Counted from the first letter of the stretch, positions 1 through 64,000 are shown. The stretch: 64,000 nucleotides of DNA from Candidatus Latescibacterota bacterium (GCA_965261395.1 OZ253462.1:5440001-5504000), one strand, 5' to 3'. Notes: generated by a model from the sequence alone, not told the origin. Made by a program: numbers and translations.

Positions 1-758
1 AGGGTCCCGAAATTGACGGGCGCGCCCAAGTCGATGACCTCAGAGCGATATTCGCCCCGGGGCACGAAGCCTTCGCCGTAGAGTTCGATTTCGGCGATCT
101 CAAAGGGATTGGTGGCCGTGATACGCAGTAGGATATAGCGAACGAAATCGAGTTCAAACTCGACGACCGAAACGCTGTCGCGGGAGAATTCCACTCTCTT
201 TATGGGGTCACCGTAGATCGGCTGCCCGTCAGTGCCAAAGCTCAGGCCGTCGTTGACATAGAGTTCGTAGCCGCGGATATAGTCTGACCACAGCGGCTTG
301 CCGCTGGAATCTAAGCCCGTGAGCCTTGGGTAAAAGACGATCCGGTTCAGGGGAAAGCGGCTGCCCAAATCGAGGAAGAAGCGCTTGCCGGCTTGGCTGG
401 AGCCAAAGACCTTGAAGCGATCTTCAGTAGAAGTATTGGGGTCGCCATCGACGATGGGGAGATCCGATTTTTTGAGTGGGTAATTGTTCCAGATGCGGGC
501 ATTGGAGCGGATGATGTCGAAGCCATCGCGCGGGATGCCATCGACCCAAGAGAGCGTGGAGGTGATGTTTTCCCCCGGCCGAAAGCCAGCGATCTGGATG
601 GCGTTGGGCACATCGAAATCAATGGCCGTAGAAGCCTCTGCCACGGATTTCCAGTTCCGCCCGCCGTCGTTTATTTGCCACAGCGTCACCTCAGCGCGGG
701 CCGCGCTCCCAAGGCTCAGCATCAGAACTGGCAGGCAGATTAAATGGCGTAGTCGCAT
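1..758 (-). CDS. Partial (runs off left edge) secreted protein of the discoidin-like/FlgD-CTD paralog family
   Basis: Not in ORF track. Manual reverse translation from ATG at 758 gives MRLRHLICLPVLMLSLGSAARAE (signal peptide)...DGDPNTST...FFLDLGSRFPLNRIVFYPR...FEIAEIELYGEGFVP...VIDLG, the same motifs as the eight complete paralogs. Confidence 0.9.
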   Translation of the reverse strand, partial: MRLRHLICLPVLMLSLGSAARAEVTLWQINDGGRNWKSVAEASTAIDFDVPNAIQIAGFRPGENITSTLSWVDGIPRDGFDIIRSNARIWNNYPLKKSDLPIVDGDPNTSTEDRFKVFGSSQAGKRFFLDLGSRFPLNRIVFYPRLTGLDSSGKPLWSDYIRGYELYVNDGLSFGTDGQPIYGDPIKRVEFSRDSVSVVEFELDFVRYILLRITATNPFEIAEIELYGEGFVPRGEYRSEVIDLGAPVNFGT

Positions 759-846
759 TATCTTTTGCTTGGGCGCTGGGCCTTCGGCCGGTAAATTTGC
801 CAAAAGCCACCACCCCAAACGACGAGGATGCCCGCCGCCGACCACC

Positions 847-2163
847 ATGGACCATTGCAAACGAGATAATCGCCTCGGCCGGTATGCTGCTTTTGGGTTG
901 CCGCTAGGGGCTGTGCTCTGCCTTGGACTTTTGTCGTTCGATTCAGACATCTATGGCCACATTCGGTTGCGCTGGAGTTTGTGGGGAGCCGGTTTGCTGC
1001 TCCTCGTCTGGCAGGGATGGCTTTGCGCCGCCGGACGCAAGCCGACGATAGGTCTGCGCGTTGTTAAGGCCCACTACGTACAAGCGCTGATCCAGCTTTG
1101 CATCTACTTGTACTGGGGTTGGTACTGGCCGCCGGTCTATGAGATGGCCCAGTTGATTGCAGCGCAGATCGCATTTGCCTACGGCTTTGATGCGTTGCTC
1201 TGCTGGTCGAGAAGGCAAGAGTGGCACCTAGGCTTTCGCCCCTTCCCCATCGTGTTGAGCATGAACTTGTTCATATGGTTCAAATTCGACTGGTTCGCAT
1301 TGCAGTTTCTGATGGTGGCCACAAGCCTCGTGGGCAAGGAGTTTTTTACCTGGTGCAGGAACGGACGCTCGACGCATATATTCAACCCCTCTGGCTTTGC
1401 GCTCACCGCCTTTTCCATCGCCTTGCTAGCCACTGGCAACACCGATCTTACCTGCGGTGAGGCAATCGCCAAAACCCTAGCCGAACCCGAGTACATCTAC
1501 GTCGTGGTGTTCGCGCTCGGGCTAGTGGTCCAATGCCTCTTTTCGGTCGTGCTAATGACCTTGGCCGCGGTGGTCGCCCTGTATGTATTAAGCTCTACCT
1601 ATGGTGCCTTTTTTGGCTTTTCGTACTTCGCGGACACCAGCATTCCCATTGGAATTTTCATCGGGCTGCACCTGCTGATGACCGATCCGGCGACTTCACC
1701 CAAGTCGGGTTTGGGGCGGTTGATCTTCGGCGCACTGTACGGCACCTGCGCCTTCGCGCTATACGGACTGCTTGGTTGGCTGGAGCAGCCGACGTTTTAC
1801 GACAAGCTCCTCTGCCTACCCTTGCTCAACTTGGCGGTTCGCGCTTTCGACCGCTGCCGCTTGCCTGCGATAGAACGTTTGCGGCGCGCCCTGAGAACCA
1901 ACGCAGTTCAGATCGGCGCGTGGACGGTGTTTTTCTTGTTTTTGCACTCGACGAGTTTCATCGGCAAAAAAAACCAAGAGGGGCTGGCGTTCTGGCGCGG
2001 GGCCGTGGCGCATGGCGTTTCCGCGCTCGCAGACGCCTTGAGCCCAAGCGGCGACGAAGCGCTTAGGGCGCAGAGCGAATACCGAAGACAACTCGGCGCG
2101 ACGAACCTCTTGGCGCAAACAAAGCGGCCCGCAACACATTGCGGTTGCGGGCCGGAGGACTAA
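847..2163 (+). CDS. UnbU-like / NQR2-RnfD family polytopic membrane protein
   Basis: Many TM segments with HIFNPS and MTDPATSP motifs. Start moved to ATG 847 because the track's 484 start overlaps the minus-strand gene. Confidence 0.7.
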   Translation: MDHCKRDNRLGRYAAFGLPLGAVLCLGLLSFDSDIYGHIRLRWSLWGAGLLLLVWQGWLCAAGRKPTIGLRVVKAHYVQALIQLCIYLYWGWYWPPVYEMAQLIAAQIAFAYGFDALLCWSRRQEWHLGFRPFPIVLSMNLFIWFKFDWFALQFLMVATSLVGKEFFTWCRNGRSTHIFNPSGFALTAFSIALLATGNTDLTCGEAIAKTLAEPEYIYVVVFALGLVVQCLFSVVLMTLAAVVALYVLSSTYGAFFGFSYFADTSIPIGIFIGLHLLMTDPATSPKSGLGRLIFGALYGTCAFALYGLLGWLEQPTFYDKLLCLPLLNLAVRAFDRCRLPAIERLRRALRTNAVQIGAWTVFFLFLHSTSFIGKKNQEGLAFWRGAVAHGVSALADALSPSGDEALRAQSEYRRQLGATNLLAQTKRPATHCGCGPED

Positions 2164-2199
2164 GCGGTCTGCTCATCGACCGTCCTATCTGTGCTGGCT

Positions 2200-3105
2200 T
2201 CAGCGGTTGATGTGGCTCTTGATTCTTCCCCAAGTAGTATGTTCCACAGCGGTAGCGCTGCCCTCTTCCCAACTGACGTAGGGATCGGCCATGTCCGTGG
2301 GCACCAGCAAATAGTCTGGGCAATGGTCGCCTTCGCGGTCGCACTCGTAGCTGCCGCCAACCTGCCCCCACAAATCCTGCTCGCCATTGGCTTCGCGGTC
2401 GCCGTCGTCAAAGCGGGCGTTGAAGTGGATGACCTGCTCGGGCTCCAAAACGTGCGGCGTGCTGGTTTGCGGGCCTTCAACTCCGTAGATGTCCCAGAGG
2501 TGAGTCCGCACCTCAAAGGTGTACTCGACGTTGGTCGCCCACGTAACCGAACCGGCCGGCAGGATGGTCGAAGCAGCGAAGGTGTACGGCTCTTCGCCTC
2601 CCCAGTTCACAGGCCCCTGTTCCGCGTCAAACGGGGGTGCTTCGCCCCCGCCGCCTAGCGGATGAAAACCAAGGCGATAGCCGTTGATGAACTCGGATAG
2701 ATAATTACCCGAAGCGTGATCGGCGTCGATCTGGAGCTGCAAGTAATCGTCGTTCCACCAATTCCCCTTTTCCTCTAGGGCACGCAGCGTGTCGTCTTGA
2801 GCGCGGGCGAAGAAGTACAGGGCATTGTCCGGCGGCGGACTCCAAGCGACGAAGAAGCTAACGCTGAAGTCTTCTGGATTGGGGTTCGGGCCTTGGTCCA
2901 GATGCTCGCCGAGCAAGGACTCAATCTGTTCGGGCTTGACGCCAAAGGAATCGGTGTCGTACCAACCCCAATCGTCTTCCTCGCCATCGAGGACAAAGGT
3001 GGTCGGATCGGGCCAAGCGGGAATGAAGTTGGTCATGCCGTTGTGGGCAACGATCGGGCTGACCATAACAAATGCCAACATCAGACCGAGGAGGGTGCGT
3101 AGCAT
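2200..3105 (-). CDS. Secreted acidic CBM9/DOMON-like protein with C-terminal TAVEHTTWGRIK tail
   Basis: Signal peptide, LDGEEDDW, DYLQLQIDADH, FDDGD motifs, AAGGAG RBS; paralog at 43780-44670. Confidence 0.7.
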   Translation of the reverse strand: MLRTLLGLMLAFVMVSPIVAHNGMTNFIPAWPDPTTFVLDGEEDDWGWYDTDSFGVKPEQIESLLGEHLDQGPNPNPEDFSVSFFVAWSPPPDNALYFFARAQDDTLRALEEKGNWWNDDYLQLQIDADHASGNYLSEFINGYRLGFHPLGGGGEAPPFDAEQGPVNWGGEEPYTFAASTILPAGSVTWATNVEYTFEVRTHLWDIYGVEGPQTSTPHVLEPEQVIHFNARFDDGDREANGEQDLWGQVGGSYECDREGDHCPDYLLVPTDMADPYVSWEEGSATAVEHTTWGRIKSHINR

Positions 3106-3284
3106 CGTGATCTCCTTTATTGTGGTAGTGGAAAGAGATGGTCAACTGTTGAATTTTACATCGCGGGCGATTGCAATTCAACGCGCTACTAATTGCTGCG
3201 GCCTCCTTTTTTGGGGGTGGGGATTCTACTTGCTAACTTCGTCTTTAACTTTAGTCACGCCTTGTATCACGCCGCATTTTTCAT

Positions 3285-3313
3285 TAAGTACGGATGTCGT
3301 AGCCTTTTGTCAA
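3285..3313 (-). promoter_or_regulatory. Putative sigma70 promoter for the 2200-3105 gene
   Basis: Minus strand TTGACA (3313-3308), 17 nt, TACTTA (3290-3285) in an AT-rich divergent intergenic region. Confidence 0.5.
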
Positions 3314-3356
3314 CATTTATTTGTTCGTGCTACATCAATAGAAAAGAGAGGCGGCT

Positions 3357-4589
3357 GTGGACAAGATCAGACTGGCATTGGTCGGCTGCGGGGGCATGGG
3401 AACGCGGCATCTATACGGCCTAGGAGAACTCGCCAAAACCCCGTTTGACAATGTAGACCTCGTCGCCGTATGCGACATCCGGCGCGACAACGCCGAGCTG
3501 GCGGCCGCAGAAGCCGAAAAGCTCGTGGGCCAGCGGCCCGCCGTGTTCACCGACCTCGAAACCATGCACCGCGAAGTCGCCGACCTCATGGCCGTGGATG
3601 TGGTGGTGGACCCGTCGGTACATCACGCCGTGGTCTGCCAAGCGCTCGATCAGGGGCTGCACGTGATGGTGGAAAAGCCCATGGCCATTACCATCAAGGG
3701 CTGTCAGCAGATGATCGACGCCGCCAAGCGCAACAAGCGCATCCTATCGGTGGCGGAAAATTACCGCCGCGACCCCTCATCGCGGCTGGTGCATCACCTG
3801 CTGGAACAAGGGGCCATTGGCCGCCCCTACATGGCCATCTTCCACTCGCTGGCCCCGCACCGCGAAGTGTTTATCACACCTTGGCGGCACATGAAGGATC
3901 GGGGTGGGCTACTGCTGGATCTGGGCGTCCATTTCACCGACATGATTCGCTACCAACTCGGGGACATCAAGGAAGCCTACGGGGCCGTCGAGCTAGCCTC
4001 GCCCGTGCGCCACAAGCCCGAGGCCGTCAACTCGCCCTATGAGTTTTACCAAACCCGCTTCGCCGAAATGGAGCAGCAAGTCCACGCCACGGCCGAAGAC
4101 ACCTCTATGGCGATGTTTAGGATGGAAAGCGGCATCGCGGTCAACTGGGTGGTGGGCCTGGGGGGATACGGCTCTTGCGGTGGTGAGATCATCTTCGGAT
4201 CCGAGGGCGTGATGCAGGGGTTTGGCACGCGCGGCGCTAGGGCGTGCTTACAAAGGGCCGACGGCACAACGCTCGACCACGCCGCGCTCGTGGCTGGCGC
4301 AGAGGAGTTCGCCCTAGAGCCACTGGCTGAGCACTTTTTCCCCGCGCGGGTCGCCGACCAAGACATCGACTGGAAACTATTGGCGCTAGAGTACTTTGAA
4401 CTGGCCGAGGCCATTCTCAACGGACGGGAAATCGAGGTGGACGGGACAGAGGGCCTAAAAGACGTGGCCGCGGTGTACGCAGTTTTCGAGTCGAGCCGGC
4501 TGGGCCGGACGGTGCAGCTAAGCGAGGTGGAAAGCGGGGCTGTCTATGAGTACCAAGCCGAAATCGACGCGGCACTGGGCATAGGCTAA
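3357..4589 (+). CDS. Gfo/Idh/MocA family oxidoreductase
   Basis: GCGGMG Rossmann motif, VEKPMA, GGLLLDLGVHFTD. Confidence 0.93.
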   Translation: MDKIRLALVGCGGMGTRHLYGLGELAKTPFDNVDLVAVCDIRRDNAELAAAEAEKLVGQRPAVFTDLETMHREVADLMAVDVVVDPSVHHAVVCQALDQGLHVMVEKPMAITIKGCQQMIDAAKRNKRILSVAENYRRDPSSRLVHHLLEQGAIGRPYMAIFHSLAPHREVFITPWRHMKDRGGLLLDLGVHFTDMIRYQLGDIKEAYGAVELASPVRHKPEAVNSPYEFYQTRFAEMEQQVHATAEDTSMAMFRMESGIAVNWVVGLGGYGSCGGEIIFGSEGVMQGFGTRGARACLQRADGTTLDHAALVAGAEEFALEPLAEHFFPARVADQDIDWKLLALEYFELAEAILNGREIEVDGTEGLKDVAAVYAVFESSRLGRTVQLSEVESGAVYEYQAEIDAALGIG

Positions 4590-4601
4590 CAGGAGGCCGA
4601 C

Positions 4602-4744
4602 ATGAACAAACTCACCGACAAGGTCGCGCTAGTGACCGGTGCCGGCCACAGGACTGCGCCAAGGTCGTGGAATTTTTGGCGACCGACCTCTCGGATTACG
4701 TGACCGGCCAGTGCATTTCCGTCTGCGGCGGGATCGCGATTTGA
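4602..4744 (+). pseudogene. SDR oxidoreductase remnant with large internal deletion
   Basis: AGGAGG RBS at 4591; MNKLTDKVALVTGAGH is joined out of frame to DCAKVVEFLATDLSDYVTGQCISVCGGIAI-stop; only 143 bp. Confidence 0.85.
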
Positions 4745-4763
4745 CGCGGGGCCTAGTCTATCA

Positions 4764-5927
4764 CTACTCGGCCTGTAGACGTTCCTTAACCTCGTCAAAG
4801 AACGTCTTAAAGGAGCCTGTGGGAGCGTGTTCCCAACGATCGAAGGTAGCTTGCAGGGCTTCTAGCCAATGCTCTTGTGGCAGGCTTTGCACCGCTAAGC
4901 AAACGTAATAGGCATCGGTCAACGCCAAACCCCGCCGTCCATCCACGAGGGCTTGCTCCATGCGCTCGATCCATGGAGCCATCGCAGGCAAGGCTTCGAC
5001 GCACTTTGCCTTGTGCTGGACAAAGTTGGCCAAGTGCTTGACCAAGCTCCGGCTAACGTCGTGCCGCTTTGCTGCGCCGGATACGTCGCCAAGGTCCAGC
5101 TCTCCCCTGTGATACAATTCCAACAACTGCTGGGTGAGTGTGGGTTGCTTTACAGCAAGGGTCGATTGCCGGGCGCTGCGCAAGCCGCTGGTGAGGGCCG
5201 ACATATCGTGGCAGCAATTGAGCCAGCGCGTGCCTTTGGCGACCACGCGGCGCATGGACGCGCCCGGGCCGACGGCCGTGCCCATGGCCTTGCCGCTGGC
5301 GGCGCAAGCTGCACCCACGCGGTCGAAGGCCGCCAGCACGCGCTTGTGGTCTATGTGGGGGACGCCAGCGCGCTCGACTCCATAGCTGTGCGCCAAGTCG
5401 CTCGGCCCCACGAAGAGCAGGTCGATGCCGTCCACCGCGGCAATCGCTTCTACGACCTCCACGCCCTCGGCGTCTTCGATCATCACGCCGAGTAGGGTCT
5501 CGGCATCGGCCCCTTCCAAGTACTCGGCGGGGTCCAGCGTCCCGTAGTCCGAATCCCGGCCACAGCCCATGCCGCGCAAACCCAGCGGCCGGAACTTGGC
5601 CATCCGCACGAAGGCCCGCGCTTCGTCGGCGCTCTTGCAATGGGGCCAAACCAATCCCCCGGCCCCTAACTCCAGCGGCTTGATCACTTGGTTGTACGGC
5701 CCCTGGGGGATGCGGACCACCAAATCGACCCCCGTGGCCCGCGCCGCCAAAATCAGATGCGAAAGCGCGTCCAGCCCCAGATGGGAATGCTCCATGTCGA
5801 TCCAGACGCAGCCAAAGCCCGCTTGAGCCGCGAGCTCGACTACCACTGGGTCGAAGATCCGGTTGATTTCGACTACTTCTATAGTCGCCCCTCCAAGCAG
5901 GGCGGCCTTGGTCTGATTGATTTTCAC
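4764..5927 (-). CDS. HpcH/HpaI aldolase with ~130-aa C-terminal extension
   Basis: WIDMEH, VVRIP, PLGLRG, MIED, FVGPSDL; 4-bp overlap with the upstream LLM gene. Confidence 0.88.
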   Translation of the reverse strand: MKINQTKAALLGGATIEVVEINRIFDPVVVELAAQAGFGCVWIDMEHSHLGLDALSHLILAARATGVDLVVRIPQGPYNQVIKPLELGAGGLVWPHCKSADEARAFVRMAKFRPLGLRGMGCGRDSDYGTLDPAEYLEGADAETLLGVMIEDAEGVEVVEAIAAVDGIDLLFVGPSDLAHSYGVERAGVPHIDHKRVLAAFDRVGAACAASGKAMGTAVGPGASMRRVVAKGTRWLNCCHDMSALTSGLRSARQSTLAVKQPTLTQQLLELYHRGELDLGDVSGAAKRHDVSRSLVKHLANFVQHKAKCVEALPAMAPWIERMEQALVDGRRGLALTDAYYVCLAVQSLPQEHWLEALQATFDRWEHAPTGSFKTFFDEVKERLQAE

Positions 5928-7075
5928 GATGCCTCCTCAAATTGTGGCAACACGTCGCGGCCAAACCACTCGATGGTTTGCCGGATCGCCTCCGGTGGGA
6001 TACCTAGCGCCCCAGCACCAATAGTCACGCGCTCCAAGCCGGGCAATTGCGCTTGAATTTCGGCGATCCGTGCGGCCACGTATTCGGGCGGCCCGCAGAG
6101 CCAAGCGCCATCGCGCACCAAGTCGCGCACCGTCGGTAAGCCGGCCTGCGCCGCGGCCACCCCGTCGTACGTAGCCGCGATTTGCGCCTCCGTCAGCGTC
6201 GGCATCCGGCCCAAGGGGGCCAGTACCTTGAGCTGTTCCTCAAACCAAACCCCAGCCTCGCGGATCGCCTGCTCTTGGGTGTCGGCTAGGTGAACTTGTA
6301 GCACCAAGGCCAACCCTGCGCCCAATTCGGCGTCGCGGCCCGCATTGGCCAGCCCATCGCGCCAGCGCTCGGCGATTTCCACCGCCCGCCCACCGCCGGG
6401 CACCACGCCCTTGATTCCGTGCTGAATCATAAAGGCAATGCCGCGCGGGTTGGCGCTGAAGATCGGCTGCCAGCACTCGACCGGCCGATTGCGCGGCCGC
6501 GGCACTAAGGTGATCTCCTCGACCGTACCTCGGCGATGCGCGACCTTAGCCGGCAATTCGTAGTGCGGGCCGCGATGGGCAAACGACGGCTCGTTCCACG
6601 CTTTGAAGAGGATCTCGACTTGCTCCTCAAAGAGGGCGCGGTTGGCCGAATCGCCTTCGAGCGGCGCGCCCAAAGTGGCCAACTCGCGTCCGATGTAGCC
6701 GCGGCCAATGCCAAAGCGGAAGCGGCCCTCGGTGAGGATATCGGCGAGGGCAAAGTCCTCGGCCAGCCGCAGCGGATGCCAAGTCGGCACAGTGTTGAAC
6801 ATGCTGCCCAAGCAGAGCCGTTGCGTGTGCTGGGCCAAATAGACGGCCAGCATCGGGATGTTGGGGATGCCGCCGTAGCCTTCGCGCTGGAAGTGGTGCT
6901 CTGCCAACCACAGAGTATCGTAGCCGGCCGCGTCCATCAGTTGCGCCATGGCGCGGGCTTCGGCAAAGACCGAGGCGAGGTGCTCGTCCGTCTCGATCCG
7001 CTCATCCACCGACCGACCGGCAAATCCCAGATCGTCCATGGCGACGTGCCCGCCGTAAAAGTAGTCAAATTTCAC
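5924..7075 (-). CDS. LLM-class (luciferase-like) flavin-dependent monooxygenase
   Basis: WLAEHHF, HPLRLAEDFA, GRFRFGIGRGY; GTG start. Confidence 0.92.
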   Translation of the reverse strand: MKFDYFYGGHVAMDDLGFAGRSVDERIETDEHLASVFAEARAMAQLMDAAGYDTLWLAEHHFQREGYGGIPNIPMLAVYLAQHTQRLCLGSMFNTVPTWHPLRLAEDFALADILTEGRFRFGIGRGYIGRELATLGAPLEGDSANRALFEEQVEILFKAWNEPSFAHRGPHYELPAKVAHRRGTVEEITLVPRPRNRPVECWQPIFSANPRGIAFMIQHGIKGVVPGGGRAVEIAERWRDGLANAGRDAELGAGLALVLQVHLADTQEQAIREAGVWFEEQLKVLAPLGRMPTLTEAQIAATYDGVAAAQAGLPTVRDLVRDGAWLCGPPEYVAARIAEIQAQLPGLERVTIGAGALGIPPEAIRQTIEWFGRDVLPQFEEAS

Positions 7076-7171
7076 GGGTTCTCCCCTCTTTCACCTACTC
7101 GCTTTCGCAGCGAGGTTTTTCTATATTGGCCCACCTGTCAACGCCCATTGTAAAACCACAGGAGACCTGTT

Positions 7172-7903
7172 ATGGCAGCAAATGGACCCGTTCCCACCGC
7201 TCGCGCCCAAGGCCGCGGCCCAACCATCTGGCTGGCCGGCTCGCCCGACGAGCTAAAGGAGTGGATGCCCCTCGGGATCACCGGAATCGTCACCAACACG
7301 GTGGTGCTCAACCTATACGCCAAACAATGCGGCTCGGTCATCAGCCTGATAGAGCAATATCTCGCGCTCACCGACAAGCCCATAGTAGTGGAAATCGACG
7401 GTCATTGCGTTGAAGAGCTGCTAGAAGTCGGGCAAGTTTTCACCAACATGTCGGAGCAGATCATCCTCAAGATCCCCTGCAACGTCAACGGACTCAAGGC
7501 ATTTAGCATCCTCAAGGACCGTGGCGTCGAGACCTTCTGCACCACGGTGTTCTCGCTGACGCAAGCCGTGGCCGTGGCCCAAGCCGGGGTTGACCACATC
7601 CTGCCGTTCTGCGAGCCGGTCAAAGAAGTGGGCGGCGACCCGACCAAGCTGATCCGCGAGTGCGCCCAGATGTTCAACGGCTGGGGCCAGCGCCCCTTCA
7701 TTATGGCCGCCCTCATCCGCTCGGTGGAGACCGCGCACGCCGCTTTCCTCGACGGGGCCGACGAACTGGTCACCATGTGGACGGTGTACCGCGACATGAT
7801 GGACCACCCGCTAACCGCGCAGTGGAACAAGACCTTTATGGACGAGTGGGTCGATATGCACCAGAGCGGCTTGTTGGAGGGAGTGCCGGTCCGGTCTCAT
7901 TGA
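7172..7903 (+). CDS. Transaldolase / fructose-6-phosphate aldolase family protein (divergent)
   Basis: GIVTNT, ILKIP Schiff-base Lys, TTVFS, AALIRS, HPLT; AGGAG RBS. Confidence 0.85.
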   Translation: MAANGPVPTARAQGRGPTIWLAGSPDELKEWMPLGITGIVTNTVVLNLYAKQCGSVISLIEQYLALTDKPIVVEIDGHCVEELLEVGQVFTNMSEQIILKIPCNVNGLKAFSILKDRGVETFCTTVFSLTQAVAVAQAGVDHILPFCEPVKEVGGDPTKLIRECAQMFNGWGQRPFIMAALIRSVETAHAAFLDGADELVTMWTVYRDMMDHPLTAQWNKTFMDEWVDMHQSGLLEGVPVRSH

Positions 7904-8685
7904 CCGCGCGCGGCCGGGATCTGGCCCAGCAATTCGCTCCAGGCCACGCCCAGATCCATCACATCCCCGCCGCAGATTACCAAGTCGCAGCCCGCGTCCA
8001 TGGCGGCCGTAAGCAGGGGCCCCGGCAAGGTGAAGATGCCACTCAGCTTGCCGGCGGCCCGCGCCTTGGCCAAGCACGAGAGCACGGCCTCGCGCAGACG
8101 GGGATCGCCCATCTGGCCGGTACAGCCCATATCGACCGCTAGGTCCCCCGGCCCCATGAAGATCCCGGAGAGGCCCTCTACGGCGAGTATTTCATCGACA
8201 TTCGCCACGGCCTCTACAGTCTCAATCTGGGCAAAGAGGTGGGTGCGCGCATTGGCGCGGGCTAGGGCGTCGGGCAGGTTTTCCAGCCCAAAACCCATGC
8301 CGCGCGTGCGCACGTTGAAGCCGCGCCGGCCCAACGGCGGATACTTGCCCACCTCGACGATGCGGCGCGCGTAGGCCGCATCGTCCACCATGGGGACGAG
8401 AATGATCCGCGCCCCGATTTCGAGCGCTCGCAGCACGTGGTGGCGCTCGCCATCGGGCAAGCGAATGAGCGGGAACATGCCGCCGGCCTCCGCGGCCAAG
8501 CACAAGGTCTCAGCCCGCTCAAAGCCGACCGGGCCGTGTTCGCTTTCGATCCACACCGCTTCAAAACCGACCTGCGCCGCCAGCGAGACGAGCAAGGGCG
8601 AGGCGCTATTGACGGTGACGCCGCGGATCCGGCGCGGGCGACCGGCCGGATCTAAGAATACATCATCGGTAATTTTTAAGGTCAT
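7897..8685 (-). CDS. HpcH/HpaI aldolase family protein
   Basis: IESEHG, LIRLP, PPLGRRG, AQIET, GPGDL; start taken at ATG 8685. Confidence 0.9.
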   Translation of the reverse strand: MTLKITDDVFLDPAGRPRRIRGVTVNSASPLLVSLAAQVGFEAVWIESEHGPVGFERAETLCLAAEAGGMFPLIRLPDGERHHVLRALEIGARIILVPMVDDAAYARRIVEVGKYPPLGRRGFNVRTRGMGFGLENLPDALARANARTHLFAQIETVEAVANVDEILAVEGLSGIFMGPGDLAVDMGCTGQMGDPRLREAVLSCLAKARAAGKLSGIFTLPGPLLTAAMDAGCDLVICGGDVMDLGVAWSELLGQIPAARGQ

Positions 8686-8779
8686 GGGAGCCGTTTCTCT
8701 TGCTTGAAGTCGCCCCAATATAGGGCTATTTTCCCTACCTCCCAAACGGCCCTATCCCCACTCCAAAGGAGGCCCTATC

Positions 8780-9484
8780 GTGATACCACTAGACTACGGA
8801 CGCTCATTTCTAATCGGCAACGACCCGGAAAACGAAGTGCGGTTCTGGGTCGAGTCGCGGACGCGCATCATCGACGAAGCCTCCGGCCAGAGCGAGGACT
8901 ACGTGCAGGTGGGGTCGTGCAAGAGCGAGCACACCTTTGCCAAAGAAAACCTCTTGCACGAGGACAACTACGACTTCCTGCCGGTCTTTGGCCCGGAGTG
9001 GTCGGTCGTCTATCGGCGTCACGCCTACCTGCGCGACGGCTATCGAGAAATCCGCCGCTCAGAGGAGCGGTGGAACGGGCAGCAGTACCATCTGATTGTC
9101 GGGAGCGATGTGGAGGAACTGACCAGCGATGCGGCGGTGCGCGAGGCGACCTACGACTCAGTGCCGATCGTAGCCCAAACCCAAGTGCGGAACGAAGAAA
9201 CCGGGTTGCAGGCGATCATGGAATACCCGGTCAAGACCATGAACACCAATCGCGCCAACGACATCTACCAAGTTGACACCGGCCCGGTGGCCTTCCCGGA
9301 CCTGAGCCAGCGCCACGCCCGCCACGTCGATGCCCTATCCCTGGCCTTTGTGGTCTTCAATGCGCCACACTTTGCCGACTTCGTCCTCGAAGCGCCGACC
9401 CGCGTAGGCGACGAGCAGGTGTATCACTATTCCAAGGTGGTGTCCCTAGCGGCAGTAAACAGGCTCTACGCGGTGCGATCTTAG
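8780..9484 (+). CDS. Hypothetical cytoplasmic protein
   Basis: AAGGAGG RBS before GTG, 234-aa ORF with normal composition; no family recognised. Confidence 0.75.
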   Translation: MIPLDYGRSFLIGNDPENEVRFWVESRTRIIDEASGQSEDYVQVGSCKSEHTFAKENLLHEDNYDFLPVFGPEWSVVYRRHAYLRDGYREIRRSEERWNGQQYHLIVGSDVEELTSDAAVREATYDSVPIVAQTQVRNEETGLQAIMEYPVKTMNTNRANDIYQVDTGPVAFPDLSQRHARHVDALSLAFVVFNAPHFADFVLEAPTRVGDEQVYHYSKVVSLAAVNRLYAVRS

Positions 9485-9555
9485 AAGCTATTTGGAAATT
9501 TTGCCAAGATCACTTATTTCAATTTCACTAATGGTCTCATATCAAAGGAGGCACC

Positions 9556-10542
9556 ATGTACAGAGTAGGAGTCATTGGCTGCAGGGGCATTGGCGATCGG
9601 CATGCCCGCGGGACCGAGAGTCTGGAAAACGCCGAGGTCGTGGCCGGTTGCGACCTCGTGCCAGAGCAACGCGACGAATTTGCAGCGCAGTTCAAGGAGA
9701 CTAATCCCGAGCTGAAGCTGTACGCCGATTACCGGGAGATGCTGGAAAAGGCACAGCTCGACATCGTCACGGTGGCCACCGGCGACAACCGGCACGCCGA
9801 TCTAGTAGTGGCTGCGGCCGAAGCCGGTGCCAAGGGGATCTTCTGCGAAAAACCGCTGGCCACCAGCGTCGAGGACGCCGACCGCATGGTAGCGGCCGCG
9901 GAAAACCACAACGCCTTGTTGTCCGTCGACCACACTCGCCACTGGTTTCCCGTCTGGCATCGCTGCCACGAACTAGCGGCCACAGGCGAGATTGGCGACG
10001 TGAGAGCGGTCTTGTGCGAACACTACGGCACGCGATCAATGCTGTTCCGCAACGGCACCCACCTGCTCGACGCCATCATGTGGTTCGCCGGCAGTAAACC
10101 AGCGTGGCTCGTCGCCGAGCTAGAGGACGGATACGAAGACTACAGCGAGTATCGCGGCGACGGCGGACACGACCCAGCCACCGAGCCGAGCGCCAACGCC
10201 TACATCCACTTTGCCAACGGTGTGCGCGGGATCTACCTCGGGGAAAAACAGACCCCCAACCGACTCGATTTCACCGTGTCGGGCACCACGGGGAGCATTT
10301 TCATCGAGCGGGAAGGCGATGCGTACATCGAGCGAGACGGAGAACGGGAGTTGATTGAACCGCGCCCGTGGGAAGTTGAGGGAATCGAAGCGGGCGTGCA
10401 CGAACTCGTGCGCGCGCTCGATGGCGAAGGTGAGCTGTCGTGTACCGGCCGAGATGGTCTGACCGTTGTGGAGATGATAATCGCCTGCCTGCAATCGCAG
10501 CAGCAGAACAACGCAAAAGTCGCGCTACCGCTAGCTCGGTAG
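9556..10542 (+). CDS. Gfo/Idh/MocA family oxidoreductase
   Basis: GCRGIG, CEKPLA, NGTHLLD; AAGGAGG RBS. Confidence 0.93.
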   Translation: MYRVGVIGCRGIGDRHARGTESLENAEVVAGCDLVPEQRDEFAAQFKETNPELKLYADYREMLEKAQLDIVTVATGDNRHADLVVAAAEAGAKGIFCEKPLATSVEDADRMVAAAENHNALLSVDHTRHWFPVWHRCHELAATGEIGDVRAVLCEHYGTRSMLFRNGTHLLDAIMWFAGSKPAWLVAELEDGYEDYSEYRGDGGHDPATEPSANAYIHFANGVRGIYLGEKQTPNRLDFTVSGTTGSIFIEREGDAYIERDGERELIEPRPWEVEGIEAGVHELVRALDGEGELSCTGRDGLTVVEMIIACLQSQQQNNAKVALPLAR

Positions 10543-10605
10543 GAGCCCGAGGACGACTGACGGGAGAGCGGTTTCCCGGAAGAATTGGCCGGAGGCCAAC
10601 CACAT

Positions 10606-11421
10606 TTACGCATAGGGCCAGAACTGATTCCACGCAGTCAGCCAGTCTGCTGCGCGACTTTCAACGGAGAGCGGCCCCGTCACCTCAACCCCAGGTCGCC
10701 CTTTGAACTCGGCGAGTTGATCGACGCTGGCGAGTTCGATGCGGATAGTCGTTGGCTGTTCAGGGACATACGGCTTGGTCCGAGTCAGATCGGTGAGCGC
10801 GTTTTTAGCCGCGTCTTCGATCAACTGACGGGCGCGAACGGGCGGTAGCTGGCGCGCGCTAAATCGGCTGAGTCCCTTTTTAACGGCAACGGTTGGCAGC
10901 GATTCGCCGAGCAGTGCTCTGGCTTCTCGGCAGACGGCCTCATCGCCGGTAATGAGGGCAATCGGCACTCCGTAGTGCCCGTTGAGCGCGGCGTTGACGC
11001 CGGTTTCCCCGACGAGATCGTCGTTGAACCAGAGATTTCTATACTGGACGCTGGAGATGGTGTGGCACAGCACCCCGTCGGGGGTGCCGTCGCGGGCGTG
11101 CATGCCGATGAGCAGACAGGCGTCGCATCCTTGCTCCCACAGCTCGTCGTAGCGGCCCCACCCGTGATGGGCAACCCATTCGCAGTCGGGATGAATTTTG
11201 TCGGGGATGAGCGAATTAAAGCTCCATCCTTTGCCCGCACCGTGACAATCGACCACGACAATTTCCGTCGCGCCAGCGGCTTTGGCTCCGCGCACCGCGG
11301 CGTTGATTTCTTCCGTGTAGAGCTGCCGGCCCTCCTCAAACATCGCGGCACCGCCGCTGACCTGCTCCCACACCACAATGCCACTTACGCCTTCCATATC
11401 GGACATGATCAGCACGCGCAT
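10606..11421 (-). CDS. dppA: M55 family D-aminopeptidase
   Basis: MSDMEG, VVDCHG, IGMHAR, GVLCHT, VGETGVNA, ITGDEA motifs; start at ATG 11421. Confidence 0.9.
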   Translation of the reverse strand: MRVLIMSDMEGVSGIVVWEQVSGGAAMFEEGRQLYTEEINAAVRGAKAAGATEIVVVDCHGAGKGWSFNSLIPDKIHPDCEWVAHHGWGRYDELWEQGCDACLLIGMHARDGTPDGVLCHTISSVQYRNLWFNDDLVGETGVNAALNGHYGVPIALITGDEAVCREARALLGESLPTVAVKKGLSRFSARQLPPVRARQLIEDAAKNALTDLTRTKPYVPEQPTTIRIELASVDQLAEFKGRPGVEVTGPLSVESRAADWLTAWNQFWPYA

Positions 11422-11875
11422 TATCTCGTTCTCCTCGAATCGTTTAGACGTGGATTTCAATGGTTCAACCGTCGGCGTATAAGATAGGGCTGAAACCGAA
11501 GTGCTTCATAGCCTTTATTAACCGTCAACGAAGCGAGTAGTGGGTTCGATTGAATTGCACGAATCCATGTAGTGTGGAAGTCTGGGTAAAATCGGGTTTG
11601 TTTATTTGGAGTTACACATATATCTTTGAGCAATGAGTTGTAAACAGTTACAGGGCGTAAAATTATCACAGCCGCTAGATTCCCCCATCTTCGCGCAACG
11701 CCCCATTGACTCATCAAGAGTAGCAACGGCAAAACCCCACATCCCCCACCGCTCCCGGTCTAGTCGGCTTCTTGCGCCGAGTTTCTCAGCGACCAGAGCG
11801 TCCGATATTTTTAGAAAAGAATTAAAAAAACATCGGTACCCTCCCCTCGAGTACCCCCCTATTGAGGAGTAAACA

Positions 11876-13091
11876 TTGAAAAGTGCTGTCTATAGCATCC
11901 TGCCCGAACCTCTAAACCGAGGCGATTTCAAGACAAAAATCTTGCTGCCTTTAGTAGCATTCATTGGGTTTTCTTGCACCGATCATGAAAATCCGCTAGC
12001 ACTCATTAGCACGCCCGCCGGCAAGGCCAAGGTGGATTCGGACTCCGACGAATGCCTTGCCATCTCTTGGACTTGCGATACCGAGGTCGATTCCGTGTGG
12101 ACGGTCTTCTATGGATCAGACTATCGGTTCCAAACCCACGGCGACAGCGTCCTGTTTTCGCATTATTTCGCATTATATGGACAGTACTAGTAAAAAACAA
12201 TATTGGGCATCAGAAACTTCAGCCCGCTTGGGGAGAGTTAGGTCGGGTTTCCGGTCGGGTGATGGAACGTGTGGCATCTGGAGCGAGGCCATCGACCATG
12301 ATTCCTCTGTGGTGCGTATCTATAAAGGGGATGTAGGCTACTTGTATAGAGATACGCCTAATGCCAGATATGTGCTGTCAGAAGACGATGTGCAGTATCC
12401 AATCGCCTTTGTGGCAGAAGAGGGGTCGGTGCACCACCGCGATTTTCTTAGTGTCCATAATCGCAACGACCCGAGGCCGGCCGATCTTGTAGAAATAGGA
12501 GCCAATCCTATGAGGGCCTACTACCTTCCGGTTAATTTTAGTACCGCTGCGACCGATACGCTTACAGACATTCCCCAAGACGACCGGCCTTATTTGGAGG
12601 ATTCCATTTGTTCGGGTGATGAATGTCCTGAGTGGGCGGAGCCAATTTGTCCGTCTGACGAGGAAGAAGAGAATGTCGTCGTTCGAGATGCTTCTACTAC
12701 GAGCAATCCCAACTCATCCGATACGTCCAACCCACCCGGTGCTTCCAACCCACCCGATACGTCCAACCCACCCGATACGTCCAACCCACCCGATACGTCC
12801 AACCCACCCGATACGTCCAACCCACCCGAGCCGCTACTAACAGGTATAAGCCTTGGGTGGTTTGGCTCCTTCATAGAGTTGTCCCTGGAACCAGCGGATG
12901 CTCAATACGGGTCTATAAGATTCGACACCGACCCTAGTGGACGCATACGCTTCGGTACTCAGATTGGTGGTGATATACTTTTTTGGTGGTCCTGCGCCGA
13001 CGGCTACAATGGCAACGTGACAATCACGGCTACGGTTGATGGAAGCAACGGCAGCGAGCACGAAGCGTCTCTCGTATCCACTTGCCAGTGA
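11876..13091 (+). pseudogene. Lipoprotein gene frameshifted by a 10-bp tandem duplication (track ORFs 11876-12190 and 12057-13091)
   Basis: GAGGAG RBS, TTG start, lipobox-like FIGFSC. TTTCGCATTA is duplicated at 12156-12175; deleting one copy gives one 401-aa ORF. Confidence 0.75.
12720..12827 (+). repeat. 18-bp in-frame tandem repeat x6 encoding (D/G)(T/A)SNPP linker
   Basis: GATACGTCCAACCCACCC five times plus one variant GGTGCTTCCAACCCACCC in second position. Confidence 0.95.
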
Positions 13092-13202
13092 AATCCGCTG
13101 CGGTTCAGGCTTCTGTCGGCTTGAGCTGTTGTTCGATACCAACGGCGAATTTTACTACGGGCGCTTGAGTTTAGACCTATAGCGCTAGCCGCCCGAGACA
13201 AG

Positions 13203-13239
13203 AAAGCCCTGCACTCCGCTGAGGGGTGCAGGGCTTTTT
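13203..13239. terminator. Intrinsic terminator between convergent genes, probably bidirectional
   Basis: AAAGCCCTGCAC...GTGCAGGGCTTT stem followed by a T-run on + and TTTCTT on -. Confidence 0.8.
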
Positions 13240-13269
13240 GTATAATGTGGTTCCAGTCCGCAATCGGAT

Positions 13270-13983
13270 TCAGCAGCAGCCCTTCACTTCTTGGTCGGTG
13301 GGCGCTTGGCAGCGAATGAATTCGTAGAACAGCGCGCCGGCTGCGGCCCCCAGCACCGGACCGACGATGTATGCAGCAAAAGCCGTCCATTCGCCGGCTG
13401 CCAAGGCCGGGCCTAAGCTGCGGGCTGGATTCATCGAGGCCCCGCACAACGGCCCGGCGAACATGGCCTCTAGCCCCACGGTGCCGCCAATGGCCAGACC
13501 GGCCGCCGGCCCCACGGCGCGAAAATCGGTCGCCATGCTCATGATGACCAGCATCAACAAAAAGGTCAGCATGAATTCCCACACTAGGGCCGTGGTGAAC
13601 GAGCCGTCCACCGGCAGGGTGACCCCCAAGTTCAGTATCTGTTCAGGTTGCGTGGCGACCAGTACCGACGACAAACTCGCCACGTGTATGTAGCTGGCCA
13701 CCACCGCTCCGGCGCACTGGGCCGAGATATAGGGCGCGATCTCCCTTTTGGGAAAATGCCGCGTCAAGGCGAACGCGAGGGTCACCGCCGGGTTGAAATG
13801 CGCCCCGGAAATGTGGCCGGTGGCATAGATCATCACCATGATGACCAGCCCAAACGTGGCGGCAACGCCCACATGACTGACTGCCCCGCCGGAAATCTGA
13901 TTGATGGCCACGGCACCGCATCCGGCAAAGACAATGGCAAACGCGCCGATGAATTCAGCGGCACATTTTCGCAATAGATTCAT
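13270..13983 (-). CDS. MIP family aquaporin/aquaglyceroporin
   Basis: SGAHFNPAVT and GASMNPARS loops, six TM helices. Confidence 0.95.
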   Translation of the reverse strand: MNLLRKCAAEFIGAFAIVFAGCGAVAINQISGGAVSHVGVAATFGLVIMVMIYATGHISGAHFNPAVTLAFALTRHFPKREIAPYISAQCAGAVVASYIHVASLSSVLVATQPEQILNLGVTLPVDGSFTTALVWEFMLTFLLMLVIMSMATDFRAVGPAAGLAIGGTVGLEAMFAGPLCGASMNPARSLGPALAAGEWTAFAAYIVGPVLGAAAGALFYEFIRCQAPTDQEVKGCC

Positions 13984-14165
13984 AGTTTCCCCATTTGGAT
14001 AGCAAGAGCCGCATCCGCAAAAAAACTATAAAAATGTAGCGGGCCATGCTGCCTCGCTCAACAACTGCACTCATTGACCCTACCCGTCGTTTGTTATACT
14101 TTTTTGTGAAATGTATAACATCCATATTCCGCTATCGATGGATTAACCTAACAGAACGGAGAATC

Positions 14166-14399
14166 ATGGCATCGGCCCGCATATCGGCCAAAGGCTGGGT
14201 CGTCATTCCGGCACCGCTGCGCAAGAAATACCGCCTACAGCCCGGCGACCAAGTGCGTATTGTCGATTACGGCGGCGGCTTGGCCCTCGTGCCCGCCCTT
14301 GGCGATCCCATCGAAGAAACCCAAGGGATGCTCGCGGGGCCAACATCCCTAGTGGAAGCCCTGCTTTCCCAGCGCGCCGAGGATCGTCGGCTTGAATGA
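14166..14399 (+). CDS. vapB: AbrB/MazE/SpoVT-type antitoxin
   Basis: ISAKGWVVIPAPLRKKYRLQPGD swapped-hairpin signature; overlaps the downstream PIN gene. Confidence 0.85.
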   Translation: MASARISAKGWVVIPAPLRKKYRLQPGDQVRIVDYGGGLALVPALGDPIEETQGMLAGPTSLVEALLSQRAEDRRLE

Positions 14400-14808
14400 C
14401 CCCGGAGACCGCGTGCTCGATAGTTACGCGCTCTTAGCCTATCTGGAGAATGAAGTGGGTGCCCTTCAGGTTAAATCCCTGCTCAGCCAGGCAGAAACAG
14501 GCCCAAGCCGCCTGTGGATGTCCATCGTCAATTTGGGGGAAGTCCTCTATATCACTGAGCGTGAACGGGGCTTGGCCCACAGCCGCAATGTCCTAGCGGC
14601 TGTGGAGCAATTGCCGGTGGACATGGTCCTCGCCGACCGCGCCCATACTTTGTCTGCCGCCCATATCAAGGCCCGTTTCCCGCTCTCCTATGCCGATGCC
14701 TTCGCCGCCGCTCTGGCCCAAATCAAAGGTGTCCCTCTCGTGACCGGCGACGGAGAATTCAGCCGGGTCGAATCCCTCGTCGCCATCGAGTGGCTTCCTA
14801 GGCATTAG
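14392..14808 (+). CDS. vapC: PIN-domain VapC toxin
   Basis: VLDSYA, NLGE, LSYADA, LVTGDGEF. Confidence 0.9.
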   Translation: MNDPGDRVLDSYALLAYLENEVGALQVKSLLSQAETGPSRLWMSIVNLGEVLYITERERGLAHSRNVLAAVEQLPVDMVLADRAHTLSAAHIKARFPLSYADAFAAALAQIKGVPLVTGDGEFSRVESLVAIEWLPRH

Positions 14809-14866
14809 TTCGTTGGCAGTTCCGTGGGGCAGTCAGTTTCGACAATTTGAATCCATAGGTGGCAAT

Positions 14867-17629
14867 GTGTCTAGGGCACTGATTGGCTGCGCTCTGTTTA
14901 TCGCAATTCTGGTGGTTGGATGCGCCCCTTCGGAACAGCCGCAGTCGGCCTCAGTCCAATCCCCTGCTCACCTCTCCCCAACGGGTATGGCTGATAACCA
15001 CCCCGTGTTATTCGCCGATGTAGCGGCCCAAGTCGGCCTAGATTTCGTCAATCTCTCGGGGAAGGACGACCCGAGGCTTTTGGTGGAAACCACGGGCACC
15101 GGCGCGGCCTTTCTCGACTACGATAATGATGGCTGGCTGGACCTCTTTTTCGTCAACGGCACCTTGCTAGACGCTGATCCGCCCCAAGCGACCAACCGCC
15201 TCTTCCACAACGAACCCGACCCCAGCGCCCAAAGACACTTCCGCGAAGTCACCCGTCAAAGCGGCTTGCTATCCAAGGGTTGGGGCATGGGTTGCGCTAC
15301 TGGTGATATCGACAACGATGGCGATACCGACCTATTAGCGACCTATTGGGGTCCCAATCTGTTGTATCGCAATAACGGCGACAGCACCTTTGACGAGATC
15401 GCCGCTCAAGCCGGAGTGGACCACCCCGGTTGGGGCACCAGTGCGGCTTTTGCCGATTTGGATGGCGACGGCTGGCTGGACCTCTACGTGACCAACTACC
15501 TCCACATCGACCTAGACCATCCCCCCAAGGACGGCCAACCGTGCCAATACAAGGGACTGTCCGTACCGTGCGGACCACAGGGGGTTCCAGCCCAAGCCGA
15601 TGTGCTCTACCGCAACAGAGGCGACGGCACCTTCGCCGATATGAGTGCAAGCAGCGGCCTAGACCAGTGGAGCTATGCCGGTTTGGGCGTTGCGTTTGGC
15701 GACTTCGATAACGACGGCGATCTGGATATTTACGTTGCCAACGACAGCGAGCCCAATATGCTTTTGCGCAACGACGGCGACTGGTACTTCAGCGAAATCG
15801 GCCAATCAGCCGGGGCAGCCTATAGCGAGAGCGGGCGGCCCCAGGCCGGCATGGGGGTCCACAGCGGCGATTATGACAACGATGGCGACCTCGATTTATT
15901 TGTGACCAATTTCTCCGAAGACTACAATACCCTGTACCAGAACCAATCCCCGACGACGACTGACTCCATGTGCTTTGTCGATGTCTCGCACGCCACCGGC
16001 TTGAGTGCCGGCGACCGGCCTTATCTCGGCTGGGCGACCGCTTTCTGGGATTACGACAACAATGGCTGGCTGGATCTATATGTAATTAACGGCCACGTTT
16101 ATCCACAGTTGGGAGTACATGCTTCGGGGTTGACCTATCGACAGCGCAACCTGCTCTATCAAAATCAGCATGGGCACTTTATAGAAGTGGGCCGCCGGGC
16201 CGGAGCGGCTTGGCAGCTCGAAGCGGCCAGTCGCGCGGCGGCCCAAGGTGACTACGACAACGATGGCGACCTCGATCTAGCCGTGGTAAATCACAACGCA
16301 GCACCGACCCTGTTGCGCAACGAGGGAGGAAACTTCAATAACTGGCTGGGTCTTGAACTGGTGGGTCATGTCAGCAACCGGGATGGTATCGGTGCTAGGA
16401 TCTGGATTTTCACCGCCGATCAGGTGCAAATGAGAGAAGTGTTTCGGGGTTATGGTTTTCAAAGCCAACACGATCCTCGTGTGTTGATAGGACTAGGTGC
16501 GAACCAAACCGTAGATCGAGTCGAAATACACTGGCCATCGGGCTCTCGTCAAACAATTGCTGCACCGCCGGTGCGGCGCTACCTCAAAGTACACGAGGGC
16601 CGCGATGGCTTCGAGCAAGGACCGGCTATCCCCCCTCCCCAGAGCGAATCTCTTATCGCTTCGGCACCAACGCCGAACTGGAGCGCCTCTGATTTCGCGG
16701 CCCTTGGGAACCAATACTATCAGGCCGGACACTACGGTGAAGCCCACGCCGCCTTCTATCGGGCCTTGGCCTTGGATCCGATCCATAAGCTGGCCAACCT
16801 GGGCATGGGCACATTGCTCTACGCCGGCATGGGTGCAGCCAATGAGGCGCTTTCGTATGTGGAAGAGGCGGCCCGCCGCGATTCATCCTCGGCGGAGAGC
16901 TTTCTCGTTCTCGGCAAAGTCTATCTGGACTTGGAGCGGCCCGCGTTAGCTGCCCGGGCTTTGGAGCGGGTCGCCAGACTGCGGGCACAGGATTGGGAGG
17001 CGTACTTCTGGCTGGGTCGGGCCTATGAGCAAAGCAATCGTTTGACCGAAGCCACAAATGCGTTTGGCAACGCCACAAGGTGGGCACCTTGGGAACCCGA
17101 GCCGCTGTTGGCACTGGCACAGCTCTACGCAAGGCAGGGCAATGAAAAAGCGGCTGCGGCAGCAAACAAACGGTTTGCACGGTATCGCCGACTCGCGCAA
17201 CGCGTCGAATCCCTACAGTCCCAGATTGACCGCGAGCCGCAAAACGAAAAGGCCTTTTTAGATCTGGGGCTGGCGTATATGGAGCAAGGCAGACTGGAGC
17301 GGGCTGCAGCGCACTATCAAGGGATGGTAACACGAGCGCCGCAAAGTGCGCTTGGTCTGTACGGCCTTGGCCTCCTCTGCTTGCGCCGCAATGACCCCCA
17401 AGGTGCCCTCGGCTATTTGCATAAAGCAGCGATCTATTCACCAGATGACGCCGAGATTCGCGGTGCCTTGGGCCAGGCATATTTCCAGCTAGAGCGCTAC
17501 GACGAAGCCGTGGTGGAGTGGGAACAAATCGCGGACACAACCCGCATCGGCCGCATGTTGCAGCAAGCGCGTGCTCGAATAGCATCCGCAGCGGAAGGTC
17601 TCCCGCCCGATGCCAAAAGGGGCCGCTAG
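14867..17629 (+). CDS. CRTAC1-family lipoprotein (FG-GAP propeller + ASPIC/UnbV) with C-terminal TPRs
   Basis: Lipobox LVVGC, repeated DYDNDGxLDL, NRDGIGAR...IGLG...EIHWPSG, TPR helices; GTG 14867 after AGGTGG chosen over the track's 14813. Confidence 0.88.
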   Translation: MSRALIGCALFIAILVVGCAPSEQPQSASVQSPAHLSPTGMADNHPVLFADVAAQVGLDFVNLSGKDDPRLLVETTGTGAAFLDYDNDGWLDLFFVNGTLLDADPPQATNRLFHNEPDPSAQRHFREVTRQSGLLSKGWGMGCATGDIDNDGDTDLLATYWGPNLLYRNNGDSTFDEIAAQAGVDHPGWGTSAAFADLDGDGWLDLYVTNYLHIDLDHPPKDGQPCQYKGLSVPCGPQGVPAQADVLYRNRGDGTFADMSASSGLDQWSYAGLGVAFGDFDNDGDLDIYVANDSEPNMLLRNDGDWYFSEIGQSAGAAYSESGRPQAGMGVHSGDYDNDGDLDLFVTNFSEDYNTLYQNQSPTTTDSMCFVDVSHATGLSAGDRPYLGWATAFWDYDNNGWLDLYVINGHVYPQLGVHASGLTYRQRNLLYQNQHGHFIEVGRRAGAAWQLEAASRAAAQGDYDNDGDLDLAVVNHNAAPTLLRNEGGNFNNWLGLELVGHVSNRDGIGARIWIFTADQVQMREVFRGYGFQSQHDPRVLIGLGANQTVDRVEIHWPSGSRQTIAAPPVRRYLKVHEGRDGFEQGPAIPPPQSESLIASAPTPNWSASDFAALGNQYYQAGHYGEAHAAFYRALALDPIHKLANLGMGTLLYAGMGAANEALSYVEEAARRDSSSAESFLVLGKVYLDLERPALAARALERVARLRAQDWEAYFWLGRAYEQSNRLTEATNAFGNATRWAPWEPEPLLALAQLYARQGNEKAAAAANKRFARYRRLAQRVESLQSQIDREPQNEKAFLDLGLAYMEQGRLERAAAHYQGMVTRAPQSALGLYGLGLLCLRRNDPQGALGYLHKAAIYSPDDAEIRGALGQAYFQLERYDEAVVEWEQIADTTRIGRMLQQARARIASAAEGLPPDAKRGR

Positions 17630-17787
17630 AAGCTTGATAAGTCCTTAGAGGCGGTCCGCCCCAAAGCGAATTGCCAGCACCCGCTTTGGTGTACAGAGGT
17701 TACAATCTATATTCTCCCCTAGGGGAAGCGGCTTAATCCATCCCTGTTTTTCCCCTACTTCCGTCCGACCAAGACAAGGAGTGCCCC

Positions 17788-19947
17788 ATGGCAGGGCTTC
17801 TGTCCTTTTTCGTTTTTGCTATGCTGCTCAGTGCTGCGCACGTATTTGGTGCAACCGAATACCGCCTGGGCGGGATTAACGGCAACGATTGGCAGGCGGC
17901 CCTGACCGCAGAGAGCTTCTTCCAGATCCGGGATGCCGACGGCCAGCCACTGCGACAAGTGCCGGTGGGGATCTCGCCCTTTGGGGCGGGGGCCGACACG
18001 CTGGTCGATTTCTCCGGCACAGCGATCCAGCCCCGTTTGATTGACTCCTCCGTCAATATCGCCCGGGCCGATGTAGACGCCAGCAAGACCCAGATCCCCC
18101 TGCCCTATATGCCCGGTTCGAGAGTCCTTACCAATAATTGCGGTCAGGCGCAATTACACGCCAGCACGATCAAGCTAATGCTGGACGCCAATCCCGCTAC
18201 GGCCACTTTTCGCACCTTTGTGCAACGGGCTGGGGGCCGGCCTGGCGATGGCTTTACTTGGAGGGGGGCCGTGGTCTTTGATTTTGGCGGCGCGATCCCC
18301 ATCAATCGCATCCGCTTCTATCCCCGCCTGAGTCAGCGCGAAGACCGCCAACTGATCGAATCCCTGCGGGAACCCGCTTCGGATATCGAGCGCTTTGGCG
18401 AAGACAGCTTCCTAGCCAATTTCCTCGCTTGGTACGAGATCCGCACCGGCGACAATTCGGTCGTCTTTGCCCCAGATCCATGCAGCGGCACCAGCACCTT
18501 CCTCTTTGACAGTTCCAAGCGCGATTTAGGCGCTGTGGCCACCAGCAAGCGACGCACGGTCTTGGGCGACTTGCGGTGGGTGCGGAGCGGCGATCCACTG
18601 CTGACGGTGCTGAAATCCACCCATGAAAACCTCGACCCCGTCGTCGATCTACGCTTTCCCTCCCGCTCGACCCGCTGGCTCACCCTGCGCGCCTTCCCCC
18701 TGCGCGACTATGAAGTCGCCGAATTCGAAATCTACGGCGAGGGCTACGTCCCCGAGACCACCTACCTCACCCCCATCCTCGACTTCGGCCAAGCCGTTAC
18801 CTGGGGCAAAATACGCTGGGAAGGAGACGTGCCCGACGGTACCCGCATCGAGATTCGCACCCGCACCGGCCACACCCCCGATCCACTGCTCTACTTCGCG
18901 CCCAATATCAACGACGACCTCGTATCCATCACCCACGCCGAACACGCCAAAATTGATATCGCCGCCCGCCTAGTCCCCACCTACGACGCCGACCACTGGA
19001 GCTTCTGGTCGTCGCCCTACGAGTTTGCCGCCGGCCAACGCAACCCCAACCAGCCAGCCAGCACTTGGCAGGACGGCATCCTGCTGTTGTCGCCCGGCCC
19101 TAGCCGCTACATCCAAATCGCCATCAAGCTCTTCGCCAACTTCAACGTGGCCCCTCGCCTCGACCAACTCACCCTGCAGTTGAGCGAAACCCTGTCGGCG
19201 CAGGCGCTCGTCGGCGAGATCTGGCCTATTGAGGTCGCCTCCTTTGAACCGACCCCCTTTACGTATGTGGTCTTGCCCACCCTCAGCGACGACAATGCCG
19301 GCTTTGACCGCTTGGAAATCCGCACCCATGTCCGGGCGCACGCCGTGCGCGCGGTGCGCATCGATGGGCAGCCGGTGGACCTAGATCAGTTCGTCCCCCA
19401 CCTGCTCGACGATCGCCTCATCGTGTCCTTCCCACCGCTGACCGGCAGCGCCGACAGCTTCAAGCAGGTCGAGGTCGACTTCGACGTGCCAGTGCTGCGC
19501 TTTGGCACCGAGTTCAGTGGTTGGGTATTCAGCAACACGGATCCCGACCAGATCCGGCAGCGCATCGATCCGGGCAACGCCACGTTCCGCTTTGCTGGCG
19601 ACCTGCTGGCGGTCAACACGCCGGTGGGGGGCGACTTGCTGGTGGATGTGCGAGTACCCCAAGTGTTCACTCCCAACGACGACGGGATCAACGAGACCTT
19701 GACTATCGGCTACAAGCTGCGCGAGGTCACCGCCGACCGACCGATACAGGTGCGCATCTACGACTTGGCCGGTCGGCTGGTGGCACACCTGCCCGTGTTC
19801 AACGCCCGCAGCGGGGTCTTTATCCAAGAGTGGGATGGCCGCGACGAGCAGGACGCCTTAGTCCAACCCGGCACCTATATCTACGAATTGGCGCTCGATT
19901 CCGAGGAGCAGCACACCCAACGCGGCGTCTTTGCCGTCGCCTATTGA
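17788..19947 (+). CDS. Tandem array copy 1: secreted discoidin-like/FlgD-CTD protein
   Basis: Signal peptide, FDFGGAIPINRIRFYPR, EVAEFEIYGEGY, VFTPNDDGINE, WDGRD...PGTYIY, ends VFAVAY. Confidence 0.9.
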   Translation: MAGLLSFFVFAMLLSAAHVFGATEYRLGGINGNDWQAALTAESFFQIRDADGQPLRQVPVGISPFGAGADTLVDFSGTAIQPRLIDSSVNIARADVDASKTQIPLPYMPGSRVLTNNCGQAQLHASTIKLMLDANPATATFRTFVQRAGGRPGDGFTWRGAVVFDFGGAIPINRIRFYPRLSQREDRQLIESLREPASDIERFGEDSFLANFLAWYEIRTGDNSVVFAPDPCSGTSTFLFDSSKRDLGAVATSKRRTVLGDLRWVRSGDPLLTVLKSTHENLDPVVDLRFPSRSTRWLTLRAFPLRDYEVAEFEIYGEGYVPETTYLTPILDFGQAVTWGKIRWEGDVPDGTRIEIRTRTGHTPDPLLYFAPNINDDLVSITHAEHAKIDIAARLVPTYDADHWSFWSSPYEFAAGQRNPNQPASTWQDGILLLSPGPSRYIQIAIKLFANFNVAPRLDQLTLQLSETLSAQALVGEIWPIEVASFEPTPFTYVVLPTLSDDNAGFDRLEIRTHVRAHAVRAVRIDGQPVDLDQFVPHLLDDRLIVSFPPLTGSADSFKQVEVDFDVPVLRFGTEFSGWVFSNTDPDQIRQRIDPGNATFRFAGDLLAVNTPVGGDLLVDVRVPQVFTPNDDGINETLTIGYKLREVTADRPIQVRIYDLAGRLVAHLPVFNARSGVFIQEWDGRDEQDALVQPGTYIYELALDSEEQHTQRGVFAVAY

Positions 19948-20060
19948 AACTGGAAGCGTTGAAGAGATTTTGTTTCAAATCGCTTCAGCTTGGGTGTATA
20001 CTTAACCTTCGCAACCCTTGAACTGCACACTTGTATTGGTGACGCAGCAAGGAGGACGTT
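19948..20060 (+). repeat. Repeated intergenic spacer (copy A) with TATACT -10-like box and AAGGAGG RBS
   Basis: Near-identical to 22227-22337 and 24489-24600. Confidence 0.9.
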
Positions 20061-22226
20061 ATGGCAGGCATAGTGTTGCTGTGTTTTTGCGGCGTCTTGT
20101 TCGGTGCTGTGCCCGTGTTGGGGGGGACGGAATACCGTATAGGCGGGATCGATGGCAACCCCTGGCAGGCTATCCTAGGCGGGGAAAGTGCCTACCAAGC
20201 TTTTGCTGCTGACGGCGAAGTGGAGCGCCAAGTATCAGTGGGGGTTTCGCCCTTTGGGGCCGGGGCCGATACCTTGATCGACTTTTCCGGCACCACGATC
20301 CAACCCCGGCTCATTGACCCCAGCGTCAATATCGCCCGGGCCGATGTCGAAGCCGGCAGAACCACCATCCCCTTGCCCTATATCCCCGGCTCCAGAGTCC
20401 TCAGCACGGATCACTGTATTGCTTGGGGCAATTTTCAACCCTCGATCAAGCTAATGCTGGACGGCGATCCAACTACGGCCGCCTTTCGCACGTTTGTCCA
20501 GCGAGTCGGCTCGCCGCCGGGCGTGGGCTATACCTGGACCAATTCCGTGGTATTCGATTTTGGTGCTAGTGTGCCGATCAACCGCATCCGCTTCTTCCCC
20601 CGCCTGAGCCGGAGAGAGGATCACCAGTTAGTCGAGACTATGGACGCGCCCACGCCGGAGGTGGAGACCTTTGGCGAAGACAGCTTCCTGGCCAACTTCC
20701 TCGCTTGGTATGAAATCCGCACTGGCGATAACTCGGTCGTCTTTGCCCCGGACCCCTGCAGCGGTAGCGGCAGCCTCACCTGCAGCGTGTGTAGAGCGGG
20801 GATTTCCAGCGATGTAGCGACGAGCAAACGGCGCACCGTCTTAGGCGACTTGCGGTGGGTGCGCAATGGCGATCCGCTGCTGACGGTGCTGGAATCCACC
20901 CGCGAAAACCTCGACCCCATCGTCGATATGCGCTTTCCCACCCGCTCGACCCGCTGGCTCACGCTGCGCACCTTCCCCCTGCGCGACTATGAAATCGCCG
21001 AATTCGAAATCTACGGTGAAGGCTATGTCCCCGAGACCACCTACCTCACCCCCATCCTCGACTTCGGCCAAGCCGTTACCTGGGGCAAAATCCGCTGGGA
21101 AGGCGAAGTGCCCGCCGGCACCCGCATCGAGATTCGTACCCGCACCGGCCACACCCCCGACCCGCTGCTCTACTTCGCGCCCAATATCAACGACGAGCTT
21201 ATACCCATCACTCGCGCCCAATACGACGCAATCGACAGATCCGCTCAACTGCTGCCCACCTACGACGCCGACCACTGGAGCTTCTGGTCGTCGCCCTACG
21301 AGTTTGCCGCCGGCCAGCGCAACTCCGACCAGCCAGCTAGCGCCTGGCACGACGGGATCCTGCTGTTGTCGCCCGGCCCTAGCCGCTACATCCAAATCGC
21401 CATCAAGCTTTTTGCCGACTTCAACGTGGCACCCCGCCTCGACCAACTCACCTTGCAGTTGAGTGAAACCCTGTCGGCGCAGGCGCTCGTCGGCGAGATC
21501 TGGCCGATTGAGGTCGCCTCCTTTGAACCGATCCCCTTTACCTATGTGGTCTTGCCCACCCTCAGCGACGACAACGCCGGCTTCGACCGCTTGGAAATCC
21601 TCACCCATGTCCGGGTTCACGCGGTGCGCGCGGTGCGCATCGATGGCCAGCCAGTAGGCCTAGACCAGTTCGTCCCACAATTACTCGACGATCGCCTCAT
21701 CGTGTCCTTCCCACCGCTGACCGGCACCGCTGACAACTTCAAGCAGGTCGAGGTCGACTTCGACGTGCCGGTGTTGCGCTTTGGCACTGAGTTCAGCGGG
21801 TGGGTGTTCAGCAGCACCGATCCCGATCAGATCCGGCAGCGCATCGATCCGGGCAACGCCACGTTCCGCTTTGCTGGCGATTTGCTGGCGGTCAACACGC
21901 CGGTGGGCGGTGATCTGCTGGTGGATGTGCGAGTACCCCAGGTGTTCACTCCCAATGGCGACGGGATCAACGAGACCTTGCCTATCGCCTACAAGCTGCG
22001 CGAGGTCACCGCCGACCGAGCCGTGCAGGTGCGCATCTACGACTTGGCCGGTCGGCTGGTGGCGCACCTACCCGTGTTCAAGGCACGCAGCGGGGTCTTT
22101 GTCCAGCACTGGAACGGCCGCGACGAGCAGGACGCCTTGGTTCAGCCCGGCACCTATATCTACGAATTGACCCTTGATTCCGAGGAGCAATACACCCAAC
22201 AAGGCGTCTTTGCCGTCGCCTATTGA
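20061..22226 (+). CDS. Tandem array copy 2
   Basis: Highly similar to copies 1, 3 and 4; extra CxxC in the variable loop. Confidence 0.9.
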   Translation: MAGIVLLCFCGVLFGAVPVLGGTEYRIGGIDGNPWQAILGGESAYQAFAADGEVERQVSVGVSPFGAGADTLIDFSGTTIQPRLIDPSVNIARADVEAGRTTIPLPYIPGSRVLSTDHCIAWGNFQPSIKLMLDGDPTTAAFRTFVQRVGSPPGVGYTWTNSVVFDFGASVPINRIRFFPRLSRREDHQLVETMDAPTPEVETFGEDSFLANFLAWYEIRTGDNSVVFAPDPCSGSGSLTCSVCRAGISSDVATSKRRTVLGDLRWVRNGDPLLTVLESTRENLDPIVDMRFPTRSTRWLTLRTFPLRDYEIAEFEIYGEGYVPETTYLTPILDFGQAVTWGKIRWEGEVPAGTRIEIRTRTGHTPDPLLYFAPNINDELIPITRAQYDAIDRSAQLLPTYDADHWSFWSSPYEFAAGQRNSDQPASAWHDGILLLSPGPSRYIQIAIKLFADFNVAPRLDQLTLQLSETLSAQALVGEIWPIEVASFEPIPFTYVVLPTLSDDNAGFDRLEILTHVRVHAVRAVRIDGQPVGLDQFVPQLLDDRLIVSFPPLTGTADNFKQVEVDFDVPVLRFGTEFSGWVFSSTDPDQIRQRIDPGNATFRFAGDLLAVNTPVGGDLLVDVRVPQVFTPNGDGINETLPIAYKLREVTADRAVQVRIYDLAGRLVAHLPVFKARSGVFVQHWNGRDEQDALVQPGTYIYELTLDSEEQYTQQGVFAVAY

Positions 22227-22337
22227 AACTGGAAGCGTTGAAGAGATTTTGTTTCTAAACGATTAGCTGGGGTGTATACTTAATCTTCGTAACCCTTGAA
22301 TTGCACACTTGTATTGTGAAGCAGCAAGGAGGACGTT
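22227..22337 (+). repeat. Repeated intergenic spacer (copy B)
   Basis: AACTGGAAGCG...GTGTATACTTAA...GCAAGGAGGACGTT. Confidence 0.9.
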
Positions 22338-24488
22338 ATGGCAGGCATCGTGTTGCTGTGTTTTTGCAGCGTCTTGCTGGGTGCTGTGCCTGTGTTGGGG
22401 GGGACGGAATACCGCCTGGGCGGGCCCGATGGCAACCCTTGGCAGGCCGTCCTGGCCGGGGAAAGTGCCTACCAAGCTTTTGCTGCTGACGGCCAAGTTG
22501 AGCGTCAAGTATCGGTGGGGATTGCGCCCTTTGGCACGGGAGCCGATACGCTGGTTGATTTCTCCGGCACAGCCATCCAGCCCCGTTTGATTGACTCCTC
22601 CGTCAATATCGCCCGGGCCGATGTGGACGCCAGCAAGACCCAGATCCCCCTGCCCTATATGCCCGGTTCGAGAGTCCTTACCAATAGTTGCGGTCAGGCG
22701 CAAGGACATGCCAATACGATCAAGCTAATGCTGGACGCCAATCCCGCTACGGCCACCTTCCGCACCTTTGTGCAACGGGTCGGAGGCCGGCCTGGGGATG
22801 GCTTTTCTTGGAGGGGGGCTGTAGTCTTTGATTTTGGCGGCGCGATCCCCATCAATCGCATCCGCTTCTATCCCCGCCTGAGTCAGCGCGAAGACCGCCA
22901 ACTGATCGAATCCCTGCGGGAACCCGCTTCGGATATCGAGCGCTTTGGCGAAGACAGCTTCCTAGCCAATTTCCTCGCTTGGTACGAGATCCGCACCGGC
23001 GATAACTCGGTCGTCTTTGCCCCAGATCCATGCAGCGGCACTGGCCGTAACAGCGCCTACATCTACAACGACGTTGTGGCGACGAGTAAGCGACGCACCG
23101 TCTTGGGCGACTTGCGGTGGGTGCGGAGCGGCGATCCGCTGCTGACGGTGTTGGAATCCACCCACGAAAACCTCGACCCCGTCGTCGATCTACGCTTCCC
23201 CGTCCGCTCGGTCCGCTGGCTCACCCTGCGCGCCTTCCCCCTGCGCGACTATGAAGTCGCCGAATTCGAAATCTACGGCGACGGCTATGTCCCCGAGACG
23301 ACCTACCTCACCCCTATCCTCGACTTCGGACAAGCCGTCACCTGGGGTAAAATACGCTGGGAAGGCGACATGCCCGACGGCACCCGCATCGAGATTCGCA
23401 CCCGCACCGGCCACACCCCCGACCCGCTGCTCTACTTTGCACCCAATATCAACGACGACCTCGTACCCATCACCCACGCCGAACAAGCCAAAATCGATAT
23501 CGCCGCTCAACTGCTGCCCGTCTACGATGCCGACCACTGGAGCTTCTGGTCGTCGCCCTACGACTTTGCCGCCGGACAGCGCAACTCCGACCAGCCGGCC
23601 AACGCCTGGCAGGACGGAATGCTGCTTTTGTCGCCCGGTCCCAGCCGCTATATCCAAATCGCCATCAAGCTCTTTGCCAACTTCAACGTGGCACCTCGCA
23701 TCGACCAACTCACCTTGCAGTTGAGCGAAACCCTGTCGGCGCAGGCGCTCGTCGGTGAGATCTGGCCGATTGAGGTCGCCTCCTTTGAACCCACTCCCTT
23801 TACGTATGTGGTTTTGCCCACCCTCAGCGACGACAACGCCGGCTTTGACCGCTTGGAAATCTTCACTCACGTCCAAGCGCACGCGGTGCGCTCGGTGCGC
23901 ATCGACGGCCAGCCCGTCGACCTAAACCAGTTCGTCCCCCACCTGCTCGACGATCGCCTCATCGTGTCCTTTCCGCCGCTGACCGGCAGCGCCGACAGCT
24001 TCAAGCAGGTCGAGGTCGACTTCGACGTGCCAGTGCTGCGCTTTGGCACCGAGTTCAGCGGGTGGGTGTTCAGCAGCACGGATCCCGATCAGATCCGGCA
24101 GCGCATCGATCCAGGCAACGCCACGTTCCGCTTTGCCGGCGACTTGCTGGCCGTCAGCACGCCGGTAGGGGGCGACCTATTGGTGGATGTGCAGGTGCCT
24201 CAGATGTTCACGCCCAATGGCGATAGGATCAACGAGACTTTGACCATCACCTACAAGCTGCGCGAGGTCACGGCTGATCGACCGGTGCAGGTGCGCATCT
24301 ACGACTTGGCGGGTCGGCTGGTGGCGCACCTACCCGTGTCCAACGCCCGCAGCGGGGTCTTTGTCCAGGAGTGGAACGGCCGCGACGAGCAGGACGCCTT
24401 GGTTCAGCCCGGCACCTATATCTACGAATTGACCCTTGATTCCGAAGAGCAATACACCCAACAAGGCGTCTTTGCCGTCGCCTATTGA
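22338..24488 (+). CDS. Tandem array copy 3 (chimeric)
   Basis: N-terminus like copies 2/4, body like copy 1. Confidence 0.9.
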   Translation: MAGIVLLCFCSVLLGAVPVLGGTEYRLGGPDGNPWQAVLAGESAYQAFAADGQVERQVSVGIAPFGTGADTLVDFSGTAIQPRLIDSSVNIARADVDASKTQIPLPYMPGSRVLTNSCGQAQGHANTIKLMLDANPATATFRTFVQRVGGRPGDGFSWRGAVVFDFGGAIPINRIRFYPRLSQREDRQLIESLREPASDIERFGEDSFLANFLAWYEIRTGDNSVVFAPDPCSGTGRNSAYIYNDVVATSKRRTVLGDLRWVRSGDPLLTVLESTHENLDPVVDLRFPVRSVRWLTLRAFPLRDYEVAEFEIYGDGYVPETTYLTPILDFGQAVTWGKIRWEGDMPDGTRIEIRTRTGHTPDPLLYFAPNINDDLVPITHAEQAKIDIAAQLLPVYDADHWSFWSSPYDFAAGQRNSDQPANAWQDGMLLLSPGPSRYIQIAIKLFANFNVAPRIDQLTLQLSETLSAQALVGEIWPIEVASFEPTPFTYVVLPTLSDDNAGFDRLEIFTHVQAHAVRSVRIDGQPVDLNQFVPHLLDDRLIVSFPPLTGSADSFKQVEVDFDVPVLRFGTEFSGWVFSSTDPDQIRQRIDPGNATFRFAGDLLAVSTPVGGDLLVDVQVPQMFTPNGDRINETLTITYKLREVTADRPVQVRIYDLAGRLVAHLPVSNARSGVFVQEWNGRDEQDALVQPGTYIYELTLDSEEQYTQQGVFAVAY

Positions 24489-24600
24489 AACTGGAAGCGT
24501 GGAAGAAATTTTGTTTCTAAACGATTAGCTGGGGTGTATACTTAATCTTCGTAACCCTTGAATTGCACACTTGTATTGGTGAAGCAGCAAGGAGGACGTT
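24489..24600 (+). repeat. Repeated intergenic spacer (copy C)
   Basis: Near-identical to copy B. Confidence 0.9.
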
Positions 24601-26757
24601 ATGGCAGGCATCGTGTTGCTGTGTTTTTGCGGCGTCTTGTTGGGTGCTGTGCCCGTGTTGGGAGGAACGGAATACCGTCTAGGCGGGATCGGTGGCAACC
24701 CTTGGCAGGTCCTCCTGGCCGGGGAAAGCGCCTACCAAGCCTTTGCTGCTGACGGCGAAGTGGAGCGCCAAGTATCCGTGGGGATTGCGCCCTTGGGGGC
24801 CGGGGCCGATACCCTGATCGACTTTTCTGGCACCTCAATTCAGCCTCGGCTCATTGACCCCAGCGTCAATATCGCCCGGGCCGATGTCGAAGCCGGTAGG
24901 GCGACCATCCCCTTGCCCTATATCCCCGGCTCTAGGGTACTCAACAACAATAGTTGCTGGTCCTGGGGCAATATGCAACCCTCGATCAAGCTAATGCTGG
25001 ACGGCGATCCGACCACGGCCGCCTTTCGCACCTTTGTCCAACGGGTCGGCTCGCCGCCGGGCGTGGGCTATGGCTGGGGCAATTCCGTGATATTCGATTT
25101 TGGAACTGGTGTGCCGATCAACCGCATCCGCTTCTATCCCCGCCTGAGCCGCCGGGAAGACCGCCCGTTAATCGAGACCATGCGCCCTCCCACCCCCGCC
25201 GTCGAAACCTTTGGCCAAGACAGCTTCCTCGACAATTTCCTCGCCTGGTACGAGATCCGCAGCGGCGATAATTCGATTGTCTTTGCCAATGACTCATGCA
25301 ATGCCAACGACTACGGCAGCGGCGGAGATCGCAATATCAACGTTGTGGCCACCAGCAAGCGGCGCACAGTCCTAGGCGACTTGACCTGGGTGCGCAATGG
25401 CGACCCCAGACTGACGGTGCTAAAAACCACCCGCGAAAACCTCGACCCGGTCGTCGATCTGCGCTTCCCCGTCCGCTCGACCCGCTGGCTCACCCTGCGC
25501 GCCTTCCCCCTGCGCGACTATGAAGTCGCCGAATTCGAAATCTACGGCGACGGCTACGTCCAAGAGGCCACCTACCTCACCCCCATCCTCGACTTCGGAC
25601 AAGCCGTCACCTGGGGCAAAATACGCTGGGAAGGTGAGGTGCCCGACGGCACCCGCATCGAAATCCGCACCCGCACCGGCCACACCCCCGATCCACTGCT
25701 CTACTTCGCCCCCAATACCAACGACGACCTCGTATCCATCACCCGCGCCCAATACGACGCAATCGATATCGCTGTTCAATTACTTCCCATCTACGATGCC
25801 GACCACTGGAGCTTCTGGTCGTCGCCCTACGAGTTTGCCGCCGGTCAACGCAATCCCAATCAGCCGGCCAGCGACTGGCACGACGGGATCCTGCTGTTGT
25901 CGCCCGGCCCCAGCCGCTACATCCAAATAGCCATCAAGCTCTTCGCCGACTTCCATGTGGCACCCCGCCTCGACCAACTCACCCTGCAGTTGAGTGAAAC
26001 CCTGTCGGCGCAGGCGCTCGTCGGCGAGATCTGGCCGATTGAGGTCGCCTCCTTTGAACCCACCCCCTTTACCTATGTGGTTCTGCCCACCCTCAGCGAC
26101 GACAACGCCGGCTTCGACCGCTTGGAAATCCTCACCCACGTCCGGGCGCACGGCGTGCGCGCGGTGCGCATCGATGGCCAGCCAGTAGGCCTAGACCAGT
26201 TCGTCCCGCAATTACTCGACGATCGCCTGATCGTGTCCTTCCCACCGCTGACCGGCACCGCCGACAACTTCAAGCAGGTCGAGGTCGACTTCGACGTGCC
26301 GGTGTTGCGCTTTGGCACTGAGTTCAGCGGGTGGGTGTTCAGCAGCACCGATCCCGACCAGATCCGGCAGCGCATCGATCCAGGCAACGCCACGTTCCGC
26401 TTTGCCGGCGACTTGCTGGCCGTCAACACGCCGGTGGGGGGCGACTTGCTGGTAGATGTGGAGGTGCCTGAGGTGTTCACCCCCAACGGCGACGGGATCA
26501 ACGAGACCTTGCCCATCGCCTACAAACTGCGCGAAGTCACGGCTGACCGGCCGGTGCAGGTGCGCATCTACGACTTGGCGGGTCGGCTGGTGGCGCACCT
26601 ACCCGTGTTCAACGCCCGCAGCGGGGTCTTCATCCAAGAGTGGGATGGCCGCGACGAGCAGGACGCCTTGGTTCAGCCCGGCACCTATATCTACGAATTG
26701 ACCCTTGATTCCGAGGAGCAATACACCCAACAAGGCGTCTTTGCCGTCGCTTACTAG
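24601..26757 (+). CDS. Tandem array copy 4
   Basis: Closest to copy 2; ends GCTTACTAG rather than GCCTATTGA. Confidence 0.9.
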   Translation: MAGIVLLCFCGVLLGAVPVLGGTEYRLGGIGGNPWQVLLAGESAYQAFAADGEVERQVSVGIAPLGAGADTLIDFSGTSIQPRLIDPSVNIARADVEAGRATIPLPYIPGSRVLNNNSCWSWGNMQPSIKLMLDGDPTTAAFRTFVQRVGSPPGVGYGWGNSVIFDFGTGVPINRIRFYPRLSRREDRPLIETMRPPTPAVETFGQDSFLDNFLAWYEIRSGDNSIVFANDSCNANDYGSGGDRNINVVATSKRRTVLGDLTWVRNGDPRLTVLKTTRENLDPVVDLRFPVRSTRWLTLRAFPLRDYEVAEFEIYGDGYVQEATYLTPILDFGQAVTWGKIRWEGEVPDGTRIEIRTRTGHTPDPLLYFAPNTNDDLVSITRAQYDAIDIAVQLLPIYDADHWSFWSSPYEFAAGQRNPNQPASDWHDGILLLSPGPSRYIQIAIKLFADFHVAPRLDQLTLQLSETLSAQALVGEIWPIEVASFEPTPFTYVVLPTLSDDNAGFDRLEILTHVRAHGVRAVRIDGQPVGLDQFVPQLLDDRLIVSFPPLTGTADNFKQVEVDFDVPVLRFGTEFSGWVFSSTDPDQIRQRIDPGNATFRFAGDLLAVNTPVGGDLLVDVEVPEVFTPNGDGINETLPIAYKLREVTADRPVQVRIYDLAGRLVAHLPVFNARSGVFIQEWDGRDEQDALVQPGTYIYELTLDSEEQYTQQGVFAVAY

Positions 26758-26848
26758 TCCCGCGTCCCAGCCATAAAGAGTAGAATTCTGGCGCTGAGGC
26801 TCTCGGCTCAGATTGCAAGAATAGAACACGCCCAACGATCTCTCAGGT

Positions 26849-28858
26849 CTATCGCCCCTGCAATCGCGCCAACGCGCGCTGGGCTTTGGCGTACTCAGGG
26901 GCCAAGCTCAGGGTCAGGCGGTAGAACTCGGCCGCCTTGTCGAATCGGCCCAAGTCGTGGTAGGCCGCCCCCAAATTAAAGGCGATCAAGTGATTGCCGG
27001 GCGCGGCTTTTAACGCTATGGCAAAATAATCAACCGCCCGCTCCAACGCCCCTTGCCGGACCTCGATCAAGCCCAGCTCATTGGCCGCCTGCGCCCGCAC
27101 CTTTTCCCCGCTTAGCGCCGCTTCAAAGGCTTCCTGGGTCCGCTCTGTTGCCCCCATTCTCTTATAAACCCTCCCCAGCGCCAGAAAAACCGCCGCGTCG
27201 GCCTTTTTTGCCAAAACTCGGCGGTAGTGCTCCACCGCTTGCTCGTATCGTCCCGTGGCCCGGTACAGAGCCGCCAAGTTGAGGTGCAATCCCCGATCGT
27301 CGGGCGCTTGCGCCAAGGCCTGCCGATAAACTGCCTCGGCTTCGTCGTAGCGCCTTAGCGCCACCAGCGCCGCACCCAGATTATGGTGGGCTCGCAGGTA
27401 ATTTGGATCGAGCTGCACTGCGGTCCTAAAGGAGCGCGCCGCAATCGCGTACTGCCCCCGTTGGGCTTGGACGCGCCCCAGATCAAAGTGTACTTCCGCG
27501 TCGGCCAAAGAGTCGGCCGGCCGCAGGCCAGCGTTGGCAGCTATCCCCAGCAAAACGACAAAAGCCAAGCCGATCCCCAAGGGACGCCACTGCCGGTCCT
27601 GCCCCTGCTGCACCAGCCAGACTAGGGCGTACCCGGCAAATAGTAGCAGCAGCGGCACTAGGGGCAGGCGATAGCGGCCGGTGATAAAAAAGAGCAGCAG
27701 CGAGGCGCTGTACGCGCCGGTGCAGAGCAGCAGTAAACCCGCCTGAGGCCGGTGTCGCCAAGCCAGCACCATGCCCACAGCGGCTAAAGGTCCCAGCAGT
27801 CCAAAAGGAAAGGCGAAGTGATGGATTTTCCACAGCAAGACGCTCATCAGCCAAGAATAGATGCGGGCGAAGTACACGTCTTGGTTGCGCTTGATTTCCT
27901 CTCCTCGCGCCAACAAGAACGCCTTGTACCCCAACAACCGCACAAAATCCCCGGGCGCACCGGCGATCCAGTCGCTAGCTTGCCGGTAGAAGTAGGCCGA
28001 GCGCTCGGCGTACCCCACTTGACCCGCGGCCAGCGGCTGCTCCATTAAGGCCTCCCATTCCGGCCCTGGGCGGATCCCTACCAGACGGTTGTAATCGGGA
28101 TGGTTGCCCAAGTAGAAATTCACTCCGCCGTTCCAGGACAAGGGGATGAACTCGCCGCTGACCGCCCAATTCCTCGCCGTCACTACGCCAACCACTGAGC
28201 AGGCGGTCGCCGCAAAAAGCAGGCACCAGACCAGCTTGCTCCGCGCTACTCGCTCAGCACTCCTCCAGTACCATAGACAGGCGCAAGGAGCCAACAGGGC
28301 CGCATTGGGCACGGCGACTATGGCCAAGCCTTGGACGAGGCCCGAGACTAGAGCCTGTCCCCATCCCCGGCCGGGCTGGAGCAGGACAAAGAGCAACAGG
28401 AGATTGAGGAAAACGGCCAGCGCAGTGGGCAGCAGCTCGCCGGCAAAATAGATGGAAGGTCCGTATAAACAGGCCATGATTCCAGCGAGGAGACCAACTC
28501 GGGTGCCAAACACCTGCCGGCCGATGCCAAAGACCAAGGCACAAGAGGCCGCTGCCAAGAGGAACTGGACAAGTCGGGGCGTCCAGAACAAGTCGCCGGA
28601 AACGGCGTAGATCAAGGCGAGAAAATAGGGGTATAGAGGCGGCTGCCAAAAGGGCTTGTCCCCCACCCAGGACACCTCGGCGAGCTGCCGCGCCTGAGCC
28701 ACATAGGAGTGGGCATCCACTACCGGTGCCGAGAAAAAGGGATTGTCTTGACTGTGCCCCAAATAGACCAGACGCACGACCAACGCCAAAAGAAAAAGAC
28801 CACCTGCGACCTTCAATTCGCGTCGGCTCATCGAGGCGGCCGAGGGCGGGTTATTCAT
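26849..28858 (-). CDS. GT-C (PMT/ArnT, GT39-like) membrane glycosyltransferase with C-terminal TPRs
   Basis: VDAHSY loop, QPPLYPYFLA, NGGVNFYLGN, GRYRLPL, multiple TMs then TPRs; 8-bp overlap with the upstream gene. Confidence 0.8.
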   Translation of the reverse strand: MNNPPSAASMSRRELKVAGGLFLLALVVRLVYLGHSQDNPFFSAPVVDAHSYVAQARQLAEVSWVGDKPFWQPPLYPYFLALIYAVSGDLFWTPRLVQFLLAAASCALVFGIGRQVFGTRVGLLAGIMACLYGPSIYFAGELLPTALAVFLNLLLLFVLLQPGRGWGQALVSGLVQGLAIVAVPNAALLAPCACLWYWRSAERVARSKLVWCLLFAATACSVVGVVTARNWAVSGEFIPLSWNGGVNFYLGNHPDYNRLVGIRPGPEWEALMEQPLAAGQVGYAERSAYFYRQASDWIAGAPGDFVRLLGYKAFLLARGEEIKRNQDVYFARIYSWLMSVLLWKIHHFAFPFGLLGPLAAVGMVLAWRHRPQAGLLLLCTGAYSASLLLFFITGRYRLPLVPLLLLFAGYALVWLVQQGQDRQWRPLGIGLAFVVLLGIAANAGLRPADSLADAEVHFDLGRVQAQRGQYAIAARSFRTAVQLDPNYLRAHHNLGAALVALRRYDEAEAVYRQALAQAPDDRGLHLNLAALYRATGRYEQAVEHYRRVLAKKADAAVFLALGRVYKRMGATERTQEAFEAALSGEKVRAQAANELGLIEVRQGALERAVDYFAIALKAAPGNHLIAFNLGAAYHDLGRFDKAAEFYRLTLSLAPEYAKAQRALARLQGR

Positions 28859-30677
28859 ACTGCACACCCCGTCCTTGCTCGATTAGCAAATTCCGCTCGG
28901 CGGGTAGATCTCGAAATACCTGCGCGGTCCCATCCGGCCATTGGACTTCCAGCAGGTCAATGCGCTCGTAGCCGCCCAAGCCGAAGTGGAGCCGTCGATC
29001 ACCAGCCGATAAATAGCTGCTCCCACTTCTAACTAAGCGGCGCTGCTCCAACGAACCCGCCACCAGCCGCACTTCGGCTCCCACCGCATCGCGGTTGGCC
29101 GTTGTAGCCACCAGCTTGACTGCGGTCCAATTGCGCCCGTTGCCGTGGTGATTGCGCGCCAGCTTGGCCGGCCCCCCGCAATTGGTCACCAGCAGGTCCA
29201 GATCGCCGTCCCCGTCCCAGTCGCCCCGGGCCAGTCCCCGACTTATTTGCTCTTGCGCGAACCAACTCCCCGCACTGTCCGCCACATCGGTGAAGCGGCA
29301 GGAGCTGTCGTTGCGAAATAGCTGATGCTCTTGGGCATAGCGCACCCCGGGTTGCAGGATATGAACGCGGTCCAAGACATGGCCGTTGGCCACGTACAGA
29401 TCTTGGTCGCCGTCGTGGTCGTAATCGAGAAACGCAGTGCCAAAGCCCAAGTAGAGCCAACTCGGCCGGCCCAAGCCCGCAGCCGTGGTCACATCTTTGA
29501 AATAGGTTCCTTCATTGCGATAGAGCGTATTGGTTTCGCGCGAGAAATTGGTGACGAACAGATCCCAGTCGCCATCGCGGTCGCAATCGCCGATGGCCAC
29601 TCCCATACCGGCCTCGGCTTGGCCGCGCACATTGTAGGCCACCCCGGCTTGTAGGGCTACATCGCGGAAGGTGCCATCGCCGGCGTTTTGGTAGAGGAAG
29701 TTGGCCACCCCGTCGTTGGCCACGTATAGATCCTGGTAGCCGTCCTCGTTCCAGTCCCAAGCCACCACGCCCAACCCCTTGCCATTGGGATTGGCAATGC
29801 CAGCGGCAATGGATACATCGGCAAAAGTACCGTCCCCCTCGTTGTGGTAGAGCACATCGGGCACGCCCCCGTACTCGCTGGGCGCGCAGTACGAGCGCGT
29901 ATCTTCCCCAATGGCGCGCAAGCCCGCGTCGTCAGTGCGGATGAAACCACCGCAGATTTTGTTGGTCGCTGGGGTAAAATCGAGATAATTGACCACATAC
30001 AGATCGAGCGCGCCATCGTTGTCGCGGTCGAAAAAGGCGGCGCTGGTGCTCCATTGGGGAGCCTCGACGCCACGACTGCGGACAAAGGTGGCGTCCCCTC
30101 GGTTGTGATAGAGGGCGTTAGGGCCGTAGTTGGTCGCGTACAGATCCTGGTCGCCGTCGTTGTCGGCATCGGCCACGGCCACGCCCATGCCATAGCCCGG
30201 GTCCGCGGCCCCACCGGCATTGGGCACGGCGACAAAAGTACCTTTCCCTTCGTTGCGGTAGAGCGCATTACCCCTTGGTTCCACCTCAGCCACGGGGGCC
30301 AATTCGACCGCATAGTCGGCCGGATCTGCGGAGCGGCCCTCGGCGCTAGGGGTCAATGGGGCCACCCAATAGAGGCCCTCTTCTCTGCGCGCCAAGTTGA
30401 TCGGCCGGGTGTCCAAGCCCCTTAGATCGAAGCCGTTGACCAGATAAATATCTAAGTCGCCGTCCTCGTCAAAGTCGGCCAAGGCCCCGCCCGCGCCCAT
30501 GGTCTCAATGAGAAAGTACTGCCCGGCGGCACCGTTTTCGTGGACAAAGGAAAGGCCCGCTTGGTCGGTGGCATCGGTGAAGTACACCGCCGGCGACTCG
30601 CTTTGGCAGCCCATGGACCATCCGAGCGCCAAGATAGCCGTCAATCGTTGAATATGGCGGCCCACCCTTCCTCTCAA
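28851..30677 (-). CDS. CRTAC1-family (FG-GAP + ASPIC/UnbV) lipoprotein
   Basis: WSMGC lipobox-like, ETMGAGG, DxDxDGDxD repeats, SGSSYLS...LHFGLG...WPDG. Confidence 0.9.
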   Translation of the reverse strand: MRGRVGRHIQRLTAILALGWSMGCQSESPAVYFTDATDQAGLSFVHENGAAGQYFLIETMGAGGALADFDEDGDLDIYLVNGFDLRGLDTRPINLARREEGLYWVAPLTPSAEGRSADPADYAVELAPVAEVEPRGNALYRNEGKGTFVAVPNAGGAADPGYGMGVAVADADNDGDQDLYATNYGPNALYHNRGDATFVRSRGVEAPQWSTSAAFFDRDNDGALDLYVVNYLDFTPATNKICGGFIRTDDAGLRAIGEDTRSYCAPSEYGGVPDVLYHNEGDGTFADVSIAAGIANPNGKGLGVVAWDWNEDGYQDLYVANDGVANFLYQNAGDGTFRDVALQAGVAYNVRGQAEAGMGVAIGDCDRDGDWDLFVTNFSRETNTLYRNEGTYFKDVTTAAGLGRPSWLYLGFGTAFLDYDHDGDQDLYVANGHVLDRVHILQPGVRYAQEHQLFRNDSSCRFTDVADSAGSWFAQEQISRGLARGDWDGDGDLDLLVTNCGGPAKLARNHHGNGRNWTAVKLVATTANRDAVGAEVRLVAGSLEQRRLVRSGSSYLSAGDRRLHFGLGGYERIDLLEVQWPDGTAQVFRDLPAERNLLIEQGRGVQYE

Positions 30678-33205
30678 TACACCACGTGAACGAGCTGCAT
30701 CATCTGGGTCCGCACATTCCTGCGTGCATCTGCATCCACCTCCACCCGCAAGATATACGTCCCCGGCGGCACCCGCTCGCCCGCGTCATCCACCCCCTCC
30801 CAAGCCACCTCGTATTGCCCACTCGCCCGCTCTCGCACCTGTTCCAGCGCCCAAATGCGACGACCCGCCAGATCGTGCACCGAGACGATCACCGCCTGAG
30901 TTCCATCCAAGCGCAGCACTTTAAAGCCAATCAGCGCTGCGTCATTAACTCCATCCCCATTGGGCGTCACGGCTTTTGGGACCAGCGCCAGCTCCGCCAA
31001 ACCCACCTGTCCCGAGGGCACCAGCACCCGGAGGACGCCGCTTTCCACTTCGGCCACGGTCTCTTGATCGGCTTCGACCAATTGCCAAGTTCCCGAATCA
31101 TCGCGGTTGCCCACCCGTCCCGCAAAGGAAACGCCGTGGCCAAATAGCGCGGTCAATACATCGACCGCTACTACCTCGTCGCGACCAACCGCGTCGGGCA
31201 GGCGCACCCACAGCGAGTCGGCCGCGGTCTTAAGCACCTCCACCACATCTAGGCCCAGCACTGCGCCGCCTCCGGCAGCCACTTCGGCCGCAGAGCCAAG
31301 GCGCACCTCCCGCAGCGACAGCGGCGTCCCTCCCGAACTGACCAATAACACCTCGTCAATGCCTGGATCACCCACCCGTCGCACCGGCCGCACGAAAAAG
31401 GTCAGCGGCGTGTCCTCCCCCGGATGTTCCACCTGCACTGGGAATACCTCGCCCAAGGCTCTGCCCACCCACGGTTGGGAAAACGACACCTCCAAGCGCC
31501 GCAATAGCACGGAATTTTGCGGGTCGTCACTGCTCAATCGCACCTGGGCCTTGAGGAAGCGGCGCGGCGACGGCGAAGTGATGACTTGGCCCGACCGCAG
31601 GTGCGGTTTGCTCCAAGGGCTCCAAGTTTCCTCATCGACGACCAGCACATTGAGCGAATCCCCTTTAAGCGCGGCAATCAATTTATGGTACGCTTTTTTG
31701 TCCACTTCAGCGCCGTCGCTCCGGTAATACGTGGTGTTAACTTTGGTCCGATCGCCGGTTCGGGTGGCCACCTCAATGCGCGTACCGGGCGGGATGTCGG
31801 CCTCCCACTGAAGCGTGGTCAAATTCCTGCTACTGCTCAAGTCGATCAACGGCGATTCCAACACCACCTCCGGCTGATAGCCCTCGCCGTAGGCCTGTAG
31901 TTCGGACCAGCCGGCTCTGTTCCCCCCCCTGCCCACCAGATAGTCGAAGGCAATGTAGCGGACCTTCTGCAGCTCAAAGCGCACCTCTTGGAACCGAGGC
32001 TGGCGGAAGGCCCGCCGCTCTTCGACTTGCACCCACTGCAAGCTTCCGTCCGGCGCGAGCGAACCGTCGGATAGTTTCATCCGATAATTGCCCAGTGTGC
32101 CTCCGGCACTGCGGGCCGCAGGCGGCAGAAAGTGAAATAGATCCAGCCAGTACAAAGCGCCTAGGTCGAAGAAGACTTGCCGTTCGGGCTCGGCCGCCTC
32201 GCGGGTGTAACTCTGCTGCAAGCCGTACCAAGTGGTGTAGTCCCCATCGAGGCTGCGGGTCGGATTAAAGCCGTGCCCTTCCACTGTGCCACCCCGCTGG
32301 ATCGCCCCCAGCGATATATTCTCGCCCAAGGTCCAGACCTCGACCTCGGCGAGGCGCGGTTGTTCGCGGCGGTAATAGCGGATCGAACCCCGCTCGGACG
32401 GATCGAGCAGCGCATAGGCTTCCTCGTCGAGGAGCCACTCGCTCCCGGAGCGGCTGCGGCCAAAGTACTCCACTGCGCCCTGCAAAGCCGCTGGCAAATT
32501 CTGGTAGGCCAAGCTGTCCACTTCCTCGGCCTTGCCCAAGCGGGTGTCCGTCATCACCACCTGCACAAAGCGAAAGGCATCGCCGGTAAAATGGGGATCG
32601 GCACTTTGAAAGGGCTCTAGAGCAAAAGAAAATTCGCGTTGGTCAACATTCGGCCGCTCGGTCTTGCCGACCAAGTGATAATCGAGATTATCGCCTACCT
32701 TGCCCTCGCCGTCGGCCACCATCAGGCGGAATTGGTAAAACGGATCGCCCGCGCCTGCTTGGGCGAAGCGCAAAACGATGCGCTTGGCCGATACGATCCG
32801 CCCCAAGTCAATCGCCACCCACCACAGATTCTGTGGATCGTCTAGGTCGGGCTCCCAGTAGGTATCTACATTGCCGTCGAGGAGGCGCGCCGCCCCGGCC
32901 AGACCGGATCCAGCGGCCAGAATCCCCCCCTCCTTTTCGTCCTCGTCGGCCCCTAGAGGAAAGCGGTTCGCATTGAGGCTAGCATTGATTTCCGGTGCCA
33001 CAAAGTGGGGCCTAGCGCCCTCGGAGTCGATATCGACCGTGCCAAAGGGGAACAGCCATTGCCGCCACTGGTCCGCGCCTTGGGTGACAATGAGGTCGCC
33101 TTGGATCGCGTACCCCTCTTGGGCCCCTGCGGCCCGACAACCAAGCGCGACGACCAAAATCCAGATCGCCCAATGCCCGCTCGTCATAGAAATTCTCTTT
33201 TGCAT
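30674..33205 (-). CDS. Secreted FlgD-CTD family protein with two discoidin-like modules
   Basis: GGAG RBS before ATG 33205; LLDGNVDTYW...IDLGR and LDGDYTTW...FDLGA modules, TPNGDGVND, ends VHVVY. Confidence 0.85.
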   Translation of the reverse strand: MQKRISMTSGHWAIWILVVALGCRAAGAQEGYAIQGDLIVTQGADQWRQWLFPFGTVDIDSEGARPHFVAPEINASLNANRFPLGADEDEKEGGILAAGSGLAGAARLLDGNVDTYWEPDLDDPQNLWWVAIDLGRIVSAKRIVLRFAQAGAGDPFYQFRLMVADGEGKVGDNLDYHLVGKTERPNVDQREFSFALEPFQSADPHFTGDAFRFVQVVMTDTRLGKAEEVDSLAYQNLPAALQGAVEYFGRSRSGSEWLLDEEAYALLDPSERGSIRYYRREQPRLAEVEVWTLGENISLGAIQRGGTVEGHGFNPTRSLDGDYTTWYGLQQSYTREAAEPERQVFFDLGALYWLDLFHFLPPAARSAGGTLGNYRMKLSDGSLAPDGSLQWVQVEERRAFRQPRFQEVRFELQKVRYIAFDYLVGRGGNRAGWSELQAYGEGYQPEVVLESPLIDLSSSRNLTTLQWEADIPPGTRIEVATRTGDRTKVNTTYYRSDGAEVDKKAYHKLIAALKGDSLNVLVVDEETWSPWSKPHLRSGQVITSPSPRRFLKAQVRLSSDDPQNSVLLRRLEVSFSQPWVGRALGEVFPVQVEHPGEDTPLTFFVRPVRRVGDPGIDEVLLVSSGGTPLSLREVRLGSAAEVAAGGGAVLGLDVVEVLKTAADSLWVRLPDAVGRDEVVAVDVLTALFGHGVSFAGRVGNRDDSGTWQLVEADQETVAEVESGVLRVLVPSGQVGLAELALVPKAVTPNGDGVNDAALIGFKVLRLDGTQAVIVSVHDLAGRRIWALEQVRERASGQYEVAWEGVDDAGERVPPGTYILRVEVDADARRNVRTQMMQLVHVVY

Positions 33206-33209
33206 TTTG

Positions 33210-35942
33210 CTACTCCAGACCGGCGTAGAACGAAACAAAGACGAGGCTGCCAGTTTTGATCTCGGACTTTCGGCCAACGCGCTCGAACTGGTCCCGATCA
33301 AAGCGCAGGCCGCACTGCATGATCGAGCGGTAGCCCATGTACGTGCCGTAATTGGCCAACTGGATCGCCAAGATCGTCTGCTGGCCATCGCCGGTCCGCT
33401 CGCCCGCAGCCATTTGCTTTATGTCCGTCGCTAGATCGGTGGTGAAGACCTGTTCAACACCTGTCTCAAGCCACGACTCCTTGAGAATGGGGAATCGCAC
33501 GCTGAACGACAGCATCTGTTTCCACCACTGGCGCTCGCTTTCCCGCGCGAGATAGGGGACGTCCCAGAAGAACTCGTTTTTAAGACGCGGACGGATGTGC
33601 ACTCGGCCAATATCGCGGCCGTAATCAGCTTTGTTGACCACGCCCAAAAAGCGCCCGACGCGGCGGGCACCGCGCTCGGTGAGCACCTGCTGCTCGTCGC
33701 GCTGATGCAAGATCTCGTACTTGAATTTGTTGATTACATGCAGGGATTCTATGCCGGTGTAGTCGAACCCTAGCCACGCGCTGTTGATCCAAGTGTTCTG
33801 GGCTGCCAGCGGATCCCCCACCACCGCCTGCTGAGTGCCAATGGCTTGCGGGGCTGCCAAGCGGTCATCCGCTACATTGTCGCGCACCTTCTTCAGGTGC
33901 TCGAAAACGCGCAGGCGACCCATGCCGGGCCAGTCCTGCTCTAGGGTAAAAAGGCCGTACGCCGCCTCGCTGCGTCGCTTGGTTGACAACTGCCACTGCC
34001 GAGTCTGGCCCACGGTCAGGCGCACCTCGGGCACTACATCGACCCCGCCGTACACATTGTATCCCCGCAGATTCCGGTCGTAGGGATAATCGGGATCAAC
34101 GTCGTCTTCAAAGCGGTCGATCCAGCCGTTGTTGTTCATGTCCATGCCAAACAGGAACTCGGGGCGATCGACGTTAAAGCGCAAAAAGGGCTCCTCGTAA
34201 TCAGCCAGTGCATTGCGGCGCGTCGGCGTATCGTTCTGATTGAAATCGGAGATAAAATCGCCGTTTTCGTCCCAACCGGGGAACACCGCCGGATCGGCCG
34301 CCCCCTCGCCGGTGGAAAGGGTTTGCCCCAACCCCGATGACTGCCAGCGGCGCTTTTGGTCCGGGAAGCGGTCCAAGTCGTCGTTGTCGTCGACATAGTC
34401 GTATAAAAAGGACTCTTGATCGACGTAATCGACCCGCCCGTTGGTCTCGGTCATAAAGACGCTGGTGGCGTAATCCGGGCCCATGCTGAAGACTTCGCCG
34501 TACAGAAAATAGGGCGCGCGTGTTTGCGCTAGGTTGACCATCCACGCCTGGGCCTGTCTGGAGGATGTTCGGTGGGTCGCCAGCAAGGGGCTGGGGTACT
34601 GCGCAAAGCGGTGGTTGACGTTTAACTCGGCGTACAGGTCAAAACCCCACAGTTGGCGCACTTCCAAGGTGAGGCCAGCGATCTGATTGGCCGTGGGCAG
34701 ACCGTAGTCAAAACGCAGGGTGCGCCGATTGGAAGTATCGCCGACATTGCCCGGCGCGCTCTCGACTAAGAGAAAGACCGGCTGCGCCTCTATATTGGTC
34801 TGGCGATTCGAAGCCACCTCGACCCGATAATCATTGGCCAAGACCAATTCAAAGCGCACCTCGGCGAGGGAGTCAGCCGTAGTCGGCAGCCACGCAGGCT
34901 CGCCTTCTACCTCCACGACCCGCGCCGCGGCCAAGGCTTCGAGATTGTAGCGCAACACAATGCGGTCGCCGCCGTCGGCCACGGCAAAACCATCGCGCAG
35001 TTCGCCGCCCGTGCGCGACGGCACGTAACCGACCTGAGCGCCGTTCCACTGATGGCCGTTTACATCCTTGAGGAGGATGTTCTCGGCAAAGAGTACGGCC
35101 CCATTCTCGCCATCTTCGGGCGAATCGTCGCCGAGGCGCACCTCGACAAAAGTGACGGCGTTGCTGGCTTGGTCGGTGGTGAGAAACCCCTTGAACATAT
35201 TGCCGGCAAAGCGCTCCAAGGTCGCGCGGCTGTTGTGGCTGTTGACGTACGTACCGCCAACCGTGATGTGATCGCCCAACTGGGTAGTGAGACGCCCGGC
35301 GGTCAATTCCGTGGCATTGGTCAGCCCCACGTCGAACGACGAGGCGGTGACCAGCGGCGCGCTGATGCGCGACAACAGCACCGTGCCGGCGTAGCGGTCC
35401 CGCAGATAGTGGAACTGGACGCCGTTGAAGACGGCCTTGCGAAACGTCATCGGCGTGAGGGTGGTGGCGATTTTATCGCCTAGCGTCAGGGAGAAATGAT
35501 GCTGTCCCTTGGAGTCGGAGGCGATGACTAGATTCTGGAAACTGCCGCCGTAGGGCAGGCCCTTGAGCAGACTGTTGCCCTCCGAGGCCCTCGGCTGTTC
35601 TTTTCTCGCCTCGTAGACCAACCACCCGTGCATCACGCGGCGGCCAAACAGATCGTAGAAGTAATCTCCTTCGAGCGTCGCCGATAGATAGCTGCGATAG
35701 AAATTCCTCGCATAATTGGTGTATTCCCACTGCTTCAGGCGGTGTTCGCTGTACAATTCCTCGGGCATGTACCACTTCTGTACCCGCGGGTCGATGGCGT
35801 TGATGAGCGTGCTGCGGCTGCGCGTGAGAAATTGCAGCTCGACGCCGTGCCCCTGCCCCAAGCGATTGCCGTATTCCTCGGAGCGGAGATCGCCAGGGCC
35901 GAGCGCCAACAGGGCGAGTATGGTAATGACCGCACGTGCCAC
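33210..35942 (-). CDS. Large exported acidic protein (910 aa), possible outer-membrane beta-barrel; paralog of 35945-38674
   Basis: Signal peptide, Dx(N/D)x(D/N)G-like motifs, amphipathic strands near the C-terminus ending VSFYAGLE; ORF certain, function inferred. Confidence 0.65.
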   Translation of the reverse strand: MARAVITILALLALGPGDLRSEEYGNRLGQGHGVELQFLTRSRSTLINAIDPRVQKWYMPEELYSEHRLKQWEYTNYARNFYRSYLSATLEGDYFYDLFGRRVMHGWLVYEARKEQPRASEGNSLLKGLPYGGSFQNLVIASDSKGQHHFSLTLGDKIATTLTPMTFRKAVFNGVQFHYLRDRYAGTVLLSRISAPLVTASSFDVGLTNATELTAGRLTTQLGDHITVGGTYVNSHNSRATLERFAGNMFKGFLTTDQASNAVTFVEVRLGDDSPEDGENGAVLFAENILLKDVNGHQWNGAQVGYVPSRTGGELRDGFAVADGGDRIVLRYNLEALAAARVVEVEGEPAWLPTTADSLAEVRFELVLANDYRVEVASNRQTNIEAQPVFLLVESAPGNVGDTSNRRTLRFDYGLPTANQIAGLTLEVRQLWGFDLYAELNVNHRFAQYPSPLLATHRTSSRQAQAWMVNLAQTRAPYFLYGEVFSMGPDYATSVFMTETNGRVDYVDQESFLYDYVDDNDDLDRFPDQKRRWQSSGLGQTLSTGEGAADPAVFPGWDENGDFISDFNQNDTPTRRNALADYEEPFLRFNVDRPEFLFGMDMNNNGWIDRFEDDVDPDYPYDRNLRGYNVYGGVDVVPEVRLTVGQTRQWQLSTKRRSEAAYGLFTLEQDWPGMGRLRVFEHLKKVRDNVADDRLAAPQAIGTQQAVVGDPLAAQNTWINSAWLGFDYTGIESLHVINKFKYEILHQRDEQQVLTERGARRVGRFLGVVNKADYGRDIGRVHIRPRLKNEFFWDVPYLARESERQWWKQMLSFSVRFPILKESWLETGVEQVFTTDLATDIKQMAAGERTGDGQQTILAIQLANYGTYMGYRSIMQCGLRFDRDQFERVGRKSEIKTGSLVFVSFYAGLE

Positions 35943-35944
35943 GA

Positions 35945-38674
35945 CTAGAGGCCCAGACCGGCGTACACCGTGATGAAGGTTGTGAAACCGGTCGAGGTCC
36001 TATTCCCCAGGCCAAAATCGGTGGTTTTCTTTTCGACGACTTCCGCCGCCCGGCGCTCGTATTGGAACCCGAGTTGCGTGATCAGTTTATAGCCCAAGTA
36101 ATCGCTGATATTGGTCGCCTGGATCGCCAGGATCGTCTCTCGCTGATCCCCGGTATCCACCCCTTCGGCCCCAGCCGCAACTAAGGCCCCTTCGTCGCTT
36201 AGCAACTCCCAGCGGTAATTTTGTTCCAAGCCCGCTTCTATTTGGGTGCGCGGCATCAGCGGCAGACGAGTGATGAAGAACAGACTCGGAGTCCACTGCT
36301 TGCGCTCGTCTTCGGCCCGCAGAAAGGGCGAATCAATCAGGTACTCGCTTTTGACCCGAGGCATCAATTCCACCCCTGCTATGCCGAGGGAATATTCGGC
36401 TTTATTGATCAGCCCGAAAAAGCGCGAGTCCTGCCGAGCGCCTAGTTCCGCCAATACTTCATCGTCGAGCAATTGATGGAAAAACTCGTACTTGAGCTTG
36501 TTTTCCACCGTCAGGTTGGCCGTGCCCGTGTAGTTGAAGCCCAACCACACGGTGTTGATCCAAGTGTCTCGGGCCGGTAGTACATCCTGCACAGGGAGCT
36601 GCGGCCCGCGGAAAAAGGGCAGGGGCGCGATGCGGTCGTCGGCTATAGTGTCGCGCGCCCGTTTCAGATGTTCAAAAACCCGGATGCGCCCCAGGCCGGC
36701 GATATCCTTGTCAAAGGCGAAGAGGGCGTAACTGGTCTCGCTGCGGCGAGCGGCCGAGATCAACCACTGCCGGGTTCGCCCCGCGGTCAGCCGGGTCTCC
36801 GGCGTCAGGTGGATGCCGCCGTAGGCGTTGTATCCCCGATGGTCGCGCTTGTAGGGGAAGTCGGGCTCGGTGTCGTTCTCAAAGCGGTCGATCCAGCCAT
36901 TGTTGTTGAGGTCAATGCCAAAGAGGAACTCGGGCCGGTCGCTGTGGTAGCGCAGGAAGGGTTCTTCGTAATCGGGCAACTGATTCTCGCGCGTGCGGTT
37001 GTCATTTTGGTTGAAGTCATTGATGAAATCGTTGTTCTCGTCCCAGCCCGGAAAGACCTCGATATCGGGACCGGCCTGGTAGGTGCGCCCCCAGTCGGGG
37101 GTGCGGTCTTGGTCGTCGTTGTCCTCGACGAACTCGAAGAATCGGTTCTGGGTCGAATAGTCGATGACGCCCCGCTGGTCGCTGAGAAAAATGCTGGTCG
37201 CGTAGTCTTTGCCCATGCTGAAGGCCTCGCCATAGACAAACCACGGATAGGCGTTTTTCGCCGCGTTCAGCATCCAGGCGTCGGCCCGCCGCGCAGCCGA
37301 TTCGTGGTCGCCTTCTACATTGGGGTTGGGGTACTTCCTGAATCGGTGGTTGACCGCGTACTCGGCATAGGTGTCAAAGCCCAAGAAGCTCGTCGTCGCG
37401 AGGTGGAAGCCGAAAATTTGGTTGGCGGTGGGCAAACCGTAGTCAAAGCGCACCAGCCGCTGGTTCGAAGTATCGCGCACATTGCCGTCGGCCCGGACGA
37501 TTAGCAGGGGGTGGAATTCTCCGGCGCGACTCAGTTGGCGGTTGGAGGCCATCGACACCTTGTAGTCGTTGGCCAGTACCAACTCGAACGCGACCTCGAC
37601 GATGGTCGAGGGGTCGGGGCCCAGATAGGCGCGGTCGGAAAAATCGTAGATCAGGCGAATGGTCTCGTCCCCGTCCGCAGCCAAAAAGCCCCCCTGCCGC
37701 TGGAAACCGCCCTGGACGAGGGGCGTGAAGTTGATCTCCTTGCCCGTGATGGTTTCGCGCTCGCCAGTATTGAAGTCGCGGATGGCAGTGATGATGATAT
37801 TTTGCGAAAACAGCGCCGCCCCACCCCGGCCGTCGGCGGGCGAATCGTCTTCGAGTAGGATTTCGATGCGGGTGACAGCGCTGCTGTTCTGATCGACGGT
37901 CAAATCGCCTTGGGCGCGGCCACCGAGAAAGCTCTCCAACAGCGTATTGGACTGGTGGGCGTTGATGTACGTGGTCCCCAAGGTGACGAAATCGCCCACC
38001 TGAGCGGTAAAGTGGCCGCCGAGAAAATCGGTGGTATTCGACACGCCCGTGGGTACGGCACCGACGGCGACGCCCACTTGGTTGGGGGCGCTGATGCGCG
38101 ACATCAGCACCGTAGCCTGGTACTTGTCCGAGGCGAAATCGGCTTGGATGCCATTGAAGGCCGGCTTGGAAAAAGTCAGCGGCGTCAGCGTCGTGCGAAT
38201 GCTGTTGCCAATGGTCACCGCGTAGTGGTTCTGGCCCTTGCTGTCGGAGGCGATCAAGACGTTGTTGAACCAAGAGCCGTAGCGGCTGTCCTTGAAGACC
38301 GTGCTGCCAAACTCGGCCGGTTGCTGCCGGCGCATGTCGTAGATCAGCCAACCTTGGGTGACAAAATTGCCGTAGAGGTCGTAGAAGTAATTGCCCTCTA
38401 TGGCCGTATTGACGTAGCGCTGATAATTCTCGCGGGCGTAGTTGTTGTACTGCCAAGGCCGCCAGCGGTACTCGTTGTAGAGTTCCTGGGGCACGTACCA
38501 GCGTTTGAGGGTCGGATCGAGGGCGTCAAAGAGCACGCCCGGCCCCCGAGGTTCATACGACACCCGACCGCCGCGCTGCACCCCGAGGCGAGAGCCGTAA
38601 TCCTGCGCTTGGAGCCCATCTGGACTCAGCAAGCCGCTGAGGAGCAGGAAAACCAACCCGTATTTGCCATACAT
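35945..38674 (-). CDS. Large exported acidic protein (909 aa), possible outer-membrane beta-barrel
   Basis: Shares IASDSKGQ, TTLTPxTF, ELVLANDY, FDYGLPTANQI, VFPGWDEN, DYEEPFLR with its neighbour; ends ITVYAGLGL. Confidence 0.65.
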   Translation of the reverse strand: MYGKYGLVFLLLSGLLSPDGLQAQDYGSRLGVQRGGRVSYEPRGPGVLFDALDPTLKRWYVPQELYNEYRWRPWQYNNYARENYQRYVNTAIEGNYFYDLYGNFVTQGWLIYDMRRQQPAEFGSTVFKDSRYGSWFNNVLIASDSKGQNHYAVTIGNSIRTTLTPLTFSKPAFNGIQADFASDKYQATVLMSRISAPNQVGVAVGAVPTGVSNTTDFLGGHFTAQVGDFVTLGTTYINAHQSNTLLESFLGGRAQGDLTVDQNSSAVTRIEILLEDDSPADGRGGAALFSQNIIITAIRDFNTGERETITGKEINFTPLVQGGFQRQGGFLAADGDETIRLIYDFSDRAYLGPDPSTIVEVAFELVLANDYKVSMASNRQLSRAGEFHPLLIVRADGNVRDTSNQRLVRFDYGLPTANQIFGFHLATTSFLGFDTYAEYAVNHRFRKYPNPNVEGDHESAARRADAWMLNAAKNAYPWFVYGEAFSMGKDYATSIFLSDQRGVIDYSTQNRFFEFVEDNDDQDRTPDWGRTYQAGPDIEVFPGWDENNDFINDFNQNDNRTRENQLPDYEEPFLRYHSDRPEFLFGIDLNNNGWIDRFENDTEPDFPYKRDHRGYNAYGGIHLTPETRLTAGRTRQWLISAARRSETSYALFAFDKDIAGLGRIRVFEHLKRARDTIADDRIAPLPFFRGPQLPVQDVLPARDTWINTVWLGFNYTGTANLTVENKLKYEFFHQLLDDEVLAELGARQDSRFFGLINKAEYSLGIAGVELMPRVKSEYLIDSPFLRAEDERKQWTPSLFFITRLPLMPRTQIEAGLEQNYRWELLSDEGALVAAGAEGVDTGDQRETILAIQATNISDYLGYKLITQLGFQYERRAAEVVEKKTTDFGLGNRTSTGFTTFITVYAGLGL

Positions 38675-38704
38675 AAGAAACGCCCTCCCACAGGTATCGC
38701 TTGT

Positions 38705-40825
38705 TCAGTACGCCACACTGACGAGGCTGGTTTTTGCCTCGGAGCCCACATTGGTATCGAGCAAGACGCGGACCAAATAGATGCCGGGGGCCACCACAGC
38801 GCCGTTGTCATCCCGCCCATCCCAGGCGGCTGCAAAGCGGCCGCTGGCCCGGTCGCCGGCAAAGGCCGCGGCGATAAAACGCCCGCTTAGATCGCGAATC
38901 TCCACCCTCAGCGGAGCACCTACGCCCAGCCGCAGCACCTCAAAGTGAACCGCAGCCGCATCGTTGATTCCGTCGCCGTTGGGGGTAAAAACCTCGGGGG
39001 TCACTTGGAGCTGGCCCAGCAGCGATCCCCTGATGGCAATGCGCACCGCCAGATTGTTATCCACCGCGGTCAGATCCTCGCTGCCCACCGGCCGCGGATC
39101 CACATCTTCGGCCCCCAGTTGGGCCGCATTGCCCGGCACGACCAACTGCGGCAATTGCCCTTCGTCGGCCGCAGCGGGATCGACCAGCCAAGCTCTACCG
39201 GCAAATCCCTGACCAAAACGCAGGACCGAAGTCGTGAACGCGATCTTGAGCAAATCGCCATCGCCGACTAGTGGAAAGCCGACGACAAAGCGGCCGTCGG
39301 CAGCGCTCTCAATGCTGAATTCGCCCTTGTGCAGAGGCAATTGCGCTTCGGCGAGGACCACGTCAAAATCCTCTCCAGCGATGAGTTCGTCTCGGGCATT
39401 GAGCACCTCTAGGCGGCCGATTTTTTCAAAGATACTCGGCGAGGATATTTCAAAGCGATTGAAACCCGTATCCTGCGGCCGGACGCCCACCCGCGCCCCA
39501 TAGGTGAACTCCACCGCTTCCCCAGCGGCGACCTCGCGGGGGAAAATTTCGCCGACGATTTTTTCGGCCGGCACAGGTCTGGCGACATCAAAGGACAAGG
39601 TGCCAACCCCGGCTGCGGCGAGAAAATCGCGGCTGACAAAATCGATCCTGAACTGGAAGTACTGCCGCGGACCGGGCGAGACAATCGGCGTGCCAGCCGG
39701 GGTCGTGCCCTCTAACGGATAGGGGGGCGACCAATTGCTCCAGTTGATTAGGTCGTCCCGGATGGGCGCTTTTTGCTGGAGGGGCAGACTGGCGTGATCG
39801 GCCTGCGAGAGGGCGAGGTCCTGCCGGACGGATTCGGGTTGGGAATTGTAATGATCGAACGCCTCGTCAATGGGCAGGTCGTCGAGCAAGACGCCGTTGA
39901 TTTCGGCTGACTCGTTCCAAGGGACTTCCTGCAAATCGGCGCTGAAGCGATTGAAGACAAAGGGCGTCGTGTCGCGGCCAGAACGGGTGAAAACGCGAAT
40001 ATCCGACAAGCCGGCGATGCCCTCGCGCCGCTCGCTCCAGCGCAAATTGCCCCAGTTGGCCAGATCGCCTAAGTCGAAGATATCCGACAGGTACTGAGCT
40101 TCGGGCACAAAGCCGGCGCCAAATACCTCCAACTCGTCCACTTCAAAGCCGATATTGGACAGCGACACCAGCCGCACATAGCGCACAAATTGCAGGGGCA
40201 GGGACAAATCGACGACGGCGTCTGTATTGTCCTCGACCCGGACGAAGGTAGTGTACTGCGGGCGGCCTTCCACGGCCGTCTCTTCGCTGCCGTCGTTTAG
40301 TTCTAAGGAATAGCCCCGCATGAAGTCGTTTTCGAACTTGAACTCCGCATTGGCGCGGATGGTGTTGCGCGGGAAAAACCGGATCCGGTCGACGCCAAAG
40401 CGCGCACCTAAATCCAAGTCCATAATGATGCCACGGGCGATGACCACTTCCCCGGCGGCGCTGGCCTTGCGGCGAAAGGCCGTTTCCGCATCCTCGTCGA
40501 TCATGGCCGCCAGCGAAGCCTGGCTGATCGAGGGCAGGGGCGAACTCATGCCGCCGCCCCGGTCGGCCGAACCCAGGGCCAGATTGCGCCCCGTGTCGAT
40601 CTGTTGCGGGAAAATCCACCCCCCGGCAAACGCGAAGTCGATGACGCCGCCCGGCGTATTGCCAATGGCCAACTCGGTATTAGACAAGCGGAATTGCGGG
40701 TCGATTTCTTCCCCGCCACCCGACCACGCACGCTCCCCTTCCCCCAAGGCGATCGTCTGCGCTGGGGAGTCGGCTGCCAACGACAGCAACACCAAGGCGA
40801 GAAGGCCGTACCTTTTCCTGCTCAT
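38705..40825 (-). CDS. Secreted discoidin-like/FlgD-CTD family protein
   Basis: LDLGARFGVDRIRFFPR, WSNWSPP, SPGPRQY, GEIFP, VFTPNGDGIND, ends VSVAY. Confidence 0.88.
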   Translation of the reverse strand: MSRKRYGLLALVLLSLAADSPAQTIALGEGERAWSGGGEEIDPQFRLSNTELAIGNTPGGVIDFAFAGGWIFPQQIDTGRNLALGSADRGGGMSSPLPSISQASLAAMIDEDAETAFRRKASAAGEVVIARGIIMDLDLGARFGVDRIRFFPRNTIRANAEFKFENDFMRGYSLELNDGSEETAVEGRPQYTTFVRVEDNTDAVVDLSLPLQFVRYVRLVSLSNIGFEVDELEVFGAGFVPEAQYLSDIFDLGDLANWGNLRWSERREGIAGLSDIRVFTRSGRDTTPFVFNRFSADLQEVPWNESAEINGVLLDDLPIDEAFDHYNSQPESVRQDLALSQADHASLPLQQKAPIRDDLINWSNWSPPYPLEGTTPAGTPIVSPGPRQYFQFRIDFVSRDFLAAAGVGTLSFDVARPVPAEKIVGEIFPREVAAGEAVEFTYGARVGVRPQDTGFNRFEISSPSIFEKIGRLEVLNARDELIAGEDFDVVLAEAQLPLHKGEFSIESAADGRFVVGFPLVGDGDLLKIAFTTSVLRFGQGFAGRAWLVDPAAADEGQLPQLVVPGNAAQLGAEDVDPRPVGSEDLTAVDNNLAVRIAIRGSLLGQLQVTPEVFTPNGDGINDAAAVHFEVLRLGVGAPLRVEIRDLSGRFIAAAFAGDRASGRFAAAWDGRDDNGAVVAPGIYLVRVLLDTNVGSEAKTSLVSVAY

Positions 40826-40871
40826 GCGTTTCTTTCTATAGCAGTCCTATTATGACTTAAACGATTCAGGT

Positions 40872-40943
40872 TGCGGATCATCTTGTTTCTACTATTCTGC
40901 GTCCATCTGCGTCCATCTGCGGATCGTCTAGTTTCTACTCTTC
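40872..40943. repeat. Short intergenic repeats (10-bp tandem TCTGCGTCCA and a 22-bp imperfect direct repeat)
   Basis: TCTGCGTCCA x2 + TCTGCGG at 40896-40922; TGCGGATCxTCTxGTTTCTACT at 40872 and 40918. Confidence 0.7.
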
Positions 40944-41804
40944 TCTCCAGGCCGGAATATCCCAAGAATTGTACCACTCCCACTCCCACTTGACCTTTTT
41001 GGCCGGCATCTCCACTTCGTATAGAACGGGTGCGGTAAAAGGCAGCAATTGGGCCTTGCCTCCTATCTGCTCCCGCAAATCTTCGAGGAAGGAGTTGACG
41101 TCGGTCAGATTGGGTGGCCAGTGACCGGCCGGAATCGGCTCGGACTGGCGATCGGTGCGGTAGTGGGTGGGAATGACGAATTTGGGCTGTACCGCATTGA
41201 TGAGCGGTCCCATCGGCGTCTTCATGTGCACCAAGTAGTCGACGCGACCGCGCAGATTCTCCAGCGGCGGATAGGCTCCGTGCAAATCCCCCGTGTGGAA
41301 AATAGCTACATCCCTTGCGGCATGGGTGACGAGGTACGCGCAAGTGGGCAGGTCGGGCCGGGCGCTTTCGCCGCTTTCGTACACTTCGACCTGAATCGGC
41401 CCTAGGTCGAACTCAAAGGGGCCGGGAAATTCGCGGCGGCCATAGCGCTCGACATCCTGGTATTTGGGATAAACTACTTGGACCTTGTCGGCGGGGATGT
41501 GCTTGGTGATGGGCAGGTCGCGCGCAAAAGCGGCGTCGCCGTATTTTTCGTCAACGGGTTCGTTGGGCGTCAGACAGCCAATGGGGACGAAGAGTTTTTT
41601 AAAGCGGTCGCCCGCGCAGAGCTTGCGCAGGCTCTTGGGATGACAATGGTCGAAGTGCTCGTGGCTGATAAAAATATAGTCGAATATCGGTTCGGCCCGT
41701 TCGAGATCCTCGCCGAAGAGATAGGGGTCGAAACACACGTTGATAGCGCCCAATAACGCCTCGAAGTGTCCACATCCGGCCCATCGCAGATAAATGCTCT
41801 CCAT
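40935..41804 (-). CDS. Metallo-beta-lactamase fold hydrolase (UlaG-like)
   Basis: FDPYL, ISHEHFDH, FHTGD, VIPTHY; GGAGG RBS before ATG 41804. Confidence 0.88.
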   Translation of the reverse strand: MESIYLRWAGCGHFEALLGAINVCFDPYLFGEDLERAEPIFDYIFISHEHFDHCHPKSLRKLCAGDRFKKLFVPIGCLTPNEPVDEKYGDAAFARDLPITKHIPADKVQVVYPKYQDVERYGRREFPGPFEFDLGPIQVEVYESGESARPDLPTCAYLVTHAARDVAIFHTGDLHGAYPPLENLRGRVDYLVHMKTPMGPLINAVQPKFVIPTHYRTDRQSEPIPAGHWPPNLTDVNSFLEDLREQIGGKAQLLPFTAPVLYEVEMPAKKVKWEWEWYNSWDIPAWREE

Positions 41805-41829
41805 AGTATTCCCTCCTGTGGGATTCCGC

Positions 41830-43692
41830 TCAATACACAACTGCCACTAGTCCGCTGCTTTCCTCCCGTCCCTCGTCCGTATCCACCTGCACTCGGTAGA
41901 GATAGATGCCCGGTGCCACCACGCTCCCGCCATCCCCCTTGCCATCCCAGGTCCGAGCGTATTGGCCGCTGGTATCCGCTCCTCGATAGAGCTGGCGCAC
42001 CCGGCGACCCGCCAGATCGAATATGCCCACTTCCACCGCCCCGGTGCCGGCCAGTTCGAGCAGGATGTACTCGATATGGACCTGGTCGTTGACCCGGTCG
42101 TCATTGGGCGTGAATACCCGCGAACTGAGCACCAACTCACTGACGATCTCGCGGCCCAATTCAATCCCCACCGAGCGCTGGTTGCCGTCTAGGCGGAAGG
42201 TCGCATCTCCGTCCTCCACCAACTGCCCCACTTCCAGCGGGCGCTGACTGTCGAAGACCTGTGCGGCGAAGACCGTGCCAAAGCGGAATACCCGCCCCTT
42301 GAAGAAAACCTCCACCACGCGACCCGTCTTGCTCCGGTCCATGCGCGCCACTGCCAATACCAGCCGCTGGTCCGCCAATGGCTCGACGAGTCGCCAATCC
42401 TGCAATTCCTCGTTGACGCGCACCGAATCGACGCCGGTGAACTGTCCCGATGTCTCCAGCACCAAGCGATCAAAGCCGCTTTCGCCCCCGGAAAAATCTG
42501 GCCGCATGGCATAGACAAAGGCCGTCTCTTCCCCCGGCTTCACCTCAATCGGCCAGATCTCGCCGAGCACTCGCCCAGCCACTGGCGGCTGGGTGACGCG
42601 GAATTCGAGAAAATCAATGGCCGCACCATCCAGCCCACTAGGCGCGAAGTCCAATTGCATTTGGATGAATTGTCGGGGACCCGGCGAGGTGATCGGCGTG
42701 CCGAGGTTGTCGGCCCAATCGTAGGGCCCCGACCACGAACTCCAATTGTCCAGGTCCGTGGTGATTTCGGCTTTGTTGCCCTTCAGGTTGTTGTAGTCGG
42801 CCGCGGTCAAGGGCACGCCGCGGGCATTGCGGAAGGTCTTTTCCTCGCCGCGGCCGGTAAAGCGCCAGTAGCGGTTGGGATCTACCGTGTGGCCGCTGCG
42901 CGTGCGGAGGATCAATCTGGCACCGGTATCTTGGAAGCCCGACCAGCGGATCTCACCCAAGCTGGACGGCTGACCGAGGTCGAAGGCCCCGGAAGTGTAC
43001 AGGGCGCTGGATACGTAGCCCTCGCCATAGACTTCCAACTCGGCGATTTCCCAACCCTCTGTTTGGTGGACATTGAGTTGTATCTGGTCGAGAAGGCGGG
43101 GGACAAAGTTGATTTCGAGCCGCGGATTTCGGTTGTCGGTACCCCGCGCGATTACATTTTTGCCCTGTGGCCTTATCGTCCCCTTGGGCAATGAGTACAG
43201 GGTATAGCCCTCGATCAGGCGGTCGGGATGGTTCGGACGGGGATAGACGACGACCTGATTCACCAGGAAGCGACCACCCAGATCGAGGTACACCAGCGAC
43301 GACTCCGAGCGCGCGACTAGGACCGCCGGGTCGAGAAACGTGGTTGCGTCGCCGTCGGCGATCAAATCGATTTCTTCGCCTTTGGTGAGAAAATTGTACT
43401 TCCAACTGCCGGGACCGCCGCCCCGAGCAAAGGAAGATGCCGCCATATTCTCGTCCGCAGGGATGAATACAGGGGCGAGCCGTCCCTCATTGCCGACCTC
43501 CAAGCCGACCATCACGCCCTCGGCTCCCGCGGCGAAGTCCTCCCAACTCAACTGGACGAACTCCACACCCGGATTGCCCGCCAATTCAGGTTGCGGCATC
43601 CCATAGCCACCAACCCGATAAATGGTCAGCCCCCAAGACAAGGTCGGAGCCAGCAAAGACAGCAGAGTTAGGCGCAGCATCGCGGCTTTCAT
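41830..43692 (-). CDS. Secreted discoidin-like/FlgD-CTD family protein
   Basis: Signal peptide, LDLGGRFLVNQVVVYPR, EIAELEVYGEGY, GEIWP, VFTPNDDRVND, ends VAVVY. Confidence 0.88.
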   Translation of the reverse strand: MKAAMLRLTLLSLLAPTLSWGLTIYRVGGYGMPQPELAGNPGVEFVQLSWEDFAAGAEGVMVGLEVGNEGRLAPVFIPADENMAASSFARGGGPGSWKYNFLTKGEEIDLIADGDATTFLDPAVLVARSESSLVYLDLGGRFLVNQVVVYPRPNHPDRLIEGYTLYSLPKGTIRPQGKNVIARGTDNRNPRLEINFVPRLLDQIQLNVHQTEGWEIAELEVYGEGYVSSALYTSGAFDLGQPSSLGEIRWSGFQDTGARLILRTRSGHTVDPNRYWRFTGRGEEKTFRNARGVPLTAADYNNLKGNKAEITTDLDNWSSWSGPYDWADNLGTPITSPGPRQFIQMQLDFAPSGLDGAAIDFLEFRVTQPPVAGRVLGEIWPIEVKPGEETAFVYAMRPDFSGGESGFDRLVLETSGQFTGVDSVRVNEELQDWRLVEPLADQRLVLAVARMDRSKTGRVVEVFFKGRVFRFGTVFAAQVFDSQRPLEVGQLVEDGDATFRLDGNQRSVGIELGREIVSELVLSSRVFTPNDDRVNDQVHIEYILLELAGTGAVEVGIFDLAGRRVRQLYRGADTSGQYARTWDGKGDGGSVVAPGIYLYRVQVDTDEGREESSGLVAVVY

Positions 43693-43709
43693 ACCATACT
43701 TATTGGGCT

Positions 43710-43756
43710 AAAATGCGCTGTCTGGCGTACCGAGATGGTGCGCCAGACAGCGAAAA
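43710..43756 (-). terminator. Probable intrinsic terminator after the 43780-44670 gene
   Basis: CGCTGTCTGGCG...CGCCAGACAGCG stem flanked by A-runs (T-runs on minus). Confidence 0.7.
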
Positions 43757-43779
43757 CAACACCAGAGATGAAGGATAGC

Positions 43780-44670
43780 TTAATTGACGAAACCGGTCTT
43801 GATCCGGCCCCAGGTCGTAGCTTCAACCGCAGAGGGTACCGCGCCGAAGCCAACGCTCTCATCAATGGGCGACAAGAAGAAGTCGCTGCAGCCATCGGCG
43901 TTCCTAAAGCCAATGTCGCTCTGGCTCAGGTTGTAGAAAGCGTCCCAACCGCTGCACTCTTCGCCTTCGCGGGCATGGCGGCAGCCGACATCGTAATCCA
44001 TCCAGTTGTAGTGGATGCCGATTATATTGCTCTCTTGCATCTCGTGGAGGATCGACTCGCCGGGGCCAGCGGGATTGATGTCGTCGGTGGGTGCCAAGCG
44101 GATTTCCAACCAGGTCGTCCCCGGTCCGTAGAGTTCGCCCTCAAAGGTGGCCACCGCATTGTACCAGCCCTCCTCGGGCAGCCAAGTCGCCGCGCCCCAG
44201 AAGAAGTGGACAATTTCCGAGCCTAACAACGTGTCGCCGATATTGTTGTAGGTCTCGGTCTGATAGCACTGAGAGCCGTCCAAACGCTCATCACCCGGAT
44301 AGCACTCACCCCCGCTGTGGTCGCCATCGAGGAGGATCTGCCAGGTATCGCCCGGCCGGTTGATGTCGTCGAATACTTGGCTGTAAAAATAGAGCCGGTT
44401 GGTCCCCAAGCTGTAGGTCACCGTGGCTTTGGCGTCGAAATTTGACGCGTCTATTTCCCGGCCACCTTGGGTGTCGGGAAACTGCTCGGTGGTCTGCCAG
44501 TACGCTTCGGGGACGATATCGTACTCACTGCCGACGCCGTCCAGTACGGGCTCGAGGCCCGGTGGCCACTGGAAGGCCGGAAAAATGGCGCCTTCGGGCG
44601 AATGCGCCGAAATATTGACCGCGAGGCCCAAAGTAAGAGCCAAAGCAGCCGTCGTAATGCGACGTGTCAT
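43780..44670 (-). CDS. Secreted acidic CBM9/DOMON-like protein with C-terminal SAVEATTWGRIK tail
   Basis: Signal peptide, VLDG, LYFYSQVFDD, LDGDHSGG; AAAGGA RBS; paralog of 2200-3105. Confidence 0.7.
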   Translation of the reverse strand: MTRRITTAALALTLGLAVNISAHSPEGAIFPAFQWPPGLEPVLDGVGSEYDIVPEAYWQTTEQFPDTQGGREIDASNFDAKATVTYSLGTNRLYFYSQVFDDINRPGDTWQILLDGDHSGGECYPGDERLDGSQCYQTETYNNIGDTLLGSEIVHFFWGAATWLPEEGWYNAVATFEGELYGPGTTWLEIRLAPTDDINPAGPGESILHEMQESNIIGIHYNWMDYDVGCRHAREGEECSGWDAFYNLSQSDIGFRNADGCSDFFLSPIDESVGFGAVPSAVEATTWGRIKTGFVN

Positions 44671-45037
44671 GTTTGTTCCTTTCTCGTGAAACGATAAAAT
44701 TTGCGTTCTAACTGGAATACTTCCCTGATCCTGATGCGTTCCCCTCCTTTCTGCGATCAAGTTGGACAAAAGCCGACTTTGTTGGGATTTCCCAACCTTT
44801 TATTACTCCAACAGCAAGGTACTAAATTTGAAAATTGAAAATCAAGCAAAATAAAAGACCTGCGCTTGGGCAGCAGCCGAGGGAAGGCAAGCCCATCGCG
44901 CACCAACCAGCGCTTCACCGCGCCTTTAGGTGTGACTAAAACGCCCGTTTGCTGCCGCCTTTGATTGGTTATAGTTTGCTCACCCGCGGCCCAGCTCACT
45001 CGACTGCCACCCACTTGAGTCTGCAAAGGAACCACCT

Positions 45038-46735
45038 ATGTACCGCACCCTTGTTTCAATGCTGTGTTTGGCGCTTAGTTGGGCTCTGTCTGCCTGTACC
45101 CCACAAGACCAACCCCCCGCGCCGGAGCAAGCCGCCCCGCAAATCGCCGTCGCCCAAGTCGGCGGCGATTCTATCTTTACAGTTGAAGTAGAGCGTCTTA
45201 TTGCCTTGTTAGGCCCCGGCTTAAAATCCAAAGAGAGCGGCGATGCTGCACGCCGCGACTATCTGCAATCGCTTATAGACCAGAAACTGCTGGCCCGCGC
45301 GGCCCGCGCCCACGGCTTAGACACGGTGCTGACCTTCAAGAACAAACTCGCCTGGAAGTTTCGCGAAAAGGTCATCAACACCTACCAAGGCGTCAAAATC
45401 AGCGCCCGGATCGAAATCTCCGATGAGGAACTTGAGGAGCTTTTTGTTGCGGGCGACTTCCAGCGCGAAAAGCGCTTGCTCCGCCTCTTGGTCAAAACCC
45501 GCGACGAAGCAATGGAATTGCGCCGACAGATAGCCACCGCCGACGACTTCGCCTCCCTAGCCCGGGCCCATTCACTCGACCTGCAATCCGCCGAGCATGG
45601 CGGCGATTTGGGCTATGTCAACCGCGTCGGTGCCGCCAATCACGGCATCCCCGTCCAGGTCTTTGCCAACTTAGAGCCAGGCTCCCTAACCGAAATCCTA
45701 CCCCTGAGCAAAAATTACCAGTTGATTTTCTGCACCGCCGAACGCCGTGCCGATTTCGCTCAATACCGCCGGGACTTATACAAAGATGTGTGGAAAGAGC
45801 GCTTTGTCGCCGAGCACCAGGCTTTGATCGAGGAATTGGCGACTTCCTTGAATTTGCGCCTGCACTCCGCTGGTGTGGCCGTCCTTATGGCCCAAGACCC
45901 CGCGGTCGAGCCCTATCCCACACTCGCCCCCAAGGAAGGTTCGGCACCGCTGTTTATTTTTGACGGCGGCCGCATAACCGCGACTCACTACATTGAATCT
46001 TTCCGCCGCAGTGGGCAGGTGCCGGCCCTGGACGACAGCCTGCAAATAATCCGCGCGGCCTGGAAATTGCCCATTCCCAAGACGCTGGTCTGGCACGCGG
46101 CCAAAGAGGCTGGCCACACCGAAAGCCCTGCCATGCGCTACTGGAAGCAGCGCAAAACCGAGGAAATGCTCATCCTCGCCCTGCGCCAGAGCGAGATCGG
46201 CGACAAAATAACCATAACCGATGCGGCAGTGGCCCAGTACTACCAAGACTATCGGGAACAATTTCGCACCCCGGTGGAAATGTGGTTAGACGAACTCCTA
46301 GTGGACGACCACGACCAAGCTAAGGCCCTGCGCCAGCGTCTAGACCGCGGCGAAACCATAGCCGATTTGGCCTCCCTGAGCCAGCGCCACGGGGGGCCCG
46401 ACGGCCGGGGGAAAATTCACCTCCACTCGTATCAAAAAGGAATCTACGGCGCGCTAGTGGATCGTGCTTTGACAGCCGAAATCGGTGCTTTGGTCGACCC
46501 GATAGCGGTGCCCGGCGGATATTCCATCTTCCGCCTCAAAGAGCGCAGCGGCGGGGAAATTGCCCCTTTAAAAGCGGTGCATAAGCGCATAGCGGCGATC
46601 TTGCGCGTCATAGAGCAGGAACGGCGTTTCAACGAATTGGTCGCCCGCTACAGAGAGGAATACGCCGACCAAGTGCGCATCTTTGAAGAAGCAATTCCGC
46701 AAATCCAGCTCGACCCGCCCGCGCCTTCTAGCTGA
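45038..46735 (+). CDS. PrsA/SurA-like parvulin peptidyl-prolyl isomerase lipoprotein
   Basis: Lipobox LSAC, FASLARAHSLD..GGDLG, second degenerate PpiC domain. Confidence 0.85.
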   Translation: MYRTLVSMLCLALSWALSACTPQDQPPAPEQAAPQIAVAQVGGDSIFTVEVERLIALLGPGLKSKESGDAARRDYLQSLIDQKLLARAARAHGLDTVLTFKNKLAWKFREKVINTYQGVKISARIEISDEELEELFVAGDFQREKRLLRLLVKTRDEAMELRRQIATADDFASLARAHSLDLQSAEHGGDLGYVNRVGAANHGIPVQVFANLEPGSLTEILPLSKNYQLIFCTAERRADFAQYRRDLYKDVWKERFVAEHQALIEELATSLNLRLHSAGVAVLMAQDPAVEPYPTLAPKEGSAPLFIFDGGRITATHYIESFRRSGQVPALDDSLQIIRAAWKLPIPKTLVWHAAKEAGHTESPAMRYWKQRKTEEMLILALRQSEIGDKITITDAAVAQYYQDYREQFRTPVEMWLDELLVDDHDQAKALRQRLDRGETIADLASLSQRHGGPDGRGKIHLHSYQKGIYGALVDRALTAEIGALVDPIAVPGGYSIFRLKERSGGEIAPLKAVHKRIAAILRVIEQERRFNELVARYREEYADQVRIFEEAIPQIQLDPPAPSS

Positions 46736-46737
46736 AG

Positions 46738-48414
46738 CTAAGGGTCGCGGTCCACCACCTCCACATAGCGTCCGGTCGGCAGCCCCTGCAACACCTGCCG
46801 CCGCCCCGAAGGCCAGCGGATTTCCACCTGCTCCACCTCTGCCACCGGTCCTAGGCCAAACAACAAGCGCGGGTCGTTTTGGGCTTGGAAACTGTACCCT
46901 CGATGGACCTCCCGCACTTGTTCGCTGCCGCCGGCCCGTACTCGCACCTCGGCACCAATGGCTATCCGCCCCTCGGCACCCACCAGCCGCAGACCCAACC
47001 AGCGGTTGTCCGTCTCGCTGTCATTGCGCAGTAGGATCGGCGTATCGTTCAAGTTCATAATGAAAATATCGACATCGCCGTCGTTGTCGTAATCGCCCAC
47101 GGCTGCGGCGCGGCTCACTTGCTGCAACTCCCACCCGGCCCCGCTCTGCTCTCCCACCTCCCTGAACCGCCCACCTTCGTTGCGGTAGAGCAAATTGCGC
47201 TGCGCGTAGCGCAAATCGGCGTAGCTCTGGTCCAGTTGCGGATAGACGTGCCCGTTGGCGACGAACAAGTCGAGCCAACCGTCCCGATCGAAATCGACAA
47301 AGGCCGTTCCCCAGCCCAAATAGGGCCCCTCAATCTGGCCCAAGCCAACCTCGCGGGTGCAATCCCGAAAGCGCCAAGGCCCCTCGTTGCAGTACAGGGT
47401 ATTGAGCTCTTCTGAAAAGTGCGTCGCAAAGAGATCGAGATCGCCGTCGTTGTCAAAATCGCCGGCGTGCAACCCCATGCTGGCTTGCGGCAAACCGTCG
47501 CCGCTGTACGCGGCTCCGGCCTGGACGGCCACTTGGGCCAAGCGCCAGTCGCCGTCGTTGCGCCAGAGCAGGTTGGGTTCGGTGTCATTGGCCACGTACA
47601 GGTCGAGATCGCCGTCGCGGTCCAAGTCGTTGAAGACGACCCCCAGCGCCGGGTAGCGCCGGGTGCCGACTCCGGTGGAATCGCTCATGTCCCGAAACGT
47701 TCCATCGCCCCGGTTGCGGTAGATCCGGTCCGCCTGTCGGCTGGCGTATTCTGGCCCGCAGTACACGTACAGCCCTTTGTAGTGGCATTTAGAGCCACCC
47801 GCGGGCGGATTGTCCAAGTCGAATTCGAGGTAATTGGTCACGTATAGATCGAGCCACCCATCCCCGTCAACATCCCCGAAGGCAGCGCTGGAGCCCCAGC
47901 GCCCGTCATCCACACCGGCAGCAGCGGCCACTTCGGCAAAGCGACCCGCGCCGTCGTTGCGCCAGAGTTGGTTGGGGCCCCAATACGTGACGTATAGATC
48001 GACATCGCCGTCGTTGTCGTAGTCCCCCGCAGCGCATCCCATACCCCAGCCCCCCATGCCTAAATCGGCTTCCGCTTGGCGGAAAACCCGCGCCCCGCCA
48101 GCGCCCGGCTCATTGTGGAAAAGCCGATTGCGCGCGTCCTCGGGCTGGTATTCCAACCGCGTTCCGTTGACGACGAAAAGATCTAGGAAACCGTCGTTGT
48201 CGTAGTCGAGAAAAGCCGCCCCGGTGGACATGGACTCGAGGACGTAATTCTGTTCTGGGCTGCCGGAGACGTTCCTGAAGTCCAGCCCTGCTTCTCGGCT
48301 GACATCGACGAAGTGGAAAGGAGGAGGCGGCTCGCTCTGTTCCCGCCCGGATTGCGCTTGGCAGCCCAGTAGAATGGCCGACAGTACCAAGGCAACCCCT
48401 TTGTGCGTGAGCAT
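46738..48414 (-). CDS. CRTAC1-family (FG-GAP + ASPIC/UnbV) lipoprotein
   Basis: Lipobox LLGC after ATG 48414, DYDNDG repeats, LLFGLG...IRWPSG. Confidence 0.9.
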   Translation of the reverse strand: MLTHKGVALVLSAILLGCQAQSGREQSEPPPPFHFVDVSREAGLDFRNVSGSPEQNYVLESMSTGAAFLDYDNDGFLDLFVVNGTRLEYQPEDARNRLFHNEPGAGGARVFRQAEADLGMGGWGMGCAAGDYDNDGDVDLYVTYWGPNQLWRNDGAGRFAEVAAAAGVDDGRWGSSAAFGDVDGDGWLDLYVTNYLEFDLDNPPAGGSKCHYKGLYVYCGPEYASRQADRIYRNRGDGTFRDMSDSTGVGTRRYPALGVVFNDLDRDGDLDLYVANDTEPNLLWRNDGDWRLAQVAVQAGAAYSGDGLPQASMGLHAGDFDNDGDLDLFATHFSEELNTLYCNEGPWRFRDCTREVGLGQIEGPYLGWGTAFVDFDRDGWLDLFVANGHVYPQLDQSYADLRYAQRNLLYRNEGGRFREVGEQSGAGWELQQVSRAAAVGDYDNDGDVDIFIMNLNDTPILLRNDSETDNRWLGLRLVGAEGRIAIGAEVRVRAGGSEQVREVHRGYSFQAQNDPRLLFGLGPVAEVEQVEIRWPSGRRQVLQGLPTGRYVEVVDRDP

Positions 48415-48439
48415 CGGCCCGGGCCTCGAAAGCGCCGGC

Positions 48440-49366
48440 CTAGGGCACGTACTCGTGTAGATCCGCGATCCAGTTGTACCCTGCTCGGTCTTCCCACTTG
48501 TGGGCCCCACCCATGACGAAAATTCGCGCGCCAACATTCGCGGTGGCCATCCAGGCTTTTTTTACCGGCATGGGGGTCTCGCTGGACCAAGTGCCGGCGT
48601 CAATATCATACACTTCGACCTCGGTGTGATAGGGCGCTGATCCGCCCCAGCCGCCAAAAACATAGATCTTGCGCCCCACGGCCAAACAGCCCGGATCGCA
48701 GCGCGGCGTAGGGATGGGCGGCAGCGGTGACCAACCGCCGGTATCTGGGTCAAATACATTGCAGTCGGGCCGAGGTCCGTCGCCGCCAATCCCGGTCGCA
48801 ACGTAGATCTTGTCGTCCACCACGGCGACTCCAGGCCCTTGGACTGCTTTGGGCAGGGGCACCCCCAAGGTCCAGCGGGCCGTGGCCGGATCGAAGACCT
48901 CGACGCGGTCTAGGTGCCGCTGGCCGATTGCTGGCTCGGCGTTCATACTGTTGCCGCCGACCGCGTAGATCTTCCCCTTACAGACAACGGCCACCAGACC
49001 GGCTCGGGGTTTGCTCAGGGGCGCGGCTGCGGACCAAGTCTGCGTCTTTAGATTCAAAATCTCGACGCTGTCGCGGATTTCAAAGTGGTAGTCGTCGCCG
49101 GTTTGCTGCTTTTCCTCCTCCGAGCGCACCCGCTTGCCACCGCAGGCGTAAATCTCGTCGCCAATCCGCGCCGCGCCGAACCACCCCCGCTGCGTGGGAA
49201 TGGGCGGTCCCGGCCGCCAAGTGTCGCTGGCCACGTCGTAGATCTCAACCGCGTGGACCGTCTGGTCGCCGGCCCCGGAAATGGCATAGATCTCGCCGTC
49301 CACAGCAATGGCCTGCAGGTCGTGCCGATTGGTCGGCATCGGTGCTTTTTCGATCCACACTCCCAT
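48440..49366 (-). CDS. Kelch-repeat beta-propeller protein
   Basis: Six IYxxGG...VExYD...W...P(M/I)P repeats; AGGAGG RBS. Confidence 0.92.
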   Translation of the reverse strand: MGVWIEKAPMPTNRHDLQAIAVDGEIYAISGAGDQTVHAVEIYDVASDTWRPGPPIPTQRGWFGAARIGDEIYACGGKRVRSEEEKQQTGDDYHFEIRDSVEILNLKTQTWSAAAPLSKPRAGLVAVVCKGKIYAVGGNSMNAEPAIGQRHLDRVEVFDPATARWTLGVPLPKAVQGPGVAVVDDKIYVATGIGGDGPRPDCNVFDPDTGGWSPLPPIPTPRCDPGCLAVGRKIYVFGGWGGSAPYHTEVEVYDIDAGTWSSETPMPVKKAWMATANVGARIFVMGGAHKWEDRAGYNWIADLHEYVP

Positions 49367-49513
49367 GTGATCCTCCTAATGTGCTCGTTGCAGTTAGACT
49401 TATCTGGGAAAGATAGGCCAAGCAACGACTAGCTCCAACAGCCGCGCACCCCGCAGTTGTCCCACCGTCCGAACCGTTTTATAATGGGGCCATCCCCAAT
49501 GGAGTGCAGCGAC

Positions 49514-51352
49514 ATGAGAGCGTCCATTTTAGCGGTATGGGCCGCTATTGCCCTGTGGCCATGCGACAACTGGGGCTTGACCCTATACCGGATTGGCGGC
49601 CCCCCGCCCGCACAGACGGAAGGGGTGGACATCGTCCATCTGGCCTGGGAGGAAGCCTTTGCGGGTTTTGAGGGGCGGACCGAAGGCCTGCTGTTTGCGG
49701 GCGGCCAAGCGACACCCATTCTGGTCACGGCGGACGATAATTTGGCACTCACCGCCAAGGACCGAGGCGGCGGTCCCAAGAGCGCCCGCTTTGGCGTGGG
49801 CGGCTTTCTGGAAACAGAAAACGAAGTGAGTGCTGGAATCGCCGACGGCGATTCGACGACGGTGTTCAAAAACACCGATTCGGAGCACGTCGGCGCGCGC
49901 GTCGTACTCATTCTCGACTTGGGTGGGCGCTTCCCGGTCAACCGCGTGCGGTTCTATCCCTCGCCTCAATTCCCCTTGCGCTTTATCGAACAATTCATCC
50001 TCACGGCCTACGACGACGACCGCGACGAGGTCATCGTCTCAGAGACGGACAACCGCTCCAGCATCGTCGATCTCCTCTTTCCACCCCAAGCCGCCGACCG
50101 GCTGGTGCTGAGCATGGCTTTTCGCCAACGCGATTGGGAAGTCGCCGAATTCGAAGCGTACAGCGAAGGCTACGTCTTGGAGGGTTTCTACCAAACCCAG
50201 GTCTTCGACTTGGGTAGCCCCGCCACTGTAGGCGATCTGCGCTGGTCCGGCTTTAGGGAACGGGACGCCCGCGTCAAGATCCGCACGCGCAACGGCACCG
50301 CAGCCGACCCCAATCGCTACTGGCGCTTTACCGGCCGCGGCGGCGAGCAGACCTTTCGCGACGCGGCCGGCCAACCCCTCACGCGCGCGACCTACGACAA
50401 GCTGAAGGGCAATAAAGCCGACATTACCACGGACTTGGACCATTGGAACCCCTGGTCCGGGACCTACGATTTTGCCGACAGCACTGGCGCGCCCATTATC
50501 GCGCCGAGCGCCCGACAGTACCTGCAACTCCAGGTCCTGCTCTTGCCGAAGGGCTTCCAAGGCGCCGGACTCCACTTCGTCGAGTTCACCGCCTCGCAGC
50601 CGCCCATAGCCGACCAAGTGGTCGGCGAGATCTGGCCGGTAGAAGCCGAATCGGGTCAAGTGACGTCGTTTACCTATGCCTTCAAACCGGTCCTATCTCC
50701 GGCCAACAGCGGTTTCGACCAGTTAGTGCTGCAAACCTCGGGACGATTTGTCGGCATCGATTCCGTGCACGTCAACGGGGATGGGGTGGATTGGGCCGCC
50801 GACCTAGCACACCAGCGCTTGGTGCTGTCGCTGCCGCGCATGGACGCCACCGATAGTCAGAAGTTGGTCGAGGTATTCTTTCGCGCCGAGGTCTTTCACT
50901 TTGGCACGGCCTTTGAGGGCTGGGTGTTCGACTCGGAACGCCCCCTCGAAGTGGGTCAGCAGGTGCAGGGCGGGGACGCCACCTTTGCGCTAGACAGCAA
51001 CCAAGTCTGGGCCGGCATCCGGCTGCGCGGCCGCCTCGTGAGCGAGGTGCGAGCGCAGCCGCCCGTGGTCACGCCCAACGGGGATGGGGTCAACGACGCG
51101 GCCGGTATCGAGTACTCGCTGTTGGAATTGGTCGGGACCGGTCAAGTGGCGGTGGATATCTTCGACCTCGCGGGCCGTCTAGTCCGGCCGCTCTACAGAG
51201 GCCAGCAGCGCAGCGGCCGCCATGTGCACTTGTGGGACGGCCGCCGCGCCGACGGCCGCGCCGTAGCACCGGGGACGTATCTGTATCAGGTGCGGGTGGA
51301 TACGGACGAGGCGCGGGAAGAACACACCGGCGCAGTCAGTGTGGCGTATTGA
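49514..51352 (+). CDS. Secreted discoidin-like/FlgD-CTD family protein
   Basis: GGAG RBS, LDLGGRFPVNRVRFYP, GEIWP, TPNGDGVND, ends VSVAY; closest to 41830-43692. Confidence 0.88.
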   Translation: MRASILAVWAAIALWPCDNWGLTLYRIGGPPPAQTEGVDIVHLAWEEAFAGFEGRTEGLLFAGGQATPILVTADDNLALTAKDRGGGPKSARFGVGGFLETENEVSAGIADGDSTTVFKNTDSEHVGARVVLILDLGGRFPVNRVRFYPSPQFPLRFIEQFILTAYDDDRDEVIVSETDNRSSIVDLLFPPQAADRLVLSMAFRQRDWEVAEFEAYSEGYVLEGFYQTQVFDLGSPATVGDLRWSGFRERDARVKIRTRNGTAADPNRYWRFTGRGGEQTFRDAAGQPLTRATYDKLKGNKADITTDLDHWNPWSGTYDFADSTGAPIIAPSARQYLQLQVLLLPKGFQGAGLHFVEFTASQPPIADQVVGEIWPVEAESGQVTSFTYAFKPVLSPANSGFDQLVLQTSGRFVGIDSVHVNGDGVDWAADLAHQRLVLSLPRMDATDSQKLVEVFFRAEVFHFGTAFEGWVFDSERPLEVGQQVQGGDATFALDSNQVWAGIRLRGRLVSEVRAQPPVVTPNGDGVNDAAGIEYSLLELVGTGQVAVDIFDLAGRLVRPLYRGQQRSGRHVHLWDGRRADGRAVAPGTYLYQVRVDTDEAREEHTGAVSVAY

Positions 51353-51373
51353 ATGAGCGGGGCCGCTTGGCGC

Positions 51374-53407
51374 TCACCATATCAACACGAAATTGCCCTG
51401 CTTCCCGGTGATAAAATCAATCACCAGCCAGGTGCCGGCCACGACAAAGGCACCCAAGATCATGCCGACAAAAAAGTACCGGGTCTGACGGTACAAAACG
51501 CCGCCGCCGTACTTGAGCACCAAGCCCTTTATCGCCCAAGCCAAAAAGACGTTGAACCACATCACTCCCGAGGTGAAGACCGTCCCGGTCATGGCCAAGC
51601 CCAGCGGATGAATGGGCCACCACATGACCCGCTGGTGTACCCCGATCAGCAGCCACATCAGCCCAGCGCCCACGCCCGTAAACAGCCAGCCGCCTAGATC
51701 CGTAGTCGAGGGACTGCTCATCATCATCGAGATATAGGAGAGGGGAACGGAGGAAGAGGTGAACCAGAACCAGCCATTGAGATTGATCCCGCCGTGCCGA
51801 TAGGACAGGTACAGCACAATCCAGAACGCGCCCGCCAAAGTAACCACCAAGGCCAGCACCATGCCCCAGAAAAAGGCCCGCTTTCTCCCCCGCACCACCT
51901 CGTGGATCATCTTCAGGCTATTGGTGCAGGCAGCCATGGGGAAGGTGACGATATCCGCAGTCCACGGATAGGTGTAAGCCAGTCCGGTCAAGCCCTTCGG
52001 CCCGAGGAAGGAGGAGCCCATGCTAGCCATGACAAAATCGGGCGCGATCAGCGGCGCCCGCACCAGCGCCACCCCAGCCTCGGCGACAATCCGCGACAAG
52101 GCGATGAAAATCAGCATCGCCACCGCGACTAAGAGCAATACCGCCACCAAGGGAATGCCCAAGGCCTCGAGCCACACTACCATGACGGCCAACCCCACCA
52201 GCACCGTCCACAAGGCCGCCCGGTACGACATAATCTCGTCGCCATCGTCGCCACCGCCGCGGCTGAAAGCCCGGCGCGCCACCGCCAGCAAGTGGAAGCG
52301 CGCCTTCCACAAAGTATATAGCGCGAATACCAGCATGGCCCCCAGAGCCTGATGGGTCAGATAGGGGGAACTAGGATTGCTAAACCAGCCCAGTTTTTCC
52401 GTACTGTGGACGCCGAGAATATTGAAACAGCCTTGCTCGACCAAGGCCAGCAAATAGAAAAACCAGATTCCCAAGGCTAGGTTGCGGTTGATGAAATAGG
52501 AAAACCCCACCAGCGAAAAAGAAAACTCAAAGGGCAGATTGATGGTATCGCGAAACAAGTACATGCTGGACCTAAAGTACAGCGACGGCCATTGCGGATA
52601 GTAATTGTGCAGGGCATTGCAGCAGCCCACTAGGACGGGCAAGGCAAACCCGATCCACATCTGCGGCTGGCGGAAGACCGCGCTCACCAAGGCCGTCCCT
52701 TCGCGTCCGTTGATCATCTCAATGGGAACCTGCATCATCGGATAGAGCAGGCGTTCCCCTTCCATCCACGGCCGGCGCAAAAGCACCATCAGGCCAATCG
52801 ACACTAGATAGAGGGCGATGAGGAAAACAGACCAATAGCCCAACGCCTCCAGCCAGCCTTCCCAAGGCACCGGCATCCCCTTGGGCAGGCCCTCGTAGAA
52901 ATCTTGGATCAGTTGCTCATTGCTGGGGGCAATCCAAGGGGGGACATAGGGCTGGATCAGTTCACCCCAATTGTTTTCGGGGGTGGCGTAATAGAAGACC
53001 CCCGTGATCATGGGCAGCAAGTGTTCGACCAAGCCAAAGGTGGGAATCGAGGCCGACACCATCATCATGGCGTAGATCAGCACCAACTCTTCCCGCCTCA
53101 GCGCCAAATTGCGGGCCAAGGTTCCCACCAGGATATTGCCCAACACTAGATAGAAGAACAGGAAGAGAGCGACGGGATTGCTGAAGCACCAGGCCATGAA
53201 GGTGCCCTGGATGATGGCGTTGGCGTAGATGGTGCCGACGCCAATGAGCAGGCACAACAGGGACCCCAACAAAAAGGCCCGGATTGAAAGGGGCTGGCTC
53301 TCCTCGACAGGAGTAGCCCCCAAGTTCTGGCTAATAAAGGTCAAAGCCATTCGCTCCCACCTCGCCCGTCGGGCACCCGACTCGCTATGGGGGCCTCTAG
53401 GAGCCAT
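51374..53407 (-). CDS. DUF6785/DUF6784-like polytopic membrane protein (OPT-like transporter)
   Basis: Many TMs, ERLLYP, RIVAEAG, WWPIHPLG, KYGGGVLY; start could be 53350. Confidence 0.7.
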   Translation of the reverse strand: MAPRGPHSESGARRARWERMALTFISQNLGATPVEESQPLSIRAFLLGSLLCLLIGVGTIYANAIIQGTFMAWCFSNPVALFLFFYLVLGNILVGTLARNLALRREELVLIYAMMMVSASIPTFGLVEHLLPMITGVFYYATPENNWGELIQPYVPPWIAPSNEQLIQDFYEGLPKGMPVPWEGWLEALGYWSVFLIALYLVSIGLMVLLRRPWMEGERLLYPMMQVPIEMINGREGTALVSAVFRQPQMWIGFALPVLVGCCNALHNYYPQWPSLYFRSSMYLFRDTINLPFEFSFSLVGFSYFINRNLALGIWFFYLLALVEQGCFNILGVHSTEKLGWFSNPSSPYLTHQALGAMLVFALYTLWKARFHLLAVARRAFSRGGGDDGDEIMSYRAALWTVLVGLAVMVVWLEALGIPLVAVLLLVAVAMLIFIALSRIVAEAGVALVRAPLIAPDFVMASMGSSFLGPKGLTGLAYTYPWTADIVTFPMAACTNSLKMIHEVVRGRKRAFFWGMVLALVVTLAGAFWIVLYLSYRHGGINLNGWFWFTSSSVPLSYISMMMSSPSTTDLGGWLFTGVGAGLMWLLIGVHQRVMWWPIHPLGLAMTGTVFTSGVMWFNVFLAWAIKGLVLKYGGGVLYRQTRYFFVGMILGAFVVAGTWLVIDFITGKQGNFVLIW

Positions 53408-53409
53408 TG

Positions 53410-54240
53410 CTAGCAGAAAGCCCGATACGCTTCCACCAGCTTGGTCGCCCCCTCCAAAATCAGGTTGCGCTCGTCCTCGGCCTCAAAGAACAGGGGCCCC
53501 TGTTCCACCCAGCGCCGGGCCGCCTCTGGCCCCGAAGCTGTGGTGCCGAACGGGATCCCGTGCTTTTTGCACAATTGTAGGATCTCTTCCATTGGGCCAC
53601 GCACATCCGGGTGGTCCGGCTGCCCCGGCTGCCCCATTTCCACGGAAAAATCGCCCGGTCCGACATAGACCATGTCCACCCCCGGCGTCGAGACGATCTC
53701 CTCGGCTCGCTCGTAGGCCCGTCGCGTCTCTAGGTGCACCACGAGGGATATCTCCTCGTCCTGTGCTGCCATCCACGCTCGGTGGTCCGCGACTTTGCAA
53801 TAGTCGCTGTTGCCGTACCCCGGCGCGGCGGCCCGGGTGCCCAAGGGCGGGAACTTGAGATAGCTGCGCAAGGTCTCGATGTCTGCCCGCGATTCCGTGC
53901 GCGGAAGCTGTAGCCCCACCACGCCGCACTCCAACAGCTTGGCCACCGCGGCCCGTTCTAATTGCGGGGTTTTGGCGATGACCGGCAGGCCGTTGTCTCG
54001 TGCAGCTTGCACGGTATCGGCTAGCGCGGTCAGATCGAAATAGCCGTGCTCAAATTCGATGTAGATAAAATCGCAGCCGGCCTGCTGGAAACACTTGACC
54101 AGCGACGGCCGCACGTACTCGGCAATCATGCCACCCACCAATACCTCCCCGGCTCGTAAACGGGCCTTGAGCTGGCGTCCGGGGCCTCCTTCGGGATAGA
54201 GGTAGCTATTGAGCGGTTTGTCGGCGACAGGTTTGGGCAT
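53410..54240 (-). CDS. HpcH/HpaI aldolase family protein
   Basis: IEFEHG, PPLGTR, HLET, YVGPGDF. Confidence 0.9.
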   Translation of the reverse strand: MPKPVADKPLNSYLYPEGGPGRQLKARLRAGEVLVGGMIAEYVRPSLVKCFQQAGCDFIYIEFEHGYFDLTALADTVQAARDNGLPVIAKTPQLERAAVAKLLECGVVGLQLPRTESRADIETLRSYLKFPPLGTRAAAPGYGNSDYCKVADHRAWMAAQDEEISLVVHLETRRAYERAEEIVSTPGVDMVYVGPGDFSVEMGQPGQPDHPDVRGPMEEILQLCKKHGIPFGTTASGPEAARRWVEQGPLFFEAEDERNLILEGATKLVEAYRAFC

Positions 54241-54286
54241 AGTCTATTTTCTCTTTCTCCAATAGATCATCGCGGTTACGGTGTCT

Positions 54287-55099
54287 TCAAACCGAGCGGT
54301 TGTCCAGCGCATAGGCGCGGTTGTCGCCGCCTATTTGCCAAGTGCCACGGAACAATGAGCGGCGCTTAGGTGGCATGGCCTCGATGATCTCGTGGCTGAG
54401 GTTGAGCCGGTGCCATTGGGCCCACAGGGAATTATAGCAATTGAAGACGGCGCAGCGCGGATTGTCCGAGTTGAGCCAATCGTTGGCCGCGTGTAGCAGG
54501 CTTTCGGTGAAGACAATGGCCGAGCCAGGCGGGCAGCTATATTGGGCCATGGCCGCCCGCATGGGTTCCTCCCAAGGCGATTCGCCTATATTGGGCCGGT
54601 TGAGGTCGGGGCCACCGTAGTTGAAATGGGCCTTGTGCGAACCGGAGAGAAACGTGGTGCCCCCCTGGCCGGCTTTCACTTCTTCAAGCTCCCACACCAC
54701 CCGCGTCAGCCCGGAAAATATCTTGTTGCCTGCCACTTGGTAGCGCATGGCATTGGCCTGTTGCGGCGGCCGCACCACATGCGGCAGGCCGGTGCCCTTG
54801 TCGCTTTTCCAGCCAGCGTGTCGCACCGTAATAAAGGAATTTTCGCAGCGGAAGCTGTAGTAATCCTCTCCGAGGTACGGCTCTTCGGCGAGGATCTCGG
54901 TGAGGATGCCGGCCACCGCCGGATGGTCCAACAGCTCCTGCAAGGCACCTTGGTAGCCTTGTTTGGCACCGTCGTACACTTCGGCCTTCATCGCTTCGAT
55001 TTCCGCCTCAGACAGCACCGAGGGCAACAAGATCCAGCCTTGCAGGTCGAAAAAAAACTTCTGCTCTTCGGTCATGGGCACGGCACTATGCTCGCTCAT
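54287..55099 (-). CDS. PhyH-like Fe(II)/2-oxoglutarate dioxygenase family protein
   Basis: FFDLQGW, GGTTFLSGSHKA, PGSAIVFTESLLHA, PR(C)AVF. Confidence 0.85.
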   Translation of the reverse strand: MSEHSAVPMTEEQKFFFDLQGWILLPSVLSEAEIEAMKAEVYDGAKQGYQGALQELLDHPAVAGILTEILAEEPYLGEDYYSFRCENSFITVRHAGWKSDKGTGLPHVVRPPQQANAMRYQVAGNKIFSGLTRVVWELEEVKAGQGGTTFLSGSHKAHFNYGGPDLNRPNIGESPWEEPMRAAMAQYSCPPGSAIVFTESLLHAANDWLNSDNPRCAVFNCYNSLWAQWHRLNLSHEIIEAMPPKRRSLFRGTWQIGGDNRAYALDNRSV

Positions 55100-55133
55100 G
55101 GCGTTCTCCTTGTCGATTCTGCAAACGAACGGT

Positions 55134-55595
55134 TTAGATCAACTCGGCGTCGCAGCGGGGACACCGCTCCCACGCGGGCGATTCCACCGGCTTGTCGCAA
55201 TCTGGGCACAAGCCGAGGGGATGCTCGTCCTCGCGGCAGCGACGGCCGTCTTTGTAGGTAATGCGACGCCAGACCGTCTCGCCATCGGTGGCGTAAAAAG
55301 TCCAAGTCCCCGTTTTGCGCCCATCCGTGCTTTTGCCTCGGTATTCGTTGAATTGCCCGGTCTGTTTCCGTTTGCCGTTTTCATAGTACGCCACGTGGTC
55401 GCCGGTGAGCTGATTTTCTCGGTAGTGATTAATACTAGCGGGCTTACCGTTTCTGTGGTACTCCACCCATTTGCCCGTCTTTTTGCCCCTGTCGAAAGCG
55501 CCTTCGCGCCGCTTGCCGCCGTCGGCATAGTACAGCACCCAAGGGCCGTGTTTTTTGCCGTCTTTGTACTCGACGTCTTCGAGATGGCTGGCCAT
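55134..55595 (-). CDS. MORN-variant repeat protein with C-terminal zinc ribbon
   Basis: YKDGKKHGPW..YY.DG repeats; CPDC...CPRC. Confidence 0.8.
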   Translation of the reverse strand: MASHLEDVEYKDGKKHGPWVLYYADGGKRREGAFDRGKKTGKWVEYHRNGKPASINHYRENQLTGDHVAYYENGKRKQTGQFNEYRGKSTDGRKTGTWTFYATDGETVWRRITYKDGRRCREDEHPLGLCPDCDKPVESPAWERCPRCDAELI

Positions 55596-55783
55596 GATTT
55601 TCTCAGCATTAATTCGCCAGTGCGTTTACCGGGTGGCCTTCAGCGTCCAACTGGTGTGCAACACAGCATAGGGTAGCTGTACGCAGCATAACAGGTTTCA
55701 TTTCTATATGGGGAACGGTATAGGTACAATCTACATCCCCCACCTTCAGGATCAAAGAATTTCCATCGCCGGCGTCGGATTTC

Positions 55784-57343
55784 TCAAATAACGGCGCATT
55801 CATAAGGCCCCAAGTCTGGATCGGTGTTGTGCATGCCGCGATAAGTGCTCTTGCCGCGCAGGTAGCGCACCTCCAGTTCCACATCCCGCACATAGATGAG
55901 CGGCGTAGCCTCTGGATCGCGCTCGTGCAAGGTGACCTCCACGACGTTGGTTCCCTGCACCGGCCAGTGGGCCTCGTCCAGCCGGAAGACAAACCAGTAA
56001 CTCGAATGCGAGCGGTAGCGCGGCGCAGTCATCTGATAGATGTGGTCGATCTTGCGCGTAATATGCGCTGGCAACTCGTCGCCGTTCAGCTTGAAGCTGA
56101 GGCGGTCGCGGTCGGTAGCGCGCATCAGCCGTATCCGCAAAATCACCTCGTGAACCCGGCCCGCCGCTCCCCAACGCGGCAAATCGTCGCTGATCGGCAG
56201 CTCTAGTGCTACAGGGTGCTCTAGCGACAGCGAGGCCGGTAGCTGCATGACGAGTCCCGGGTCGGTCGTCGGCTGTGCGGCTGAACGCCCCGTGGGCGTG
56301 GGGATCGCGTAGATTTTGTCTTTGACCGCCATCACGTCCGGGTGCGGCAATTCGCGGAGCTGTTCGTAGAAGGACGGGCCGTACGGCCAACTGCCGGCCC
56401 AGTGGATCAAGTTCAGCCCATCGACGCCCTGTGCCCAGTAGTTGGTCGCCGCGGCGCGCACCATGGCGATGGGAGCCGCACCCAGCCGGTCCGAATCCAC
56501 GTTGTTGTGGATGACTCCGTGTACCCGACACTCCGCGTCTTGGGTCGCTGCAATCAAAGGCCGGAAATCCGCGGTCGCGTCAATCAGGGACATGGACGCG
56601 AAGTTCTCCGCCACCAAAACATCGGCAATCCCCTCGCGAATCCACGTTTCGGGGTCCAGACCAATGGACCGACAACCGGCGATGCTAGTGGGGATGCGCA
56701 GAGCCAGCTCGCGGTCCGGGCTGCTTTGCTTGACGGCCTCGTGGACGCGTTGGAGCCAATCGGTGAAGATCCCCCGGCCGCGCTCCACATCGTCCGGGTG
56801 AAAGAAGGCCCCGCCGGCGTAGTGATTGAGGTTGAGTTCAAAGCCATCCACCGGATAGTTTTGCAGGGTTTCCTCAATCAGGGCAAAGCGCATTTCGCGG
56901 ACCTCAGGTCGCGCAAAATCGGCTAAAAGGGTATCGCCGATCCGCAAGCTCTCGCCTAAGTCGGCCTGCACCTGGAGCGAAGGGTAGATCAGCAGCCCCT
57001 TGGCCCGTGCGCGGTCACAGACGATGCGCAGCAAATCGCGGCCCTCGGCGATGAGCTGTTGGGCATTGCGATAGGCGCGCTGGAAGACGAGGTGCTCCCA
57101 GTGGTGGTCGCCCTCTGGCCGAAATTGAGCAGTGGCCGCCGCCTCTGGGCCCCAGTGATCGGCCACTTGGGTGTCGTGCAAAAAGGCATTGCCAAAGCCG
57201 AGGTTGAAGACCAATGCCTCAATCGGCGTCCCCAACAGTTCATCGACCGCAGCTTCGCACCCCTCTTGCGCGACGGGTGGCTCGCACATGTAGAGCAAGG
57301 TGTGGCGCGAGTCGTTTTCAAACATCAGACGGGGTTTGGGCAT
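55784..57343 (-). CDS. GHL10-like TIM-barrel glycoside hydrolase-like protein
   Basis: FENDS, DFARPEVRE, YPVDGFELN, GVDGL; GGAGG RBS. Confidence 0.65.
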   Translation of the reverse strand: MPKPRLMFENDSRHTLLYMCEPPVAQEGCEAAVDELLGTPIEALVFNLGFGNAFLHDTQVADHWGPEAAATAQFRPEGDHHWEHLVFQRAYRNAQQLIAEGRDLLRIVCDRARAKGLLIYPSLQVQADLGESLRIGDTLLADFARPEVREMRFALIEETLQNYPVDGFELNLNHYAGGAFFHPDDVERGRGIFTDWLQRVHEAVKQSSPDRELALRIPTSIAGCRSIGLDPETWIREGIADVLVAENFASMSLIDATADFRPLIAATQDAECRVHGVIHNNVDSDRLGAAPIAMVRAAATNYWAQGVDGLNLIHWAGSWPYGPSFYEQLRELPHPDVMAVKDKIYAIPTPTGRSAAQPTTDPGLVMQLPASLSLEHPVALELPISDDLPRWGAAGRVHEVILRIRLMRATDRDRLSFKLNGDELPAHITRKIDHIYQMTAPRYRSHSSYWFVFRLDEAHWPVQGTNVVEVTLHERDPEATPLIYVRDVELEVRYLRGKSTYRGMHNTDPDLGPYECAVI

Positions 57344-57431
57344 GAGTGCGTCCTCCGCGTATTAAAAATTTGGTCCGAAAAACCTAAACCCGTATTATTC
57401 CCCCGGTCAATCACCCCACCTAGGAATCCCC

Positions 57432-58520
57432 ATGATCGAACTCCTCGCCACCGGCCTCATCTACCGCGATTCCACGCTCCACGCCTGGCACCCCACCCTA
57501 GCGCTGTTGCCCAACGGCGACCTCTTGGCCGCCTACGATTTGGGCGAGACCATCGGTGCGCTTGATTATTGCACCTATCTTGCGCGCTCGACCGATGGCA
57601 GCCGATCGTGGAGCGAGCCGGTGGCCTTTTTCGCCGATCCTGTTGCCGCAACCGCCCGCCGCACTGTCCGCATCAGCACCCTAACCGACGGAACCTTGAT
57701 CGGCGCGGGACGGCGCAGCTATTGCCATCACCCTGAGACCAGCGGCTGGAATCCCCAGACGTACGGCGTAGAGCAAGGCGACTGGTTCGTGCTCCGCAGC
57801 CGCGACGGGACCCACTGGCGCGGGCCGCAGGAGATCGAGCCGCCGCTAGTTGGCCCCTACGAGGTCTGCCACGCTTTTGTCGAGACCGGCGACGGCCGGC
57901 TGCTCCTGCCCACGGGCCTGTTGCGAACTTGGGAAGGGGATGCGCCCGACGGACTCAAGGCCCTAGCGTTGGTCTCTGGCGACCAAGGCCAGACTTGGCC
58001 CGAATATATCGAGCTATTCGCCGATCCCCAAGGCGAGGTGATTTACCACGAGGTCAGTCTGGTGGAATTGGAGGGCGGGCGGCTCCTCGCGGTGGCGTGG
58101 CCCTTTAACTCGGTGGTAGGTCAGACCCTGATGAAGGTGCCCTACGCGATAGCGCCAGACGGCAGGACGTTCAGCGTCCGCGGCTCGACCGGGATCGCCG
58201 GTGAGACGACCAAGTTGCTGCACTTGGGCAGCGACCGGGTCTTGTGCCTGATGCGCCGCACCGACGCGGCTGGCCTGTGGGCGGTGCTCGCCCAGATACA
58301 AGGCGACGAGTGGGTTCACCTCGCAGAAGTCCCCCTGTGGCAGGGCGCGGCGTCGCGGATGCAGGGTGAGCGAGACGCAGCTACCGAGCTGGCCGAACTG
58401 CACTTTGGCTTTCCGAACCTCTTGCGTCTGCCCGATGGCGACGTGCTGGCGGCCTTCTGGTGCCGCGAGGACCACATTCACAACATCCGCTGGCTGCGGA
58501 TTAGCGTAGCGGACCACTAG
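57432..58520 (+). CDS. Sialidase-like / BNR (Asp-box) repeat protein
   Basis: RSTDGSRSWS, RSRDGTHW, SGDQGQTW Asp boxes. Confidence 0.82.
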   Translation: MIELLATGLIYRDSTLHAWHPTLALLPNGDLLAAYDLGETIGALDYCTYLARSTDGSRSWSEPVAFFADPVAATARRTVRISTLTDGTLIGAGRRSYCHHPETSGWNPQTYGVEQGDWFVLRSRDGTHWRGPQEIEPPLVGPYEVCHAFVETGDGRLLLPTGLLRTWEGDAPDGLKALALVSGDQGQTWPEYIELFADPQGEVIYHEVSLVELEGGRLLAVAWPFNSVVGQTLMKVPYAIAPDGRTFSVRGSTGIAGETTKLLHLGSDRVLCLMRRTDAAGLWAVLAQIQGDEWVHLAEVPLWQGAASRMQGERDAATELAELHFGFPNLLRLPDGDVLAAFWCREDHIHNIRWLRISVADH

Positions 58521-58529
58521 GAGACCACC

Positions 58530-60701
58530 ATGCACATCGGCGACCAATGGATGCAGTTGCGCAGCCGCGACAAAGCCCTCGCGCAGGCGTTCGCCCGGCC
58601 CTTCCCGGTCGGCGTCGAATACTACCGCCCGCCTGTACCGCCGCCGCAGTACTGGGACGAGGACTTTCGCCGGATTAGCGCCGCTGGTATGAGCATCGTC
58701 CGCGTCTGGTACTCCTGGGACTGGGTCGAGACTCTGCCCAATCACTACGAGTTCGACGATCTGGACCGGCTCTTTGACCTAGCCGCTCAACACGGTCTAA
58801 AAGTCTGGGTCGATACCCCGCTGGGCACCCACATGGCCTGCCCGGCCTGGATGCTGCGCTCCCACCCGGACATGCGGATCGTCCGCCGCGATGGCAGTGT
58901 GCAGCAGAATACGACCGGCGCGTTTGCCGCACACGGAGCGATGACCCACAACTTCGACCACCCGATGTGGCGGGTTTACGTCGAGCGCTATCTGCGCCAA
59001 TTTGTGCCGCGCTACAAAGATCACCAAGCCTTGGGCGTCTGGGGCACTTGGGATGGCATTGGCTACGCTGGCGCATGGACGGCCCCTGAGCCGTATCCCC
59101 CCTACAACGACTACACCATCGCCAAGTACAAGGACTGGCTCTACCACAACTACACGCTCGACGCGCTCAACGAGCGACTGCTGCGCCGCTACCGCTCGTG
59201 GGAGGACGTCGATGCGCCGCGCAGTAAAGCCGCGCCAGTGGAGATGAGGCTGTACTTGCAGTTTCACCGCGAAAACATGGCCGACCATTTAGGCTGGATG
59301 GCCGACTTGATCGACCGGCTCGATGGGACGCACGAGCAGCGCTCGCACGGCGGCTCGTACCCAGCGCCCCACCACGAGACGGTTAGTCCGCAGATCGACA
59401 GTTGGGGCCTCTCGCACCACTCGTCCAACCGGCTGACTACTGACGAGCCGTACAGCATCGCCTGCGAGGCCTACGGCTTCCAGTGGTGCCGCGCAATGGG
59501 TCGCAACAATCGGTGGTGGAACGAAGAGATCTACGGCAACTTCGTCGGTGGACTGCATCCGACTGAGAAGAAGACTCTCGGCGAGGAGTCGGCGCTCTAT
59601 ATCTGGCTGACCCTGATCGAGGGCGGTGCCGGGGCTATGTTCTGGCAATATCGGCCGGAGTACATGACGTACGAAGCACCCGGACTCAACATAGCCGCAC
59701 TCGACGGCGAGCCGACCGAGCGGCTCCACGCGGCAACGGCGACCATCGCCCGGATTGACCGCATCGCCGCCCATTTGCCGCTGGCCATTCCGCGCGCCGA
59801 TGTGGCCATTGCCTACAGCGGCCCGAGCGACGACGCATTTGATTTTAACGACCACAGCGTCCAGTTCATCCAGCACCACCGTGCGCTCTACCGCACCCTG
59901 TGGGCACAGAGCGTGGCGATGGACCTAGTGACTCCGGCGATGGACTGGTCTGAGTACGCGCTGGTTTACCTGCCGCACTTCGCAGTCCTCGACGAGGTAG
60001 CCATCGCTCGCCTGCGCGGCCTGCTACAAGCGACCGATGGCCCCCACCTCGTAGCCGACGGCTACTTTGGTACCTTTGCCGGCAAGGGCCACTGGAGCTT
60101 CAAGCCGCCCGAGGGCCTCAGCGACCTCATCGACTGCCGGATCGCCGATTTCGATGTCGTCGCTGATTTCGATGTCCGAGCTGGCAAAAACGTCGTGCAG
60201 ATGGAGTGCGGCACCTTTGCCCTCCCTGCGGGGACGACCTATTCAATCTTAGAACCTCAAGGCGACACTGCGCCCATCGCTACCATCGGCGACGAAGTGG
60301 TTGGGGTGCGCTCGGCCGACGGACGCTTCACCTGGTACGGATTTGCGCTCTCGGCCACAGCCTCGTCCGAAGTGCCCGGCCAACCGGGAGCACCAGCACC
60401 GGCGGGGCTGGTCCACGACGAGGTGGCAACCACGCTACTGGCAACCGCAGGCGTCGAGCCGTGGTTCGCGCTTACCGGCGACCGCGTCGTCGCCTTCCGC
60501 CGCCGCTCTCAGCAGGGCGGATCGCTGATCTTCGCGCTCAACGTAGAAAGGCGCACAGCGCAGGTGCGGATGCAGCCGCGCTGGCAAATAAGCGCGGCCC
60601 GCGACCTGCTAAGGGAGCGAGACATCCCGCTCGGCGACGGGGCCATCGAGCTGATTCTAGGGTTTGGCGAGGTGGCGGTGATACACTGTGCGGATATCTG
60701 A
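58530..60701 (+). CDS. GH42 beta-galactosidase-like protein
   Basis: GVEYY..P..WDEDF, WDWVE, TP..ACPAW, FWQYR, trimerisation-domain-like C-half. Confidence 0.82.
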   Translation: MHIGDQWMQLRSRDKALAQAFARPFPVGVEYYRPPVPPPQYWDEDFRRISAAGMSIVRVWYSWDWVETLPNHYEFDDLDRLFDLAAQHGLKVWVDTPLGTHMACPAWMLRSHPDMRIVRRDGSVQQNTTGAFAAHGAMTHNFDHPMWRVYVERYLRQFVPRYKDHQALGVWGTWDGIGYAGAWTAPEPYPPYNDYTIAKYKDWLYHNYTLDALNERLLRRYRSWEDVDAPRSKAAPVEMRLYLQFHRENMADHLGWMADLIDRLDGTHEQRSHGGSYPAPHHETVSPQIDSWGLSHHSSNRLTTDEPYSIACEAYGFQWCRAMGRNNRWWNEEIYGNFVGGLHPTEKKTLGEESALYIWLTLIEGGAGAMFWQYRPEYMTYEAPGLNIAALDGEPTERLHAATATIARIDRIAAHLPLAIPRADVAIAYSGPSDDAFDFNDHSVQFIQHHRALYRTLWAQSVAMDLVTPAMDWSEYALVYLPHFAVLDEVAIARLRGLLQATDGPHLVADGYFGTFAGKGHWSFKPPEGLSDLIDCRIADFDVVADFDVRAGKNVVQMECGTFALPAGTTYSILEPQGDTAPIATIGDEVVGVRSADGRFTWYGFALSATASSEVPGQPGAPAPAGLVHDEVATTLLATAGVEPWFALTGDRVVAFRRRSQQGGSLIFALNVERRTAQVRMQPRWQISAARDLLRERDIPLGDGAIELILGFGEVAVIHCADI

Positions 60702-60774
60702 GCCGTCTCACAGCAGAAGAGACGAGCTTTGGCAATTGAACCGCGAGCAATTCTTAGAGGACGGATTTCTCGTC

Positions 60775-61671
60775 TCAGAGAGGATTTATCAGCCCGATGG
60801 CATCCAAGACAGCACCGATCTTCTCCACTTCCTCGTCTGTGGCCGTGACCATAGGCGGGCGCAACCAACGCGAGGCAATGCCGTTGAGTTCAAGCGCGGT
60901 GCGCCACACAGCCTGACCACCGCCTAGCACATCTGTGGCCACCCCCCAGAAGGGTTCTTCGATTTGGGTGATGATGGTCTGGGCCGTTTTGGCGTCGCCG
61001 TCTTGGAAGGCCCGCCAGTAGCTTTGTGCTACATGGGGAGCAAAAGAAGATGGATAGCAAAAAAAGGCGCGGATGCCACAGGGCCATTGTGCGAAATTGC
61101 GCCATAGTCCCCCGCCGGTCATGAACTTCCACCGATCGCCATAGCGGTGCATAGTCGCCTTCGCGTATTCGAGTGTGCCGTCTTCTTTGAAGGTGCAGAT
61201 GTTGGGCGCGTCGAGTAGCTCGTCGAGGATTTCATAGGGAGGACACCCCACCAACATCAGGGGCATGACTCGGGCTACTTTGCGGTATTGGACGACCTTA
61301 CCCTGCGGTTGGGCTTGTTCCGGTGGCAGCACCATCAGCACGTCGGCTCCCCAACTGCGGCAATACTCGGCAAATTGGACCGCCCGATCGTCTGGCCAGC
61401 GCCGAGTAGCCGCCACAGCCAACGCCCGTCCAGCGACCCGGTCAACCAAAAAGCGGGTAAGCTGAGCAACCTCTTCATCGCTGAGAAACTCGAACTGGCT
61501 GTCTCCGTAGGTCAGCAAGCTGACCTGACTGCCGCCGGCAATGCCGATGTCGATTATGTGGCCGATACCCTCCCAGTCTAGCTGGCCGTTGGGCAAAAAG
61601 GTGGTGGGGATGGAGTTGACCGGACCCTCGAGTAAGTTTTTGATCTCGTCCGGTGTCTTGGCTGATGGCAT
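60775..61671 (-). CDS. DHDPS/NAL family aldolase (divergent)
   Basis: PTTF..NGQLD, LSDEE, GADVLMVLPP, TFKED Schiff-base Lys, LRPPM; AAGGAG RBS before ATG 61671. Confidence 0.85.
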   Translation of the reverse strand: MPSAKTPDEIKNLLEGPVNSIPTTFLPNGQLDWEGIGHIIDIGIAGGSQVSLLTYGDSQFEFLSDEEVAQLTRFLVDRVAGRALAVAATRRWPDDRAVQFAEYCRSWGADVLMVLPPEQAQPQGKVVQYRKVARVMPLMLVGCPPYEILDELLDAPNICTFKEDGTLEYAKATMHRYGDRWKFMTGGGLWRNFAQWPCGIRAFFCYPSSFAPHVAQSYWRAFQDGDAKTAQTIITQIEEPFWGVATDVLGGGQAVWRTALELNGIASRWLRPPMVTATDEEVEKIGAVLDAIGLINPL

Positions 61672-61829
61672 GGTGCGCTCCTTTCGCGAATAAAGGTAGA
61701 GGAAAAGCCCAGTACCCTCCAGCTTAAGACCTTCCAAGCAGGCATTGCTCAGAGTACTGCGAAATATCAGATTATACGGTGGCCTTGTGCCACTCGCCCT
61801 ATACCACTCAACCACGCTGTCAGCTAAAC

Positions 61830-63119
61830 ATGAACGCCGATTCGCTCGAGATACAACCCTTACAAAAGCCACTCGACACCATAGTCGCCGTACCAGGCTC
61901 CAAAAGTTACACCAACCGGGCACTGCTGGTCGCGGCACTAGCCGACGGAGAATCACATCTTGCGGGCGCGCTCTTTAGCGATGATACCGACTACATGGTC
62001 CAAGCATTGCGCAAACTCGGCGTCTCTATAGAGGCCGATCCAAAGGCAGCCAGCTTTGCGGTCGCAGGCAACGGCGGACAGATTCCCGTCGATGGTGCCG
62101 AGCTGTACATCGGTAATTCGGGCACTACTTCGCGGTCGATCACGAGCTATGTTGCGCTCGGCAATGGGACCTTCATCATCGACGGCGACGCGCCCATGCG
62201 CCAGAGCCGGCCGATTGCCGACCTTCTCGACGCGCTCAGCCAACTCGGGATCGACGCTCGCTCGCGCTTTGCCAACGGATGCCTGCCAGTAGAGGTGCGA
62301 GCCAAGGGATTCAGAGGCGGAAAAACCCAACTCGACGCCAGCAAAAGTAGCCAGTTCCTGACTTCGCTACTGCTAGTCGCCCCTTACGCCAACAACGGCT
62401 TGGAAATCGAAATGGTCAGCGAGTTCAAGACCGAATATATCGACATTACTATGGCGGTAATGCAGGCATTTGGGATCGAGGTAGAACACGACGATTACCG
62501 GCGTTTTCGCGTAGCCGGCGGTCAATGCTATAAGCCCCGCGCCTACGCTATTGAGCCGGATGCTTCCAATGCCTCGTACTTCTTTGCTGCCGCCGCGCTC
62601 AACGGCGGCCGGGTGCGCGTAGCCGACATTGCCGCCGACTCAGCCCAAGGCGATATCCACTTCGTCGATGTGCTCGAGAAAATGGGATGCACGGTCAACC
62701 GCTATGCTCACGGAGTCGAAGTGATCGGGCCGGATCAACTCAGGGGGATAGACGTCGATATGAAGGCCATATCGGATACCTCGCTGACGCTGGCCGCGGT
62801 CGCACCTTTTGCCAAGGATCCCGTGCGCATCCGCAATATCGAACACACGCGCTGGCAGGAGACCGACCGGATTGCCGCTATGGTCGCCCAACTACGTCGG
62901 CTTGGCGTGAAAGTAGAAGAACACAGAGATGGCGTTACTATCGCGCCGTCTAAGCCCAAAAGCAGCAGCATTGATACCTATAAAGATCACCGAGTGGCTA
63001 TGAGTTTTGCCTTAGTCGGATTGCGAGTCCCCGGAATCCGCATCAACGACCCAAGCTGCGTCGGCAAAACCTTTCCGACATACTTCGACGTCTGGGATCA
63101 GATAAGAAGATCGACGTGA
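61830..63119 (+). CDS. aroA: 3-phosphoshikimate 1-carboxyvinyltransferase (EPSP synthase)
   Basis: PGSKSYTNR, GNSGTTSR, SSQFLT, EPDASNA, ETDR, DHRVAM, KTFP. Confidence 0.97.
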   Translation: MNADSLEIQPLQKPLDTIVAVPGSKSYTNRALLVAALADGESHLAGALFSDDTDYMVQALRKLGVSIEADPKAASFAVAGNGGQIPVDGAELYIGNSGTTSRSITSYVALGNGTFIIDGDAPMRQSRPIADLLDALSQLGIDARSRFANGCLPVEVRAKGFRGGKTQLDASKSSQFLTSLLLVAPYANNGLEIEMVSEFKTEYIDITMAVMQAFGIEVEHDDYRRFRVAGGQCYKPRAYAIEPDASNASYFFAAAALNGGRVRVADIAADSAQGDIHFVDVLEKMGCTVNRYAHGVEVIGPDQLRGIDVDMKAISDTSLTLAAVAPFAKDPVRIRNIEHTRWQETDRIAAMVAQLRRLGVKVEEHRDGVTIAPSKPKSSSIDTYKDHRVAMSFALVGLRVPGIRINDPSCVGKTFPTYFDVWDQIRRST

Positions 63120-63149
63120 GAAGAAGGCCGAAGCTGATGGGAGAACGGT

Positions 63150-63203
63150 AAGAAACACAGATGCCCTACCGGTCGGTTCACCGGTAGGGCATCTGTGTTT
63201 CTT
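63150..63203. terminator. 24-bp perfect inverted repeat, bidirectional terminator between aroA and the DUF4159 gene
   Basis: AAGAAACACAGATGCCCTACCGGT-cggttc-ACCGGTAGGGCATCTGTGTTTCTT. Confidence 0.85.
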
Positions 63204-63219
63204 GTTGTTTGAAGGGTGC

Positions 63220-64000
63220 TTATTGGGTAAACTGGGTCACATTGGCGATGCCGCCCGGCTGAGTCAACGCATAGACGATTAGGTTGACCCCAAATTGCAA
63301 CCCGCGCTCTCTTGCATCGGCCAACGGATCTCCCCAGTACCAGCTAACATTCAGGTCGCTGAAGACCACCGCAACCCGGCCGCGCAGTTCTAGCATCTCC
63401 AAGTCGAAAACATTGCCAGCGGGTGCGCCACCCATCGGCGGACCATCGGGAAAATCCCAGAAGCTGTAGTAGAGATCGTGGCTCTTGGGCACTTTCTGCC
63501 ACTTAGAGCCGTCGCTACCCAGCACCAGCGGATCTTTCATCAGCGCCTTGAACTGGCGGTCAAACGGCGTACCCGAAACTCCGGCTTCCTTGCCTTCAAG
63601 TCCGCCATCAGAGTCGCTTTGGCGGATCTCCTCGGCATAGAGAAAACCACCGTTCTTGAGGTATTCGCCTAGATTGGTCTTCTCTGTATCGCTGATTTGC
63701 AAGACGGCATCGTTGCCCGTCACGTAAAGCATGGGGGCATCCAGGATGCGCGGGTCCGAAAATTCCAAGGTCGTGCCCTCAATGCGGGCATTGATTTCGG
63801 TATGGTCGCGCATATAGCGCATCAACTCCTCTATCGCAGTTGGGAACCGATCGCGGTTCTTGTCTGCGATATCGTAGTCGATGACCGTCATGTTAAAGAA
63901 GCCACGTATAGCACGTTTGTCCTCTGGATCCTGAATCAAGATCGCTTGGTAGCGGCCGATATCCAAATCGCCGACATTGAGCAGTTCGTGCTTCAGGCTC
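63220..64000 (-). CDS. DUF4159 domain protein (5' end outside window)
   Basis: PMLYVTG, LGEYLKNGGFLYAE, GRVAVVFS.DL, FGVNLIVYALT. Confidence 0.82.
   Translation of the reverse strand, partial: SLKHELLNVGDLDIGRYQAILIQDPEDKRAIRGFFNMTVIDYDIADKNRDRFPTAIEELMRYMRDHTEINARIEGTTLEFSDPRILDAPMLYVTGNDAVLQISDTEKTNLGEYLKNGGFLYAEEIRQSDSDGGLEGKEAGVSGTPFDRQFKALMKDPLVLGSDGSKWQKVPKSHDLYYSFWDFPDGPPMGGAPAGNVFDLEMLELRGRVAVVFSDLNVSWYWGDPLADARERGLQFGVNLIVYALTQPGGIANVTQFTQ

What the first reader, a model, noticed from the sequence alone, without database searches (positions are those of the whole stretch)
17788..26757. Four-gene tandem array with Cys-anchored hypervariable loops on a near-constant scaffold (antibody-like repertoire candidate)
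Seen: four ~720-aa secreted paralogs spaced 2273, 2277 and 2263 bp apart, nearly identical over most of their length. Divergence is concentrated in short N-domain segments. Loop 1: TNNCGQAQLHAS / STDHCIAWGNFQP / TNSCGQAQGHAN / NNNSCWSWGNMQP. Loop 2: AGGRPGDGFTWRGA / VGSPPGVGYTWTNS / VGGRPGDGFSWRGA / VGSPPGVGYGWGNS. Loop 3 varies in length and is largely unalignable: CSGTSTFLFDSSKRDLGAV (from 18481), CSGSGSLTCSVCRAGISSDV (20757), CSGTGRNSAYIYNDVV (23031), CNANDYGSGGDRNINVV (25297). Loops 1 and 3 each contain a Cys conserved in all four copies. Inference: a disulfide staples the loops into one variable binding surface on a discoidin/F5-8-like beta-sandwich, giving diversified receptors or adhesins (glycan, host or phage-evasion specificity).
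Basis: partly seen in the sequence, partly recalled or inferred. Interest (0 to 1): 0.85.

Follow-up and report, generated by a model that had tools for sequence, protein, structure and literature searches.

The report
Tandem secreted lectin-like paralogs, stable loops
Four neighbouring genes encode secreted surface proteins whose sugar-binding-type head differs in a few loops, but each loop version is conserved between related species, so this is a small fixed panel of binding proteins and not an antibody-like variable repertoire.

Summary
The four ORFs, their spacing, the three divergent segments and the two invariant Cys are all in the window as described. The head (about residues 86-322) models as a CBM32/discoidin-type beta-sandwich (VIA Z 13.0, rmsd 2.2 A, 124 of 127 residues of 4a42_A). 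The tail is a type IX secretion C-terminal domain (Pfam CHU_C; PorU-CTD Z 12.5). The two Cys co-occur in 55 of 62 homologues and are jointly absent in 6, which fits a disulfide.

The "hypervariable, antibody-like" reading fails. The same loop sets recur in other species' genomes. Among orthologues, loop omega is 0.05-0.39; between head types it is 0.5-0.9. The scaffold is not near-constant DNA (dS 0.3-0.5). It is held by purifying selection plus within-genome gene conversion. No retroelement or template repeat lies nearby.

The array belongs to a family of about 140 paralogues, 4.9% of a 6.55 Mb Candidatus Latescibacterota genome. Best reading: a germline panel of six stable head types on a shared stalk. 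Ligands are unknown, and loop clustering could not be measured.

The parts
17788..19947 (+). Copy 1, 719 aa, head type T1 (loop 1 TNNCGQAQLHAS)
   Evidence: ORF. CHU_C 46.5 bits and FlgD_ig 28.7 bits. Positional orthologues in 6 of 6 syntenic arrays first compared, and in G031 and G032.
20061..22226 (+). Copy 2, 721 aa, head type T2 (loop 3 carries an extra C-x-x-C)
   Evidence: The same loop set occurs in G010, G001, G011, G012 and G018.
22338..24488 (+). Copy 3, 716 aa, head type T3, a close relative of T1
   Evidence: Gene nt about 517-651 are identical to copy 1. dS is 0.063 over residues 163-232. An orthologue with 97% head identity lies at the same array position in G031.
24601..26757 (+). 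Copy 4, 718 aa, head type T4
   Evidence: It is the last gene of the array in 5 other species first compared, and in G031 and G032.
17788..17853 (+). Putative Sec signal peptide of copy 1 (residues 1-22)
   Evidence: Hydrophobic N-terminus read from the translation and predicted as a helix at 2-15. No signal-peptide predictor was run.
18043..18753 (+). CBM32/discoidin-like head of copy 1 (residues about 86-322), roughly 100 residues longer than solved CBM32 modules
   Evidence: N-domain model pLDDT 79.4, pTM 0.77. VIA Z 13.0, rmsd 2.2 A, 124 of 127 residues of 4a42_A, model range 69-299 (+19 in full numbering). Foldseek top hits are CBM32, galactose oxidase domain 1 and lectinolysin. No Pfam F5_F8_type_C hit at E<=0.01.
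18130..18168 (+). Loop 1 of copy 1 (residues 115-127, contains C118)
   Evidence: Modelled as the start of a helix at 118-131 with pLDDT 86-96. Omega 0.07 within types and 0.70 between types.
18229..18270 (+). Loop 2 of copy 1 (residues 148-161)
   Evidence: Omega 0.05 within types and 0.49 between types.
18481..18537 (+). Loop 3 of copy 1 (C232 and the clade-specific insertion)
   Evidence: pLDDT below 50 over full-length residues 236-257. Omega 0.25 within types and 0.92 between types.
18754..19629 (+). Beta-sandwich stalk of copy 1 (residues 323-614). It is the core of the module shared by about 140 own-genome ORFs.
   Evidence: 140 of 3879 ORFs of 300 aa or more match residues 262-620 at E<1e-5. 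No Pfam family. Beta-rich model with generic Ig/FN3-like matches.
19630..19944 (+). Type IX secretion C-terminal domain of copy 1 (residues 615-719)
   Evidence: CHU_C above its cut-off. VIA: PorU CTD 6za2_B Z 12.5, rmsd 2.4 A, 97 residues, 24% identity; PorZ 5m11 Z 10.5. FlgD Ig-like by profile against PDB sequences, E 4.2e-6.
19948..20060 (+). Spacer 1 (113 bp). Spacers 2 (22227-22337) and 3 (24489-24600) are near-identical. Each ends in AAGGAGG 6 nt before the ATG.
   Evidence: Printed. The promoter and terminator scan was at chance level.
14813..17629 (+). Upstream flank: FG-GAP/ASPIC-UnbV protein with TPR repeats, conserved beside the array in other species
   Evidence: Pfam. The same kind of ORF lies next to the first array gene in G010, G001, G011 and G012.
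26849..28867 (-). Downstream flank: PMT_2-type membrane glycosyltransferase with TPR repeats, conserved beside the array
   Evidence: Pfam. A homologous ORF of about 677 aa lies next to the last array gene in G010, G001, G011 and G012.

Best explanation
The region is a tandem array of four old paralogues of one lineage-specific family of secreted cell-surface proteins in a Candidatus Latescibacterota genome.

Each protein has five parts: an N-terminal leader; a small beta subdomain; a divergent CBM32/discoidin-type beta-sandwich head, enlarged by insertions and probably stapled by a C118-C232 disulfide; a beta-sandwich stalk of about 290 residues; and a type IX secretion C-terminal domain.

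The three segments that differ between copies are type-specific parts of the head. They changed in bursts after duplication and were then frozen. Six head types (T1, T2, T2b, T3, T4, Tb1) persist across species, and different species combine them differently at two loci. The stalk and C-terminal domain are kept alike within a genome by purifying selection and gene conversion.

Inferred function: a germline-encoded panel of lectin-like binders, most likely for glycans, displayed or released through the type IX system, each with its own fixed specificity. Shown here: the architecture, the fold, the evolutionary pattern and the presence of secretion machinery. Inferred only: the disulfide, ligand binding by these loops, carbohydrate as the ligand, and surface display.
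For: Architecture: CHU_C and FlgD_ig are above their cut-offs in 4 of 4 copies. The C-terminal domain matches the PorU and PorZ CTDs at Z 12.5 and 10.5. The head matches CBM32 modules at Z 13.0, rmsd 2.2 A, 124 of 127 residues (Foldseek list).

Secretion machinery in the same genome: PorU 618 bits (cut-off 420); SprA 594.9 bits with neighbouring pieces (cut-off 200); a PorV-like gene adjacent to porU (150 bits).

Cys pair: 55 of 62 homologues have both, 6 have neither, and 1 is a truncated fragment.

Stability of loops: identical or near-identical loop sets in other assemblies and species. Within-type omega is 0.07, 0.05 and 0.25, against 0.70, 0.49 and 0.92 between types. For orthologues defined by position, loop omega is 0.25 and 0.39.

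Concerted evolution: median C-terminal dS is 0.338 for different types in the same genome (47 pairs), 0.442 for the same type in different genomes (64 pairs) and 0.484 for different types in different genomes (267 pairs). Head dS is 0.706 for different types in the same genome and 0.298 for the same type in different genomes. A conversion tract joins copies 1 and 3.

Independent assemblies: contigs of three DNA-type runs from three studies cover all 30 bins at 95% identity or more. Exact pieces cover the loop-coding parts of copies 2 and 4.

CBM32 precedent: in CBM32 modules, variable-length loops at the apex of a conserved sandwich form the sugar site (PMC5291390, passages read).
Against: No Pfam F5_F8_type_C or CBM32 sequence match for the four copies at E<=0.01, and no PDB sequence match for the head. 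Membership of the fold class rests on a predicted model.

Loop 3 is modelled at pLDDT below 50. No coordinates were available, so neither the disulfide nor the clustering of the loops was measured.

Head types were defined partly from the loops, which makes the within-type loop omega partly circular. The position-defined orthologues give higher values (0.25 and 0.39), from few sites.

PorV is below its curated cut-off. No PorP/SprF match was found, though that search's controls did not ring either.

No ligand, expression or localisation data exist. The RNA-library contigs do not prove transcription.
Confidence: 0.6

Rival explanations
1. Antibody-like or otherwise actively diversified repertoire. 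The loops are hypervariable and continually diversified by positive selection or a dedicated mutagenic mechanism, on a constant scaffold.
For: Loop columns are far more variable than the rest among the four copies (44 of 50 against 132 of 654). Between-type loop omega is 0.49-0.92, against 0.11-0.16 elsewhere. Some single pairs exceed 1, on 7-13 synonymous sites.
Against: The same loop sets recur across species. Within-type loop omega is 0.05-0.39. Only six head types were seen in the 9 genomes compared. The only RVT_1 reverse transcriptase in the genome is about 3.1 Mb away. Every blastn match of the loop-coding DNA lies inside the six paralogues, so there is no template repeat. Contigs of three studies carry the same loop sequences, although contigs hide rare variants.
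Confidence: 0.05
2. Same architecture and same stable panel, but the heads bind proteins, lipids or host matrix (as eukaryotic discoidin domains do), or mediate cell-cell adhesion, rather than free or polymer glycans.
For: The galactose-binding-like fold also gave high Z for non-lectin members: BIRC6 at Z 11.9, IFT25 at 11.8 and APC10 at 10.4. The head has about 100 extra residues and no recognisable sugar-site motif. The neighbouring genes are FG-GAP/ASPIC and TPR proteins, not glycoside hydrolases.
Against: The best and most numerous structural matches are sugar-binding CBM32 modules. The B-type loops are rich in Trp, Tyr and Phe, which is typical of sugar platforms; that point is established knowledge, not tested here.
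Confidence: 0.22
3. The loop differences carry no distinct function. They are relaxed surface loops that drifted after duplication, and the array only provides gene dosage.
For: Loop 3 is a low-confidence, possibly disordered insertion, absent from the more distant paralogues. Between-type omega stays below 1.
Against: Within a type the loops are as constrained as the scaffold (omega 0.13 against 0.10-0.12). T2 and T2b keep their own loops even where the flanking head sequence has been homogenised within a genome (G011 and G018 pairs). Array composition varies by type between species.
Confidence: 0.1
4. Assembly artefact: strain alleles of one gene were collapsed into a false tandem array.
For: Short-read contigs break up inside the array, and no single contig spans it.
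Against: The window lies in a single 6.55 Mb contig. Syntenic arrays of 1-4 genes with the same flanks occur in seven other genomes: the five first compared, G010, G001, G011, G012 and G018, plus G031 and G032. G031 has four genes in the order T1-Tb1-T3-T4. The copies differ by dS 0.3-0.5, far more than strain alleles would.
Confidence: 0.02

Closest known systems
Family 32 carbohydrate-binding modules (CBM32; F5/8 type C, galactose-binding-domain-like fold), e.g. the Clostridium perfringens GH89, GH31 and NanJ modules
   Same: Same beta-sandwich core (Z 13.0, rmsd 2.2 A, 124 of 127 residues of 4a42_A; Z 10-12 for many others). In CBM32, specificity also resides in loops of variable length at one end of a conserved sandwich, and several divergent copies can sit side by side (PMC5291390, passages read).
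   Different: There is no sequence-level match. The head is about 237 residues, against 127-150 for solved modules. It has a helix at 118-131, a 181-214 insertion and the loop-3 insertion. It is not attached to a glycoside hydrolase. The copies are separate genes, not modules of one enzyme. A probable disulfide links two of the variable segments.
Type IX secretion system cargo proteins with a conserved C-terminal domain (CHU_C / type B sorting domain; PorU- and PorZ-like CTD)
   Same: CHU_C is above its Pfam cut-off in 4 of 4 copies. The CTD fold matches PorU and PorZ. PorU and SprA are present in the genome above their cut-offs.
   Different: The TIGR04131 type B model scores 29.1 bits, below its 35-bit cut-off. 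No PorP/SprF partner was found with TIGR03519, a search whose controls also stayed silent. The organism is Latescibacterota, not Bacteroidota. Secretion was not tested.
Diversity-generating retroelement targets and other programmed hypervariable receptors (the class implied by 'antibody-like')
   Same: Variable residues concentrated in short segments of a ligand-binding fold on an otherwise conserved protein.
   Different: No reverse transcriptase lies nearby, and there is no template repeat. The variable segments are in the N-terminal head. Each variant is fixed and conserved between species.
Multigene surface-protein families under concerted evolution with selectively maintained variable regions (general pattern; recalled, no paper consulted)
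   Same: The conserved part is more alike within a genome than between orthologues, while the head types are older than the species.
   Different: There is no evidence of phase or antigenic variation, expression switching or silent cassettes. All copies are intact ORFs, each with its own ribosome-binding site.

Membership tests
CBM32 / F5/8 type C (galactose-binding-domain-like) | Beta-sandwich (jelly-roll) core superimposable on solved members | tested here: met
   Predicted head (pLDDT 79.4) against 4a42_A: Z 13.0, rmsd 2.2 A, 124 of 127 residues. 311 of 990 aligned chains reach Z>=8, and the top ones are mostly CBM32.
CBM32 / F5/8 type C (galactose-binding-domain-like) | Match to the family's sequence profile (PF00754 / PF22633) | tested here: not met
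   No such hit at E<=0.01 in any of the 4 copies. The profile of alignment A4 finds no CBM32 chain in the PDB at E<=10. The distant paralogue at 30674-33388 does hit PF00754 (32.9 bits).
CBM32 / F5/8 type C (galactose-binding-domain-like) | Carbohydrate bound by apical loops; structural Ca2+ site | not testable with these tools
   No model coordinates are returned and there is no binding assay.
Type IX secretion cargo | C-terminal sorting domain | tested here: met
   CHU_C 45.9-48.0 bits (cut-off 27) in 4 of 4 copies. PorU CTD Z 12.5 and PorZ CTD Z 10.5. TIGR04131 scores only 29.1 bits against a cut-off of 35.
Type IX secretion cargo | Secretion machinery encoded in the same genome | tested here: met
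   PorU 618.4 bits (cut-off 420). SprA 473.7 bits, 594.9 with its neighbours (cut-off 200). PorV-like 150.1 bits, below the 250 cut-off but adjacent to porU. GldK, GldL, GldM and GldN were not searched.
Type IX secretion cargo | PorP/SprF-type partner expected for type B domains | tested here: inconclusive
   TIGR03519 gave no match, but it rang in none of the 14 control genomes either.
Type IX secretion cargo | N-terminal Sec signal peptide | not tested
   A hydrophobic N-terminus is visible in the translation. No predictor was run.
Diversity-generating retroelement target | Nearby reverse transcriptase and a template repeat of the variable region | tested here: not met
   There is one RVT_1 match in the genome, at 2.31 Mb, about 3.1 Mb from the array. 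All blastn matches of the loop-coding DNA lie inside the six close paralogues.
Hypervariable / antibody-like repertoire | Loops differ between closely related genomes at orthologous genes, with sustained omega above 1 | tested here: not met
   Loop sets are conserved across species. Within-type omega is 0.05-0.25. Positional orthologues give 0.25 and 0.39.

The most novel reading that the evidence does not exclude
The array is the youngest visible part of a genome-wide modular receptor system. About 140 genes (4.9% of the genome) share one stalk plus secretion domain that is kept uniform by gene conversion. The heads are exchangeable, selectively protected cassettes: six disulfide-stapled CBM32-like types here, and other heads elsewhere. 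Species reshuffle these cassettes between loci. That would make it a germline-encoded recognition panel of unusual size for a bacterium, with selection holding loop identity against homogenisation.
Probability: 0.25. Interest if true: 0.6.

Novelty: new variant of a known kind. Interest (0 to 1): 0.35.

Why it matters
The proteins and their stalk module carry no annotation: every named cluster member is 'hypothetical protein'. Pfam does not detect the head. The family nevertheless takes up about 5% of a 6.55 Mb genome.

The array gives a clean natural experiment on how binding specificity evolves. Six head types sit on one scaffold, with burst-then-freeze change in three short segments, and gene conversion acts on everything except those segments.

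If the heads are lectins, the panel would define which glycans this uncultured lineage recognises. It would also offer a compact scaffold for specificity engineering. It does not open a new class of diversity-generating mechanism.

Tried and rejected
- Measuring the Cys118-Cys232 distance and the clustering of the loops: not possible, because structure prediction returns no coordinates and /data holds no model files.
- Full-length model: only pLDDT 71.1. Its Foldseek list was generic Ig/FN3-like chains, so the head was folded alone.
- Profile search of PDB sequences with alignment A4: only FlgD, PorU and C5a-peptidase C-terminal matches, and none for the head.
- ESM Atlas for the stalk (residues 323-615): unnamed clusters at scores of 0.91 or less, so no lead.
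- Promoter and terminator scan of 17500-27000: 1 and 9 sites against shuffle means of 2.6 and 8.0, so nothing usable.
- hhalign of A4 against the 904-aa neighbour: it aligned only from about residue 284 onward, so it gave no sequence link between the head and a Pfam-recognised F5/8 domain.
- Literature: 'sponge' + 'Latescibacteria' + 'type IX secretion' gave 0 papers. 'FlgD Ig-like' / 'FG-GAP' / 'sponge' gave nothing relevant in the listing. 'Latescibacter' + 'sponge' + 'symbiont' + 'adhesi' gave 6 papers. I read passages of PMC8163846, which does not mention this family, discoidin or type IX secretion. Its supplements were not seen and may list such genes.
- Read laying used assembled contigs only. 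They cannot show rare loop variants, transcript ends or expression. Short joints with 20-23 letters on one side (table 5) are what paralogous repeats would give, and were not used.
- PorP/SprF was not found, but the controls were silent.

Full report
**What is there**

The window holds four same-strand ORFs at 17788-19947, 20061-22226, 22338-24488 and 24601-26757 (719, 721, 716 and 718 aa). Start-to-start spacings are 2273, 2277 and 2263 bp. They are separated by three nearly identical spacers of 111-113 bp, each ending in AAGGAGG six bases before the ATG.

Copies 2, 3 and 4 are 81, 89 and 81% identical to copy 1 in protein. In the three segments, 44 of 50 alignment columns vary, against 132 of 654 other mature columns. 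That is a post hoc test, because the segments were chosen for being variable.

Three qualifications apply:
- The scaffold is not near-constant DNA. Pairwise DNA identity is 80-88%. Whole-gene dS is 0.33-0.48 with omega 0.18-0.26. Residues 331-726 of the alignment have dS 0.28-0.37 and omega 0.10-0.18. These are old paralogues under purifying selection.
- Loops 1 and 2 have only two states, copies 1 and 3 against copies 2 and 4. Only loop 3 differs in all four copies.
- Further variable stretches lie at residues 34-48, 95-97, 186-198 and 379-392.

**Architecture**

Pfam sees only the C-terminus: CHU_C at 45.9-48.0 bits and FlgD_ig at 27.2-28.9 bits, both with cut-off 27, in 4 of 4 copies.

A full-length AlphaFold2 model was mediocre (pLDDT 71.1). 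Its C-terminal domain (residues 615-719) still superimposes on the C-terminal domains of the type IX secretion proteins PorU (6za2_B: Z 12.5, rmsd 2.4 A, 97 residues, 24% identity) and PorZ (5m11: Z 10.5).

The head folded alone (residues 20-331, with 62 aligned homologues) gave pLDDT 79.4 and pTM 0.77. It matches CBM32 / F5-8 type C modules. The best match is CpGH89 CBM32-6 (4a42_A): Z 13.0, rmsd 2.2 A, 124 of 127 residues, over full-length residues 88-318. The Foldseek list is likewise dominated by CBM32, galactose oxidase domain 1 and lectinolysin.

The head spans about 237 residues, against 127-150 in solved modules. The excess is a helix at 118-131 that starts at the loop-1 Cys, an insertion at 181-214, and loop 3. 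Loop 3 is modelled at pLDDT below 50 (full-length 236-257).

It is not supported by sequence: there is no PF00754 hit and no PDB sequence hit for the head.

**The Cys pair**

The structure tool returns no coordinates, so I could not measure a distance. I tested co-occurrence instead. In the 62-sequence alignment A4, 55 sequences have both Cys and 6 have neither. The one remaining sequence is a 171-aa fragment that ends before the second site. Among 13 own-genome paralogues the same both-or-neither pattern holds. This fits a disulfide but does not prove one.

**Secretion**

The same genome encodes three type IX components:
- PorU at 618.4 bits (cut-off 420).
- A PorV-like gene directly beside porU at 150.1 bits, below its 250 cut-off.
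- SprA at 594.9 bits with neighbouring pieces (cut-off 200).

A PorP/SprF model found nothing, but it rang in no control genome either. Export through type IX secretion is therefore plausible and untested.

**The test of 'hypervariable'**

A database search found 414 homologues at E<=1e-3 among 8000 scored candidates. In an alignment of the four copies with 58 of the closest ones, each window copy's loop set recurs identically or nearly so in other assemblies. For example, the copy-3 loop-3 string occurs in 10 of the 62 rows.

I then fetched the syntenic locus and a second locus from six other species-level genomes of the genus. The array lies between the same FG-GAP/TPR gene and the same PMT_2/TPR gene in G010, G001, G011 and G012. 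Array size and composition by genome:

| Genome | Genes in array | Head types in order |
|---|---|---|
| G000 (this window) | 4 | T1-T2-T3-T4 |
| G031 | 4 | T1-Tb1-T3-T4 |
| G010 | 3 | T1-T2-T4 |
| G001 | 3 | T1-T2-T4 |
| G011 | 2 | T1-T4 |
| G012 | 2 | T1-T4 |
| G032 | 2 | T1-T4 |
| G018 | 1 | T1 |

Six head types account for all 34 genes compared, and the loops follow the type.

Pooled Nei-Gojobori estimates:

| Region | Omega within a type, across species | Omega between types |
|---|---|---|
| Loop 1 | 0.07 | 0.70 |
| Loop 2 | 0.05 | 0.49 |
| Loop 3 | 0.25 | 0.92 |
| Rest of the protein | 0.10-0.12 | 0.11-0.16 |

I had defined the types partly from the loops, so I repeated the estimate with orthologues defined only by position in the array. 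Loops then give omega 0.25 (first gene, 6 species) and 0.39 (last gene, 5 species; few sites). The rest of the head gives 0.16 and 0.08. A tree built without the loop columns still recovers the T1 clade (support 0.996) and the T4 clade (0.999).

The loops therefore changed in bursts after duplication and have since been conserved. That is the opposite of a continually diversifying repertoire.

**Why the scaffold looks constant**

Median dS by region and pair class:

| Pair class | Pairs | Residues 330-719 | Head (residues 60-261) |
|---|---|---|---|
| Different type, same genome | 47 | 0.338 | 0.706 |
| Same type, different genome | 64 | 0.442 | 0.298 |
| Different type, different genome | 267 | 0.484 | 0.706 |

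Extreme cases are the G008 pair (C-terminal dS 0.018, head dS 0.361) and the G018 trio. The C-terminal tree groups partly by genome, while the head tree groups by type. Within the window, copies 1 and 3 are identical over gene nt about 517-651, with dS 0.063 over residues 163-232.

So gene conversion homogenises the stalk and the secretion domain within a genome, while the head types persist across species. T2 and T2b keep their own loops even where the surrounding head sequence groups by genome (G011 and G018 pairs). That argues selection protects the loops.

**Mechanisms excluded**

- The only RVT_1 reverse transcriptase in the genome is about 3.1 Mb away.
- Every blastn match of the loop-coding DNA lies inside the six close paralogues, so there is no template repeat.
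- Mis-assembly is unlikely. The window lies in a single 6.55 Mb contig. Syntenic arrays exist in other genomes. Contigs from three DNA-type runs of three studies cover all 30 bins at 95% identity or more, and exact pieces cover the loop-coding parts of copies 2 and 4.
- These are assembled contigs, so rare variants would be hidden.
- Pieces from one RNA library lie on copies 1, 2 and 4. This is only a weak hint of expression.

**Wider context**

The window lies at 5,440,001-5,504,000 of the genome. Its close relatives are MAGs titled Candidatus Latescibacterota; some are labelled Gemmatimonadota.

The array is a small part of a very large family. 140 of 3879 ORFs of 300 aa or more match residues 262-620 at E<1e-5, and 152 match residues 262-719. 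Only 13 share this head strongly (E<1e-30). The 140 ORFs total 323 kb, or 4.9% of the genome, in 58 clusters.

Six more family candidates lie in this window (30674-33388, 33210-35942, 35945-38674, 38705-40825, 41830-43692, 49457-51352). They are interleaved with FG-GAP/ASPIC genes.

The family-wide module begins inside the last strands of the head, at about residue 284. The head itself is confined to this genus among the genomes searched: 18 of 18 same-genus genomes have it, against 0 of 12 genomes from other families of the class, at E<=1e-20. Only 133 clusters in 1.84 billion representatives reach E<=1e-3.

**Comparison with known systems**

The closest known things are CBM32 modules and type IX secretion cargo. 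In CBM32, variable-length apical loops of a conserved sandwich make the sugar site (PMC5291390, passages).

This case differs in five ways:
- The head is a much enlarged, sequence-unrecognisable version of the fold.
- Two of its variable segments are probably linked by a disulfide.
- The variants are separate tandem genes rather than modules of one enzyme.
- The proteins belong to a 140-member family.
- The scaffold evolves in concert while the heads do not.

I found no description of the family in three literature searches or in passages of PMC8163846. Supplements were closed.

**Verdict**

The antibody-like reading is not supported. I rate it a new variant of a known kind, with interest 0.35.

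Noticed in passing
whole genome G000; in the window also 30674-33388(-), 33210-35942(-), 35945-38674(-), 38705-40825(-), 41830-43692(-), 49457-51352(+): 140 ORFs (323 kb, 4.9% of the genome, 58 clusters) share the stalk plus type IX C-terminal module with the array genes but carry other N-terminal heads. They are often interleaved with FG-GAP/ASPIC-UnbV genes. The ORFs at 33210-35942 and 35945-38674 had no Pfam family at E<=1e-5, and their family membership was not checked individually.
   Followed up: partly
window 26849-28867 (-): A PMT_2-type membrane glycosyltransferase with TPR repeats sits next to the last array gene here and in G010, G001, G011 and G012. Loop 3 of several head types is Ser/Thr-rich. 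Whether this enzyme glycosylates the neighbouring proteins is open.
   Followed up: no
window 20757-20816 (copy 2, loop 3); same in all T2/T2b orthologues: Loop 3 of types T2 and T2b carries an extra conserved C-x-x-C (TCSVC / TCAEC / TCSEC), in addition to the invariant Cys pair. This could be a second disulfide or a metal site.
   Followed up: no
G000:C1:544086-548514 (L003, L005): A second locus holds a tandem pair of the same subfamily (types Tb1 and T2b). Pairs also occur at that locus in G010, G011, G012, G008 and G018, with a single gene in G001. Head types move between the two loci in different species.
   Followed up: partly
window 14046-14399 (+) and 14392-14808 (+): Overlapping MazE-type antitoxin (29.2 bits) and PIN-domain toxin (66.6 bits) genes lie just upstream of the FG-GAP/TPR gene.
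   Followed up: partly
window 51374-53407 (-): A 677-aa protein matches DUF6785 (415.8 bits) and DUF6784 (87.9 bits).
   Followed up: no
It lies in the 181-214 insertion between the strands INRIRFYPR and WYEIRTG. By order along the chain it falls where CBM32-1 of CpGH31 has its third ligand-perturbed region; that is inference only, from passages read.
   Followed up: no
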